A stretch of 55,740 nucleotides of DNA from Candidatus Micrarchaeota archaeon. GTDB lineage: Archaea; Micrarchaeota; Micrarchaeia; Micrarchaeales; CABMGC01. Where the stretch lies: positions 1 to 55,740 of the forward strand of contig JAGDYB010000012.1 of NCBI GenBank assembly GCA_023270055.1. The letters run 5' to 3'. Of this stretch, positions 1 to 55,740 are shown piece after piece. A model generated the notes under the pieces. It was not told where the DNA came from, did not search any database, and saw only the letters and a program-made list of their open reading frames with translations. The position numbers were made by a program, and so were the translations under genes. Within the stretch, counting starts at the first letter, position 1; each line of letters starts with the position of its first letter.

Positions 1-81
1 GTTGCCGTCGAGAGGCCACCAGCCTATCAGACCCGCATTTGGTATCGGCAGCGCAGCTATGCCGCTCTGGTACAGCTGCTG
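1..81. repeat. Dispersed repeat (copy D, in a different gene, truncated by the window edge)
   Basis: 79/81 identical to 5685-5765. Confidence 0.95.
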
Positions 82-1686
82 CACCTGTTGTGGCAATAGG
101 GATTCGTTGTATATTTGCACATTAGCTATACTGCCATAATATGTGTAACCGTCGCTTCCGAGAATTATTGAGCTCACTGGCTGTATTACCGAGCTTACTG
201 ATCCGGACGAAATTTTGGTGCCGTTATAATATATGGTATAGTTGGTTGCGGTGTTCGAATTGTAGGCTGTGACAACTATGTTGCTCCACTTGTCAAAACT
301 TATTGCCACTGGCACAGACACGTCGTTGTGCGAGCCTGCATCTACGAATATATCATTTGCTGAATTGAAGCCAATGCGCCACGTTGCTTCTGGACTGCTA
401 TCGATTGGAAATTGATAGTTGTTATCGAACTTAGTTGGATAAAACCATACCGAAATAGTTAGTGCACTTGGCGCGGGATAGTTATGTGATATGGTTACAT
501 TGCTTCCTGTACCACTTATGTTCAGTGCTTTCCTATTGTAGTTTGAGAAAGTAAATATACCATCAGGCGAACTGCTCGTGAATATGGATTCTGAACGCGA
601 GAAGTAGCTTGGAGCAAATGGCGAAGCAAAATAATAGCCATTTGCTATGACATTTCTCAAGTCTTCGATGTTGATGGTTGCATATGCAGGACCATAAAGC
701 AATACCTTTTCGTAGCTTTTAAGGTAATTAATCACACCAGAACTGCTAGGATATACTAGATAGGGCACTGTTGGCGGCGCTGCCGTATTGTTTATCTGGT
801 AGGTAATAAGGCCGCCGTAGTTGTTGGCAGCTTTGCACGTGCCGTTTGTTATTGCAATTGCATTTGCAGTTACAAGTATAAGCAGCGAGTTGAACGGAGC
901 AGTATTAATTTGTGTAGGAATCTCGCTTGCAATGTTGCCACATGTTGTTCCTGCAGGCAGATCGTATACAATGCCGTACACAAAACTTGATGGGTTGCCC
1001 AGTTTGGCATAGCTGTTGCCTATCACGTTTGTCATGTTGCTCATGTTGCCGAATTTTATGTCCCTGATTATGCCCTGCTGTGCGTAGAATAGATCGGGCG
1101 TGCCGTTTAATGTAACGTTCACGTTGATAGGTATGGAATAATTATATATGCCAGAGGTTGAATTTATTTGCACATTTTCTATATATGACAGCGAGACTGA
1201 ATATGGATTTGCTTGATAGACGTCAGGCGTAGTCTCGCTTATATGAATCTCTGATGGTAAGGTAGGTATAAGGTTTTTTGCTTCTTGGTTGTATTTTGAA
1301 AGGGTAAAATTGCCCATGCTCGCCAGCAGCACGTTTGCCACGTTGGAATTTGACACATATGGAAGTGTGCCGTTTTCTATAAGGTATGACATATACTCGC
1401 TAAAATTTGCTATAAAATTACCTTGGCGCAATGAAGCATTGTATTCGTAATTTGTAAGGGTTGCTAATGCTTGGGCCAGGCTTGCCTTGGCAAAGGTGCT
1501 TGCTCCTGATTGAAGCAATCTGCCGTAGTTAATGCTTGAGGAAGAGGATACAAGCAGCTGTGAAAGGGAATTGTATGTAGTGTTTAGCACCACAAAGGAA
1601 AGCAGCTCGGCGAGCATAAGCATGAACATGACCAAAGTAAGTATAGTCATGAATAATCCTTTCTTGGACTTATTTCTCAGCGCCAT
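1..1686 (-). CDS. Pilin-like (class III signal peptide) LamG-domain surface protein, 3'-truncated by the window edge (at least 562 aa; absent from the ORF track)
   Basis: I translated both ends by hand. ATG at 1686 gives MALRNKSKKG|LFMTILTLVMFMLMLAELL..., and the same frame at base 1 reads ...GSIANVQIYNESLLPQQVQQLYQSGIAALPIPNAGLIGWWPLDGN, a LamG-type C-terminal motif. The start overlaps the stop of the upstream gene (1677-1679). Confidence 0.85.
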   Translation of the reverse strand, partial: MALRNKSKKGLFMTILTLVMFMLMLAELLSFVVLNTTYNSLSQLLVSSSSSINYGRLLQSGASTFAKASLAQALATLTNYEYNASLRQGNFIANFSEYMSYLIENGTLPYVSNSNVANVLLASMGNFTLSKYNQEAKNLIPTLPSEIHISETTPDVYQANPYSVSLSYIENVQINSTSGIYNYSIPINVNVTLNGTPDLFYAQQGIIRDIKFGNMSNMTNVIGNSYAKLGNPSSFVYGIVYDLPAGTTCGNIASEIPTQINTAPFNSLLILVTANAIAITNGTCKAANNYGGLITYQINNTAAPPTVPYLVYPSSSGVINYLKSYEKVLLYGPAYATINIEDLRNVIANGYYFASPFAPSYFSRSESIFTSSSPDGIFTFSNYNRKALNISGTGSNVTISHNYPAPSALTISVWFYPTKFDNNYQFPIDSSPEATWRIGFNSANDIFVDAGSHNDVSVPVAISFDKWSNIVVTAYNSNTATNYTIYYNGTKISSGSVSSVIQPVSSIILGSDGYTYYGSIANVQIYNESLLPQQVQQLYQSGIAALPIPNAGLIGWWPLDGN

Positions 1687-3812
1687 GATATAACACCTAT
1701 ATTATAGCTGCTTATTTTGCCGGTGGTAAGATTCAATACCGGCATATTAACAGAGGACCTGCTTACTATAAATGCGTTCGAGAGGCTAGTCGGATTATAA
1801 TTTATTGATGCAAACTTCACGTTTGTTGCATATGCTGGAATGAAGGGGTATATGTAGTTGTTAAAATCGCCAGATAATGGATACCATGCTGAAATATTCG
1901 CTAGAGGCGAGCCGCCGGCGCCGCTCAGGAACACCTCGAATGCCTGCTGTGCTGTCAGTGTGATGTTGTATACCTGCACGTTGCTTAAGTATCCTGAATA
2001 ATAATTGCTAGAAGACGGCACTGAGCCCACATATACTGGTTGTATGTATCTGGCTAGCACATTCTTCGGCTTAGCAACACTTGACACTAAATGGCCATTT
2101 ATATATATCGAAACTCTGCCATTGATGTAGCTGTATGTTGCTATTACGTTGGTCCATTTGTTTATCGACAGCGGCGCGTAAACAGTATAACCAGGGGCCG
2201 TTCCATTTACGGTAAACATTACGCGATATGGAGCGGTTGCATTTAATTTTTCCATTATATATGGGCAGCCCGGAGCAGTACATGGCTCACCCATTATTAT
2301 TGTATTATTGACCCATGCGTTTGGATATAACCATATTGACCAAGAATAGCCATCTGATTCAACCGAACTGCTATTGCTAAGGTTCAAATAGACATTGGTT
2401 CCGCTGAAACTGGCAAATTTTGTGTCTGGAGCCAGCGTATTGTTTATAAGAATAGAATAGTTATGCATCGGGTAAAATGTGTATGCGATTGCATCAGCAC
2501 AACTATTTTTTCCGTTAACGTACAGGTATGCAATGTTTTCAAGCGGAGAGGCACTGCTTGTTATTGGGCATGAACCATATGCAAGCAACTGGTTTCCTAC
2601 AACAACAAACAACTTGCCGTATGCAATTGAGAGGTGTGGTGATGGCGTGCCCGGCAGGTGCACAAACCACATTACTTTCCCGTTTGAAGCATTTTGCGCA
2701 AGCAAATAGTTGTTAGACCAGAGAGTGTATACCATGCCGCTTGATATTGCCGGTGTTGTATTTGTTATTGCAGTGCCTAGAAAAGATGGTGCTGAAAATG
2801 ACCACATCTCGTAGCCTGATGGTGATACTGCCAACACGTATGAAGAGCCTTGATAGACAAGCATGCTTCCATACTTTGAAACTCCCTCTATTGAGGAGCT
2901 TGTTGAAATAGAAAATGCGGAGGAGCCGTCAACATATGTGGCATTCGCATAAGACCCCTCGCCATAGGCAAACACATCCCCAAAGCTCACCAAATTAGAA
3001 ATTGGAGATGTTGAAGGTATTGATTTGGACCAAAGCTGTTTTCCCGTAACGCCTGTCCCTGTAATCACATCTATATTGTTTGAGGATGTTTTCAATACTA
3101 TCGAGCCAGCAAGTCCAGACAACGAAACTGGATTTGTGCCAGTGTTGTTTGACCATGCCATAGTGCCATTATCGGAGTAGTATGCAAACAGCCTCGTGTC
3201 TGCGCCGAAATATATTTTTCCGCCATATCCAAGCAACTGCGAAGTTATTGGAACTAGCGTTGTTATAGAATTCGTGGACCATACAACAGAGCCGAAAACT
3301 GGGTTTACTGCAGTGAGATTGGTAAGATTTGCAAATATCAGCAACCCAGAATATAGTATTGGGGAAGATTCAATATTCGTCTTTACATTTTTAGACCATG
3401 AAAGCGTGCCAGTAGTCGAGTTAAGAGCATATAAGGTGTTACCAGCAGCAAAGTATATTCTGCCGTATCCGGCAACTGCAGGGGAAGTTATTGCGGCCAC
3501 TGCAGTGTAATTAAAAGATATTATAGGGTAGAGAGGCCCGTGCTGGTTACCACCATTGTTATACGAATCTGACATAAACTGGCCCCAAGTTTCATTGGAC
3601 CCGGCAAGCTGATATTCCATGCTTTGGATAAGCGGATAATCAATAGTACCCATTTTTGACGAGGAAAGCGTACTGAGTATGTTGTATGCCTTGAAGCTTG
3701 TCGTAGAATATGCGGTAGGGGATATATAGTGGAAATATAGCAACAGCGATATGCTTATCGATGCTATTACCAGCGCGAATATTGCATCCAGAGTAAATAC
3801 TATCGCTTTCAT
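1677..3812 (-). CDS. Pilin-like surface protein with PQQ-type beta-propeller repeats and a C-terminal LamG domain
   Basis: N-terminus MKA|IVFTLD followed by a hydrophobic helix; repeated 'LYALNSTTGTLSWS / LFAYYSDNGTMAWS / LAQNASNGKVMW' propeller motifs; LamG motifs 'WSIWLYP', 'IYING', 'YSGYLSNVQVYN', 'AWYPL'. Confidence 0.85.
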   Translation of the reverse strand: MKAIVFTLDAIFALVIASISISLLLYFHYISPTAYSTTSFKAYNILSTLSSSKMGTIDYPLIQSMEYQLAGSNETWGQFMSDSYNNGGNQHGPLYPIISFNYTAVAAITSPAVAGYGRIYFAAGNTLYALNSTTGTLSWSKNVKTNIESSPILYSGLLIFANLTNLTAVNPVFGSVVWSTNSITTLVPITSQLLGYGGKIYFGADTRLFAYYSDNGTMAWSNNTGTNPVSLSGLAGSIVLKTSSNNIDVITGTGVTGKQLWSKSIPSTSPISNLVSFGDVFAYGEGSYANATYVDGSSAFSISTSSSIEGVSKYGSMLVYQGSSYVLAVSPSGYEMWSFSAPSFLGTAITNTTPAISSGMVYTLWSNNYLLAQNASNGKVMWFVHLPGTPSPHLSIAYGKLFVVVGNQLLAYGSCPITSSASPLENIAYLYVNGKNSCADAIAYTFYPMHNYSILINNTLAPDTKFASFSGTNVYLNLSNSSSVESDGYSWSIWLYPNAWVNNTIIMGEPCTAPGCPYIMEKLNATAPYRVMFTVNGTAPGYTVYAPLSINKWTNVIATYSYINGRVSIYINGHLVSSVAKPKNVLARYIQPVYVGSVPSSSNYYSGYLSNVQVYNITLTAQQAFEVFLSGAGGSPLANISAWYPLSGDFNNYIYPFIPAYATNVKFASINYNPTSLSNAFIVSRSSVNMPVLNLTTGKISSYNIGVISWR

Positions 3813-3816
3813 ACTA

Positions 3817-4359
3817 TTAACCTATCCCAAACGAAGTGTTGGTCCATACATATACTTGCATCACCGCACTCTCGTTGCCGATTATTACAGGCTCGTTTAA
3901 AATATTTATGTCTGTTGCGTTATTTGTATTTGGCTTAAACCCTATTGGAATGTTAAACCCGTTGCCTTTTATTGAGACATAATAATCATAGCTTATGCCT
4001 AAAAGCTGCTTTGTGCTTTGATATGATATGTAGTTTGCAGTCATTGCAGATAGTGCCATGACTTTTTCTTGCGACAACACATCAGTATTGTTTCCCACAC
4101 CTATGCCTATCGAAACTATATTATTCCATGTTGCTGGATTTGAAATGTTTATTTGTGTTTCCCAGTTTGATGGATTGCCGGGGGATAAAAGTTGCTGACC
4201 AAGCCTATTTGCCTGCACTTGAATTATCTCTGTTCCAGAACTTGAAGTCAAAGAAAGCTGGTTGTTTACACTGAACCATACATACGCGAGTATTATTATT
4301 GCAAATGAGAAGATAATCATGGCAAATATTACGTCAAAAGACCAAAATTGCGCTTTCAT
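3817..4359 (-). CDS. Type IV pilin-like protein (class III signal peptide)
   Basis: MKA|QFWSFD plus a hydrophobic stretch; 'SPGNPSNW' motif seen in archaeal minor pilin-like proteins; the ATG at 4359 forms an ATGA overlap with the upstream stop. Confidence 0.8.
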   Translation of the reverse strand: MKAQFWSFDVIFAMIIFSFAIIILAYVWFSVNNQLSLTSSSGTEIIQVQANRLGQQLLSPGNPSNWETQINISNPATWNNIVSIGIGVGNNTDVLSQEKVMALSAMTANYISYQSTKQLLGISYDYYVSIKGNGFNIPIGFKPNTNNATDINILNEPVIIGNESAVMQVYVWTNTSFGIG

Positions 4360-7300
4360 GACAACCAACTCAGCGGTATTGTTATGCTTGATGCCTTAGG
4401 CATGCCGCTATCGAACAATTGCGTAACCTGCGTCTGATTCAATGGTGCGTTGTATATCTGCACATTCGAAATAGAGCCATTGAATATGAATCCGTTTGTA
4501 TCGGATTGCGAACTCCCTATTCTTAAATCCTGCGTATATGAATAGGTATTTGTAAATGGATAAGGCCCGTACTTGGTCCCGTCAACATAAAGAGTCGCAT
4601 TTGACCCTATTTTATTTACCGCTACTACATTTATCCACTGCTTTTCTGGAATTATTGGACCTGTGCCGATGTTTGCAACTGTAGATTCGGCCCATTCTAA
4701 ATTGCACGGACCACTTACTGGCGCAACGTAAAAAGTGTAGCTGTCAGATCCGTGGCCCACTATTGCTGCGCCGCTCGCCCCGTTTGCAAAGCATTGATTG
4801 ACATTTATCCATGCTGATATTGTAATGGTATTGCTGCTGCTAAATTGAAGATCAGAAGGATTGCTAAGATCTATATAGCTGTTCTGACCATTGAACATTA
4901 CCCCCGACTCGTTTAGCGATTGCAGCAAGTATGGCTTGACGCCCATAATATTGTTGAATACCACATTTGCAACTGTAGCATTATTCCCGTTGCCGCTGTA
5001 ATCGTTCGCGTTGCCGTCGAGAGGCCACCATGCACTGAGATTTGAGTTTGGTAATGGAAGACCAGATATACCGCTGGTATATATGCTCTCTACCTGGCCT
5101 GGCGTAAGCTTTCTATTGTAGAGCTGTATGTTGACTATAGAGCCATTGAAAGGGCTTATGCTTGCGGCAGACTCGCCTATTGAGAGCGCATTCAGGGAAT
5201 ATGGACCATTCACTATGCTGACGTTGTATGGAACACCAGAATTTGCATAAAAACTAGCAGTTCCGTTAGCAAGAGTAACAGCCACAAAATTCCATTCCGA
5301 GCCATTTATCCCATAGCCATGATAGCTGTTTGAACCTACCCCTATTTCTTCGTCACCGCTGCCTGGCGATGCACCTAGGCTCCCACCATTGTTAAGCCAA
5401 AATTCGAAGTTTTTTGAACCAGAAGAATTGAAAATAGTATAGCCATTGCCACTTACCATTTTCAATGTGTTTGCGCCGTTGACCCAGAAAGTCATGGTAA
5501 AGTTATTTGTTGTTATGTTTCTGTACGTCTTGAATGCGCTTGACACTCCGTTAAATTTGGCGGAAAACATGCTCGACATGCTGCCATTCAATGCAAGCGA
5601 TTTGCTTATCACCTTACTTGTTGGGGCAAACGCAAGATTGCCTACTATTGTACCATTGTCGCCCGCACCGCTGTAATCGTTCGCGTTGCCGTCGAGAGGC
5701 CACCAGCCTATCAGACCTGCATTTGGTATCGGCAGCGCAGCTATGCCGCCCTGGTACAGCTGCTGTATTTGAGATGGCGAAAGAACGGTATTGTATATTT
5801 GCATATTTGCAATATCTCCCTTGAAGTAACCTCCAGTAGTTTGCGCTGGATTCGAACCGCTTATGATTATTGGTGATCCACCTCCTGGTATAATGCTTGA
5901 TGTTGCAGTTGCTACCTCGCTTCCACCGTTTATGTAAAGCTTTATAATACCTGTCGATGGAGAGTAAGTGCCTGTGAGCATGTACCACTGCCCTAGTTCT
6001 GGGAAAGCATTTGTAATTGTTGGGGTTGCATATGATCCTGAAACTGTGTTGCCAACATAAAAATTGAGCTGATTGTTATCTCTGAATTCAAACCACCACA
6101 TTCCAGTATAGCCGTGGCCTGCAATTACGCTCGAATAGCCGTTTGTGTCAGGCGTTGACACATGGTCTCCAGCATTGCCATATAAAAGCGGCCTAACCCA
6201 TAGGTTGACCGTGAATGTTGTTGAATTTAGTGCAGCCGTTGGCTGTATCTGAATTTGACTGTTGTTGCCGTTGAATCTGGAGACATACTTGGGAAAATTC
6301 CAGTAAGGTTGGCCGTTCATTGCGCCGTTGTTGCCGTTGCCGCTAATGTCGTAAACTGCGTTGCCTGTGCCAAAATCAAGCGGATACCAAGCCACAACGT
6401 TGCTTTCTATCGGAGATACGAAGTTAAATGCGGCCGCTTTCACATCCGCATAGCCGCTTGCGTTTTGTTGTGTAAGCAGCACAGAAGCTATACCATTTGA
6501 ATCAGTGTAAGCAGCGGCACTTTGGCCGCTTCCCAAGCCATTTGAAAATGTGCCAAGGTCAGTCGCAAATCCAACCAGGGCATTCTTAAGTGGCGTGCCG
6601 TACTGATTCAGCACTTGCGCGGTAATTTGAGCCACGGTAGGAAATATTATTGGCCCACTTATTGCACCATTGTCGCCCGCACCGCTGTAATCGTTCGCGT
6701 TGCCGTCGAGAGGCCACCAGCCAACAAGGTTTCGAGGAACTATTGGAGTTCCATTAATACCCTCTTGATAGAGAGCTTGTATTTGATTTGCTGAAAGCGC
6801 AGTGTTGTATATTTGAACGTCCGCTAAATCCCCTGATATCGGATTGCATCCTGGACCGCTAGATGCTATATTTGAACCACTTATTCTGATTGTTGGAGGT
6901 GTAGTAAAAGCAGTTGCGCCACTTATTGCCACTGGCGTGCCTATTTGCTTACCATTATAATAAACATTGATATATGTTGAATTTGCCACCCCTACAAACA
7001 TTTGCCATTTGTATGGCACTAAAGGTTGCCCTGGAAAATCTCTCACATTATCAGCGGTCCAAGACTCAGTTGGAGGATTGCCCCCGGATTCTATGAAAAA
7101 GTTGTATCCTGTGCCACTTCCACCACCTGTGCATGCAGTTGAAGGATATACACTTACAGCATTCTCCCAGTAGTTTCCGCTTGCGCCCCAATATGGTGAT
7201 GGAATAGGGTATATCCAAAATGCTACAGTGACTTGCGGCCCGTTGAAGCTATAAGCGCTGGAAGCTGGCGCTTCTATGTAAGTATTTTCACCGTTGAACT

Positions 7301-7808
7301 GAGCCGCGTGTGTCACCTTCGACGAAAGCGCTATGCTGCCTACGAGATTTGTGGTGTTAGGGCAATTGTAATCCACGCAAATGTTGCCCTGCGAATTCTG
7401 CAGAGATATCGTTCCATTGGAGATTGGTAGTATGTAGGTGCTTGGCGCCGAAGACAGGCTGAAAGACGGATTTGAAACTATGTTCGTGTTGCTGTATGCA
7501 AGCGCTTGTATTATCTGCTTGCCTACTGTTGCCGACACTATCACCTCGCCGCTCTTTGTTATTGTCACATTGTACTGAGCATTGCCTATAGAGCTTACCA
7601 TTGGGATCGTAGACCTGAAGCCATTTCCTGCCCGGTACGCACTACTTATCTGCGAGGCTATGTTCTGCGCGATGAGCTGAAGCTGCGAGAACATCTGGCT
7701 GTTTATGCTTACTGCACGCTCGCTAGATATCAAAGCGAACATGAAAACGAACACTAAAAGTACGAATGCGAGGACTATCATGAATTCCAGTGACAACTGC
7801 AGCTTCAT
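4356..7808 (-). CDS. Large pilin-like adhesin with four LamG domains and one Ig-like (invasin/Big-1-like) domain
   Basis: MKL|QLSLEF plus a hydrophobic helix; four 'FNG..S / W(I/V).P / G.I.NVQIYN..L...Q...L(Y/F)' LamG units, three ending in WWPLDGNANDYSG; Ig-like segment 'ITAQVLNQYGTPLKNALVGF...YTDSNGIASVLL'. Confidence 0.88.
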   Translation of the reverse strand: MKLQLSLEFMIVLAFVLLVFVFMFALISSERAVSINSQMFSQLQLIAQNIASQISSAYRAGNGFRSTIPMVSSIGNAQYNVTITKSGEVIVSATVGKQIIQALAYSNTNIVSNPSFSLSSAPSTYILPISNGTISLQNSQGNICVDYNCPNTTNLVGSIALSSKVTHAAQFNGENTYIEAPASSAYSFNGPQVTVAFWIYPIPSPYWGASGNYWENAVSVYPSTACTGGGSGTGYNFFIESGGNPPTESWTADNVRDFPGQPLVPYKWQMFVGVANSTYINVYYNGKQIGTPVAISGATAFTTPPTIRISGSNIASSGPGCNPISGDLADVQIYNTALSANQIQALYQEGINGTPIVPRNLVGWWPLDGNANDYSGAGDNGAISGPIIFPTVAQITAQVLNQYGTPLKNALVGFATDLGTFSNGLGSGQSAAAYTDSNGIASVLLTQQNASGYADVKAAAFNFVSPIESNVVAWYPLDFGTGNAVYDISGNGNNGAMNGQPYWNFPKYVSRFNGNNSQIQIQPTAALNSTTFTVNLWVRPLLYGNAGDHVSTPDTNGYSSVIAGHGYTGMWWFEFRDNNQLNFYVGNTVSGSYATPTITNAFPELGQWYMLTGTYSPSTGIIKLYINGGSEVATATSSIIPGGGSPIIISGSNPAQTTGGYFKGDIANMQIYNTVLSPSQIQQLYQGGIAALPIPNAGLIGWWPLDGNANDYSGAGDNGTIVGNLAFAPTSKVISKSLALNGSMSSMFSAKFNGVSSAFKTYRNITTNNFTMTFWVNGANTLKMVSGNGYTIFNSSGSKNFEFWLNNGGSLGASPGSGDEEIGVGSNSYHGYGINGSEWNFVAVTLANGTASFYANSGVPYNVSIVNGPYSLNALSIGESAASISPFNGSIVNIQLYNRKLTPGQVESIYTSGISGLPLPNSNLSAWWPLDGNANDYSGNGNNATVANVVFNNIMGVKPYLLQSLNESGVMFNGQNSYIDLSNPSDLQFSSSNTITISAWINVNQCFANGASGAAIVGHGSDSYTFYVAPVSGPCNLEWAESTVANIGTGPIIPEKQWINVVAVNKIGSNATLYVDGTKYGPYPFTNTYSYTQDLRIGSSQSDTNGFIFNGSISNVQIYNAPLNQTQVTQLFDSGMPKASSITIPLSWLS
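4993..5030. repeat. 38-bp dispersed repeat (copy A) encoding WWPLDGNANDYSG
   Basis: ccgctgtaatcgttcgcgttgccgtcgagaggccacca is identical at 4993-5030, 5668-5705 and 6682-6719; its last 21 bp also occur at 1-21. Confidence 0.97.
5652..5765. repeat. Dispersed repeat (copy B, extended)
   Basis: 5652-5708 is identical to 6666-6722 (57 bp). 5685-5765 matches 1-81 with 2 mismatches in 81 bp. Confidence 0.97.
6666..6722. repeat. Dispersed repeat (copy C)
   Basis: 57-bp exact match to 5652-5708. Confidence 0.97.
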
Positions 7809-7815
7809 AAAATCA

Positions 7816-8286
7816 TTATACAGCAGGGGTTATGTATACGCACGGCACCGGTTTCTGGTGCGGGCAAGCTGAATATGCTGTTTCGTTCACCAGATATGTA
7901 CCTGGAGCTATTATGCCCCCCAACACCCCGCTAACATTAACAGGTGAATAAGCAGTGACATAGCTTAGACCCGTCGGAGAACGCACTTCGAAGATTATTT
8001 GATGACCTACTCCGTTTGAAGCGTTACCGACATATATGTATTGTACGCCAGGAGGCATCTCTATTTGTATTATCTGCTTTGCCATCGGTCCCTCACTGCC
8101 TACTACGGTCGCAACACTCGCAAGCTTCGACGCCGCCTGCTGCGCCTCTATCGAGGAAAGCGTCGAGCTCGCCGTTGCCATTTGTATAAACGCCAACACC
8201 ACTATAGGAAGCAGTATTGCTAGACCGAATGACAGCGTTATCAGCAGCTCGAAGCTCGATTGGAGCTTTGAGTTACGCATTTTCAT
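7816..8286 (-). CDS. Small type IV pilin-like protein (class III signal peptide)
   Basis: MKMRNSKL|QSSFEL plus a hydrophobic helix; 'V..EG' motif resembling archaeal DUF361/UPF0333-like pilins; C-terminal Cys pair. Confidence 0.8.
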   Translation of the reverse strand: MKMRNSKLQSSFELLITLSFGLAILLPIVVLAFIQMATASSTLSSIEAQQAASKLASVATVVGSEGPMAKQIIQIEMPPGVQYIYVGNASNGVGHQIIFEVRSPTGLSYVTAYSPVNVSGVLGGIIAPGTYLVNETAYSACPHQKPVPCVYITPAV

Positions 8287-9406
8287 TCTTCTCCTCCTTC
8301 CTGTATGTTAAAATTATTTCTTTGCTGTTTTTTATGTTATCGTAAAGCTTTTTAATTACGTCGCTTAAAGCCTCGTCAAGTAGATGGGCCGAGGCGGTGG
8401 CAAGTATGTTGTTGCGCTTTTCTATTACAACGCGTGCCCTTATCTCGTAGTTTTTGCCGTGCTTGACATGAACATATATTTTGTCAATTTTCAAATGGTT
8501 GAACCGGCCCACCTTTTCAGAGAATTTTGACAGCTCCGAGCTTATCTCGTCCCTGTACTCAGCGATGTTCTCATCTACACCTGAAACCATTATGTTACCT
8601 TCCTCAGCTGGTACGCTTGCCACAACCATCTCGAAAAGATCGCGCATAGCCAAAACGCCAACAGGCCTATCGCCCTTGGTGACTACAAGGAAATTAGTCT
8701 TGTTTTCAAGTATTTGCCTTATAGCATTCTCTACAGATTCTCCATAATCGATCGTAGGTATGTCTTTATCGCAGGCGTCGCCAACCGTAACTGTGTTAAG
8801 CTTGTTCTCGTTCCGGTTGATTTTTGGTGCTGTGCGCAAGTTGGTCTTGGCAAAGTTCTGTATTATGCTGTCGTAAGATATTACACCATAGGTCTTGCCG
8901 CCGTTCAGCACGACAAGCCGGTCTATTTTGTATTCGCTCATCACGCTTTTAGCCTGTGCCACCGAAGCGTTCTTGTCGATTGCCACTACCGGCGAGCTCA
9001 TTGCCTCCTGCACTTTTGTACCAGACAGTAGGTGCAAAGAGAGTATAGAGCTCAGCATTGTCTCTCTCTTTATGCCACCCTTTATCTTGTTTTCTTCTAT
9101 AAATGGCAGAACGCGAGCGGAATGCTGATAAAAGTACAACACGGCATTCTCTATTGATACTTGGCTGTTCAAGGACGGCAGTTTCCTAACAAGCTTTTCT
9201 ACCTTTAATGAAGGTGGAAATTTCATCGTGCCCTTCTGCGACAGCGCTACATCGTCAACCATGCCGAAATATTCTCTGTTTTTTGTAACTATTACAGCAC
9301 CTTTGTCCTTTATCTTTGCAAGTACTTCTACTGCAGGGGTTTTTGCTTCTACAATTGGTATGTATGTGACAAAGTCCGCGGGCACAGGTCCAAGCGCTCT
9401 CTCCAT
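8273..9406 (-). CDS. CBS-domain protein (4 CBS) with a C-terminal HPF/RaiA-like domain; probable ribosome hibernation factor
   Basis: CBS motifs (KVQEAMSSPVVAID...GVIS; TVGDAC...GVLAMRDL); the C-terminal ~95 aa have an HPF-like beta-alpha-beta-beta-beta-alpha pattern (KIYVHVK..YEIRARV..ATASAHLLDEALSDVIKKLYDNI). Start moved to the ATG at 9406 because the longer ORF runs into tRNA-Cys. Confidence 0.75.
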   Translation of the reverse strand: MERALGPVPADFVTYIPIVEAKTPAVEVLAKIKDKGAVIVTKNREYFGMVDDVALSQKGTMKFPPSLKVEKLVRKLPSLNSQVSIENAVLYFYQHSARVLPFIEENKIKGGIKRETMLSSILSLHLLSGTKVQEAMSSPVVAIDKNASVAQAKSVMSEYKIDRLVVLNGGKTYGVISYDSIIQNFAKTNLRTAPKINRNENKLNTVTVGDACDKDIPTIDYGESVENAIRQILENKTNFLVVTKGDRPVGVLAMRDLFEMVVASVPAEEGNIMVSGVDENIAEYRDEISSELSKFSEKVGRFNHLKIDKIYVHVKHGKNYEIRARVVIEKRNNILATASAHLLDEALSDVIKKLYDNIKNSKEIILTYRKEEKNENA

Positions 9407-9443
9407 ATAATCACTGGTTATATTTACATTATCAGCATAAATA

Positions 9444-9451
9444 TTTATATA
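9444..9451 (+). promoter_or_regulatory. TATA box of tRNA-Cys (divergent promoter region)
   Basis: TTTATATA about 26 nt upstream of the tRNA 5' end. Confidence 0.55.
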
Positions 9452-9476
9452 AGATATTAAAACAAACATAAGTGAA

Positions 9477-9563
9477 GCCAGGTTGGCAGATCGGCTATGC
9501 AGCCGCCTGCAGAGCGGCGTAGGGGGGTTCGACACATCTATTGCGAAATTCCCTCCCCTGGCT
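9477..9563 (+). tRNA. tRNA-Cys(GCA) with a 16-nt intron at 59/60 (9534-9549)
   Basis: Acceptor GCCAGGT/CCCTGGC with U73; anticodon arm GCCGC-CTGCAGA-GCGGC (GCA at 9509-9511); T stem GGGGG/CCCTC; BHB motif with central helix TTCG/CGAA and bulges AC|A and AT|T. Splicing restores the loop TTCGACT. Confidence 0.92.
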
Positions 9564-9595
9564 TTTAAGTTGTTCTTAGCAACAATTGTGGTAAA

Positions 9596-11017
9596 GTGAA
9601 GAAAAGATATACTGAATATTTTTATTTACTTGCACTGCTCCTCGTAATGCTGATTGCTGTACATTTTTATTTAGAATCTGACGTTGGTATTGTGGTAAAT
9701 TTCGATGACGCGTTTTATGCGGCATCAATAGTAAATCAGGTGTTCTATCTGAAAATGATACCGTGGGGCGCGGCTTCGTTTGGCTTCGCTGCACTCGGCA
9801 GAATTTTCTACGTACTCACTGGCAACCTTTTTACGGCGACTACAGCAATGCCAATAACCGCCATAATGCTAACAATGATTACACTCTATATTATTGGGAA
9901 AAAATATGGCGGGGGGCTTGCGGGCCTGAGCTCCGCAGTGCTCTTCGCGTTTAACCCGCTGGTTTACGCCTATTCCATACGGCTTTTGCCTGACATATTC
10001 ATCACAATGCTACTTTCATTTGCAATTCTGATCACTGTATATGCAGAAAGAAAAAGCTATGGCTACTTTATCGGCGGAATTGTTGCAGGGCTTGGCGTTT
10101 TTTTCGGCTTACAGGTATTTTTGTCGTTGCTGGCTTATTTTGCCCTTGTCGCATCGCTTGTCTACGTTGAAAAATTAAAAGGAAAGACAAAGAAGATATT
10201 TTGCGCTTTTATCGGCATGGCGCTTGCAATAACGTTATTCCTTCTGTTTCAGGACATGATATACGGAAACCCGCTTTTTGCAATAAATGGGATGGAAACG
10301 TTTAATTCTGAATATATGTCTGCGCCGCCGCATAATAACTATTATTTCAATGTTCTATTCCCAGAAAGCCATGTAGGATATCTACCTGGAAGCGGAAGCG
10401 AACCATACTCCACACTGGGCATGTTATCAATTGTCTTTATAGGGGCAAACGTTGCGTTGCTATACAAGAAAAGGTTCAACATTGTTCCGTATACCTTCTC
10501 ATCGATAGCATTTGTCTTATATGTTCTTTTCGGCACACAAAGCATCAGCATGTACTATCCAATATTACATATGAATAGGCTGCTTATGCCAATAGTGCTA
10601 CTATTTTCAATTGGTAGCGGAATGTCCGCAGGGCTGGCAAAAAGTAGAGTACACGCTGTAGCTGCAATCGCGTTTTTGGCATTTTATGTGTTTGTCTCCT
10701 TCCAATACTACACATATGCTGCAAGGTATTATGACTTCACAAACAGAAATCCATATTTGGCAACGGAACAGGTGAGCAATTACCTTAACACAATGGACCT
10801 AAAAGGTTATTCTATACATGAGAACGTCACTGAACTTCCTATACTGCTGTGCGCCTCGCTGAAAACAAGCCCTGTTGTTTGCAATGGTGGCCCAGGGCCA
10901 GTAGAAGGTATAAACTGCACAGAAAACAATACAATCTTTTTGCTTGACGTACCATATTGTGGCAGCACTTACATATTTTCAAACAAGAGCCTTGGCTATT
11001 ACATCTACAAGAACTAG
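9596..11017 (+). CDS. GT-C superfamily membrane glycosyltransferase (PMT/ArnT-like)
   Basis: Polytopic membrane protein; acidic 'FDDAFY' in the first loop; 'FNPL..YS.RLLPD' and a late 'R.LMP' motif. Confidence 0.75.
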   Translation: MKKRYTEYFYLLALLLVMLIAVHFYLESDVGIVVNFDDAFYAASIVNQVFYLKMIPWGAASFGFAALGRIFYVLTGNLFTATTAMPITAIMLTMITLYIIGKKYGGGLAGLSSAVLFAFNPLVYAYSIRLLPDIFITMLLSFAILITVYAERKSYGYFIGGIVAGLGVFFGLQVFLSLLAYFALVASLVYVEKLKGKTKKIFCAFIGMALAITLFLLFQDMIYGNPLFAINGMETFNSEYMSAPPHNNYYFNVLFPESHVGYLPGSGSEPYSTLGMLSIVFIGANVALLYKKRFNIVPYTFSSIAFVLYVLFGTQSISMYYPILHMNRLLMPIVLLFSIGSGMSAGLAKSRVHAVAAIAFLAFYVFVSFQYYTYAARYYDFTNRNPYLATEQVSNYLNTMDLKGYSIHENVTELPILLCASLKTSPVVCNGGPGPVEGINCTENNTIFLLDVPYCGSTYIFSNKSLGYYIYKN

Positions 11018-11040
11018 CTACCGGCTGGGAAGGAGGTGCG

Positions 11041-11478
11041 CTACACGTCTACTACAACGCTTATGCGCCACAAGCCTTTCTTGTGAACCACTTGAAGTGC
11101 GTACGGCGTCACCGCCTTTATCTCAGTCCTGTAGCATTCTACATCGGTGCTCTTGTAAAACAGCTTTCCCTCTAATGCCAGCGCTTTTCCAACATTTTTG
11201 ATGCCAAAAACCTTGAATAAATATGGCTTTAACTCTTTTTCGTCCACTATTGTAAGTATTTTCTGGAGCGTGTGCCACACTAAATCAGCCGGGCTGTATG
11301 CTTTGCTGCGTATCGAAACCGCTTTTGCAACTGATTTTGCACGCCTGATTTTTTCTATGTCGAACATTATGTTAAGCATCGCAAGCGCTGAATTTTCTAT
11401 CGCCTGCCTTTCGCTTTTGCCATATGCAATAAACTTCATCTCAGCCGTATGCGGCACGTATATGAATTTTCTTTGCAT
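11041..11478 (-). CDS. Archease
   Basis: 'HTAE(M)', 'AYGKS..AIENSA', 'EIKAVT', C-terminal 'VVVDV'. Confidence 0.92.
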   Translation of the reverse strand: MQRKFIYVPHTAEMKFIAYGKSERQAIENSALAMLNIMFDIEKIRRAKSVAKAVSIRSKAYSPADLVWHTLQKILTIVDEKELKPYLFKVFGIKNVGKALALEGKLFYKSTDVECYRTEIKAVTPYALQVVHKKGLWRISVVVDV

Positions 11479-11498
11479 GTATTACACTTCAAAAGCAA

Positions 11499-11506
11499 TT
11501 TATATA
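11499..11506 (+). promoter_or_regulatory. TATA box upstream of the box C/D sRNA
   Basis: TTTATATA ending about 19 nt before the sRNA terminal stem, with purine-rich sequence just upstream. Confidence 0.5.
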
Positions 11507-11524
11507 TAACATTTCAAATATTTA

Positions 11525-11584
11525 TGTCCTGTGAAGATAAGAGTAACTGCTGAAGTATGATGAGGTCCATTTCGACTGAGGACA
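11525..11584 (+). ncRNA. Box C/D guide sRNA
   Basis: TGTCC-t-[C: GTGAAGA 11531-11537]-12-nt guide-[D': CTGA 11550-11553]-agt-[C': ATGATGA 11557-11563]-12-nt guide-[D: CTGA 11576-11579]-GGACA. Terminal stem TGTCC/GGACA; canonical archaeal spacing; intergenic. Confidence 0.88.
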
Positions 11585-11596
11585 ACTGGTAATATT

Positions 11597-13096
11597 ATGA
11601 AGAAAATTAGGAGTCATGGGCTGTTAGTGCTGTTCATCGCAACACTCATAATGCTGATAAACCCTCTGCGCATTACAAGCTTTAGCATACTTGACACAGA
11701 CCCTTCTACATACATAATAGTGCCTATGCTAATGCTACTTATGTTCATCTTGTTCAAAGGTAAGGAGGTTATTCAGACTAAAAGCGGAAAGTATGATATT
11801 GCTTTGGGCATTGTGCTTTTTGCGATTTTTGTGCTTAGCTGGTTTTACCTCAAATACTTTCTCTCATATAAGTTCATAAGTTACAGAATTGACATGCTAC
11901 TGTTTCCAATTGCCATTGCTGCGTTAATAATTATAATCTTTGGACATGAAGGGATAAGGCGATTTAGAGGCATGCTATTTTATGCACTGTTTGCTTCGCC
12001 ACTGCTATTGCTGCCCGTATTTGGAATAAACATGCAATTTGCACAGTTCAACACGTTTTTAGTATACGAAGTGTTGCATTTGTTTTACCAACAGGTTACC
12101 TATTCAGCGCCGCTTTCTTTGACTTACGCAGGGAGCTCAATAGGCATTGGCGAATCGTGCGCGGGAATTGGAGCGCTCATAGGAATAATAATGTTTCTTA
12201 TACCGCTCGCATACTTCTATGATGGAAGGGTCATCAACAAGGTGTATTGGGTAATTTCAGGGTTTGTGCTGTTTCTTCTGCTTAATGTAGCTAGGATGGT
12301 CAGCATTACTGCGATGTGGCTCATATATGGCGAGCGAGCAACCGCTTCGTATATACATACATTCGTAGGAATCTGGCTATTTTACATAACGATAATAGTC
12401 ATGATTTTAATTGCGTATAAATACGGGCTTATGTTCCCGAAAGTAAAGAAGCGTAAAGCTTTTGTCACGAAAGTTGAATGGGGGATTTATGCTTTGGCAC
12501 TGCTACTTGCAGCTTCATATTTCTTCATCTCCGCGGGTTATGTCAACTCACTTTATATATCCCCTATGATTTTAAACAATGTGACATTCTCAACCAACAG
12601 CAGCGCGTTTGGAAGCTATATCAACTGGTTAATGCATTCGCCATTCCGTTCGGGTCTTGAGGCAAGAACTGCGGATGGCGCAGTGCTCACGTTTTCAAAC
12701 AAGACGTTCAATGTGACAGACCCAATCGTGCTGATGCTCGTTGGCAACATGAGCATAATCACAAGCAACGATATAATCGGAAGCTATACGTTCGCACAGA
12801 ATAGCGGTATAAATCTCAGATTGTACAGCGTAGTATCGAACAATACAATTTTTTATGTTGGCTATGCAAAACAGCCTCTAGTGGCCCAGAATGGCATAGA
12901 TTTGGCGCGCGAGTTCATAGTAATGCCAGCTTCGGCAGGAACGCTAAACCTCAGCTGCGGCGGCTACAGCACACTGTATAGCTATGTGTTCAGCACATTC
13001 GACAACACTCATGCAAATGCAACCGAAATGAAAAAGATAGAGAGTGCATACTGCGTGACCAGGCATATACTAGCCTGGCAGACCACACAGACATAA
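11597..13096 (+). CDS. Exosortase/archaeosortase family protein with a C-terminal extracytoplasmic extension
   Basis: Multiple TM helices; catalytic triad motifs 'IGESCAGI' (Cys), 'LNVARM' (Arg) and 'YIHTFVG' (His). Confidence 0.85.
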   Translation: MKKIRSHGLLVLFIATLIMLINPLRITSFSILDTDPSTYIIVPMLMLLMFILFKGKEVIQTKSGKYDIALGIVLFAIFVLSWFYLKYFLSYKFISYRIDMLLFPIAIAALIIIIFGHEGIRRFRGMLFYALFASPLLLLPVFGINMQFAQFNTFLVYEVLHLFYQQVTYSAPLSLTYAGSSIGIGESCAGIGALIGIIMFLIPLAYFYDGRVINKVYWVISGFVLFLLLNVARMVSITAMWLIYGERATASYIHTFVGIWLFYITIIVMILIAYKYGLMFPKVKKRKAFVTKVEWGIYALALLLAASYFFISAGYVNSLYISPMILNNVTFSTNSSAFGSYINWLMHSPFRSGLEARTADGAVLTFSNKTFNVTDPIVLMLVGNMSIITSNDIIGSYTFAQNSGINLRLYSVVSNNTIFYVGYAKQPLVAQNGIDLAREFIVMPASAGTLNLSCGGYSTLYSYVFSTFDNTHANATEMKKIESAYCVTRHILAWQTTQT

Positions 13097-13108
13097 CAAG
13101 ATGGTTTA

Positions 13109-14065
13109 TTGAGATTTGAGTACTCCGCTGGGATAATAATATATGAAAACCAGGAAGGAGAAATACGCCTGCTCTTTTTGATAAAGGATAATGGAGAATA
13201 TGATATTCCGAAGGGGCACATAGAGAAAGGGGAGACAAGCCTGATTGCGGCAAAGCGCGAAACAAAAGAGGAAACAGGCCTCGAGGTTGAGCCGATCCCA
13301 TATTTCAAGAGAAAGATACATTATTTCTTTTATGATAAAAAAGAGAAAGTCTCAAAGGACCTCACTTATTTCATAGCAAAGGCTGAAAGTAATGAGGTAA
13401 AAATTTCGTATGAGCACAAAGGTTATGTATGGCTAACTCCGGATGAAGGCCTAGAAAAAATAAAATTTAAGGATACGAGGGAGATGATAAGAATTGCAAG
13501 CGATTACATACAGAGATACGAGAAAATTGTGGAAATAAACAAAGAGTATTCTGCACTGCCATCAAAAATTAAGGAATGGAATTTGAGCAAGAGGTTTGTG
13601 CCAGGAGAAGGTCCGTTAGACGCAAAAATTGTATTTGTTGGTCAGGCGCCAGGAAGAACAGAAGACGCTATGCTCAGACCTTTTGTCGGAAGGAGCGGCA
13701 TGCTTTTAGGCAGAATCATGAAATCGGCAGGAATCAAGAGGGAAAGCGTATACATAACGAGCGTGGTGCAGTTTTATCCTCCAGAAAACAGGGCACCGAC
13801 TGAGGAGGAGGTAAAAATGTGCAAGCAATACTTTGAACGGCAAATAGAAGTTATACGCCCAACCTACATGGTGCTTTTAGGAAATGTCGCCGCAAGCACA
13901 GTAACCGGAAGGAAAGTCGAGGTAAATAAGATGCATGGCACGCTCGTTGAATGCGGAAGCGTCAAATGCTTTGTAACTTTCCACCCCGCTGCTGCGCTGA
14001 GATCCACAGGCGTACTTGAGCTGATGAAAAAAGACTTCATGAAGCTAAAGGAAATGGCCGTTTGA
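13109..14065 (+). CDS. NUDIX hydrolase (Ap4A hydrolase-like) fused to a family-4-like uracil-DNA glycosylase
   Basis: Intact Nudix box GHIEKGETSLIAAKRETKEETGL and 'SYEH..Y.W'; UDG motifs 'VPGEG', 'GQAPG..ED...PFVG', 'PPENRAP' and 'FHPAA'. Confidence 0.9.
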   Translation: MRFEYSAGIIIYENQEGEIRLLFLIKDNGEYDIPKGHIEKGETSLIAAKRETKEETGLEVEPIPYFKRKIHYFFYDKKEKVSKDLTYFIAKAESNEVKISYEHKGYVWLTPDEGLEKIKFKDTREMIRIASDYIQRYEKIVEINKEYSALPSKIKEWNLSKRFVPGEGPLDAKIVFVGQAPGRTEDAMLRPFVGRSGMLLGRIMKSAGIKRESVYITSVVQFYPPENRAPTEEEVKMCKQYFERQIEVIRPTYMVLLGNVAASTVTGRKVEVNKMHGTLVECGSVKCFVTFHPAAALRSTGVLELMKKDFMKLKEMAV

Positions 14066-14070
14066 AACGC

Positions 14071-14535
14071 TTATTTCTGATTTTGAAAATGGCTCTTTTC
14101 GGTAGAGCCGTATGGCGTGATGGACTTTGAGATTAGCTTTCCGAAAACTATGTGCACTGCACCTTTGGAAAGGTCTATTCTAATTTCTTCGTTGCTGAGG
14201 TTCTTGATTGAAAGATACAGCCTGCCACTGAATCCGCTATCTATAACCGCTGTGCTCCCAAAGAGCCCATTTCTGGAATATTTGCTTCTTAGCCACATGA
14301 AAGCTATGTAGCCGTTTGCCAGCGAAACATTCTCTTCCGTCTTTACTTTCAGGAATGCACCACTCTTGATCACAAGCTGGTTATTATCTATGTAATAACC
14401 ATCTGACCGGCCTTCATCTGCAAGCATTATTTTCAAGTCGTAGCCATTAGAGGTCATCTGCTCGCTGCTGAACGGTTCTATCGCAAGCTCCTTCTTTTCC
14501 ATTGCCTCCAGTATATCTTTGTCGCTTAGAAACAT
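14071..14535 (-). CDS. Trimeric dUTPase / dCTP deaminase family protein (probably dUTPase)
   Basis: 'LSDKDI', 'NGYDL', 'LRSKYSRNG', 'IDSGFSGRL', 'HFQNQ'; the deaminase Glu of the 'TLE' motif is replaced (YLS). Confidence 0.8.
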   Translation of the reverse strand: MFLSDKDILEAMEKKELAIEPFSSEQMTSNGYDLKIMLADEGRSDGYYIDNNQLVIKSGAFLKVKTEENVSLANGYIAFMWLRSKYSRNGLFGSTAVIDSGFSGRLYLSIKNLSNEEIRIDLSKGAVHIVFGKLISKSITPYGSTEKSHFQNQK

Positions 14536-14685
14536 AATAGTATTTTGGTATAGGTTTATAAAAAGCTAATGTCAAATGTGCAAACATTCAAAAGATATGA
14601 GCGGTATAAGTATACGGTACAACTCTCAATGAGGTTGGGGGAATTCTTTTAAATATTAAATAGCAAAATATTAAAGTTAGTGCAT

Positions 14686-14785
14686 GGGCCCGTAGCTTAG
14701 CCTGGTTGGAGCGCCCGACTGATAGACTTGAAAACCGCAAGGACTGGAGATCGGGAGGTCGAGAGTTCAAATCTCTCCGAGCCCA
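14686..14785 (+). tRNA. tRNA-Ile(GAT) with a ~25-nt intron at 37/38 (14725-14749)
   Basis: Acceptor GGGCCCG/CGAGCCC-A; anticodon stem CCCGA/TCGGG with GAT at 14721-14723; T arm GAGAG-TTCAAAT-CTCTC; only a relaxed splice motif. Confidence 0.88.
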
Positions 14786-14808
14786 TTAAACATTTGTTTG
14801 ACAAGATT

Positions 14809-15537
14809 TTATACGCCGAATGTTCTGTCTCTTCTGCTATATGCCGCTATTGCTTTCTCGAGGTCCTTCTTGCTGAAGTCTGGCCAATATTTTTTAACAA
14901 AATAAAGTTCTGAGTATGCCGACTGCCATGGCATAAACCCAGAGAGTCTAAACTCGTCCGCAGTCCTTATTATAAGATCTATATCTGGCACATTATGCGA
15001 TAGCATATGCCTCTTGAAAGTTTGTTCGTCAACTGTGCCGATTTCCCCTTTTGCCACCTTGGCGGCTATGGCTTTCGCCGCGTGCACAAGATCATCTTTG
15101 CCACCATATCCAAGAAGCCAAAATATCCTTCTTTCGATGCGCCCGTGGACTGAATTTTTTATTTTGTTCAAATCATTCAAAATGTATTTTGGAAGAAGTC
15201 TTTTTTCGCCAACTACTAACAAACGCGTCTTCATTTCGCGGAGCCTGCTTATTACATTTCTATCTGTTATAATATTCAGGTACACTTTGAAAAGGGAATC
15301 CAGTTCGTTCTTCGGTCTGCCAACATTCTCGGTTGACAGCCCCCATACGATAATGTTTTTGATTCCGTATTCCGCACACCATTCGCTGAATTCTATGAAT
15401 CTTTTTGCGCCACGGCTGTAGGCAGAAAACACTGATGCGCCATTTGTCTTGGCCCATCTCCTGTTTCCATCGGGTATGATCGCGATCGTCTTCGGCAATT
15501 TTTCTTTACTTGCTTTTTTGATGCCCATACATATCAT
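14809..15537 (-). CDS. uppS: cis-prenyltransferase (polyprenyl diphosphate synthase)
   Basis: 'IPDGNRRWA', 'STEN..RP..E', 'DLIIRT..E.RLSGF.PWQSAYSE', 'RTFG'. Confidence 0.95.
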   Translation of the reverse strand: MICMGIKKASKEKLPKTIAIIPDGNRRWAKTNGASVFSAYSRGAKRFIEFSEWCAEYGIKNIIVWGLSTENVGRPKNELDSLFKVYLNIITDRNVISRLREMKTRLLVVGEKRLLPKYILNDLNKIKNSVHGRIERRIFWLLGYGGKDDLVHAAKAIAAKVAKGEIGTVDEQTFKRHMLSHNVPDIDLIIRTADEFRLSGFMPWQSAYSELYFVKKYWPDFSKKDLEKAIAAYSRRDRTFGV

Positions 15538-15716
15538 TTTAAATTGGCGAAATACACTAGATACCTGGATATGACGATTTCAGTTTCATTTCAGTTTCGC
15601 ATCTCAGAAATATTTTATTATATGGATTTATAAATTCTATCCTTTGCGCACCTTGCTGCATACATAATCAAAAATTATTCATAAGATATATCTAAGTTCT
15701 GCAACATATTAGGATT

Positions 15717-16778
15717 ATGCACAGCAAAACCATTTTGCCGCTCCATGGAGGCAAGGCACCGAGATGGCTATTTAACAGGATGGTTAAGCTTGGCGGCGAA
15801 ATAGCAACAGTAGTGATCGACGAATACGGATCCGACGAGTTTTTAAGGCGCATAAGCGACCCAATGTGGTTTCAAGCGTTTTCATGCGCAATAGGATATG
15901 ACTGGCACAGCAGCGGAACTACAACTGTTACAATGGGGGCTTTGAAGGAGGCGCTGAACGGAAGCGGAGAAGTATACATCGCTGGCGGGAAAGGAAAGCA
16001 GGGGCTTATGACACCTGAAGAGATAACAAAAGGGACTGATGAGCTAAACATTGCAGGAGAAGCGGAAAGATTCAAGGAACTCAGTAGACTGGCGGCAAAG
16101 GTAGACAGCGCAATGGTGTATGACAGGGTAGGTATTTACCACCACACTTTCATATTCAACAGAAACGGAAAATGGGCAGTAGTGCAACAAGCTATTGATC
16201 AGGAAACCAACTATGCCATACGATTTCAGTGGATTGACGAACAGACAGATCCGGAAGATATAACTAACGAACCGCACGCCGGGATTTTAACACCATTGCA
16301 CAAAAAAACGCTTGACCTTACGGCACGTAGTAATAAGTGGGCCAAAGAACATATTGGCGAGACTATAGAAGAGTTTGAAAGGGGAAGTATAATATTTCCA
16401 GCTAGGCACCGTATAGTGCCACAGATTGACATGAGCAGAAGAGCTATGGAGATTATAAAGAACCTAAATGATATGAATATTGAAGAATACAAAGAACTGC
16501 TCCTTGTGAAGGGAGTCGGCAGGGCAACGCTGCGATCCCTTGCGTTCATATCATCGCTTATATATGATAAAGAGCTTTCATACAGGGACCCGGTTATGTA
16601 CGCATACAACCTTGGCGGTAAAGACGGAATACCTTTCAAGATAGACAGGAGTGTTTATGATAGCACTATTAAGGGCATGCAGCAGATAATAGACGAGGCG
16701 CGCATGGACAGATTTGAAAAGCTCAACGCCTTCAGGAGGCTTGAAAAGCTTAGCCGTGGCTCAGGCGATCAGCTATAA
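15717..16778 (+). CDS. DUF763 family protein
   Basis: 'LPLHGGKAPRWLF.RM', 'DP.WFQAF', 'DWHSSGTTT', 'GGKDGIP'. Confidence 0.9.
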   Translation: MHSKTILPLHGGKAPRWLFNRMVKLGGEIATVVIDEYGSDEFLRRISDPMWFQAFSCAIGYDWHSSGTTTVTMGALKEALNGSGEVYIAGGKGKQGLMTPEEITKGTDELNIAGEAERFKELSRLAAKVDSAMVYDRVGIYHHTFIFNRNGKWAVVQQAIDQETNYAIRFQWIDEQTDPEDITNEPHAGILTPLHKKTLDLTARSNKWAKEHIGETIEEFERGSIIFPARHRIVPQIDMSRRAMEIIKNLNDMNIEEYKELLLVKGVGRATLRSLAFISSLIYDKELSYRDPVMYAYNLGGKDGIPFKIDRSVYDSTIKGMQQIIDEARMDRFEKLNAFRRLEKLSRGSGDQL

Positions 16779-16810
16779 ATATTTGCGAAGGCTATTTATA
16801 CTGGTGGAGC

Positions 16811-17866
16811 ATGATCAAGGAAGCTAAGCTATGGCGCCAGATGGAAGGCAAAAAGGTCGAGTGCTATGCATGCGCACGCAGGTGCAAGATACCTGATGGT
16901 TCCAACGGATTCTGTTTTGTTAGGAAGAATATGGGAGGCAAGCTCTATTTGATGAACTATGGCATGCTAGCATCGGTGCAGCTGGACCCGATAGAGAAAA
17001 AGCCATTCAACCATTTCAGGCCTGGGAGCTATGTGCTTGGCGTGGGCACCTCGTCCTGTAATTTTGGATGCCTGTTCTGCCAAAATCACAATATATCAAA
17101 AGAGCACGAGGTGGTTGGTACCGAAATTAAGCCAGATGAGCTTGTAGATCTTGCATTGAAGTACAAAGCAGATGGCATAGCCTACACGTACAACGAGCCG
17201 ACCATTTTCATAGAGTACGCGCTTGATGTTGCGAAGCTGGCGCATGAAAAAGGTTTGTACAACGTATTCGTTACTAACGGATATATGACGGAAGATGCAG
17301 TTAAGATGATGAAAGGCCTCATAGACGCGGCGGTTGTGGACTTTAAGGGAAATGGTGAGGAAAAATTTGCAAACAGGTTCGAAGCGGTAGTGTCTTCCGA
17401 ACCGATAAAAACTGCGCTGGTCAGCATGAAGAAGGCTGGGATACATATAGAGATAACGGATCTGATAGTGCCCATTGTTGGGGATTCGCTTGAGGCATGC
17501 GACTCTCTTACCAGATGGATACGCACAAATCTCGGCGATGACACACCGCTGCAGTTCACCAGGTTCTATCCGGACTACAAAATGCTTGACTATCCAGTAA
17601 CGCCAGTATCTACACTGGAGAAGCATTATAAGGTGGCAAAAGAAAATGGGCTGAATTATGTTTACATTGGCAACGTGCCTGGAAGCAAATACGAAAACAC
17701 CTACTGCCCTAAATGCGGTACGGCCGTTGTCAAAAGATACGGATTTTATATAACCGAATGGAATCTGGACGAAGAAAACAGATGCAAAAAGTGCGGTACG
17801 AAAATATTTATGGACGGAACATTAAGCAAAAACTACAGGTACAGGGATATAGAAGCGCTTTACTGA
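16811..17866 (+). CDS. amrS: AmmeMemoRadiSam system radical SAM enzyme
   Basis: N-terminal C..C.R.C...G.C.VR; 'DPIEKKP'; CNFGCLFCQN; 'YTYNEP'; C-terminal CPKC/CKKC. Confidence 0.92.
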   Translation: MIKEAKLWRQMEGKKVECYACARRCKIPDGSNGFCFVRKNMGGKLYLMNYGMLASVQLDPIEKKPFNHFRPGSYVLGVGTSSCNFGCLFCQNHNISKEHEVVGTEIKPDELVDLALKYKADGIAYTYNEPTIFIEYALDVAKLAHEKGLYNVFVTNGYMTEDAVKMMKGLIDAAVVDFKGNGEEKFANRFEAVVSSEPIKTALVSMKKAGIHIEITDLIVPIVGDSLEACDSLTRWIRTNLGDDTPLQFTRFYPDYKMLDYPVTPVSTLEKHYKVAKENGLNYVYIGNVPGSKYENTYCPKCGTAVVKRYGFYITEWNLDEENRCKKCGTKIFMDGTLSKNYRYRDIEALY

Positions 17867-17919
17867 TATGTATAGGCAATGCTTAAATCCTTGAATGCAG
17901 CTATTATTACGGTGGTTGC

Positions 17920-18528
17920 GTGAAAAGCTATTCTGTTGAGGAGGGGGAGGAGCTTGTCAAGGCTGCCAGATACGCGATAGAGCTTTTTCTTAAGTCGCCA
18001 TATTTCGATAGGAAGATAATATACAAAAAGATAGAAAAATTCAAAGACATGTCAGGTGCGTTCGTTACTCTGGAGCATTATCCTACAGGGACGCTTAGGG
18101 GTTGCATAGGATTTCCGCTGGCAATAAAGCCTTTGTATGAGGCTGTGGTTGATGCGGCAATAAGTGCAGCAACAGAAGACCCAAGGTTTGTGCCTCTGTC
18201 TCACGTCGAACTTGCGGAGGTTACAATAGAGGTAAGTATACTTTCGAAAATGGAGAAGATTACAGGAAAGCCGGAGGAGATAAAGGAACAGGTAAAGGTC
18301 GGTAGAGATGGACTTTTTATCGAGTACGGTTATTATTCTGGGCTGCTCCTACCGATTGTTGCTGTTGAGGAGGGATGGAACAGCGAGGAATTTTTAGACA
18401 ATGTGTGTATGAAGGCAGGGTTGCCGACCCACACCTGGCAACGGAGCGATGTGTCATTGTACAGGTTCACCACCCAAATATTCAGGGAGATTAAGCCGGA
18501 GGACGGCGTGGAGGAAATCAAATTGTAA
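17920..18528 (+). CDS. amrA: AMMECR1-domain protein (TIGR00296-like)
   Basis: 'GAFVTL...LRGCIG', 'AA.EDPRF', 'EVSILS', 'GLLLP.VA.E', 'C.KAG'. Confidence 0.92.
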   Translation: MKSYSVEEGEELVKAARYAIELFLKSPYFDRKIIYKKIEKFKDMSGAFVTLEHYPTGTLRGCIGFPLAIKPLYEAVVDAAISAATEDPRFVPLSHVELAEVTIEVSILSKMEKITGKPEEIKEQVKVGRDGLFIEYGYYSGLLLPIVAVEEGWNSEEFLDNVCMKAGLPTHTWQRSDVSLYRFTTQIFREIKPEDGVEEIKL

Positions 18529-18538
18529 ATGTGTGGTA

Positions 18539-19609
18539 ATGCGAATAATAATGTTAGTGGACATGGACTATTTCTTCGCTGCATGCGAGGAGCTCAGAAA
18601 ACCGGAGATAAAAGGCAAGCCAGTGATTGTTGGCGCCGACCCAAAAGGAGGCAATGGTAGGGGAGTAGTAAGCACTTGCAATTATGTAGCAAGAAGGTAT
18701 GGAATAAGAAGCGGCATGCCTATATCCATGGCGTACAGGCTTAAGAAAGATGCTGTATTTCTTCCTGTGGACGACAAATATTACGAAAAAATATCAAATG
18801 AAATTATGAGGATACTTAGAGGTTTTGCGGGAAGATTTGAGCAAGTGAGCATAGACGAGGCATTCATGGATGTTTCTGAGAAGGTTGACAACTTTGACAA
18901 AGCGGTTGACTACGCGAGGGAGGTGAAGGAGGCAATAATGAAAGGGACGGGCTTGAAATGCTCTATAGGCATAAGCGAGAATAAGCTTCTTGCCAAAATG
19001 GCTTGCGAGGCAGCAAAGCCAGATGGCATAAAACTGTTGAAAAGGGAAGATGTTCAGAAATTCATAGAACCCATGCCAGTGGACAGGCTGTATGGCGTGG
19101 GGAAGAAAACTGCGCAAAAACTCAAGGAAATGGGATATGAGACAGTAGGGGAGCTTTCGAAGGCGGGCCTAATGGAGCTCGTTTCAAAATTCGGAGTGTA
19201 TGGAAAGGAGATATATGACTATGCGAGAGGGATTGACGAATCAGAAGTTGTTGAAAACAATGAGATAAAATCGATAGGAAGGGAAAGGACTTTCGATGCA
19301 GACACCGACAACATAGAGGAGATGAAGAGTATGCTTGAAACTATGGCTAACGAGATAAAGGAGGAGATAGATACGAAGGGCTTACAGTTCAAGACTGTGA
19401 CAATAAAAATCAGGAAGCCGGACTTCACCGAATTCATGAAAAGCAGAAGCTTGAGTCATTACTCGAACAGCGATAAGGAAATGCTTGACGAGGCTTTTAA
19501 GCTGCTTGCGGACAATACAGGAACAAAAGAAAAAGTGCGGAAGATCGGGCTTAGGGTTTCCGGACTGGCCAGCTATAGAGGACAGCGCAAGCTTGCAGAG
19601 TATATGTAG
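18539..19609 (+). CDS. dinB: Y-family DNA polymerase IV (DinB/Dpo4)
   Basis: 'VDMDYFFA', 'STCNY.AR.YG', 'SIDEAF', 'AKPDG', HhH 'GVG', C-terminal PIP-like QRKLAEYM. ATG at 18539 chosen as start. Confidence 0.95.
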   Translation: MRIIMLVDMDYFFAACEELRKPEIKGKPVIVGADPKGGNGRGVVSTCNYVARRYGIRSGMPISMAYRLKKDAVFLPVDDKYYEKISNEIMRILRGFAGRFEQVSIDEAFMDVSEKVDNFDKAVDYAREVKEAIMKGTGLKCSIGISENKLLAKMACEAAKPDGIKLLKREDVQKFIEPMPVDRLYGVGKKTAQKLKEMGYETVGELSKAGLMELVSKFGVYGKEIYDYARGIDESEVVENNEIKSIGRERTFDADTDNIEEMKSMLETMANEIKEEIDTKGLQFKTVTIKIRKPDFTEFMKSRSLSHYSNSDKEMLDEAFKLLADNTGTKEKVRKIGLRVSGLASYRGQRKLAEYM

Positions 19610-19613
19610 CAGT

Positions 19614-20543
19614 TCACTTGCCTGCATATTTGAGTTCAGCAAGATATGCCCTAACCGCAAGCGCGGCTTTGGTGCCGCTTCCGGCAGCTGTTATTGCCTG
19701 CTTGTATATTTTGTCAGAAACGTCTCCTGCAACGAACACGCCGTCAACGTCTGTCTTTACTTCGTCCTTTGCAATCACGTAACCTGCTTCGTCAAGCGCG
19801 ACCTGTCCCTTGAATATTGCAGTATTCGGAAGATAGCCAATCGCAACAAAGACGCCGTCTATCTTCATCTCTGTTATCTCGTTTGAAACAACATTCCTTA
19901 GTTTCACTCCCTCGACTTTCTTGTCTCCTAATATTTCCTCAACTACGCTATTCCATATAAATTTTATTTTAGGATTGGAAAATGCCCTATCCTGCATTAT
20001 TTTGCTGGCTCTCAGACTGTCTCTTCTATGGACAACGGTAACAGAATTAGCAAACTGAGTAAGAAATATTGAGTCTTCCATTGCGGTATCGCCTCCGCCA
20101 ACTACTATTACGTTTTTGTCTTTGAAGAATGGGGCATCACATGTGGCGCAGGATGAAACACCACGGCCTATGAATTTTTTCTCGGATTCTATACCAAGCC
20201 ACCTCGCAGATGCACCAGTAGCTATTATCACTGAAAGCGCCTCATATGTATTATCTCCCACCTGTACTTTGAACGGCCTACTTTTGAAATCGACTGCGGT
20301 GGCATCTCCATCGACAAATTTTGCGCCAAACTTCTCCGCCTGCTTTCTCATCAGATCTATCAGCTGGCTGCCATAAATGCCATCTGGAAATCCAGGAAAG
20401 TTTTCAACGGTCGTTGTCAGAAGCAGCTGCCCGCCTGCGGTAGTGCCTGAAACTACAACTGGCGCTAAGCCATCCCTTCCAGTATATATAGCCGCGGTGA
20501 GACCCGCCGGACCTGAGCCCAAAATAATTACGTTTTCTACCAT
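19614..20543 (-). CDS. trxB: Thioredoxin-disulfide reductase
   Basis: 'GSGPAG', 'GGQL..T..VENFPG', CATCD, 'GGGDTA.E', 'AGD..D..Y.QAITAAG.G'. Confidence 0.96.
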   Translation of the reverse strand: MVENVIILGSGPAGLTAAIYTGRDGLAPVVVSGTTAGGQLLLTTTVENFPGFPDGIYGSQLIDLMRKQAEKFGAKFVDGDATAVDFKSRPFKVQVGDNTYEALSVIIATGASARWLGIESEKKFIGRGVSSCATCDAPFFKDKNVIVVGGGDTAMEDSIFLTQFANSVTVVHRRDSLRASKIMQDRAFSNPKIKFIWNSVVEEILGDKKVEGVKLRNVVSNEITEMKIDGVFVAIGYLPNTAIFKGQVALDEAGYVIAKDEVKTDVDGVFVAGDVSDKIYKQAITAAGSGTKAALAVRAYLAELKYAGK

Positions 20544-20640
20544 ATGCCCACTCTTTTTCAGCAAAAGGAATCAAATATAATATTTGAAATATGAAATATT
20601 TAAAGCTTAACAGGCATTTCTTTTAGTGTAGGGCGACCAG

Positions 20641-21639
20641 ATGATCTATCTAAGCGGAGGGAGAAGGATAGCACTAGACGAAAGAAGCAAAGACGCATAT
20701 CTAAATTTTATTTCCCACGCGCACGAAGACCATTTAGCAGGTTTAAGAAGCGGACTGCCAGCAACAGCAAGCAGAGAAACGATGGAGCTTATAAAAGCGA
20801 GGAAGGGAGTTTCGCCTGCAATGGCCGAAACAGGCAAAGGCTTTGAGATGCTGAACGCAGGGCATGTTCTCGGTTCGAGACAGCTATATTTTGAAGACGA
20901 GTATAACGGGATTTCGTATATATACACTGGCGACTTTCAGATGCAGGAAAACGAACTTGCTGGAAGAATTGAAATACGTAATGCTGACATTGCCATTATC
21001 GATTCTACATATCCTTTTCCAAATGTGCGCTTCGATGAACGGACAAACGTGATAGATGCTATACAATTTTATGCAAGGAAGAAAACGGAATATGGTCGTG
21101 TAATCTTTTCGTCGCAGGTACTTGGCAAGGCGCAAGAACTCATAAAAATATTCAACGATATAGGGCTCACGCCAGTTGTAAGCGAAAGGATAGGAGCAAT
21201 AAGTAATGTTTACGAACGTTTTAACATAAAGCTTGACTACATAACCGCAGATGAAAAAACTTTCATAGACAAGGTTGCAGAGCAACGCATCGGCATAACA
21301 GAAAACAACATAAAGTACGCCGCAGAAAGACTCGCAGAAAAATATAACACAAAAGTATATACTGCAATAGCTACTGGCCTTGCCAAAAGTATAAGATTTG
21401 GTACAGATGTGCAATTTGCCCTTAGTGATCATGCAGACTTTAGGCAAACGGTCAAGTACATAGATGAGGGAAATTTCAAGTACGTGTTCACAAAAGGAAA
21501 AAATGCAGAGATACTGGCGTACTATTTGAGAAAGGCAGGTTACGATGCTGAAGCCATGGAAAATGGAAGCAGTATAGGAGGGGTGTTAACAGAAAAACAG
21601 AAGAGTGGAGATAATAATTTAAACTCTCAAATAGTATGA
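20641..21639 (+). CDS. Metallo-beta-lactamase fold nuclease (beta-CASP/SNM1-like)
   Basis: 'SHAHEDH', 'AGHVLGS', 'YTGD', 'DSTY', 'GKAQEL', 'SDHAD'. Confidence 0.85.
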   Translation: MIYLSGGRRIALDERSKDAYLNFISHAHEDHLAGLRSGLPATASRETMELIKARKGVSPAMAETGKGFEMLNAGHVLGSRQLYFEDEYNGISYIYTGDFQMQENELAGRIEIRNADIAIIDSTYPFPNVRFDERTNVIDAIQFYARKKTEYGRVIFSSQVLGKAQELIKIFNDIGLTPVVSERIGAISNVYERFNIKLDYITADEKTFIDKVAEQRIGITENNIKYAAERLAEKYNTKVYTAIATGLAKSIRFGTDVQFALSDHADFRQTVKYIDEGNFKYVFTKGKNAEILAYYLRKAGYDAEAMENGSSIGGVLTEKQKSGDNNLNSQIV

Positions 21640-21642
21640 ATA

Positions 21643-22644
21643 TTGATGCTGACAAAAATAAATGATAGCTACAGGTATATTCTGCTACTGCTCGTGCTTG
21701 GCTCTTTTGTGCTTGTGCTTACAGCAAGCTTTTTGATAGAAGCTTTTTCCACTACCTATGGCACCGCAATTGGTGCGGTAGTGCAAAGCAGCGCATACAA
21801 CCAAAGCGTGGCACAGGTGCTGCAATCAATAGTATTAAATCGAAATCTTGTAGGAAAAGCAATAGTAGAGAGCTATTTCATTCTAGCTATAGCTATGCTG
21901 CTTACGTTCATCTCTTCTGCAATTTACTATAAATTTGAGGTTCGGCAATATGGCGCTTCCCGGAGATACCTGCTGCTGCACCTAGCTCTTACGTTCGTTT
22001 TTATTGCAATGTTTTTCATAGCAACGCTGGGATTCGGCCAAGTGGTAGGCAATATAACTTATCTTGTTGCCTATTTCGGAATGCTGCTCTGCGTGATTAC
22101 AGACATTTATTTAGAGCATACAGTGCATTCAGGGCAGACAAAAGGTTATCTGGCAAGAAGCATAAACATCAGCCCTGAAACCCCATATGCAAACATGCAA
22201 CTGCTCAAGGAGAGGTTATTTTCGAGGTTTAGCGGAAACCTTAGAATAGTGGATAAACATTTCAATTCAGAGGCAATGTCAAACTTATACAGGCTGATTG
22301 AAGGCTCGCTTGAAAATTTGAGCAGGATAGACGTAATAACATCAAGCGAGATGCTCGACACGCGCTTTGGTGACAACTACAACGACCTTAGAAACGAGCT
22401 GCAGAAGTCAAATATAGACTTTGAGGTAAGGATAATGAACCCCGAAGATGCAAAAAGCCAACATGAGAGGTTTATTATGGACAGCGATAACGCCTTTAAG
22501 ATACCACCTTTGAATATAATAAACAGGAAAAGTGAGCATATAGTCAAGGTGAACTTTGGCGAATCTGAGAAAAGGTTTGAGTATTTGTACAAGAGGGCAA
22601 CTAAGCTTGACAACTACTTGAAAAAAACCAACCAGAATGGTTAA
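21643..22644 (+). CDS. Membrane protein (about 4 TM) with a C-terminal PLD-like domain
   Basis: Four hydrophobic segments in the first ~160 aa, then 'LRIVDKHF' and 'HERFIMD' motifs typical of single-motif PLD-like folds. Confidence 0.6.
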   Translation: MMLTKINDSYRYILLLLVLGSFVLVLTASFLIEAFSTTYGTAIGAVVQSSAYNQSVAQVLQSIVLNRNLVGKAIVESYFILAIAMLLTFISSAIYYKFEVRQYGASRRYLLLHLALTFVFIAMFFIATLGFGQVVGNITYLVAYFGMLLCVITDIYLEHTVHSGQTKGYLARSINISPETPYANMQLLKERLFSRFSGNLRIVDKHFNSEAMSNLYRLIEGSLENLSRIDVITSSEMLDTRFGDNYNDLRNELQKSNIDFEVRIMNPEDAKSQHERFIMDSDNAFKIPPLNIINRKSEHIVKVNFGESEKRFEYLYKRATKLDNYLKKTNQNG

Positions 22645-23337
22645 ATGCAATTCTACATTGGCACATCAGGCTGGATGTATGATTGGAACAGGGAAAACAA
22701 TTTCGACTGGTATTATAACAATTCTGGCCTCAACGCAGTAGAGCTTAACGCGAGCTTTTACAGGTTTCCGTTTCCTTCTCAGGTTAAGCATTGGGCAAAA
22801 GTTGGCAGCGGCTTGGCGTGGGCTATAAAGGCAAGCAGAATAGTGACGCACGTGCACAGGCTCAATGAAAACAGTTATAATGCAATGAACAGTTTTCTAA
22901 GCCTTTTTAGTGCATTAGACAAGGATATACACTATTACCTTTTTCAGTTGCCTCCAAGCTTTAAGGCAAATGCAATAGCGGTGGTAGAGGAATTCTCAAG
23001 GGCGTTTAAAAACAACAGGAAGTTTGTATTCGAATTCAGGGATGTAGAGTTTTTCAAAGAAGAGGTTTATAGGTCATTCAGAAAACTGCAAATTACATTG
23101 GCAAGCATTGATTCACCAATTGGCACGTACATTGTAAAAACTACCAGTGATATATATTTAAGGATGCATGGCAGAAAATCGTGGTACAGCTACAACTACT
23201 CTACGAAGGAACTTGAAGACATTGCAGAAAGCATTGTGGAATTAGAACCGCGCAACGCCTATGTGTTTTTCAACAACGACCACTCAATGCTGGGAAATGC
23301 AAGAAAAATGCTTGAGATAATGCGAAAGCTTGCTTAA
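22645..23337 (+). CDS. DUF72 (YecE) family protein
   Basis: 'GTSGW.Y', 'VELNASFYR.P', 'FQLPPSF', 'EFR', 'YLRMHG', 'FFNND'. Confidence 0.93.
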   Translation: MQFYIGTSGWMYDWNRENNFDWYYNNSGLNAVELNASFYRFPFPSQVKHWAKVGSGLAWAIKASRIVTHVHRLNENSYNAMNSFLSLFSALDKDIHYYLFQLPPSFKANAIAVVEEFSRAFKNNRKFVFEFRDVEFFKEEVYRSFRKLQITLASIDSPIGTYIVKTTSDIYLRMHGRKSWYSYNYSTKELEDIAESIVELEPRNAYVFFNNDHSMLGNARKMLEIMRKLA

Positions 23338-23366
23338 CATGCAAAAGCATTTCTAAATCAACCGCA

Positions 23367-23846
23367 TCATATTTCGGGTATCGCAGGCAGGCCGTTCTTT
23401 GGCGCCAGCTCATTGTACACTTTGACCGATTCGCGCGCCACTGTAACATCTGGATCTACATCAAGCGCCATGACAGTATTGAGCAGCCTGTCCATTGTAA
23501 CCTCTTTGTCTGCTGAAACTAGCAACGTTATTGCAAGTATGTAGACAAGGTGATTACGGTAATGCAGCATGCCGATGCCTTCAAGAAGCACCCTGTTCAC
23601 TTCTATGTCTGCGCCGTTGAAAAGCCTCTGTATGTCGTTTTTGGTTATGTCTTTGCCTGCCAAGTCAAGTATGCCAGCGGCTACAAAATATGGCAGAAGC
23701 TTGTTTGTAAGACCCATTGGTATAATCTTGTTTATGGAGCTGAGCCCCCTGTTGATTTCGTTTTCCAGCAGGTATGTTGACGCGTTTGCCGCTAGTTTAA
23801 CTGCTTTTTCCAGAAAGCCTTGCAAAGTTTCATTTTCTTCTGCCAT
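23367..23846 (-). CDS. Protein with two tandem ribosomal P1 (aP1/L12)-like N-terminal domains and no acidic tail
   Basis: aa 51-94 (LPYFVAAGILDLAGKDITKNDIQRLFNGADIEV) and aa 100-144 (LVYILAITLLVSADKEVTMDRLLNTVMALDVDP) both align to the aP1 consensus MEY.YAALLLHS.GKEI.EEN...VL.AAGVEP; RBS AGGTG. Confidence 0.7.
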   Translation of the reverse strand: MAEENETLQGFLEKAVKLAANASTYLLENEINRGLSSINKIIPMGLTNKLLPYFVAAGILDLAGKDITKNDIQRLFNGADIEVNRVLLEGIGMLHYRNHLVYILAITLLVSADKEVTMDRLLNTVMALDVDPDVTVARESVKVYNELAPKNGLPAIPEI

Positions 23847-23858
23847 TTATACACCTAA

Positions 23859-24572
23859 TTAATCTGCAAGCACATCAAAGCCCTTCGACGTTATCTGGTA
23901 CGGAACACTCGAAATTCTATGTGCTGAGTTGCGCAACTTTGCTATTTCTATTGCATACTGTGAAGAGCCAGCAGACTGATTAACGGAAAGCTTTATCAAG
24001 CCGTCGAACATCGAGGTGCCGAACAAGCCAGCCTCTGTCACGTCAAGCTTGGGGCTCACTTCAACGGTTATGAATGCAGTCAAGCCTGCCTCCCTGAACA
24101 CTTCTGACATATATGTTGAAGATCTGGTGAACGTTCTGTCGTCTATCATCACTGCCCTTAAGCTGCTCAATGAATCAAAGACGAGAATCTTTGATTTGTT
24201 AGCATTCACCGTAGCTATCACGTCGGCTATGAATTTTTCGAAGTTTTCCCTTGACTTGAAGTCTTCGAGTATGGGCTTGTGCACTATCTGTATTACGTTT
24301 CTTTCAAGTAGCTCCTCAAAGTCTTCAAAAGCGTAAAAAGCGTTTTCCACATTGTCTATAAGTGACTCACGCATCTCCTCTGTTGTTATGAATGTGCTTG
24401 GTATTTCGAGTTTTGCGTTGTGGTACAGCATCTCAAGCGATAGTAGGGTTTTTCCAGCACCAGGGCTACCTATTACAAGCACCTGCGATCCTACAGGAAC
24501 GCCACCGGAAATCATCCTGTCAAGTCCAGCAACGCCAGTTTTTATACGCTTTATTATTCCTTGATTTTCCAT
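23859..24572 (-). CDS. Single-domain KaiC-like (RAD55 family) ATPase
   Basis: 'IKTGVAGLD..I.GG', Walker A GSPGAGKT, 'TEE', Walker B 'VFDS', 'TSMFDG', 'KLRNS.H'. Start 24572 (24587 also possible). Confidence 0.9.
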   Translation of the reverse strand: MENQGIIKRIKTGVAGLDRMISGGVPVGSQVLVIGSPGAGKTLLSLEMLYHNAKLEIPSTFITTEEMRESLIDNVENAFYAFEDFEELLERNVIQIVHKPILEDFKSRENFEKFIADVIATVNANKSKILVFDSLSSLRAVMIDDRTFTRSSTYMSEVFREAGLTAFITVEVSPKLDVTEAGLFGTSMFDGLIKLSVNQSAGSSQYAIEIAKLRNSAHRISSVPYQITSKGFDVLAD

Positions 24573-24589
24573 ATTAATTACCCGCAAAA

Positions 24590-25339
24590 TTAAACATCAT
24601 TTATATCTTCCCCATGCGGCAGTTCAAGCACGCTTATGCCAGAAGAGGTTATCTCGTATGGTATTGTGCTGAAGCTGTGTGCAGTGCCTCTCATTTTTAT
24701 TATTTCTAGTGTCTGTATCCTATTGCTTCCTTCTCCAGACAAGTAGAGTGCTATTATACCATCGTACATGAAAAATTCTGGTTGAAAAGTCAGTTTCTCC
24801 TTTTCCGCTGTTTCAAGCTCAACTGTTATAAGTGTGGTCGCATTAAGACGCTTGAGCACGCGGACGAGGTTCATTGTTGTGTCTCTGTATTCAAACTGGT
24901 CTCTTATTAGCAATCTGACTACGCTTATAGAATCTATAACGATACGTGTTGCGTGATATTGCGATGCTACCGACTCCAAATTTGAGATCCACTCGCCAAA
25001 AGAGTATGTGCCTTTATCTGGATCCCTTGTCACATATGCAGTGCCTTCCTCAGAGCCGTATACCACAAGCTTCTTGCTTGCTATTAGATCGTCTATGTCT
25101 GTGAAATCAGTAAATGCGGCCTTAGCGTTTTCGATTACCATATTTGATGTTTCCTCAAGCGAGAACAGAATGCCGTTATTGCCTTCCTTGGCATTATGGT
25201 AGAGATATTCAAAACCCAGCAGAGTTTTCCCAGTACCAGGGCCTCCTGCGATGGCGACCTGATTTCCTTCTGGTATACCGCCATCAATCATCTTGTCTAG
25301 ATTTTTTATGCCGAGCTTTACACGAGAACGCATTTCCAA
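24590..25339 (-). CDS. Single-domain KaiC-like (RAD55 family) ATPase
   Basis: 'GIKNLD..I.GGIP', Walker A GGPGTGKT, 'LEE', Walker B 'IVIDS', 'YDGII', 'KMRGT.H'. Confidence 0.92.
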   Translation of the reverse strand: MEMRSRVKLGIKNLDKMIDGGIPEGNQVAIAGGPGTGKTLLGFEYLYHNAKEGNNGILFSLEETSNMVIENAKAAFTDFTDIDDLIASKKLVVYGSEEGTAYVTRDPDKGTYSFGEWISNLESVASQYHATRIVIDSISVVRLLIRDQFEYRDTTMNLVRVLKRLNATTLITVELETAEKEKLTFQPEFFMYDGIIALYLSGEGSNRIQTLEIIKMRGTAHSFSTIPYEITSSGISVLELPHGEDINDV

Positions 25340-25528
25340 CCCTCATTTAGTATTTTACTTGCAAATTTATAAAGATTAACTTAATTCCTATTTTTATACA
25401 GGTATATATTTTTTTTGTAAAATGATATTTGCCACTGACTTTTAGCGTGTTGCTTATAGGTGAAGATATACATGCGCGACGTTATGTGGGTTTATAAATT
25501 TATACAGCCAAACCTTTGTATGGGTTAA

Positions 25529-26104
25529 ATGCACCATAGAAAGATTAAGGGAAAGGACAAGTATGTATTCAAACGCTATAACTCGATTTATAGGCAGGCA
25601 TTCAAGAAAGAAAGGGTTAGGCTTTACGATGGGCTTGGGCACGAAAATGTAGCTATAGAGCATGTAGGTAGCACTGCAGTTCCCGGGCTTGGCGGGAAAA
25701 ACATACTAGATATTATTGTAGGTCTAAAGAAAGGCAAAAGGCTAGCGATAAAAAAGAAAATTCAGAAATTAGGCTACGATTTCGTGGGCACAGCTGGTTC
25801 AAGAAGGAGATTGTTTTTTGTAAGAGATAGCAGGTATAGGCATAAGAGCATAAGGATACATCTACATCTTGTAAAATTTGGTGGCGAAGAATGGCGGCAA
25901 AAAATTGCATTTAGGGACTATCTAATTGAGCATAGAGATGCTGTTTTGGAATATGAAAGTGTGAAGAAGATTGCAGTAAAAGAAGCAAAGGGCAATAAAG
26001 AGAGATATCTGAAGGCAAAAGAGAAATTTATAAATAGCATTACCAAGAAAGCCCTTAAAAATTATAATACTGTTTCGCAACGTTTTTTGCATAAGGCGCA
26101 ATAA
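25529..26104 (+). CDS. GrpB (UPF0157) family nucleotidyltransferase-fold protein
   Basis: 'IEHVGSTAVPGL.GK.ILDI', 'IHLH', 'FRDYL', 'Y..VK', 'Y..AK..FI'. Confidence 0.9.
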   Translation: MHHRKIKGKDKYVFKRYNSIYRQAFKKERVRLYDGLGHENVAIEHVGSTAVPGLGGKNILDIIVGLKKGKRLAIKKKIQKLGYDFVGTAGSRRRLFFVRDSRYRHKSIRIHLHLVKFGGEEWRQKIAFRDYLIEHRDAVLEYESVKKIAVKEAKGNKERYLKAKEKFINSITKKALKNYNTVSQRFLHKAQ

Positions 26105-26136
26105 GGTTTTTATATCAGAAAATACGCCAATTAATA

Positions 26137-26583
26137 GTGGAGAAAATACTGATCGACCCACTGCAAAGGTTTGTTGTAGATAGATTTAGCGAAGCTACTG
26201 TGCGAGTTGTTGGTTTCAAGTATGATAATGAAAAGGACTACGTATTGCTCGTAACAGATCAAAAATATGCATCTGGGAAGAATATAGGCATATTCATAAA
26301 CAAGCCAAACATGGATGGCGACCGTGTGTTAAGGGACTTGATTAGTGTGTTGAAGAACGGAGAAAGCGCCGTAATAAGAATTTGGCTCACCAAAAGAGCC
26401 AACAATAACCATATTACATGGAGAGATTACCCCTACACATTCAGCGTATCTTCAGAGGAATCAGGGCTTAGGATTCTAGACATAATTCCAGAGTATAAGC
26501 CTTATCCTGTTCCAAAAAATTATAGTGGTGATAGCGGGATTACGCAAACCAAGATAGACGATTTTTCGCAGAGAAAAAGGTAG
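26137..26583 (+). CDS. Hypothetical protein, possibly OB-fold, with a C-terminal PIP-box-like motif
   Basis: 148-aa ORF filling the intergenic space; beta-rich; ends TQTKIDDFSQRKR. Confidence 0.55.
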   Translation: MEKILIDPLQRFVVDRFSEATVRVVGFKYDNEKDYVLLVTDQKYASGKNIGIFINKPNMDGDRVLRDLISVLKNGESAVIRIWLTKRANNNHITWRDYPYTFSVSSEESGLRILDIIPEYKPYPVPKNYSGDSGITQTKIDDFSQRKR

Positions 26584-26608
26584 TTAACGGCCAATCAATT
26601 TCTTGATA

Positions 26609-26629
26609 AAACTTCTTTTTAAGAAGTTT
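26609..26629. terminator. AT-rich hairpin between convergent genes
   Basis: AAACTTCTT-ttt-AAGAAGTTT, a perfect 9-bp inverted repeat 2 nt beyond the tRNA-Ala 3' end. Confidence 0.5.
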
Positions 26630-26631
26630 AT

Positions 26632-26703
26632 TGGACTCTGCGGGAGTCGCACCCGCGACCTTTCCGTTGCGAACGGAACGCTCTACTACTGAGCTAAGAG
26701 CCC
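26632..26703 (-). tRNA. tRNA-Ala(CGC), intronless
   Basis: GGGCTCT/AGAGTCC-A with G3:U70; anticodon arm TTCCG-TTCGCAA-CGGAA; T arm GCGGG-TGCGACT-CCCGC; 72 nt. Confidence 0.95.
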
Positions 26704-26766
26704 TTTGCCAATTCTTATTATTTGATTTGTTGAATAGATTTTATATATTTATATATTTCAGTCTTA

Positions 26767-28146
26767 TTGATGGACGCTAAAAAGAGGGAGAAGGCGCTAA
26801 GGATATTTGCGAAGGTGCTCAATGATATAAAGCCCAGCAAACTCGAGACAGAGGCTACCACCGCAAGCGTCAACAAAATCACAAGCGAGCTGCTCAAGAT
26901 TGTGCCCAAAGATGTGGAGATAAAGGTGGTTGGCTCGATAGCAAGGGGCACCGAGCTGAAGGGCAACTCTGACATAGACATCTTTCTTCTGTTTGGCAAG
27001 AAGGTAGGAAAAGATAAAGTAACTGAATATGGCATCAGGTATGGCAAGGAACTTGCAAAGCGCATGGGAGGGAGGTATGAGATAAGATATGCAGAGCATC
27101 CATATCTAAGGCTTTATATCCCAAACATAGGCGCTGACATAGACATAGTTCCGGCCTACAAAATAATAAACATAACAGAGATGGGCACCACAGTAGATAG
27201 GACACCTTTGCACAATGACTTCATAAATATGCACCTTAACGATAAGCAGAGAGATGATGTCAGACTGCTTAAAGCTTTGCTGAACAGCCATGGAATATAC
27301 GGCGCCGAAGTAAAGACAAGGGGCTTTTCCGGATACCTGTGCGAACTTTTAGTCTACCATTACAGATCTCTGCTGAACCTGCTTGAAGAGGCGACGCAAA
27401 TAAAGCTCCCTTACTACCTGAACCCACTAAATCCAGAAGAAAAAGGTAGCAAGGAGATTTTTGAAAAATTCAACTCTGATTTTGTTGTCATAGACCCTGT
27501 TGACCCAAACAGAAATGTCGCAGCCGTTGTTTCGCATGAATCTTTGTCCAAATTTATAGTTGTCGCAAAAATGTTCATTGAAAACCCGAGCGAAAAGATG
27601 TTCTATGGATACAAGGTATCCTCTGCAGACTCCTACAGTATGTTGCGCCAGTACATGAAGGCAAACGGCCTGTCTGCAAGCCTTCTGGTTGTGCCGATAC
27701 CGGACAAAAGTGAAGATATAACATGGCCGCAGCTCAAAAAATTGTCAGGCGCTATAGTGGATTATGTCGCAAGAAACGGCTTTCAAGTATACATAGAACT
27801 TGTAACAGTAAAGGATAAGGAAGGGCTCGTTCTCTATATGTATCCTAGCGCAAGCGCAAAAACTAGAATGCTAAAAGGGCCTAGTGTTCCGGGCAATTCT
27901 GGTGCAGCTCTTTCTTTCATAAACGCACACCTGGGCTCTAGCATTATCTTCAGCAACAGCACTTTGTATGTCATGGAGAAGGTTAGATATGAAAGCATGA
28001 ATGAAGCAATAGCAGACTTTATAAAAAGGGAGGCACATAAGAAGCACAAGGATATAAAGCTGGGTAAAGCCAAGCTTGCAAGCACAATACCAGAAAGATA
28101 CGCGGAACATCTCTACTGGGAGCTCCTCGCGAAGACGAGCATATAG
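26767..28146 (+). CDS. cca: Archaeal class I CCA-adding enzyme
   Basis: 'VGS.ARGT.L...SDIDIF', 'YAEHPY', 'DIVP', 'VDRTP.H', 'GFSGYLCELL', 'DPVDP.RNVAA'. Confidence 0.95.
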   Translation: MMDAKKREKALRIFAKVLNDIKPSKLETEATTASVNKITSELLKIVPKDVEIKVVGSIARGTELKGNSDIDIFLLFGKKVGKDKVTEYGIRYGKELAKRMGGRYEIRYAEHPYLRLYIPNIGADIDIVPAYKIINITEMGTTVDRTPLHNDFINMHLNDKQRDDVRLLKALLNSHGIYGAEVKTRGFSGYLCELLVYHYRSLLNLLEEATQIKLPYYLNPLNPEEKGSKEIFEKFNSDFVVIDPVDPNRNVAAVVSHESLSKFIVVAKMFIENPSEKMFYGYKVSSADSYSMLRQYMKANGLSASLLVVPIPDKSEDITWPQLKKLSGAIVDYVARNGFQVYIELVTVKDKEGLVLYMYPSASAKTRMLKGPSVPGNSGAALSFINAHLGSSIIFSNSTLYVMEKVRYESMNEAIADFIKREAHKKHKDIKLGKAKLASTIPERYAEHLYWELLAKTSI

Positions 28147-28161
28147 AGACACTGTTGGGGC

Positions 28162-28731
28162 TTACATGGCCAGTTTTCTGTCTGTTTTTATTATTTCTGG
28201 CAGCTCGTAAATTAGCTGTATTTGCTTTTTTACGCCCTGTGGCCTGTTTTCTATTATGCGCAACGCCTGTTTCAAAGCGTCGGCTTTGTTTGTTGGGAGT
28301 ATCTCATATACATCCTGATAGTTGTTTGCCGCGCTTGCTCCACAGTAATCAAGCGCTTCAGCCGTGATGTTTTCCCTTATCTTCTCAACATTATATTTGC
28401 GCGCCTTTAGCCTTTCTAGTAGCACCTTGAGATGTGCCCTTAGCACTATTACGTATGCTCCTCTTATTCTTATGTCTGAAATCAGATGACCTTCTATGAT
28501 TACCGTGTGCCCTGTTTTTACGAATTTCTTGACGAGCACGTTTAGCTCCCTCTGCAGCGCACCTAGCTTGACAATCAGCGTGCCGTATTTGTCCCTCCCG
28601 CTGTAAAGCTTTTTCTCTTTCACTAGCTTGTTCACATCTACGAGCACTGAGCCCTTTATTCTTTTGTTGAGCGCCAACGCAAGTGTGCTTTTTCCGCTGC
28701 CCGGGGTGCCTGTTATTGCTATTACCTGCAT
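28162..28731 (-). CDS. Adenylate kinase 6 / Fap7 family
   Basis: 'ITGTPGSGKST', 'IEGH', 'LRA...L.ERL..R.Y...KI.EN..AE'. Confidence 0.9.
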   Translation of the reverse strand: MQVIAITGTPGSGKSTLALALNKRIKGSVLVDVNKLVKEKKLYSGRDKYGTLIVKLGALQRELNVLVKKFVKTGHTVIIEGHLISDIRIRGAYVIVLRAHLKVLLERLKARKYNVEKIRENITAEALDYCGASAANNYQDVYEILPTNKADALKQALRIIENRPQGVKKQIQLIYELPEIIKTDRKLAM

Positions 28732-28740
28732 TTTATCATT

Positions 28741-29337
28741 TCATGCAACTGGTATTGAATCAAGCAGTGCGAGAATCTCGTCTCTGCTGTTTTCCACACT
28801 AAGAACCACGCTTGACGGCTGATTTATTGTAAGCACGTAGTTTTTTTGGCCAGAAAAAAGCCAGGATCCGATCTTGTATTCGTGGTAGTCTGTTGACAGG
28901 TCAGCTATGAAGTTACTCTTCTCCAGTATTTTGTCAAAAAGCTCGCCGATCGAATCGTTGTATGCACTTATTATTATGGTTTCGTCGTTGGTTTCATCCC
29001 TTTCTATTAGCAGGGGATTCACATATGGGATCTTCAGCGCGGCGCTTTTCTCTTTTAGCAAACCGCTTATCTTGTTGTATTCTTCGGTTGTCTTTTCAAG
29101 CTGCGCCTCGAAATCTTTCCTTTCGCTGTCCAAAGAAGTTAGAAGCCCCTCAAAAAAAGATGAAACATCCTTCTTGAAACCTTCAATTATATCTTTCTTG
29201 TTCTCCTCTTCGCCGATGACAGCTGGATTCGTCAGCAGCCTTCTCAGGGAAACTCCGTATTTGCTGCCTAGCTGTTGATCTATTCTGTCTATGAACATGT
29301 CGGTTGAATCACTCCATTTTTTTTCATCGTCAGCCAT
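28741..29337 (-). CDS. Hypothetical protein (acidic, coiled-coil)
   Basis: Long ORF with GGTGA RBS before the ATG at 29337; co-oriented with AK6 (9-bp gap). Confidence 0.7.
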   Translation of the reverse strand: MADDEKKWSDSTDMFIDRIDQQLGSKYGVSLRRLLTNPAVIGEEENKKDIIEGFKKDVSSFFEGLLTSLDSERKDFEAQLEKTTEEYNKISGLLKEKSAALKIPYVNPLLIERDETNDETIIISAYNDSIGELFDKILEKSNFIADLSTDYHEYKIGSWLFSGQKNYVLTINQPSSVVLSVENSRDEILALLDSIPVA

Positions 29338-29405
29338 GTAATCACCAATATATGGTTGCAATATATATTTATTATTATAATATTTAGCTGTATCTTGTGG
29401 TTTGC

Positions 29406-29645
29406 ATGGAAGGCGTGGAAGGCAGGATAAAGAAGGATATAGATATATTTTACAAAAACGTTAAATTCGACACTGAATTGAGCGAAGAGGAAAAGAAGGT
29501 TGTCGAGCTTGCCGAAATGTACGCAAAGGATTCACAGGCGTGGCTTGAGAAAGGCGATCTCTACACCGCGTTCTCAAGCATATCATACGCCCATGGACTG
29601 CTTGATGCAATAAGGAAGATAAAGGGTGTTGACGAATACAAATAG
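29406..29645 (+). CDS. DUF357 family protein
   Basis: 'A..Y.KDS..WLEKGD..TAF..ISYAHGLLDA'. Confidence 0.9.
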   Translation: MEGVEGRIKKDIDIFYKNVKFDTELSEEEKKVVELAEMYAKDSQAWLEKGDLYTAFSSISYAHGLLDAIRKIKGVDEYK

Positions 29646-29655
29646 CGGTGCTCCG

Positions 29656-30756
29656 ATGGAAAGCAGGACTGAGGGTCTGGCAAACTTTCTGGTTTACGAT
29701 GATGTTTTTTTCAACACTAAGATGCGCTCGCTAAGAGACATATCGGTCATGTTTCTGCGCGCGCTTAACAGGAAGGGTACTGTGCTTGATACAACCTCGG
29801 CTACTGGGGTGAGAGGCATACGCTACTGTCTTGAGGCAAGCATTGATAAGGCCATTTTCCTTGACATAAACAAGAATGCATATGAAAATACCAAGCGTAA
29901 TGTCGAATTAAACAGAATCGACGGCACAGTTCTCAATGAAGATATACGCTCGTTCTCCTGCAAAAGCAATGAGCGATTCAGCGCCATAGACCTTGACCCA
30001 TTTGGCACCCCAGTGCCATATATGAAAGACCTGCTGAGCATTGGAAGAGATGGCACGCTTTATATGGTAACCGCAACCGACACTGCCGTACTCTGCGGCG
30101 CACATGCGAATGCATGCATGAGGGAATATGCGGCGCGGCCTTTGCACAACGAACTGTGCCATGAGGTTGGCATAAGGATACTTATAGCTTACGCGGTGAG
30201 GCTTGCGGCAGAGCTCAATTTCGGTGTGCACGTGTACCTTGCGCTGTCAAACTTGCACTACATGCGCATCTTCTTTGAGCTTAAGAGGGGAAGCACTAAT
30301 GCGCTCGATTCTGTAAGGCAAATAGGCTTCGGCTCATACTGTAACAAATGCCATAGGTATTATTACGCACCTGGCATTGCAAGCGCGCCTGCCCAGGTAT
30401 GTGAAAGCTGCGGCGGCAGAACCGAGCGTTTCGGACCGTTATGGCTTGGGAGCATATATGACAAAGGAGTTATAGCCGCAATGCTCTCGCACAGCAGCGG
30501 CGCTTCCGACGAGGCAATATCGCTACTATACAAAGTGTACAACGAATTGGATATACCGTTCTTTTATTCCATTCCTAAGCTTACCGCCATGCTAGGCGTA
30601 GGTTCTATATCGCAGAATGTGATGGTAAAGGAGCTTAGCAAAAAGGGCGCCGCAAGCCTGACGCATTTTGACCCAAGTGGCATAAAAACTGACGTGCCAT
30701 ACGATGATATAATTAGCGAACTTAAGACTCATGTGACGACGAAAGCAATGCGGTAA
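29656..30756 (+). CDS. trm1: tRNA (guanine-26-N2)-dimethyltransferase
   Basis: 'VFFN..M...RD', 'SATGVRGIRY', 'IDLDPFGTP', 'VTATD...LCG', 'HEVGIRIL', Zn-ribbon Cys pairs, 'GPLWLG'. Confidence 0.93.
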   Translation: MESRTEGLANFLVYDDVFFNTKMRSLRDISVMFLRALNRKGTVLDTTSATGVRGIRYCLEASIDKAIFLDINKNAYENTKRNVELNRIDGTVLNEDIRSFSCKSNERFSAIDLDPFGTPVPYMKDLLSIGRDGTLYMVTATDTAVLCGAHANACMREYAARPLHNELCHEVGIRILIAYAVRLAAELNFGVHVYLALSNLHYMRIFFELKRGSTNALDSVRQIGFGSYCNKCHRYYYAPGIASAPAQVCESCGGRTERFGPLWLGSIYDKGVIAAMLSHSSGASDEAISLLYKVYNELDIPFFYSIPKLTAMLGVGSISQNVMVKELSKKGAASLTHFDPSGIKTDVPYDDIISELKTHVTTKAMR

Positions 30757-30872
30757 GTTATCGCTTTTGCACTCGAATATTCGAGGTAAAATTTTTAGGG
30801 CTTCTAAATATATTTTAGTTATTTTTCACTTGTACCACAATAAATAAATATAAGAAATGGTGTAAATGATAA

Positions 30873-31259
30873 TTGAAGGTGGGGAAGGTGAAATTAACAG
30901 GCGCAGACCTTGGAGGGTTAGCCTTTAATAAGGCGAAGGCTGAGTCGGACGGTAGGGAATACTACATTGACGAAGCCGAGGAGAAGGATCTGAAAAAACT
31001 AATCGAAAACAGCTGTATGGTGTGCGGCAGGCCGCTGAGCAGATCCGAAGTAAAAATAGTACCTCCGCTATATATGCAAGAGAAGGACAAATATGTAATG
31101 GAGGGCATAGTAAGCAGGAGAGTCATGTGCGTGGCCTGCTACAACAGCATAACGTCAAGCACGAGAGAAAAAGTCAAAACAAAATACAGGGTAATTAGAA
31201 GACATATCCTTGGCGGTATAGGAACAAAAGGCGCAGAGATAGCTGTAATCAAAGGCTAG
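30873..31259 (+). CDS. Hypothetical zinc-binding protein (CxxC...CxxC)
   Basis: CMVCG...MCVACY; basic; preceded by an AT-rich promoter-like region. Confidence 0.6.
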   Translation: MKVGKVKLTGADLGGLAFNKAKAESDGREYYIDEAEEKDLKKLIENSCMVCGRPLSRSEVKIVPPLYMQEKDKYVMEGIVSRRVMCVACYNSITSSTREKVKTKYRVIRRHILGGIGTKGAEIAVIKG

Positions 31260-31460
31260 TCTGAGCAGACTGCAAAAGGGGTGGCAGTAGAATGGTATGG
31301 ATTAGCTATGCTGCCTTTACTCGAATACTTCCCCGCCTTGTTAGCCGGCAAAAAGCCTAGACAGATTTAGATAGCTAACACGAAACAGCACTGCAGGTGC
31401 GAATATTTGAATAAGAAGCGGCTGGATGCCAATTTCACTGCGCTGTAGAAAAAGCAAGCT

Positions 31461-32174
31461 TTACCTTTTCTTACTCTGCGGCATATTGACAAGTATCATG
31501 TGCGTATTGTTGTCAAAGCCTATAGCTGATTTGAATGCGTCGGCAGCTATAGTTATCGTGCTGTCTGAATATGGATCATTTATGTAAAACGCGTCTTTGT
31601 CATAGCCTTTTATTACAACCCAATGTGGCGAGGACTCTAGATATGGATTTATTGTTTGGGCATTTATAAGCAGTATAGGTATATATTTTGAAGAAAGCGC
31701 CTTCTTTATTGCTTGCGTTGTCACCTGTGCATGCTCCTCTTCTATGTTCATCTGCTTTGCCTTTTCCTTTATCTCATTGAATGATGCGGCAAGCGTGTCA
31801 AGATTAACATTCTCGTAAACAGCGAGCTTTTTCTCGTAGCCCTCATCCTTGACGTTGCTCATTATAGCTACCTTTGCGCCTCTCTTCGCTAGTGCATATG
31901 CCAGCCCATATCTGGATCCATGCCATACGCTGCCGCTCACTGCCTCTTTCCATATGTCGAATTCATGCTCCTTCCTGAACTTCATGTTCGGATTTATATA
32001 CTTCAGCACCATTATGGCGCATGCTGCAGAGCTAGTAAATTCCTCGCTCTGAGGGTATGTTGGTATGGGCAACATAACGCTTTCTTTTATCTTCTTCGGC
32101 AACTTGGCTGCCTTGGCACCGCTTCTCCTCTTTGATACATTTTTCTTTCCTTCTTTTCTGGTTTTGCCTGACAA
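31461..32174 (-). CDS. Peptidase C39-like (DUF3335-like) protein
   Basis: 'Y.Q..EFTSSAAC', 'W.EA', 'GLAYALAKRG', 'PHWVV..GYD', 'INDP'. Start moved to the TTG at 32174 after a GGTGA RBS, because the longer ORF begins inside tRNA-Leu. Confidence 0.8.
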   Translation of the reverse strand: MSGKTRKEGKKNVSKRRSGAKAAKLPKKIKESVMLPIPTYPQSEEFTSSAACAIMVLKYINPNMKFRKEHEFDIWKEAVSGSVWHGSRYGLAYALAKRGAKVAIMSNVKDEGYEKKLAVYENVNLDTLAASFNEIKEKAKQMNIEEEHAQVTTQAIKKALSSKYIPILLINAQTINPYLESSPHWVVIKGYDKDAFYINDPYSDSTITIAADAFKSAIGFDNNTHMILVNMPQSKKR

Positions 32175-32190
32175 ATAATCACCATGTTGA

Positions 32191-32293
32191 TGCAGGGGGA
32201 GAGATTTGCTCTTGTTCATTGCTTTGAACTCTCGTAGGCCTAAGCCAACAGATCTTGAGTCTGTCGCGTTTGACCAAGCTCCGCCACCCCTGC
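32191..32293 (-). tRNA. tRNA-Leu(CAA) with an 18-nt intron at 58/59 (32206-32223)
   Basis: Acceptor GCAGGGG/CCCCTGC-A; anticodon arm ACAGA-CTCAAGA-TCTGT; long variable arm; bulge-helix-loop motif with central helix GTTC/GAGC and outer helix GAGA/TCTC. Splicing restores TTCAAAT. Confidence 0.92.
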
Positions 32294-32524
32294 ACCTTTT
32301 TAAATATGCACAAATAAATATAAAGACAATACTTCGATTGTAATATCAGCTTAACTTATATTTATAAGTATCTCCCGAAAATGTTAAGCCCGGATTCAAA
32401 GACTTGGCGCATTGCCGGAGGATTTGTGTGCTCACTTCCACCGTAATCCGACGCATATTATATATTTTTGCACCGTATTTGTATATTGTGTTGATCTGAT
32501 ATTTAGCATTTTTCCGTGATTTTT

Positions 32525-33964
32525 ATGAAAATAGAGAATATTGATGCTGTAAGGCATAGAATTTCAAAGGATAAAAACGAGAGAATGGGCACCGACGTAG
32601 TCATATATGCGAAGGACTATATGCTCGAGAAGATGGAAAGCGACAGGACGATACAGCAGGCAATGAATGCAACGAACCTGCCCGGTGTGGTGGGTAACGT
32701 GCTGATAATGCCCGACGGGCACGAGGGATATGGCTTTCCGGTTGGCGGCGTTGCCGCTTTTGATGCAGAGGAGGGTATAATATCGCCTGGCGCCATAGGA
32801 TTCGACATAAACTGCGGGGTTAGACTCATAAAAACAAACCTTACCGAAGATATCGTAAGGCCCAAGATAAAACAGCTTATGGACTCGCTATTCAAGAACG
32901 TTCCAAGTGGGGTAGGGAGCAGGCTCAAGATTGGCTTTGGGGAATCAGAGATAAACAAAGTTGCAGAGGAAGGGGTAAATTACATAATAGAAAAGGGATA
33001 CGGATTCAAGGAGGACAGCGAATCGATAGAGGAAAACGGCTTCATGCAGGGAGCTGACATTTCAAAGGTAAGCAAATCGGCTAAAAGCAGGGGCAAGGAC
33101 CAGCTGGGCACCCTTGGAGCGGGAAACCACTTCCTCGAGGTTCAAAAGGTCGAAAGGATATTTGACGGCAGCATTGCAAAAGGTTATGGCCTTTCGGAAG
33201 GGCAAATAGTGGTCATGGTACACACGGGCTCTAGGGGGTTCGGGCACCAGATATGCAGCGACTACATGCAGGAGCTTATAGACTACAGGAGGAAAAACAA
33301 CATAAGCATAATAGACCCCGAGCTGAGCTATGCACACATAAAGAGCAAGGAGGCGGAAGATTACCTGGCGGCGATGAAGGCGGCTGTGAATTACGCATTC
33401 GTGAACAGACAGCTAATAACGCACAACATAAGGAAAAGCTTTGAGGAGGTTTTTGGCAAAAGCGCAGACGCGCTCGGGATGGAGATACTTTACGACGTAG
33501 CGCACAATATAGCCAAACTCGAAGAATATGATTATGAGGGAAGAAGAAGGAAGGTATACGTGCACAGGAAGGGTGCGACAAGAGCACTCCCGAAGGGCTC
33601 ACAGAATGTGCCAGCGAAGTACAGGCAGTATGGGCAGCCGGTGCTTATACCTGGCAGCATGGGCACAGCGAGCTATGTGCTTGCCGGCAGCGAAGGATCG
33701 GTGAGGGAAACATTCGGATCGACATGCCACGGATCCGGAAGGGTCATGTCAAGACACCAGGCAATAAGGGAGATACCTGCATCAAAAACTTTCGGAGACC
33801 TCAAGAAAAAGGAGATAGAGATAAGGATAAGAACAAGGAGCCTAGTAAGCGAGGAGGCTGAATGGGCATATAAGAATGTGGATGATGTGGTTGGGACTGT
33901 AGAGCAGGCTGGGCTTTCCAAAATAATAGCTAGAAATGTGCCCATTGGCGTGGCAAAAGGCTAG
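32525..33964 (+). CDS. rtcB: RNA-splicing ligase RtcB
   Basis: 'MPDGHEGYGFPVGG', 'GFDINCG', 'GTLGAGNHF.E', 'HTGSRG.GH', 'HN', 'HRKGAT', 'PGSMG', 'HGSGR', 'EEA..AYK'; no intein. Confidence 0.97.
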   Translation: MKIENIDAVRHRISKDKNERMGTDVVIYAKDYMLEKMESDRTIQQAMNATNLPGVVGNVLIMPDGHEGYGFPVGGVAAFDAEEGIISPGAIGFDINCGVRLIKTNLTEDIVRPKIKQLMDSLFKNVPSGVGSRLKIGFGESEINKVAEEGVNYIIEKGYGFKEDSESIEENGFMQGADISKVSKSAKSRGKDQLGTLGAGNHFLEVQKVERIFDGSIAKGYGLSEGQIVVMVHTGSRGFGHQICSDYMQELIDYRRKNNISIIDPELSYAHIKSKEAEDYLAAMKAAVNYAFVNRQLITHNIRKSFEEVFGKSADALGMEILYDVAHNIAKLEEYDYEGRRRKVYVHRKGATRALPKGSQNVPAKYRQYGQPVLIPGSMGTASYVLAGSEGSVRETFGSTCHGSGRVMSRHQAIREIPASKTFGDLKKKEIEIRIRTRSLVSEEAEWAYKNVDDVVGTVEQAGLSKIIARNVPIGVAKG

Positions 33965-34767
33965 AGTGTCTTTAGCTTGTCTTCAACTTGGCTCAACAGT
34001 GCATATGCTTCTGGAATGTATGCGAAGCTTGTGAGCTTCAGCAGCAGTTCCTCAGCATCCTTGTATTTTTTGCCTTCTGCATAATCTAGCGCCACATAAT
34101 ACAAGTGGTTTGGAACTTTCATCTGCAAGAGTTTTTTAGAGTAGAGCTCGCGATTCTTCCTGTCGTTGACCAAACCGCTGTATAGAAAATTTGAATAGGC
34201 AGTTATTACATCGTCAGCCTTCAGCATGTTTATTTCTGTTATCGAATCCACTGCCGCTGGGACATTGTGCAACCTGAACTCCGACAGGAATTTTACATAA
34301 AGCGCGATTTCGTTGCTTTCTGGGGCGGCAGATGCGTCATGTATCGCCTTGTAATACAGCTGCTTTGCCTTCTTGTAGAGCTCTATGGCCTTGTAGTTGG
34401 CTTCAGCATTTTCTTCCATGAAGCCAGTAAGGCTTATGTGATTTATGGTGGTGAGCGCATAATCAGAGAAATGGGAATAGAATCGTGCCGCGCTGTATGC
34501 GTGGGAATAATCGCCATTTGCTACCATTCCGTCGAACACCTTTGACGCATCATCCCATTTGCCAGAAGTTATGCTGCTGCTTATGCTGTCTAGTGACCCT
34601 TTTAGGTTAGCGCTTGCAACCAAATCCTCGCTCGCAGTGCTCACCGGCATGTCGCAGAAAAAGCATATACCATAGTCTCCGAGCACAGGCACAGGCATGC
34701 CGCAATGCGTGCAACGCATGACTTTGCTTCCCTGCTCGAGCATCTTTATATAAACGCCAACGTCCAC
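33961..34767 (-). CDS. Hypothetical protein: N-terminal Zn ribbon plus helical (TPR-like) repeats
   Basis: CTHCG...CFFC followed by Ala/Tyr/Leu-rich amphipathic helices. Confidence 0.65.
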   Translation of the reverse strand: MDVGVYIKMLEQGSKVMRCTHCGMPVPVLGDYGICFFCDMPVSTASEDLVASANLKGSLDSISSSITSGKWDDASKVFDGMVANGDYSHAYSAARFYSHFSDYALTTINHISLTGFMEENAEANYKAIELYKKAKQLYYKAIHDASAAPESNEIALYVKFLSEFRLHNVPAAVDSITEINMLKADDVITAYSNFLYSGLVNDRKNRELYSKKLLQMKVPNHLYYVALDYAEGKKYKDAEELLLKLTSFAYIPEAYALLSQVEDKLKTL

Positions 34768-34829
34768 CGCACCACAATTCTAATATTCAAGGCAAATACT
34801 TAAATTCTTCCGAAAATTTGCGGCAACGC

Positions 34830-35489
34830 TCATTTTTTCCTCAAGACTAGAAAAAGGTGCATCCGGTCATATGGCATTATGTTTATCTTTTCGAGCACCT
34901 CGAACCGTCTTGATATCGCGTTTATAAAGTCGCGATATATAACTTCTGGCTTCATTGCCGTGCTTATGCTTTGCGACTTTATCACGACATAGGCGATGCC
35001 GCCAGGCTTAAGTTGCGCGCTGTTGATGTTGAATATCGCAAGCTGGTCGCGTGACGAAACGTCTTGGTACAGTATGTCGACAGTTCCGACATCATCCTTG
35101 TACTTTTCCACGAGCCGCGCATCTTGCAGTATTGGAAACATGTTGTGCCTGGCATCGCAAAGCTCAAGCAGCTGGCGCATGTTCCTTTCGGATATTTCGA
35201 CGCAGTATAAGGCGCCGGATTCGCCTATTATGTCGCTCACGTGGCTGCACGTGGTTCCCGTTGCCGCACCAAGGTAAAGAACCTTGCTGCCGGGCATTAT
35301 GTACATGTGCCTGAGACCCTTTAGTATTGCCGCAGCAAGCTTGCTCCTGTATGGGTTCCAGAGCCTGTACTCTTTCCCCCCTTCCTGAATTAGCTCCTCG
35401 TCGTATACCTTGCGGCCTACTGCGAGGTTGCGTGTGGCGAGCTTTCCGTTAACCTTGTACACATTCTTGAATATTTCTATTACTTTCAA
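34830..35489 (-). CDS. flpA: Fibrillarin-like 2'-O-methyltransferase
   Basis: 'YRLWNPYRSKLAAAI', 'VLYLGAATGTT.SHVSDI', 'DAR...Y', 'YQDVS..DQ'. Confidence 0.96.
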   Translation of the reverse strand: MKVIEIFKNVYKVNGKLATRNLAVGRKVYDEELIQEGGKEYRLWNPYRSKLAAAILKGLRHMYIMPGSKVLYLGAATGTTCSHVSDIIGESGALYCVEISERNMRQLLELCDARHNMFPILQDARLVEKYKDDVGTVDILYQDVSSRDQLAIFNINSAQLKPGGIAYVVIKSQSISTAMKPEVIYRDFINAISRRFEVLEKINIMPYDRMHLFLVLRKK

Positions 35490-35667
35490 TTTATCGCCGT
35501 GTTATGCAAAATGTTTAAGCAATTTAGACATCATCTGAGGCTGCTGCGCAGAGCGCAGGCAATATCAATTTATACATTAAGGCAAAAATGCTAATGAAAT
35601 GTGCTATATACTTGATGGTATAACAATTATATTGTAAAGATACTATATTAAATTTTAGGTTGATAGC

Positions 35668-37899
35668 GTGCAGGAGGAAACTAATGCAGTGCTGAAAATT
35701 GCGCTCGGGCTTTTTGACATGGACAAGCTCAGTATAAACGACGATGAGCTTTCTAAAAGGCTTGTTGAAGGGCTGAGGAGCGTGAATGGCATAGATGACG
35801 CAAAGCTCAAGCTTGTGCTGCAGAAGAAAGAGGAGCTGTTGCCGCTCGAGGAATACGCAATAAACATGGCAAAACAATATAGGGATAACAGGCTCAGCAG
35901 CTACTCCGAATTTGGGGACCTCGTAAGCTATTACAACCAAGGTTACAAGAGCAGCATGGTCATACCAATCATTGCCATAGGTAAGAGGGTAGGCGTCATA
36001 ACGCTGCTTTCAAGAAAGGAGGAATATTTCTCAGACGAACTCGCCAGCTACCTAAACATAGCAGTGCAGCTGTTTGGCTTGCAGCTGATGAACAGAGAGG
36101 AGAATGCAAAAAATGTAAGCCTTGCAAAATACTTTGATGCGGCGTTTAATGCAGCTGTTCCGCAGCTTATCGTTGACAGGAAGGGTTATGTTGTAAAGGC
36201 AAACAAATCGGCAAACATGCTCGGGATTGCAGCGAAAGCGCTCTCTGGTATGAATATCAAGGAGATACTGGACATCGATTCTAACATGCTTGAAACGCTT
36301 AAGAATGGGGTTGTCGGCACGGTGCGTTCGACAAATGATCCGTTCAGGATTTTTGCTGTATCGCAGAACAGCGTAAACGAAAACGTGATGCATGTCGTCA
36401 TTAACGAGATAACAGATAAAAAAATAATCGAGGAGCAGAAGGCAATGCTCGCAAGGCTCAACAACGTCTTCCTTATGCTCGACAACAATACCACCATAAT
36501 CGCCGTAGAGGGCAATCCGGATTTGGTAATGAAGTCGGGCAGGGAATCACTGCTAGGAAGGAAGCTTGCTGACATGATAAAGGACAAAGAGGCGTTTGGC
36601 AAGCTTGTCGAAACCGCAAGATCCGGAGGTGGCTCAGGCGAATTTACCATGCTACTTGACAACAATATTAGCATTGACACCAAGATAGACATATTCAAAA
36701 ACGGGGTATACGGCATTTCTTGCATAGTTTCACCCTTGTACTACGAAAGGTACACAAAACGCCTGGAGGAGAATATCGATGACATTATCAAGAGCTCCAG
36801 CGACATAATAATCATAATCGACCAGTTCGGATATGTGAAGAGGGTAAACAAGAGCACGCTAGATATGCTCGGTTATAACGAGCAAGAGATTGTAGGCACG
36901 GCAATATCTTCTCTCTACTACGCAGATGCTGCGCAGAAGATAGAGAACGCAATGTCAATGGCAAAGCAGAATGGCAACGTGTCAAACTTGTTCATGAACA
37001 TGAAGAGGAACGGCACCGATGAAGTAGTGCCGTTCGAGCAGAGCGTACGTAAACTTGTGAACGAGGGCAACGAGCTCTCCGGATACATGATAGTCGGAAG
37101 GGAGCTCGCGACAAAGAGGGTTATAAGCAGGATGGAGGACGAGATAGAAAGAATAACGCGTGATGCGGAAAAATTCAAAAGCGAGAGTGATCTTAAAACG
37201 CAGTTCATATACAACATTTCGCATGACCTGAAGACGCCGATAACAAACATAAAGGGCTTTTCGAAGCTTCTGTACAATGGCGACTTTGGCGAGCTAAATG
37301 GCGAACAGAAGAACTACCTGCAGATAATAGCCGACGAAGCGGACAGGCTTCTCTCGCTGATACAGCAGATTCTCGACGTTGCAAAGCTCTCGTCTGGCAA
37401 GATCAAGCTTGACATGCAGCAGGTTGATATAAAGAAGCTCGTAGAGAATCCTAGCATAACCGCGCTCAAGGAGGTGGCTGAAGGCAAGGGCTTGATGTTC
37501 GGGCTTAACGTTGAATACAATTTGCCAACGGTAACGGCTGACCCGAACAGGCTAATACAGGTTTTTGTAAACCTCATAAACAACGCGATAAAATTCACTG
37601 AAAAAGGTAGCATAATGCTGAACATATACAAGAAGGGGAAGAGCATAAGGGTGGAGGTCAAGGACACAGGCATAGGCATAAGCAAGGAGGAACAGAGGCG
37701 GCTCTTCAGGAAATTCTACCAGGTGCAGCACAAGGGCCTCGTGAAGCAGGAGGGGGCGGGCACCGGCTTGGGGCTCTCGATAGCAAAGGAGATAATAAAC
37801 CTCCACGGCGGCAAGATAGGCATTGTTTCAGAGCTGGGCAAGGGAAGCACATTCTGGTTCACAATACCGCTGATAAGCAGGAAAAAGGGAAAACAGTAA
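35668..37899 (+). CDS. Cytoplasmic sensor histidine kinase (GAF-PAS-PAS-PAS-HisKA-HATPase)
   Basis: H-box 'ISHDLKTPITNI', N-box 'QVFVNLINNAIKF', G1 'DTGIGI', G2 'GTGLGL'; PAS motifs 'IVDRKG.V..AN' and 'IIDQFG.V..VN'; GAF-like 'GYKSSMVIPI...GVITL'; no TM helix. Confidence 0.93.
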   Translation: MQEETNAVLKIALGLFDMDKLSINDDELSKRLVEGLRSVNGIDDAKLKLVLQKKEELLPLEEYAINMAKQYRDNRLSSYSEFGDLVSYYNQGYKSSMVIPIIAIGKRVGVITLLSRKEEYFSDELASYLNIAVQLFGLQLMNREENAKNVSLAKYFDAAFNAAVPQLIVDRKGYVVKANKSANMLGIAAKALSGMNIKEILDIDSNMLETLKNGVVGTVRSTNDPFRIFAVSQNSVNENVMHVVINEITDKKIIEEQKAMLARLNNVFLMLDNNTTIIAVEGNPDLVMKSGRESLLGRKLADMIKDKEAFGKLVETARSGGGSGEFTMLLDNNISIDTKIDIFKNGVYGISCIVSPLYYERYTKRLEENIDDIIKSSSDIIIIIDQFGYVKRVNKSTLDMLGYNEQEIVGTAISSLYYADAAQKIENAMSMAKQNGNVSNLFMNMKRNGTDEVVPFEQSVRKLVNEGNELSGYMIVGRELATKRVISRMEDEIERITRDAEKFKSESDLKTQFIYNISHDLKTPITNIKGFSKLLYNGDFGELNGEQKNYLQIIADEADRLLSLIQQILDVAKLSSGKIKLDMQQVDIKKLVENPSITALKEVAEGKGLMFGLNVEYNLPTVTADPNRLIQVFVNLINNAIKFTEKGSIMLNIYKKGKSIRVEVKDTGIGISKEEQRRLFRKFYQVQHKGLVKQEGAGTGLGLSIAKEIINLHGGKIGIVSELGKGSTFWFTIPLISRKKGKQ

Positions 37900-37916
37900 C
37901 TTTCATGAGCGCATCT

Positions 37917-38249
37917 TCAGAACATCCTCGAGCCAAGGGGCGCATCCTTGTCAGGAACTAGCAGAATCACGTTACCGCCTGAATCCGGAACGCCAAGGAC
38001 AAGCACCTCGCTTTCAAAGCCTTTTACCTTTTTCGGCGGCAAGTTGACCACGGCTATGATTTTCTTTCCAAGCAAATCATCGGGCTTGTAGTTTGCCACG
38101 TGCGCACTTGATCTCTTTAGCCCAATTTCAGTGCCGAAATCTATAAGCAGTTTGTATGATGGCACCCTCGTGCCTGGAAAGTCTTCGACACCTATTATCT
38201 TTCCTACCCTTATGTCGGCTTTCTCGAAATCGGAAAAGCTTATTTCCAT
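37917..38249 (-). CDS. csaA: CsaA/Trbp111-type tRNA-binding OB-fold protein
   Basis: 'F.DF.K.DIRVG.I', 'YKL.IDFG.EIG.K.SSA', 'VVNLPPK...GF.SEVLVLG'. Confidence 0.88.
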   Translation of the reverse strand: MEISFSDFEKADIRVGKIIGVEDFPGTRVPSYKLLIDFGTEIGLKRSSAHVANYKPDDLLGKKIIAVVNLPPKKVKGFESEVLVLGVPDSGGNVILLVPDKDAPLGSRMF

Positions 38250-38258
38250 AAGCCGCAC

Positions 38259-39290
38259 TCAAGATTTTGGCACATACGGTATGTATGCGCCGCAGAAGTT
38301 CTGTATGCTTGACTGGAAGTTATACGCTGAATTTATTATTGTAAAGTTCAGACCGTAGTATATGCCCTCGAATTTCATCGAAACCACCGGCGCAACGCTG
38401 TTTGAAAGATTCAAGATCAACGTTGCTGCGGGCCCGGTTGTATACTTAGAATGCGATATGGTTGAATATGTAACGTTGTACATGCCATTGCTCATTTTTG
38501 TTACGGTAACATTTACAGTTCTGGGTGTAGCCAAAGATACATTGGCAAATGTGCTTTGACCTGAAGGAGCTACGTTTGTGTATTTCTCGTAAGTAAGATT
38601 GTATATGCTTGCATTGCATGCGGTATCCTTTTCGTAGAGCTGCTTGTAGTTGTTCATCAATACGCCAAGCTTTGTTTCTGAAGCTATCGTCAATGCTTGC
38701 TGCAAAGGCGCTGAAGCGTTTATTGTCGTGGTTGAAGTAGACGTAGTAGATGTTGAAGTAGAAGTAACTATCTTTATGGTGCTGTTCTTGTATGTGCTTT
38801 GTTGAATAAAATCTGGCGCAGGTATTAACGATATTCCGCTGCTCTGAGGCACCTTGTTGAATAGCGGGATCTTTGTAAGCACAACGCTTACGCCGCTGGT
38901 CCCTGTTGACAAGAGCTTTATGTTCAGATCAGCTATGTTGCTGCCTGTTGTACTTACATTAAGCGAAGAGCCTTCCGGAATGTTCAGAACCTTGACTGCG
39001 CTTGTGAGTACCGGAAGTGACGTAAGATAGAATGAAGCGCCGGATTGCGAGAAATTCTTAAGCATAAGGGAATATTCGCCGCTGACCGAAGCTATGGAAA
39101 AGGATATGCTGCCGTTTGCAGGTATGTCAAAAGTCCTGTTGTAGAGCAGTATGACCCTGCTGCTCATTGTAGACCATTCGTAAACAGTAAAAATTATCAA
39201 CGCTATAAATGCCAAAAGCAGTATAATTCTCGGCCAGTTTGGCTTAAAATGCTTTTGCGGAGGGGTTGGTTTTCTTTTTTTAGCATCCAT
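38259..39290 (-). CDS. Membrane-anchored, probably glycosylated surface protein with a Ser/Thr linker
   Basis: Basic N-terminus plus one TM helix; many N-x-S/T sequons; TSTSTSTTSTSTTT linker. Confidence 0.7.
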   Translation of the reverse strand: MDAKKRKPTPPQKHFKPNWPRIILLLAFIALIIFTVYEWSTMSSRVILLYNRTFDIPANGSISFSIASVSGEYSLMLKNFSQSGASFYLTSLPVLTSAVKVLNIPEGSSLNVSTTGSNIADLNIKLLSTGTSGVSVVLTKIPLFNKVPQSSGISLIPAPDFIQQSTYKNSTIKIVTSTSTSTTSTSTTTINASAPLQQALTIASETKLGVLMNNYKQLYEKDTACNASIYNLTYEKYTNVAPSGQSTFANVSLATPRTVNVTVTKMSNGMYNVTYSTISHSKYTTGPAATLILNLSNSVAPVVSMKFEGIYYGLNFTIINSAYNFQSSIQNFCGAYIPYVPKS

Positions 39291-39442
39291 TTTATCATTA
39301 TTTTATTGCTAATAAAATTATAAAAATTGATTGCATCAGCGCTGACGTGCGCGAATTGTTTTTTATGTTGTAATGCGGGCACCAAGGCAAGAGCAGAAAA
39401 GTTAATATCCTTTGCATGCCAAATAAGCTTAGGGCGATTGGT

Positions 39443-40627
39443 ATGGTAGAGGATGTCAAGTCTGCGATTCTTTCTCTTATAAATGAAAAACAGCAGGCTA
39501 CGTACAACGAGCTGCTCAACGAGGCAACATCTACGCTTGGCATAGACGAGGAAACGCTAAAGCAGAACATAGCGCAGTTGGAGCACGCAAATGCAATAGC
39601 TTCAAGAAATACAGGGGGGATATTAACTTATTATGTGCTGCAGGATGAGGCGCAGCTCAGAAAAGTGATAATAGTAGAGGACGACAAGAACATAAACAAA
39701 CTTATGGCGCTTTCAATAGGCAAAGGATTCGAGATAACGCAGGTTTATGATGGAAGGGAAGCAATGAAACTTATCAGGGAGAAAAAGCCGGATCTTGCAA
39801 TACTTGATCTTATGCTCCCTGGCGTAGATGGGCTTGATATATGCCAAACGGTAAAAAGCGATCCTGATCTGCGCAATACGATCGTCATAATTGTGAGCGC
39901 CATGGATGCCACCTCAAACAGATTCAAGGGCATAAAGTATGGTGCTGACTACTACATTAAGAAGCCGTTTGACCCGGAGGAACTGAAATCGCTTGTAACG
40001 ATATTTCTTAAGAAAAAAGGCAAGAGATTCGACCCGCTCATAGACTTGCCAAATGAGGACAAAATATCTAAGGCAGTTGAGAAGGCCGTAGGAAGTGGCA
40101 GCAACTACGAGATAGGCAGGCTGAAGGTTGAAGGTCTTGCCGAATTCTCGAGCAGATTCGGCTCTGGCTCAGGCATAACTATACTCAGGCTTGTTTCGCA
40201 ACTGCTGCAGGACAAGATAAAGGAAACGGGGAACAGCATATTTGTCGGCTTCCTTGACAGCGACGATTTTGTAATTGCTGGCGACAAAAGCACCTCTAAA
40301 AAATTCGTGGAAGAAATAAGGGATGAATTCAACGCCGTGCTGCCGTTCATATACCAAAGCGAGGGTTATAAGCCCATCGAGCTCGGCATAGAGGATATGT
40401 ATGATGCGGAAAAGCCAAGGCTCTCGATATCCTACGCGGCAATAGAGAAGGAATCGCTGATAAAGAAAAGGGAGGAGATACTTAAGAGCAAAGGCAATGG
40501 CAAGGACATAGGAGCTTACACATACGAGGAGCTCAGGCGCATGCTCGGCAGCGACAATTTAGACATAACAATAACAAGAGATCCTACGGGAATAAAGCTC
40601 TCGGTTGGCAAATCGCCAGACGAATAA
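39443..40627 (+). CDS. Response regulator: wHTH + REC + degenerate GGDEF-like domain
   Basis: REC motifs 'VEDD', 'PDLAILDLMLPGVDG', 'SA', 'GADYYIKKPF'; GGDEF-like 'DPLIDLPN', 'F...FG...G..IL', 'GFLDSDDFVI'; N-terminal wHTH-like segment. 39416 is an alternative start. Confidence 0.85.
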   Translation: MVEDVKSAILSLINEKQQATYNELLNEATSTLGIDEETLKQNIAQLEHANAIASRNTGGILTYYVLQDEAQLRKVIIVEDDKNINKLMALSIGKGFEITQVYDGREAMKLIREKKPDLAILDLMLPGVDGLDICQTVKSDPDLRNTIVIIVSAMDATSNRFKGIKYGADYYIKKPFDPEELKSLVTIFLKKKGKRFDPLIDLPNEDKISKAVEKAVGSGSNYEIGRLKVEGLAEFSSRFGSGSGITILRLVSQLLQDKIKETGNSIFVGFLDSDDFVIAGDKSTSKKFVEEIRDEFNAVLPFIYQSEGYKPIELGIEDMYDAEKPRLSISYAAIEKESLIKKREEILKSKGNGKDIGAYTYEELRRMLGSDNLDITITRDPTGIKLSVGKSPDE

Positions 40628-40633
40628 GTATGA

Positions 40634-40981
40634 TTATTTTCTGTGTGCCTTTGCACCCTTCTTTGAAGGTACCTTCTTGACGGTGCGAGCGCTTGCCTTA
40701 CGCGTTTTGCGGCCGCTCTTCTGAGTAGCAGAAGATTTCCTGCTTGTGGCTGCTCTGCTTTTTGTTTTTGGTGCTGCCTGCCTGCTGACAGGCTGTCCTT
40801 CGCTTATCGATTCGGCATTGTTCAAAAGGTCGCTCGCATGCTTTTCTTCAGATGGCAGTGTTTCGCTTGTGCTGTAAAGCAGTGCCTGATCTTCTATATT
40901 GCCACGCTTGAGTATTTCCATAAGCTCTTGTGTCTTCTTGAACCTTTCCAACTTGTCGTTTTTTGATTCTTTTTTTGCCAA
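40634..40981 (-). CDS. Hypothetical protein with a Lys/Arg/Ala/Ser-rich basic tail
   Basis: TTG start after GGTG; C-terminal KTKSRAATSRKSSATQKSGRKTRKASARTVKK... Confidence 0.6.
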   Translation of the reverse strand: MAKKESKNDKLERFKKTQELMEILKRGNIEDQALLYSTSETLPSEEKHASDLLNNAESISEGQPVSRQAAPKTKSRAATSRKSSATQKSGRKTRKASARTVKKVPSKKGAKAHRK

Positions 40982-41045
40982 ACAAGCACCGGCTTAATAT
41001 ATTGAATAGCATAGATTTAAATAATTAGCGGAAGAAAGGCAGCGG

Positions 41046-42146
41046 TCATTGATGTATAAACTTTGAAACCAATTCTTCTTCTGCAATCAGCCTTTTGTCC
41101 TTGACCATTTCTTGATATTTCCACTGCAAGTCAAATATCCTGTTTGCATCATCAAGGCTTATTCCGCTGCCAACGCCCCTGCACAACAACTCTATATCAC
41201 TTGCAAGCTTTTCGGAAGTGTTTGGTCCTTTTGGCTCGCCACTGAGGAGCACGCCACCGCTTTGATCAATAACCTTCCAGCTTCCCCTCTTATCGGTAAC
41301 GAACTCTGTCTCAGAATCTACGAAGTTGAGTACTAGGCTTTTTCCTGAATCGAACCTGAAAATCATACTCTTTTCCGCAAGATTCTTTGGAAGCCCCTTT
41401 GCTATTTTGACATCTACCTTTACGTTCTCCGCAAAGTATTTGCCATTTATTGTCAGCATTGCGTGTATGCCGGTGGGATTTGCGGCGTCGTACTTCTGGT
41501 TCACAACAAACAGTTCAACATCGTTAAGCTTCATGTCTGACGCCATGCTGCCTTTGTAGTAAAGCTCGAATGGATGCACCCAGTCCATGAAAAGGCTGCC
41601 GTTCGACATTGAGAATAGCCACTTGCTGCGCCTAGCATCCTCCTCGTTCTCCGCTTCAAAAAATTTTGCTGAAGTGTATGTTATCTTTCCGTATTCTGAT
41701 GTAAATCTATCGAGCAGGCTAGGCAGTTCTATCGCCAGGATCTTGCTTAAATAGTGAAGGTGCAAGTACAGCTTGCCTTCAAGCTTGTTTTTACGTGCAT
41801 AATCGACCACGGAATCGAACTCGGCTTTGTTTACGCCGAATGTTTTTTCCACAACCGCTATTTTGCCTTTGGACAGCGCCTGTAGCGCCTGCTCTGCATG
41901 AAACTCGTTTGGATCGGAGATGTAAACTACATCAACATCTTCGAAGAAGTTTTCATCCATAGGAGAATGAGATGCAACGACAAAATAGTTTTCCCTTGAG
42001 ATGCCAAGCTTTTCCAGAAGTTCAGCCTTGCTTTCGTAGGGACTAGCGGCTGCGGCCTTGACAACCGCTATGTTTCCATTCTTTGACAATCCAGGGTAAA
42101 GCCTTTTGAACCAGTGGCCCAAGCCTATAGCAGCAAGCTTATACAT
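41046..42146 (-). CDS. Gfo/Idh/MocA-family oxidoreductase with G6PDH-like motifs
   Basis: Rossmann 'AAIGLGHW', 'DVVYI..PN..H', 'VEKT'; 'LHYLSK'; 'MDWVH'. Start moved to the ATG at 42146, just after the gnd stop. Confidence 0.8.
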   Translation of the reverse strand: MYKLAAIGLGHWFKRLYPGLSKNGNIAVVKAAAASPYESKAELLEKLGISRENYFVVASHSPMDENFFEDVDVVYISDPNEFHAEQALQALSKGKIAVVEKTFGVNKAEFDSVVDYARKNKLEGKLYLHLHYLSKILAIELPSLLDRFTSEYGKITYTSAKFFEAENEEDARRSKWLFSMSNGSLFMDWVHPFELYYKGSMASDMKLNDVELFVVNQKYDAANPTGIHAMLTINGKYFAENVKVDVKIAKGLPKNLAEKSMIFRFDSGKSLVLNFVDSETEFVTDKRGSWKVIDQSGGVLLSGEPKGPNTSEKLASDIELLCRGVGSGISLDDANRIFDLQWKYQEMVKDKRLIAEEELVSKFIHQ

Positions 42147-42150
42147 GCGG

Positions 42151-43056
42151 TCAAGCCTTTTTAACCTCGTGCCCGCCAAATTCCTGACGTAGCGCCGCCA
42201 GCAGACGCCTGCCAAACCTGTATTCAGATCTCGACGAAAATCTTTCATACAACGAGTGTGTTATTGCCGTGAACGGCACGCCATACTCTATGGCAGACTG
42301 GATTGCCCACCTTCCTTCTCCGGTATCCGCAACAAACGGGGCTATCGAAGACAACTTTGAATCCTTCTTGAGGGCACGCTCGGCAAGCTCGATCAAATAG
42401 CCGCGTATCACCGAACCATTGTTCCACACGTGGCACAGCCCCCTCATGTCTATGTCTTTGTAGGGCCCCTCCTTTACGAGCTCAAGCCCCTCGGCAATTG
42501 ATTCCATCATGCCGTATTCTATGGCATTATGCACCATCTTGACAAAATGCCCCGAACCTGCAGGGCCTATATACGCGTATCCCTCGGGCACGCTTAGATC
42601 CTTGAATAGGCTCTCGGTATATTCGAAGGTATCCCTCTCCCCGCCTACCATTATAGACATGCCATTCAGCGCGCCGCTTGGGCCGCCACTGCAGCCCGCA
42701 TCTAAGTATTTTATGCCTTTTTCTGCGGCAAGATCGTGTAGTTCCCTTGAATCCTTGTAAAACGAGTTTGATCCGTCTATTATTATGTCATCCTTGTCAA
42801 GGATGCCGACCAGCTTTGAAACATATTCCTTGGTAACTTCGCCAGCGGGAAGCATTACCCACACCATACGTGGCTGTTGCAGCTTACTTTTGAAATCTGA
42901 AAGCGAATCAACTGCCACGGCTCCACGCTTGACAACCTCGTCGACAGGCGGCTTTGACCTATTGTATGCAAGCACCGTATAACCTTTGCCGATAAGGTTA
43001 AGTGCTATATTCTTCCCCATTTTTCCTAGTCCAACTATTCCCAAAGTTTTCTCCAT
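42151..43056 (-). CDS. gnd: 6-phosphogluconate dehydrogenase (decarboxylating, short type)
   Basis: 'GLGKMG', 'MLPAG', 'IDGSNS', 'SGGPSGA', 'GHFVKMVHNAIEYG', 'SVIR', 'DTGEGRW', 'LRQEFGGH'. Confidence 0.95.
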   Translation of the reverse strand: MEKTLGIVGLGKMGKNIALNLIGKGYTVLAYNRSKPPVDEVVKRGAVAVDSLSDFKSKLQQPRMVWVMLPAGEVTKEYVSKLVGILDKDDIIIDGSNSFYKDSRELHDLAAEKGIKYLDAGCSGGPSGALNGMSIMVGGERDTFEYTESLFKDLSVPEGYAYIGPAGSGHFVKMVHNAIEYGMMESIAEGLELVKEGPYKDIDMRGLCHVWNNGSVIRGYLIELAERALKKDSKLSSIAPFVADTGEGRWAIQSAIEYGVPFTAITHSLYERFSSRSEYRFGRRLLAALRQEFGGHEVKKA

Positions 43057-43153
43057 TTTTCTCCCCAAATTAGAATCAGAAATAATATGCTATAAAAAGT
43101 AATATAAAATGTGATTTTCAAAAATTAACTGTGGGGTATATTGAGGGTATTTA

Positions 43154-44038
43154 ATGGGATGGGATGCAGTCATAGGGAGTGCTGGTTCCGAGGATATCGC
43201 AAAGGGTATAGCGAACAGTTTGGGTATCGACTATGCAAGCATGGAAATTATAAAATTTAAAGACGGTGAATTCAAGGTCAGGCTTGGCCATGGATTTGAA
43301 GGCAAAAACTTGATCTTCGTGCACAGGCTGTTTCCCGATCCATCGCAGAAAATGCTCGAACTCATTATATCGTGCAGAGCCATGAAAAATGAAAACGCGC
43401 ATGTTCATGCCGTATTGCCGTACATGAGCTACGCCAGGCAGGACAAGGAGTTTGTAAATGGCGAGGTAGTCACATTGCGCGTGCTTGCACAAGTGCTCAG
43501 GGAAGCGGGTGTTGATGAAATAACGACGGTAGATATACACAGCGCTGAGGGGCTTAAACTTTTTGACATGAAGGTTAACAATCGTTCGGCCATGCCTGTG
43601 CTTGCGCAATATGCAAAATCGCTGAAGCTCGACAATGTGCTTGTGGCATCACCTGATTATGGAGGGATAGAACGCTCTCGGGAGTTTGCAAGAGAGATCG
43701 GCGCCGAAGCTGTGGCGTTTGAAAAATTCAGGGACAGGAACACAGGAGAAATAAGCATGAATGACATTGATATCGATGCAAGTGGCAAAAATGTTTTCGT
43801 GATAGATGATATGATAGCAACAGGGGGTAGCATAGCAAAAGTCTCAACGCTGCTAAAAAAGCATGGTGCAAAGAAGGTGATTGCGATTGCCACGCACGGC
43901 CTTCTTGTTGACAATGCAGAAGAGAGAATTCTCGGCGCTGGCGCTGATGAAATAATAACTACTAACACCATATTGAACCCGCATAGCAAAGTTGATATTG
44001 CACCACTGCTATACGAATCCCTCAAAAAAGAGGCATAA
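43154..44038 (+). CDS. prs: Ribose-phosphate pyrophosphokinase
   Basis: 'F.DGE', 'PYMSYARQDK', 'VDIH', 'SPDYGG', 'IDDMIATGGS', 'THG', 'TNTI'. Confidence 0.95.
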   Translation: MGWDAVIGSAGSEDIAKGIANSLGIDYASMEIIKFKDGEFKVRLGHGFEGKNLIFVHRLFPDPSQKMLELIISCRAMKNENAHVHAVLPYMSYARQDKEFVNGEVVTLRVLAQVLREAGVDEITTVDIHSAEGLKLFDMKVNNRSAMPVLAQYAKSLKLDNVLVASPDYGGIERSREFAREIGAEAVAFEKFRDRNTGEISMNDIDIDASGKNVFVIDDMIATGGSIAKVSTLLKKHGAKKVIAIATHGLLVDNAEERILGAGADEIITTNTILNPHSKVDIAPLLYESLKKEA

Positions 44039-44041
44039 GCA

Positions 44042-44452
44042 TCAAACTATTCTTGAGACGCGCGCAAATCTGTGGCCCTTAGCCTTTAGTTCTATCTCGT
44101 AGAACCAGCCAAATGCCAACTTGCTTACTTTATATTCCTTGGAAAGGGAATCGTATAGCGCGTTAATGCCAGAGCGAGCGAAATTCTCTGAAGAAAGTTC
44201 CGCAAACATATGCGCAAATGGATTCAGGATTATGGTGTCTACGCCGACGTTGCCTGCAATCTTCCTTATCTCCCTTGCGCCTTCTTCCACGCTCGCTTCA
44301 AGGCCGCGCGATTCGTCTGACTTCTCGAAGCTCAGGAAAACAAGAAGGGCGGTGGCCGTTTCCACGCTCGATGCTTCCTCGCTTACTGTTGATCGACCTT
44401 TCTCTTGCGGCTTTGCCTTGAAATAGTCAACATGCCATGCCATGAATCGCAT
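44042..44452 (-). CDS. Free-standing archaeal threonyl-tRNA synthetase editing domain
   Basis: 'MR...H.DY', 'EK.DE', 'PFAH', 'FGWF', 'KGH....SR.' match the archaeal ThrRS N-terminal editing domain; no catalytic domain. Confidence 0.85.
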   Translation of the reverse strand: MRFMAWHVDYFKAKPQEKGRSTVSEEASSVETATALLVFLSFEKSDESRGLEASVEEGAREIRKIAGNVGVDTIILNPFAHMFAELSSENFARSGINALYDSLSKEYKVSKLAFGWFYEIELKAKGHRFARVSRIV

Positions 44453-44456
44453 GCTT

Positions 44457-45149
44457 TCATCTCATGAGCTTTACGAAGCGGAAGTGCACGTCTCCTTCAG
44501 AAACCATTTTGGCGCGATCCATGTCAAGCATCATTTCGCGGTATTGCTCGCTTTTTGTTGCAACAAACACAAGATCGCGTATGCCTAGATTCTTCGTAGC
44601 AATCTCCAAATCTGGCTTTGCCTCGTCCAGCGTTAATGAATGCACAAAATATGTGCCGTTCATTTCGCCTTTTATCTCGCTTGTCAGCTCGTCATACCTG
44701 TATTCATTGGGCCTTGTGTAGGCAAGCATGTGCTCGCCCTTGCTTTCTGGCACCGGATTCCTGTTAAGATCATAAAGTTCTGACGTAATCTTTATCTCGC
44801 CTGCCATGCTGTGCAGAAGCTCAACCTGCAACTTCTCGTTCAGCTGCTCAAGCTCGGCCCTGCTGCTGAATTTCTTGTCGGCAAACTGGCTTACAAGCGA
44901 ATTGTATACGCTGTCGCTTACAGTGATCTTGCCGGAAAGCACCGAATTCACGACATTCATAGCGCCGCAATCAGTGTGCGCAACAAGCCTTATTTCGCTT
45001 ACGTTGTTGTCGTTTATTAGGCGCCTTATGGTGCTCTTTAGCCCGTTCACGTTTGCGCCAGCGTTTCTCAGTATTACCGTATCGTTATCCACGTATGTAT
45101 CAAGGTAGGAATTTAGTCTCCTGTCCATGCAGCTTATTACAAGCTTCAT
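44457..45149 (-). CDS. Beta-class carbonic anhydrase-like protein
   Basis: 'SCMDRR', 'RNAG' and 'HTDCG' Zn ligands; GGTGA RBS before the ATG at 45149; extra C-terminal domain. Confidence 0.8.
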   Translation of the reverse strand: MKLVISCMDRRLNSYLDTYVDNDTVILRNAGANVNGLKSTIRRLINDNNVSEIRLVAHTDCGAMNVVNSVLSGKITVSDSVYNSLVSQFADKKFSSRAELEQLNEKLQVELLHSMAGEIKITSELYDLNRNPVPESKGEHMLAYTRPNEYRYDELTSEIKGEMNGTYFVHSLTLDEAKPDLEIATKNLGIRDLVFVATKSEQYREMMLDMDRAKMVSEGDVHFRFVKLMR

Positions 45150-45226
45150 CTGCTCACCATGCTTTGATTTTTCAAGACTCAAATATATGTGCAAATAAAC
45201 TTAAAATAATTGTTTAGGACTTCGAA

Positions 45227-46507
45227 TCACGGCTCTACCCTGTTTATGACCCTTGGAAACGGTATTGCGTCGCGTATGTGATCAAGGTTTAACAGCCATT
45301 TTATGACGCGCTCCATGCCCATGCCAAAGCCGGCATGAGGCACACTGCCGTATCTTCTAAGGTCAATGTACCATTTGTAGTTCTCAGTGTTAAGGCCAAA
45401 CATTTTCATCTTTTCTAGAAGCTCATCAAGCTTCCATATCCTTTCGCTGCCGCCTATTATCTCGCCGTGGCCGTGCGGAGCAAGCATGTCAGCGCACTTG
45501 ACCGTCCTAGGATCCTTTGGATCGTCGGGCATGTAAAAAGCTTTTATCTCCCTCGGCCAATGATGCACGAATATCGGTTTTTTCTGATCCTCCGTAAGCA
45601 GGCGCTCTTCTTCAACCCCGAAATCGTCGCCCCATTTGAGTTTCGAGCCTTTCTCGTTCAGTATCTCTATCGCCTTCTCGTAGGTTATTCTGGGAAATGG
45701 CGGCCTTATATCAAGCAGTGTTGACGGTTCTATGTTGAAAAACTTAATCAAATCTTCGTGCTCCTTGGCAAGCTTTCTCGCAATGCTGCTCACCAGCTTT
45801 TCCTGAAATTTCATGTTGTCATCAAGATCAAAATATGCCGCTTCCGGCTCGAGGTGCCAGTATTCGGCGAGATGCTTCACCGTCCTAGATTTTTCCGCCC
45901 TGTAGGACGGCGCAAAAGAGTATACCTTTTCCAGCGAGTATACCATCGCTTCTGCATACAGCTGCGAAGATTCAGTCAAATACGCTTTTTCTCCGAAATA
46001 ATCAACCGCAAACAGGCTGGAGCCTGTCTCACCACCGGCTTTTGTTATCAAAGGTGGGGATATCTCGAAAAAGCCGTTTTTGTCCATGAATTCTCTAGCA
46101 TACCTGAATATGTACGCCCTTGCCATCATTATCTTCGTCATCTTCTGGCTCCTCAGCCAGAGATGCCTATAATCGAGAAGAAGCTCGGGGCTCTGGTATT
46201 CGGTTATCGGGAAAGGCTCCGACGCATGCACGAGTTTGAAGTTTTCCGCTTCAAGTTCAAATCCTGTAGGCGCTCGCTCGTCTTTTTTTACCATACCCTC
46301 AACTTCAATGCTTGATTCTATTGATGCGTCGTTTGCGGCCTTCCACGCCTGTTCGCTCACCTTGTCTTTTTTAATGGCCACCTGCATCGTTCCGGATCTG
46401 TCCCTTATGATTATGAATATTATGCCGCCGCTGCCCCTTTTCCTGTATACCCATCCCGCAAGTTCGTGCCGTTCGCCAACCTTGGCTTCGGCATCCTTGA
46501 CATACAT
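45227..46507 (-). CDS. asnS: Asparagine--tRNA ligase
   Basis: OB domain 'GWVYRKR..GG', 'RHLWLR', 'YLTESSQLY.E', motif 2 'YRAEKSRT..HLAEYW.LE.E', motif 3 'PHAGFGMGMER'. Confidence 0.92.
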   Translation of the reverse strand: MYVKDAEAKVGERHELAGWVYRKRGSGGIIFIIIRDRSGTMQVAIKKDKVSEQAWKAANDASIESSIEVEGMVKKDERAPTGFELEAENFKLVHASEPFPITEYQSPELLLDYRHLWLRSQKMTKIMMARAYIFRYAREFMDKNGFFEISPPLITKAGGETGSSLFAVDYFGEKAYLTESSQLYAEAMVYSLEKVYSFAPSYRAEKSRTVKHLAEYWHLEPEAAYFDLDDNMKFQEKLVSSIARKLAKEHEDLIKFFNIEPSTLLDIRPPFPRITYEKAIEILNEKGSKLKWGDDFGVEEERLLTEDQKKPIFVHHWPREIKAFYMPDDPKDPRTVKCADMLAPHGHGEIIGGSERIWKLDELLEKMKMFGLNTENYKWYIDLRRYGSVPHAGFGMGMERVIKWLLNLDHIRDAIPFPRVINRVEP

Positions 46508-46682
46508 AGAAACACCAATAATAAATAGGGATTAACAAATAAAAATGTGCCAGGCTTGCGAATGGTGCAAGAAATTCGCAATCAGACAGCTTTTGTACAA
46601 AGTCTATATAAAAGTTTAACACTTCTATTCTATTACTGGCTTGATAGCATTTGAATACTCGCAATAGATAGGTGGTGCTGAA

Positions 46683-46952
46683 TTGGAATATATAGACTTT
46701 GACAGATTGCTCAAGATATGCAGGCTTGAGCTTGAGCCTGATGAGAAGGAGAAGATGCAAAAGGGCATCGTTGAGGTGATTGCCTACTTTGACACACTCA
46801 ACTCTTTCAATGCCGAAGTTGAAGGTAGGGCTAGAAAGGAGGAAAAGCCTGGCGTGCTGCGCGAAGATGTGGTAAAGGAATTTGACGATGTTGACGGTCT
46901 GCTGAAGAACACGAAAACCTACAGATTTTATGTTGTTGGTCCGAAAATATGA
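46683..46952 (+). CDS. gatC: Asp/Glu-tRNA amidotransferase subunit C
   Basis: 'L.K.CRLEL...E', 'LRED.V', 'L.N'; directly upstream of gatA. Confidence 0.85.
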   Translation: MEYIDFDRLLKICRLELEPDEKEKMQKGIVEVIAYFDTLNSFNAEVEGRARKEEKPGVLREDVVKEFDDVDGLLKNTKTYRFYVVGPKI

Positions 46953-48298
46953 GCAGCATAGAAGAGTTTTACAGCTTGGAAAAAGATAAGGAGTATTATC
47001 GCGACCTACTGGAAGAGCTTGGCAAAGTTAACGAAAAGCTAAATGCGTTCAACAACATAAATGAAGGTTTGAGCTCCGGATTTCCGTTCAGTGCGAAAGA
47101 CAACCTGTGCGTGAAGGGCGTAGAGAGCACAGCCTCTTCAAAAATGCTTTCCGGATATGTGCCACCGTACAACGCGACTGTTGTGGAACGCATGCTCCGC
47201 AACAAGTTCGGCTTCATAGGCAAAACAAATATGGATGAGTTCGGCTTTGGAAGCTTTGGACTTAACTCGCAGAAGATTGCAAAAAACCCTTTTGACGAGC
47301 ACTACGTCGCAGGAGGCTCGAGCAGCGGCGCGGCAATAGCCACTGCAATACTCAAGTATCATGTTGCCATAGCTGAGTCTACTGGAGGCTCCATTGCTAC
47401 GCCAGCCGCATTTTGCGGCGTTGTTGGATTCACGCCAACGTATGGCACGATATCAAGGCACGGGCTCATAGATTACTCTAACTCGCTTGACAAGATAGGG
47501 ATAATGGCAAGGTCTGCGAAGGACATAAGGCCAGTGTTTGATGCTGTGAAGGGCCCAGACGGATATGATTCCACTGCGGTAAACGCAAAGCTCAATTCAA
47601 ACAACACAAAACATATATTCGTGGTAGATCAGCTTATCGAACTTGTTGACAAAAGGATAAGGGCTTATTTTGAAGCACTGCTCGATAAGCTCAGCTCAAT
47701 GGGTTACAGCATAGAACATGCAAAGATAGAAAGTACCGAAGCCGCTGTTGCAAGCTATTATATTATTGCAATGGCTGAGGCTTCTACCAACCTAGCAAGA
47801 TACACCGGATTCAAATATGGACTCAAGAATGACAATTTCGGCGAAAGCTACAACGAGTTCTTTACTGAAGCGCGCAAATATTTTGGCGACGAGGCAAAGA
47901 GGAGGATAATACTCGGAACTTTTGTCAGGAGCGCAAGCGTAAAGGAGAAATACTATTACAAAGCGCTGAAAGTAAGAGAGGTGCTATCGCATAGCATGCA
48001 TGAAATTTTGGAAAAAGGGTTTATTCTTCTTCCGGTAATGCCAGTTCTCACGCCGAAAATAGAGGATGCAAAAAAGCTTTCGCCTTTGGAAACTTACAAG
48101 ATGGATGCGCTCACGATACCACCAAACCTGTGCGGCCTTCCGCACATATCGTTCCCGTATGCCTATGACAACGGCATGCCGCTGGGCGCACAGCTCATAA
48201 CAAGCAAATTCAACGATTACGCATTGATTGACTTTGTGGAGGAGTGGGAGGAGGAATTCAAGTATGTATTCAAATATAACATAGGTGCGGTACAATGA
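46949..48298 (+). CDS. gatA: Asp/Glu-tRNA amidotransferase subunit A
   Basis: Amidase signature 'KDN', 'GKTNMDEFG', 'GGSSSG', 'ESTGGSI..PA.FCG'; 'EAKRRIILG'. Confidence 0.95.
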   Translation: MSSIEEFYSLEKDKEYYRDLLEELGKVNEKLNAFNNINEGLSSGFPFSAKDNLCVKGVESTASSKMLSGYVPPYNATVVERMLRNKFGFIGKTNMDEFGFGSFGLNSQKIAKNPFDEHYVAGGSSSGAAIATAILKYHVAIAESTGGSIATPAAFCGVVGFTPTYGTISRHGLIDYSNSLDKIGIMARSAKDIRPVFDAVKGPDGYDSTAVNAKLNSNNTKHIFVVDQLIELVDKRIRAYFEALLDKLSSMGYSIEHAKIESTEAAVASYYIIAMAEASTNLARYTGFKYGLKNDNFGESYNEFFTEARKYFGDEAKRRIILGTFVRSASVKEKYYYKALKVREVLSHSMHEILEKGFILLPVMPVLTPKIEDAKKLSPLETYKMDALTIPPNLCGLPHISFPYAYDNGMPLGAQLITSKFNDYALIDFVEEWEEEFKYVFKYNIGAVQ

Positions 48299-49566
48299 TA
48301 ATAGGGCTCGAGGTACACGTGAGTTTGCCTACCAAAACAAAGCTTTTCTGCAGCTGCAGCACCGCAGCATCAGAACCCAACAGCTCCGTGTGCCCAGTAT
48401 GCATGGGTTTTCCCGGCGCAAAGCCGATGCTGAACAGTGAGGCGCTTCGCATTGCGGTAAGCATTGCAGAAGCGTTGCGCTGCAAAATAAGCGAACGCGT
48501 ATCATTTGTCAGAAAAGTCTATTTTTATCCAGATCTTCCAAAATCGTTTCAGATAACACAGCTCTATGAGCCTGTCGGAAAGGACGGATTGGTTGAATGC
48601 TACGACGGAAGCGTAGTGAGGATACGGCGCATACAGCTTGAGGAGGATCCGGCAAGAATAATAAAAGCTGAAGACTATTCGCTGCTGGATTTCAACCGTT
48701 CGGGAATGCCATTAGTCGAAATTGTCACTGAACCAGACATAAAAAGCGAGGAAAGCTTGCGTGCCTTCATCACGGAGCTCATGAGCATACTGTATTACCT
48801 TGGCGTAGATATAGAAGGTGAAATAAAAACTGACTTAAATATATCAATGGCTGGGGAGAGGGTGGAAGTAAAGAACATAACCGGCATAAAAAACATGATA
48901 GATGCGGCAAGGTACGAGGTCCGCAGGCAGAGCAAGATCATAGAGGGCGGAGGGAGCGTGATTTCGGAAACGCGCTCTTATGTAGAGGCGAAAAAGGAAA
49001 CGGTTTCTACAAGGGAAAAGGAAACAGATGAGGAGTACGGGTTCATTGCTGAGCCAGACCTTACATGGTACGATACAAAGGGCATAACGAGAATTGAGCC
49101 AGTATATGCAGACAAGATAGCGGAAGGCTATGCTAAGGAATATGGCATTGACAAGAAAGTGGTCCTTGACCTTATAATGTATGACAGAGATGCACTCCGT
49201 CTTATCGAAAGAACTAAGGGCGCATTTGGCATGAAGACGATAATAAATGGTATAGAAATAGTTAAAAAGTACGGCGATATAGGAAGCGAACAAGCGTTCA
49301 AGAGACTGCTGGACTTTTTGCAAAATGGCGGATATGTCGATGCTGCAGCATTTGAAAAAATCAAGAAGGGCGAAAAGGTGGAAGGCAATGTTATAGACAT
49401 GAAAAAGATAATAGATGAAGCAAGGCTGCTGCTGAACGACAAGGTAAAGGAAGACTACAAGAAGAATCCAAAAGCGATCAACTTTGTGATAGGCAAAATA
49501 GCAGCAAAATACAAGATGAACCCCAGGGATGTTGCTGAAATAGTGAAAAGAATAATTGATGGTTAA
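48295..49566 (+). CDS. gatB: Asp/Glu-tRNA amidotransferase subunit B
   Basis: 'IGLEVH', 'CPVC.G.PGA.P', 'RK.YFYPDLPK.FQITQ', 'EED', 'DFNRSG.PL.EIVTEPD', 'VEVKN', 'EPDL'. Confidence 0.95.
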   Translation: MIIGLEVHVSLPTKTKLFCSCSTAASEPNSSVCPVCMGFPGAKPMLNSEALRIAVSIAEALRCKISERVSFVRKVYFYPDLPKSFQITQLYEPVGKDGLVECYDGSVVRIRRIQLEEDPARIIKAEDYSLLDFNRSGMPLVEIVTEPDIKSEESLRAFITELMSILYYLGVDIEGEIKTDLNISMAGERVEVKNITGIKNMIDAARYEVRRQSKIIEGGGSVISETRSYVEAKKETVSTREKETDEEYGFIAEPDLTWYDTKGITRIEPVYADKIAEGYAKEYGIDKKVVLDLIMYDRDALRLIERTKGAFGMKTIINGIEIVKKYGDIGSEQAFKRLLDFLQNGGYVDAAAFEKIKKGEKVEGNVIDMKKIIDEARLLLNDKVKEDYKKNPKAINFVIGKIAAKYKMNPRDVAEIVKRIIDG

Positions 49567-51336
49567 ATGGAGGCTAATTGCGGAGAGTTGAATGAAAAAT
49601 ATATAGGCAAAAGGGTGGGCCTTTACGGCTGGTGCCGCTATGTCAGGGACCACGGAGGCAAGCTTTTCATAGATATTGCCGATAGATATGGCACGACGCA
49701 GCTCGTGTTCAAGGGTAAGATAAAGAAGGAGGCTGAAGAGCTTGGAAGAGAGTATGTTATATACGCTGAGGGCATGGTAGAGAAGAGAGATGAGGATACC
49801 GTAGACGCCACAAACCCGACAGGCAAAGTAGAAATACAAGTCGACAGCATAAGGCTGATAAGCCGCTCTGAGGTGCCGCCATTCGAGATTATAGATGAAA
49901 AGCGCAGCTTCCTGCCAAACGAGGAGCTCAGGCTCAAGTACAGGTATCTAGATTTGAGAAGAAGGGAAATGATCAAAAAAATAGAATTCAGGGACAAGGT
50001 TGCGAAGATAACGAGGCGCTTTTTCTGGGAGAACGGGTTTCTGGAGCTCGAAACGCCCACTATGATAAGAGACAACTACGAAACGGGCTCAAGGACCTTT
50101 CTTGTTCCGTCAAGAACGAACCGCGGAAAATTCTACGCCCTTCCGCAGTCGCCGCAGATCTACAAGCAGCTCTGCATGATGTCCGGAATTGACAAATATT
50201 TCCAGATGGCACGCTGCTACAGGGACGAAGACCCTAGGGAGGACAGACAACCGGAGTTCACGCAAGTTGACGTTGAAGTTGCGTTCAAGGACGAGCACTA
50301 TATACAATCGCTAATAGAGGGCCTTCTTAAGAAAATATTTGAAGGGCTTGGAAAGGAGCTTAAGCTGCCGTTGAGGCATATGGAGTATGCATACGCGATG
50401 ACAAATTACGGGACCGACAAGCCCGATCTGAGGTTTGACAGCAGGATAATTGATGTTACCGAGATAATGAAGGGTTCTGGGTACAACGTTATAAAAAGGG
50501 TGACAAGCAACGGAGGCAAAGTCAAAGTAATGAAATTCGAGGCTGGGTATGGGGAGAAGAGCAGCAGGCTTGACAAAAACTACATGCTAAAGGTAATAGA
50601 TGCGGCTAAATCGCTCGGACTCATGGGGCTTACGTGGCTTTATGTGAAGAATGCACGCGTGACATCGGAGCCGGAAAGCATTGCAAACTCCATAGGCGAC
50701 GAGGCATGCGAAATGATCAGATCGGCAACAGGAGCAGGCAACGGGGATATAATAGTGATGTGCTCCGACAGTTCTGAGAAGCTGCTGCTTGAAGCCATGG
50801 GAAAGTTAAGGAAGATGATAGGAGACAAGGTGGCGAAATACTCTAGCGATTACGAATTCCTGTGGGTTGAAAAATTCCCCCTTTTCGAGAAAGACGAGGT
50901 CACAGGCAAGCTGAAACCTGCACACAATCCGTTCACGGCACCGACGCCGGAAACCGCCGGACTCATCGAAACCGAGCCGGAAAAGATGGTTAGCAGACAG
51001 TATGACATAGTGCTCAACGGTGTTGAGATAGGCGGAGGTTCTATACGCATAAACGATCCTGAGTTGCAGCGCAAGGTGCTCAAGGCGATAGGGATGAGCG
51101 AAAGGTCGATAAACAGCAGTTTCGGCTTCTTGATAGAGGCCTTAAAATACGGCGCGCCTATCGAAGGAGGTATAGCGCTGGGATTTGACAGGCTTGTTGC
51201 GCTGCTGTACGGCGAAGACGACATAAAGGAGTTTATACTTTTCCCAAAGAACAAGAGATATGAATCCCCTATGGATGGATCACCAAGTAGCATAGACGCA
51301 AAAAGGCTCAAGGATGATTATGGCATAGCATTATAG
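49567..51336 (+). CDS. aspS: Aspartate--tRNA ligase, bacterial type (with GAD insertion), probably non-discriminating
   Basis: 589 aa; 'RDHGG', 'RLKYRYLDLRR', 'FYALPQSPQ.YKQL.M..G.D.YFQ.ARC.RDED.R.DRQPEFTQ', 'YGTDKPDLR', 'GGGSIRI', 'G.ALGFDRL'. Confidence 0.95.
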   Translation: MEANCGELNEKYIGKRVGLYGWCRYVRDHGGKLFIDIADRYGTTQLVFKGKIKKEAEELGREYVIYAEGMVEKRDEDTVDATNPTGKVEIQVDSIRLISRSEVPPFEIIDEKRSFLPNEELRLKYRYLDLRRREMIKKIEFRDKVAKITRRFFWENGFLELETPTMIRDNYETGSRTFLVPSRTNRGKFYALPQSPQIYKQLCMMSGIDKYFQMARCYRDEDPREDRQPEFTQVDVEVAFKDEHYIQSLIEGLLKKIFEGLGKELKLPLRHMEYAYAMTNYGTDKPDLRFDSRIIDVTEIMKGSGYNVIKRVTSNGGKVKVMKFEAGYGEKSSRLDKNYMLKVIDAAKSLGLMGLTWLYVKNARVTSEPESIANSIGDEACEMIRSATGAGNGDIIVMCSDSSEKLLLEAMGKLRKMIGDKVAKYSSDYEFLWVEKFPLFEKDEVTGKLKPAHNPFTAPTPETAGLIETEPEKMVSRQYDIVLNGVEIGGGSIRINDPELQRKVLKAIGMSERSINSSFGFLIEALKYGAPIEGGIALGFDRLVALLYGEDDIKEFILFPKNKRYESPMDGSPSSIDAKRLKDDYGIAL

Positions 51337-51350
51337 TTGTCAAATTTTTA

Positions 51351-51385
51351 TTGCTAATTTTCAATATTTTATTGAAAAAAAGCAA
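51351..51385. promoter_or_regulatory. Inverted repeat just upstream of the TATA box of the HTH-grpE-dnaK-dnaJ operon
   Basis: TTGCT-aa-TTTTCAAT-atttt-ATTGAAAA-aa-AGCAA, followed by TTTATATA at 51389-51396. Confidence 0.45.
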
Positions 51386-51420
51386 ATATTTATATATCTT
51401 TTCACATATATATTAGAAGT

Positions 51421-51855
51421 ATGTCTTCTACAGAAAAAATAGTGCTTAAGTCAGTCAGCAAGCCGGAAAAGGAGAATGTAGACTCTATGCTAGATTGGTT
51501 TTGCAAGGTATTCGACATATCCAACGGCGAGGGGAGCACTGAAATAGCAATACTGAAAGAACTGCTCAGCAAGAGCATAGCAGGAGAGGGTGTCACTAGC
51601 ATGGAGCTCACGGAAAAACTCTCGCTGCCGAGGAGCACGGCAATATACCATCTCAACAGGCTCATTCAGATGGGCATTGCAGTAAGGAAAGGCAGGAAAT
51701 ATTATCTGCGCTCAGGCGACATGGAGGAGACGATAAGCGAACTCCAGGCTGACATAGAAAGGGAATTTAAAAGGATTGGGGAGTTCGCGCAGAAAATAGA
51801 CGAATTGATCGAGAGAGAGATAAATGGACGAGAAAAAAGAGCAAGAAAAAGGTAA
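51421..51855 (+). CDS. Winged-HTH transcriptional regulator (ArsR/TrmB-like)
   Basis: 'GVTSMELTEKLSLPRSTAIYHLNRLIQMGIAVRKGRKYYL' plus a C-terminal coiled coil; overlaps grpE. Confidence 0.85.
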   Translation: MSSTEKIVLKSVSKPEKENVDSMLDWFCKVFDISNGEGSTEIAILKELLSKSIAGEGVTSMELTEKLSLPRSTAIYHLNRLIQMGIAVRKGRKYYLRSGDMEETISELQADIEREFKRIGEFAQKIDELIEREINGREKRARKR

Positions 51856-52426
51856 TGGCGAAAATGTCGAAAAGAGGCAGGAAAGCGAAGACAAGGGCAG
51901 CGAAAGCCAGAACGGCGAACAGAAGAGCGAGGAAGAGGTGCTGAAGGACAGGCTCCTTAGGCTTGCGGCAGAGTTCGACAACTACAAAAAGAGAGTTGCC
52001 GTAGAGATAGAAGGGGCAAAAAACGTAGGCAAAGCAGAAATACTCAAGGGGTTGCTTCCAATAATCGACGAGTTCGAGCTCGCAATAGACTCGATGCCCA
52101 GCGACAACATAAAGAAAGGAATTGAACTTATCTATTCAAACTTCATAGACTTGCTGGAAAGCGAGGGGCTAAAGTGCATAGACACCTCAGGGAAATACGA
52201 TCCATATGTGCATGAAATTATAACAACGCGCGAAAGCGATAAAAAAGAGGGCACCATACTCGAAACGGTGAGGAAGGGATACACTTTCAACAATATGCTT
52301 CTGAGGCCTGCTGCGGTGGTGGTGTCTAAAAGCAAGGAAGAAGACAACGCTGGCGAACAAAAGGGCCAGCAAGGCAGCAGCGCCAGCGGCGATGATGCTG
52401 ACAAAAAATCAAAATCAAATGCTTAA
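51824..52426 (+). CDS. grpE: Nucleotide exchange factor GrpE
   Basis: 'LRLAAEFDNYKKR', 'LLPIIDEFELA', 'YDP..HE', 'KGY......LRPA.V.V'. Confidence 0.96.
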   Translation: MDEKKEQEKGNGENVEKRQESEDKGSESQNGEQKSEEEVLKDRLLRLAAEFDNYKKRVAVEIEGAKNVGKAEILKGLLPIIDEFELAIDSMPSDNIKKGIELIYSNFIDLLESEGLKCIDTSGKYDPYVHEIITTRESDKKEGTILETVRKGYTFNNMLLRPAAVVVSKSKEEDNAGEQKGQQGSSASGDDADKKSKSNA

Positions 52427-52455
52427 TATAAAAATAGGTAAGAAATGGTGATAAA

Positions 52456-54297
52456 ATGAAAATAATAGGAATAGATCTTGGTACTTCAAATTCCGCGGCA
52501 GCGGTTTTGGAGGGGGGCAGACCGACGCTCATTCCAAGTGCTGAGGGAACATCATTGTATGGTAAGGCATTCCCAAGCTATGTTGCATTTACTAAGGATG
52601 GGCAGAGGCTTATAGGAGAGCCTGCAAAGAGGCAGGCAGTGGCAAATCCGGAAGGCACTGTGACCGCATTTAAAAGGAAAATGGGTACGGACTACAAATA
52701 CAATATATACGGCAAGGAGTACACGCCACAGGAGCTTTCGGCAATACTTCTGCAGAAGATAAAGAAAGACGCCGAAGCGTTTCTTGGGGAGGAAGTCACA
52801 AAGGCGGTGATAACGGTGCCTGCGTATTTCGATGATAACCAAAGGCAGGCCACAAAGGATGCAGGCGAGATTGCAGGACTTGAGGTTGTAAGGCTGGTTA
52901 ACGAGCCTACCGCAGCATGCCTTGCTTATGGACTTGACAAGGCAAACAAGGAAATGAAAATTATCGTATATGACTTCGGAGGCGGAACGCTCGATGTCAC
53001 GGTCATGGAGTTCGGCAACGGCGTGTTTGAGGTAAAGTCAACTAGCGGCGACACGCAGCTTGGAGGCACGGACATGGACAATGCTATAGTGGCATTTCTG
53101 CTGGACGAGGTAAAGAAGGCGCATGGTGTTGACATATCCAAAGACAGGCAGGCAATGCAGAGGCTTAGGGAGGCTGCGGAAAAGGCTAAGATAGAGCTAT
53201 CAACAACACTCACAAGTGAAGTGAACCTGCCATTCCTGACCATGGGTCCTGGCAATCAACCGGTGCATTTCACGTATCAGCTTACTAGGGCAAAGCTTGA
53301 GGAGATAGTCTTGCCTATAGTTGAAAGAACAACAAAGCCAGTGATGCAGGCGTTGAAGGATGCGAAGCTAGAGCCCAAGGACATAGACAAGGTAATACTT
53401 ATCGGCGGGCCTACAAGGATGCCAATAGTTCAGAGATACGTGGAGCAGCTGCTTGGCAAGAAGATAGAGAGGGGCGTTGACCCGATGGAAGCGGTTGCAT
53501 TCGGCGCTGCGATACAGGCTGGCGTTCTTACGGGAGATGTCAAGGACATAGTGCTTCTCGATGTAACGCCGCTTTCGCTAGGAATAGAAACGCTTGGCGG
53601 AGTTATGACAAAAATAATAGACAGAAATACTACCATACCGATAAAGAAATCGCAAATATTCACCACGGCGGAAGACTCGCAAACTAGTGTCGACATACAC
53701 ATACTGCAGGGCGAAAGAACCATGGCAAAGGACAACATAGAGCTCGGCAAGTTCACGCTGACAGGTATACCTCCGGCACCAAGAGGCGTGCCGCAGATAG
53801 AGGTCACGTTTGACATAGATGCAAACGGGATATTGCATGTGACCGCAAAGGACAAGGCTACGAACAAAGAACAAAGCATGAAGGTTGTCGCGCCGCTGAA
53901 GATGGACAGGGAAGAGATAGAGAAAAAGATAAACGAGGCGAAGCAGTACGAGGAAGAGGATAAAAAGCTTAGGGAGAAAGTTGAGCTCAAGAACAATGCG
54001 GAGTCGCTCATCTATACGGCTGAGAGATTCCTTAAAGAGAATGAAGGCAAGGTGTCATCCGGAGCCGCGGAGAAAGTGAAGAGCGCAAAGGATCAGTTAA
54101 AGGACGCGCTTGAAAAGGATGACTCAGAGCTGAAGGACAAATATGATGCGCTACAAAGCGCCTTGCAGGAAGCAGGAGCCGAACTCTACAAGTCGGCGGG
54201 CAGTCAAGGGAACACAGGCCCGTCCGGCGGGCCTACCGGAGGCAATGAAGGAGGCGATGCAAACACGCAGGACGCTAACTTCAGGGTGGAGAAATAA
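52456..54297 (+). CDS. dnaK: Chaperone DnaK (Hsp70)
   Basis: '[10 protein letters not shown]', '[16 protein letters not shown]', '[10 protein letters not shown]', '[22 protein letters not shown]'. Confidence 0.99.
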
Positions 54298-54325
54298 GAA
54301 GGCAGCGCTTACGAAGTGAAAACAA

Positions 54326-55447
54326 ATGGCAAAAGACTACTACGAGATTCTGGGTGTACCGAAGAACGCCACGCTCGATGAGATAAAGAGAGCTTACAGG
54401 GAGCTGGCGCTCAAATACCACCCAGACAGGAACAAGAGCAAGGATGCAGAAGAAAAATTCAAGGAGATAAACGAAGCGTACGCTGTGCTGAGCGATGAAG
54501 AGAAGAGAAGGAATTATGATGCCTATGGGCCTGAGGGCTTCCAGCAGCAGTACTCCACAGAAGACATATTCAGAGGATTCGACTTCGGAGATATATTCAA
54601 GGATATTGGACTTGATATTAATTTCGGCTTTCCTGGCGGAGAGGACCTGTTTGGCGGCATGTTCACACAGGGCGGCAGAGGCAGGAATTATGATGTCGGT
54701 CAAAGCATTCTATATCCTTTAACGATAACGCTGGAAGAGGCCGCAAACGGGACTAAGAAGGAGATACGCATAAGGCACATTAAAAAGTGCGACAGGTGCA
54801 ATGGCACCGGCGCGGAGCCTGGAGCGAAAGTGACAAAATGCAGCGCCTGCAATGGCACAGGATACCAGAAAATTGTCAAGTCAACGTTCTTCGGCAGAAT
54901 GCAAGTAAATACCGTATGCGAAAAATGTGGCGGAACGGGAAAGGTTTATGATAAGGTGTGCAAGGCATGCGGGGGGCGAGGAGGCGTGGTCGGGGATGAT
55001 ACCATACTGGTCGAAATACCAAAAGGAGTTACTGACGGCATGCGCCTCAGGCTGAAAGGCATGGGCGACTTTGGAAAGGATGGAAATGGAGACCTCTACG
55101 TCGAGGTGCATATAGCGAAACATAAGTTGTTCAGGAGGGAGGGAAATGATATTTACGTAAACGTGGACATACCGTTTTATACTGCAATACTCGGTGGCGA
55201 GATAGAGGTGCCAACACTCAATGGCAGTGAGAAAATAAGGATAGAACCGGGCACGCAGCCTGGGGCTAGGATTGTGCTGCAACATGAGGGAATAAAATCA
55301 TTTAGGGGTAGCGGCAACGGAGATGAAATAGTCACAGTAAATGTTACAATACCAAAAAACCTTACAGATGAACAGAAGGCGCTAATAGAAAAGTTCAAGG
55401 GGGAAGATCAGAGTGGCAAACATGCTAAGCACTTCGGATTTTTCTGA
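54326..55447 (+). CDS. dnaJ: Chaperone DnaJ
   Basis: J domain with HPD, G/F-rich region, four CxxCxGxG repeats. Confidence 0.98.
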
Positions 55448-55515
55448 ACGTAGATATTTGCTGCGGCGCATGAAGTAAGATATTTATTACTTGTTTTGAT
55501 ATTATCATCGATAGC

Positions 55516-55740
55516 ATGCGCAGGGGAATTGTCAAGCGTCTGGCACATATGAAAATGCAGAGCGCGATGGAGTACCTTATGACATACGGCTGGGCGATAC
55601 TGATTATCGCTGTGGTGCTCGGCGCGCTGTACCAGCTCGGCATATTCTCTCCTTACACTTTCGCGCCGAAGGCGCCGCCGGGATCGTGCCAGGTATACAG
55701 GCCTAATGGCCCTGGAACCACGCAGTTCGTTAGCCTGCAG
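55516..55740 (+). CDS. Pilin-like surface protein (class III signal peptide), 3'-truncated; not in the ORF track
   Basis: Hand translation: MRRGIVKRLAHMKM|QSAMEYLMTYGWAILIIAVVLGALYQLGIFSP...KAPPGSCQVYRPNGPGTTQ..., open to the window end (55549 is an alternative start). Confidence 0.85.
   Translation, partial: MRRGIVKRLAHMKMQSAMEYLMTYGWAILIIAVVLGALYQLGIFSPYTFAPKAPPGSCQVYRPNGPGTTQFVSLQ

Follow-up and report, generated by a model that had tools for sequence, protein, structure and literature searches.

Synonymously identical anchors and older module movement in a LamG operon of Micrarchaeia

How can copies of a short coding stretch agree at every synonymous site when the protein modules around them are strongly divergent? 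The question is raised by the first genes of the window, by which we mean the whole stretch of 55,740 nt that was analysed, taken from a Candidatus Micrarchaeota archaeon. In this work we have examined these copies, which we call anchors, together with the LamG modules that carry them and their relatives in other genomes. The sequence comparisons presented below give good support to recombination at the anchors, and they also support a reshuffling of LamG modules between the slots and genes of the operon over family-level time. We infer the recombination pathway and the use of the anchors for exchange.

The operon and its LamG modules

The genes P0005, P0001, P0004, P0003 and P0002 (Table 1) are a conserved operon of Micrarchaeia. 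The order P1-P4-P3-P2 was found in 13 of the 20 loci compared, and LamG modules, with a pentraxin-like lectin fold, fill seven slots in a layout which is fixed at 4+1+2 for P0001, P0003 and P0002 respectively. The Pfam model PF13385 (Laminin_G_3) matches P0001 in four stretches (E=1e-70), P0002 (E=6.9e-15) and P0003 (E=2.2e-18), each time exceeding the cut-off of 27.6 bits, and has 13 matches in the whole genome; 16 of the 18 family-f1 orthologues of P0001 also show four matches, the remaining two being cut by contig ends. The N-terminal domain of P0001 comprises residues 1 to ~125, and its first 165 residues are present in 36 of 41 related genomes. The match of PF02369 to the Ig-like insert is weak (E=2.3e-5) and under the family cut-off, and all P0001 orthologues have a gap of similar size at this place. 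The LamG anchor of P0003 is degenerate (WYPLSGDFNNY). The contig start, which is also the window start, falls inside anchor Ja of P0002. In L034, a separately assembled metagenome contig which is 99.56% identical over 5706 nt (~3.8x coverage), the gene goes on with the full anchor Ja, followed by another LamG module (G) and an anchor Jb; P0002 orthologues are 860-915 aa long and have two LamG modules.

Table 1. Features of the LamG operon in the window (modules include the anchor named)
Feature	Position	Strand	Description
P0002, first 562 aa	1..1686	-	N-terminal domain and LamG module E; cut by contig start
P0002 conserved tail with the first 21 nt of anchor Ja	1..81	-	79/81 identical to 5685-5765
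P0003, 711 aa	1677..3812	-	N-terminal hydrophobic segment, PQQ-type beta-propeller, one LamG module
P0004, 183 aa	3817..4368	-	Small pilin-like protein, kept in relatives' operon
P0001, 1150 aa	4356..7808	-	Pilin-like N-terminal hydrophobic segment, four LamG modules (A-D), Big_1-like insert
Module D of P0001, aa 942-1150	4359..4985	-	Protein end, without WWPL anchor
Module C of P0001, aa 717-944	4977..5660	-	Includes J3; HMM envelope
Anchor J3	4993..5030	-	Bare 38-mer; flanks diverge immediately
Module B of P0001, aa 474-719	5652..6389	-	Includes J2; HMM envelope
Anchor J2	5652..5708	-	57-nt tract, same as J1; 38-mer at 5668-5705
Big_1-like Ig insert, aa 393-458	6435..6632	-	Between J1 and module B; PF02369
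Module A of P0001, aa 126-381	6666..7433	-	Includes J1; HMM envelope
Anchor J1	6666..6722	-	57-nt tract, same as 5652-5708; 38-mer at 6682-6719
P0005, 156 aa	7816..8286	-	Small pilin-like protein, first gene of the operon

All five proteins begin with a charged N-terminus followed by ~20 hydrophobic residues, a pattern that may resemble the Q-x-S-x-E motif of archaeal type IV pilins with class III signal peptides; pilin and signal models of Pfam and NCBIfam matched neither the five proteins nor their first 60 residues (E up to 10). In the genome studied here (G000), in which the operon contig ends inside P0002, T2SSE-type ATPases are encoded on contigs C7 and C12. In the contiguous relatives G017 and G003 an ATPase gene lies 3-3.5 kb past the operon, in G039 it adjoins the orthologue and in G032 it is ~10 kb off, while the operon of G016 sits at a contig end. 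The hydrophobic N-termini and the synteny with a filament ATPase in relatives suggest that the operon is linked to a pilus, in which case its products would be putative filament-borne adhesins, and the LamG proteins may have a role in binding a host. TafC-type proteins likewise combine a filament-subunit-like N-terminus with a concanavalin/LamG lectin module thought to bind ligands at the filament. However, they carry one lectin module, whereas P0001 has four and an Ig-like insert, and TafC uses the Tat pathway, which we count as a further difference from P0001. The NCBIfam TafC model covers only the LamG part of P0001, with 111.5 bits against a cut-off of 410.

Extent of the anchors and their place in the fold

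When the window was scanned with up to 3 mismatches tolerated, a 38-mer was found, in exact form, at 4993-5030, 5668-5705 and 6682-6719 only, and none of 100 shuffled controls gave any match. Its minus-strand reading is WWPLDGNANDYSG, with all ten degenerate codons inside, and 24 of its 38 positions are G or C. Around two of the copies the identity is 62/63 (5646-5708 against 6660-6722), with an exact core of 57 nt. The P0002 stretch at 1-81 differs from 5685-5765 only at window positions 34 and 66, and the identity decays past position 81; seen from J2, this near-identity continues to 5765. An earlier note on this DNA had claimed the triple identity including the degenerate codons, the 57-bp extension of two copies and the 79/81 match with a different gene, and our recount bears out all of this.

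The same note had placed the repeats at module junctions. The anchors do lie at module ends, but the term is imprecise, since the anchor appears to supply the C-terminal strand region of the LamG fold that precedes it and to close that fold's own beta-sandwich. We assign it to the preceding fold because single-LamG pilin-like proteins end in the anchor, because J1 is followed by the Ig-like insert and not directly by another LamG, and because structural matches run across the anchor. For an AF2 model of P0001 474-960 (mean pLDDT 74.5) the best match was PAPP-A (8d8o_B, Z 22.1, rmsd 2.7, 199 aligned), and PTX3 also matched (7zl1_A, Z 21.4, rmsd 2.2, 186 aligned). These pentraxin/LamG matches (Z 21-22) span model residues 31 to 256-269, anchor J2 included, and the second domain of the model gave matches over model residues 274-482. 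The module tail itself consists of a helix, IYNxxLSxxQIxxLYxxGI, a short linker and a strand, WWPL(D/N)GNANDYSG.

Synonymous sites and relationships of the modules

Protein identity between the modules is 24-37% even with the anchors counted in, so the LamG cores are as divergent as the earlier note had said. Synonymous identity, which the note had proposed to compare between anchor and core, is restricted to the anchors. Among columns in which the residues agree (W and M left out), identical codons were found in 143 of 439 core columns (33%), whereas the anchors among modules A, B, C and E had them in 16/16, 11/13 and 11/13 columns and, three times, in 5/5. The WWPL peptide motif is present family-wide in 20 of 41 genomes, with G000 and G038 in the count, and within it the mean number of synonymous differences is 5.68 between genomes (257 pairs) against 2.05 within genomes (19 pairs). 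Exact tracts are 29-57 nt long within G000 (10 pairs) and have a median of 15 nt within other genomes (40 pairs, with a maximum of 41 in G009) and of 8.5 nt between genomes, where the maximum is 34 and none of 976 pairs reaches at least 38 nt. The tracts form a mosaic: J1 and J2 have -3..+54 in common but J3 only 38 nt, and J2 and Ja have -12..+45 in common, plus the 79/81 further upstream. The paralogues dispersed over C4, C8, C19 and the end of C1 have only 8-15 nt in common with the anchors. Taken together, the codon identity, the within-genome tracts and the pair-specific ends indicate that short-tract gene conversion has probably acted at the anchors.

A possible trace of an exchange between two genes was found among the Logan contigs of four runs, which are assembled contigs of depth ~5. 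A 565-nt contig of run X2 (depth 5.3) joins window 402..67 to 5750..5525, so that the P0002 module passes into P0001 sequence inside the conserved tail, where only 15 nt fit both sides. The hybrid was found in 1 of the 4 runs, as one contig assembled at k=31, and a strain with a longer conversion tract would give the same picture if assembly had made a chimera through it.

We also asked how the modules are related to each other across genomes. In a tree of 122 module cores, 55 changes of slot label were needed, the minimum being 8, and starred cross-slot clades were present; 10 of 15 clusters at at least 45% identity span more than one slot, and the AU test rejected monophyly of slot B (p = 0.00056). 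The per-domain phylogeny suggested in the earlier note thus finds related modules in different slots of different genomes. Cross-slot modules of G016 and G020 are 59% alike against 30-40% for the scaffolds, as are those of G035 and G013, from two different families, against 24-46%. The reference genomes are mostly metagenome assemblies, in which mis-joins at anchors could imitate some of the slot changes, and 86 of the 122 cores lack a relative at at least 45% identity, so that most of the module history lies beyond these clusters. The modules of G000 are found in the slots where G013, G015 and G019 carry their nearest relatives, and hence, the hybrid contig apart, this lineage shows no recent swap. 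Module C falls into one clade with the P1C modules from these three genomes (99*), and the cores nearest to module A are G013_P1A, G020_P1A and G035_P3A.

Could the anchors themselves be the points of exchange? The hybrid switches in the conserved tail, but in old cross-slot pairs the similarity begins, at its 5' limit, ~30-60 residues past the preceding anchor, which does not support anchors as break points on both sides. Slots P1A, P2A and P3A are without an upstream anchor, yet they contain module types common to other slots.

Explanations of the identity and comparison with known systems

The identical stretches might be an artefact of assembly or consensus. The window start inside an anchor and the position of five LamG genes of G000 near contig ends do indicate that anchor repeats fragment the assembly, and coverage is low in L034 and in the Logan contigs. 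However, not one letter differs between the two assemblies at J3, at Ja, in part of J2 or at the distinguishing sites 34 and 66, which contradicts the objection of a collapsed assembly that the earlier note had raised against itself. Logan contigs from three runs also match, each piece having 0-5 differences, and a collapse of repeats as short as 38-57 nt would have lost the intervening 0.7-1 kb as well, so that we regard an artefact as very improbable. The modules might instead be recent tandem duplicates whose cores changed very fast while their anchors have yet to diverge, which would agree with the tandem arrangement and the common fold. This seems hardly credible, since the cores resemble each other less than they resemble same-slot modules in another genus (G013; 60% for P1C, 51% for P1A), which makes the modules older than the genus split and the anchors nonetheless identical, and since the cores show no more than background synonymous identity. 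It may also be that the anchors stay identical, with no recombination involved, through selection on the nucleotides, for example for preferred codons in a critical strand or for a signal in the RNA or DNA. In 14 of 15 genomes GC3 is higher in the anchors (mean 0.68 against 0.48), and many codons, such as GGC, AAC, TAC and AGC, recur across genomes. The raised GC3 fits GC-biased repair, without proving it, and together with the partly shared codons leaves room for some selection at the codon level. Yet all ten degenerate codons of the motif vary between genomes, copies inside G017, G002 and G035 differ by 4-6 sites and dispersed paralogues of the same genome use other codons. The exact tracts of G000, moreover, do not stop with the conserved peptide but take in variable residues (AGDNG), and a single pair continues for 60 nt upstream. 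As the sole cause, such selection is improbable.

More is to be said about programmed cassette switching at high frequency, analogous to pilE/pilS or vlsE, in which the anchors would be kept as recombination sites for many adhesin combinations. The anchors are in phase, in direct orientation and identical over 38-57 nt, the genome has its 13 LamG_3 matches and, near contig ends, several paralogues with a variable core and a conserved end, one hybrid contig exists, Logan contigs of all four runs break at anchors and carry many different flanks, and cross-slot relatedness extends across the family. Against this, no silent, promoterless store was seen, the other anchor copies being part of open frames; C8, the sole complete small paralogue, has its own N-terminal signal-like segment and stop codon, and contig ends truncate the other anchor-bearing paralogues. 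Across J3 and Ja, L034 is colinear with the window, and the contigs of a ~93% strain (X4), which break at anchors and of which none bridges one, are in the reference order. The hybrid stands alone at a depth of ~5, and the modules of G000 keep the slots of their relatives. Reverse transcriptase and recombinase families were absent from the window ORFs scanned, as the earlier note had stated, and PF00078 (RVT_1) had no match in the 84%-complete genome, nor was a recombinase found there. Such switching is thus unlikely, and a dedicated or rapid form of the cassette swapping proposed in the earlier note is not supported. A diversity-generating retroelement target was also considered and rejected: no RVT family was found in the window ORFs scanned or in the 84%-complete genome, and what varies is entire domains, widely diverged, instead of adenine-specific point differences.

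The best explanation, and in our opinion a probable one, is an operon with short-patch conversion at its anchors and rarer moves of modules. Anchor-confined synonymous identity, within-genome tracts, mosaic ends and the one hybrid all uphold the part of the earlier note which proposed gene conversion or recombination through conserved anchors. The tail sequence would be held by strict constraint on the protein, and because its copies are direct repeats in one reading phase, spaced 0.7-1 kb apart and present again 5 kb off, it would be the only stretch with enough homology between paralogues for homologous recombination. Short-patch conversion between nearby tails would keep removing synonymous differences and leave exact tracts of 29-57 nt with differing ends. 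Rarer crossovers, or longer conversion tracts initiated in the tail, may replace, delete or duplicate whole modules in frame, and in this way LamG cores could have moved between slots over family-level time with the 4+1+2 scaffold unchanged. Exchange would then be a by-product of ordinary recombination rather than the work of a dedicated system. A further-reaching and rather doubtful idea is that the LamG tail serves as a portable homology site which re-assorts modules among the seven slots, possibly even between co-occurring Micrarchaeia lineages, with specificity for hosts or partners evolving by module swapping. Cross-slot pairs more alike than their scaffolds, the hybrid contig from the source community and the family-wide rise in anchor GC3 would fit it. 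If true, the specificity of these DPANN symbionts would shift by module swaps on a fixed operon scaffold.

Neisseria pilE/pilS, Borrelia vlsE and the Mycoplasma MgPa repeats are cassette-based systems of surface variation. They too have variable segments between conserved stretches of recombination homology, and surface or pilus products that meet a partner cell. In contrast to them, we found here no expression site with silent copies and no sign of frequent switching. Every copy seen belongs to a gene that appears complete, and strains at 99.6% identity have a stable architecture. Expanded jelly-roll LamG-like proteins were described in the ARMAN/Micrarchaeota organism Mia14, and such proteins are abundant in DPANN archaea, some of them tied to type IV pili loci, with a proposed role in host interaction (PMC5498576). 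The available portion of that description contains no fixed multi-slot operon, tail motif, nucleotide-identical anchors or module reshuffling. Concerted evolution of paralogues by gene conversion has been reported for the duplicated mtrA of methanogens (PMC4632066), and long-lasting cases in prokaryotes have been surveyed (PMC6053082). As far as the available portions of these two papers go, the features in common are these: paralogous segments are closer within a genome than between genomes, tracts are short with variable ends, and a dedicated enzyme is unnecessary. Here the process is limited to the LamG tail in the putatively pilus-associated surface proteins of a symbiotic archaeon. Compared with those cases, only ~40-130 nt encoding the C-terminal tail of the fold are homogenised, the rest of the module remaining at the low protein identity given above, and the cores themselves shift slots over time.

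Identical anchors beside divergent cores

An earlier note had described a 38-bp sequence repeated without change at junctions of LamG modules whose cores differ widely, and had attributed this to recombination or gene conversion through such conserved anchors. The 38-mer, which encodes WWPLDGNANDYSG in P0001 (1150 aa), occurs in exactly three copies in the window, at 4993-5030, 5668-5705 and 6682-6719 as that note had it; no further copy was found there at up to three mismatches, and 100 shuffles gave 0 matches. Agreement between 5646-5708 and 6660-6722 reaches 62 of 63 bases and contains the 57 identical bp noted before. The first base of the window sits inside an anchor: the window opens with the first 21 nt of the 38-mer, within P0002, which is cut there, and positions 1-99 agree at 90% with 5685-5783. 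Within the first 81 only positions 34 and 66 differ, and the 79/81 match between the two genes (1-81 vs 5685-5765) is thus borne out. All genes within 1-8286 lie on the minus strand. The six LamG modules of the locus, when aligned, share 24-37% protein identity. Codons were compared wherever two modules carry the same residue in a column, W and M being excluded. The same codon was used in 143/439 core columns (33%) and in 100/208 columns of the helix and linker ahead of the anchor, whereas the anchors of modules A, B, C and E gave 16/16, 11/13, 11/13 and three times 5/5; the degenerate anchor copy of P0003 gave only 3/6, 3/6, 3/6 and 1/3. This comparison of synonymous sites, which the earlier note had proposed, agrees with its picture of identical anchors beside divergent cores.

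Could the identity be a product of collapsed assembly, as the same note had considered? A metagenome scan with the anchor pattern, one position being left open, returned one contig only, the separately assembled L034 (6534 nt), which corresponds to window 5706..1 at 99.56% with 25 differences. Collapse is rejected, since the anchors recur in L034, with positions 34 and 66 reading as they do in the window. Both of its ends fall in anchors, and in the 84% complete genome of this archaeon (G000; 766 kb, 19 contigs, the window being C1:1-55740) other LamG genes are found close to the ends of contigs C1, C4, C8, C12 and C19. LamG repeats break assemblies, yet the anchor identity itself is real; such loci are consequently under-represented in metagenome-assembled genomes.

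The anchor, its modules and the operon

Small single-LamG pilin-like proteins of G000 end with WWPLNGNANDYSG and about 25 further residues (the C8 copy is complete, those on C4, on C19 and at the end of C1 are partial), and the first anchor of P0001, J1, precedes an Ig-like insert with no LamG core there. P0001 474-960 was modelled with AlphaFold2 on an alignment of 21 orthologues (mean pLDDT 74.5); the model was matched to pentraxin and LamG domains with Z 21-22 over model residues 31 to 256-269, these ranges giving the first and last aligned residues only (PAPP-A 8d8o_B, rmsd 2.7, 199 aligned; PTX3 7zl1_A, rmsd 2.2, 186 aligned). The matched span takes in the anchor (about 225-241) and two strands beyond it, and the second domain matches at 274-482. 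The aligned ranges, the single-LamG proteins and the position of J1 before the insert together suggest that the anchor is no neutral linker but forms the C-terminal strand region of the module before it; its strict conservation as protein would follow from this.

The single-LamG family has conserved N-terminal (…PNGPGTTQF.SL.GVC…) and C-terminal (…LYQEGIGGAP…WWPLNGNANDYSG…GSWYSGYTPP) ends and divergent cores. Of its five places in G000, four are at a contig end or at most a few hundred bases from one; on C8 about 1.3 kb separate the end of the gene from the contig start, and the place on C1 lies just past the window end, after an N run (55741-55750). These genes, too, appear to break the assembly.

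Coordinates of LamG loci and of neighbouring features (window positions unless a contig is named)
Feature	Position	Strand	Content
P0001	4356-7808	minus	Pfam: four Laminin_G_3 stretches, weak Big_1
P0002	1-1686 (cut)	minus	Pfam: one LamG
P0003			Pfam: PQQ-type propeller, one LamG
Single-LamG family, G000	C8:~440-1270; C19:2-736; C4:2-829; C1:55835-56470; C12:250-639		
Operon in relative G017 (locus L048)	C1:335900-346600		
ATPase in G017	C1:348753-349337		
Operon in relative G003 (locus L049)	C3:325200-335900		
ATPase in G003	C3:337847-338428		
Anchors in relative G016	C1:16-53; C1:197044-197081; C5:19924-19961		
CBS-pair protein	8273-9535	minus	
PMT_2-type glycosyltransferase	9596-11017	plus	
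Exosortase/archaeosortase-family protein	11597-13096	plus	PF09721, E=1.2e-14
KaiC-family ATPases	23859-25339	minus	two adjoining genes, 242 and 249 aa
gatC, gatA, gatB with synthetases	45227-51336		

The layout of the operon is well kept among relatives. The N-terminal domain of P0001 is present in 36 of 41 related genomes, G000 and the unpublished G038 being counted in, and the order P0001, P0004, P0003, P0002 is kept in 13 of the 20 fetched loci. Within family f1, four LamG matches stand at near-identical positions in 16 of 18 P0001 orthologues, the other two being cut by contig ends; P0003 orthologues of this family have one match. In P0002 orthologues there are mostly two. Beyond window position 1, L034:5707-6534 extends P0002 by the full anchor Ja, its second LamG module and the anchor Jb, which differs by two synonymous sites; L034 stops there, and P0002 orthologues measure 860-915 aa. 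The small proteins P0004 and P0005 gave no Pfam match. Each of the five proteins has a short charged N-terminus and then about 20 hydrophobic residues; no pilin or class III signal model matched them, and the N-termini, scanned against Pfam at E up to 10, gave chance-level matches only. A gene for a T2SSE-type filament ATPase lies 3-3.5 kb past the last operon gene in the contiguous relatives G017 and G003, adjoins the orthologue in G039 and is about 10 kb off in G032; in G000 such ATPases are on contigs other than that of the operon. Judged from gene neighbourhood, the distance in G017 and G003 would tie the operon to a type IV filament locus.

Probable recombination in the tails and exchange of modules

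A degenerate anchor peptide pattern matched in 20 of 41 genomes, G038 included (14/24 in family f1, 5/15 in f3, 0/1 in f2). Although the peptide motif is family-wide, anchor codons vary across genomes: the 39-nt anchors of operon loci differ at a mean of 5.68 synonymous sites between genomes (257 pairs) and 2.05 within them (19 pairs), with 0-3 in G000, 1-2 in G003, G009 and G005a, and 4-6 in G017, G002 and G035. The exact tract round the anchor measures 29-57 nt in ten G000 pairs, against a median of 15 nt within other genomes (40 pairs, maximum 41 in G009) and of 8.5 nt between genomes (maximum 34; none of 976 pairs at 38 or more, the sister pair G002 and G005a being left aside). Tract ends in G000 vary by pair, from -3..+54 for J1/J2 to -12..+45 for J2/Ja, the latter with 79/81 further upstream; the J1/Ja tract is 48 nt, those of J3 38 and those of Jb 29-38, and the dispersed paralogues share only 8-15 nt. 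Such mosaic end points and dependence on proximity are the pattern of gene conversion. The scaffold and the module tails have been held constant and homogenised by recombination, and the earlier note's proposal of recombination or gene conversion through the anchors is well supported. In 14 of 15 genomes, third-position GC is higher in the 13 anchor codons than elsewhere in those genes (mean 0.68 vs 0.48; G000 0.76 vs 0.42). This fits GC-biased repair at a site prone to recombination, or selection on codons, other causes being possible. The dispersed anchors of G016 are identical over the 38-nt pattern, one of them at a contig start, and possibly represent another case in which LamG tails have been homogenised.

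Is this recombination still going on in the source community? The locus is present in four sequencing runs, of which three come from a single hot-spring sample and the fourth from a different study; they were searched as assembled Logan contigs at a depth of about 5. In run X4, separate pieces of a strain of about 93% lie in reference order. The contigs of all runs end at anchors, where many loose ends bear other flanks. In run X2 a single contig (565 nt, depth 5.32) passes from window 402..67, the closing part of P0002 module E, into 5750..5525, which comprises the P0001 anchor J2 and the beginning of module C; P0002 normally continues, as L034 shows, with a different module. Both pieces are free of mismatches and only 15 nt fit both sides, so the switch lies between positions 66 and 82. 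Logan contigs are built on a 31-mer graph, and an overlap of 15 nt is shorter than this graph requires. The contig may record a true crossover, whose product would be a hybrid gene, a duplication of 5.7 kb or an excised circle; otherwise it comes from a strain with a longer conversion tract misbridged by the assembler. Under either reading, recombination in the tail is ongoing, by this single, unreplicated observation.

Older exchange was examined with an IQ-TREE phylogeny (quick mode, LG+G4) of 122 module cores, trimmed of their anchors, which came from G000 and 20 loci. Its groups do not follow the slots: 55 label changes are needed where 8 would do, the shuffled mean being 82.4, and an AU test rejected a single group of all 21 slot-B modules (p = 0.00056). 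Starred mixed-slot clades (gene number and slot letter after the genome) are G007_P2B with G005b_P1A, G016_P2A with G020_P2B, G013_P1B with G008_P1D and G012_P1C, G035_P1A with G024_P1D, and G016_P1B with G020_P2A. At a core identity of at least 45%, 36 modules fall into 15 clusters, 10 of which span more than one slot, and 86 are singletons. Cross-slot pairs are 40-62% identical in the core and the scaffolds of the same two genomes 24-55%, often lower, which hints at exchange between lineages, though uneven rates could also produce it. It is possible that individual cross-slot placements are mis-joins at anchors in the metagenome-assembled genomes. Recent duplication with fast core divergence is rejected, as the modules have closer same-slot relatives in another genus.

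Exchange from anchor to anchor may be too simple a model. Similarity of cross-slot pairs ends in the conserved tail and starts inside the core or shortly ahead of it, some 30-60 residues past the preceding anchor, and this 5' limit of old exchanges falls in a poorly conserved stretch; moreover, some slots have no upstream anchor, and the same-slot modules of G013, G015 and G019 are the tree neighbours of G000's own modules. These three observations go against it. Of the cassette swapping put forward in the earlier note, which had proposed per-domain phylogenies as a check, the movement of modules is supported in that related cores occupy different slots across genomes. G000 modules group by slot with those three genomes, and no dedicated apparatus came to light. 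Neither a reverse transcriptase nor a recombinase was found among the scanned ORFs of the window, as that note had also reported, and no reverse transcriptase in the 84%-complete genome, by which a DGR is rejected; nor was a silent cassette store found among the anchor-bearing copies of G000.

Known systems, partner recognition and neighbouring genes

In prokaryotes, archaea included, gene conversion is a well-known cause of concerted evolution, and recombination at conserved borders of variable surface-protein modules is a known kind of mechanism. Micrarchaeia belong to the DPANN archaea, which live attached to other archaea, and LamG-like surface proteins are the usual suspects for the recognition of their partners. 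Lectin-bearing pilins and a LamG-tipped haloarchaeal fimbria have been described, and an expansion of LamG proteins, some of them linked to type IV pili loci, has been reported for a Micrarchaeote (PMC5498576). In literature outside subscription journals we came across no paper on recombination or module reshuffling among LamG proteins of DPANN archaea, nor on module tails of theirs that are identical in nucleotides. New here is no kind of system, but a well-documented case in an archaeal symbiont, with a conserved multi-slot operon, a cross-slot module tree and one hybrid contig. The conserved operon, with seven lectin-fold slots and, in relatives, an adjoining filament ATPase, is a candidate for partner recognition, whose binding parts evolve with constant scaffold and tails, very diverse cores and related cores in different slots across genomes. 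Two questions become testable: which modules bind what, and does module content track host range?

The remaining window holds archaeal housekeeping genes (fibrillarin, RtcB, archease, CCA-adding enzyme). Within a few kb of the operon are an exosortase/archaeosortase-family membrane protein and a PMT_2-type glycosyltransferase, which could serve in processing or glycosylation of surface proteins. The CBS-pair protein upstream of the operon weakly resembles, in its C-terminal part, the S30AE ribosome-hibernation model (E=0.0022, below cut-off), and two KaiC-family ATPase genes adjoin each other further on. Lastly, gatC, gatA and gatB lie between two class II D/K/N-type tRNA synthetase genes, a layout consistent with indirect Asn- or Gln-tRNA formation.
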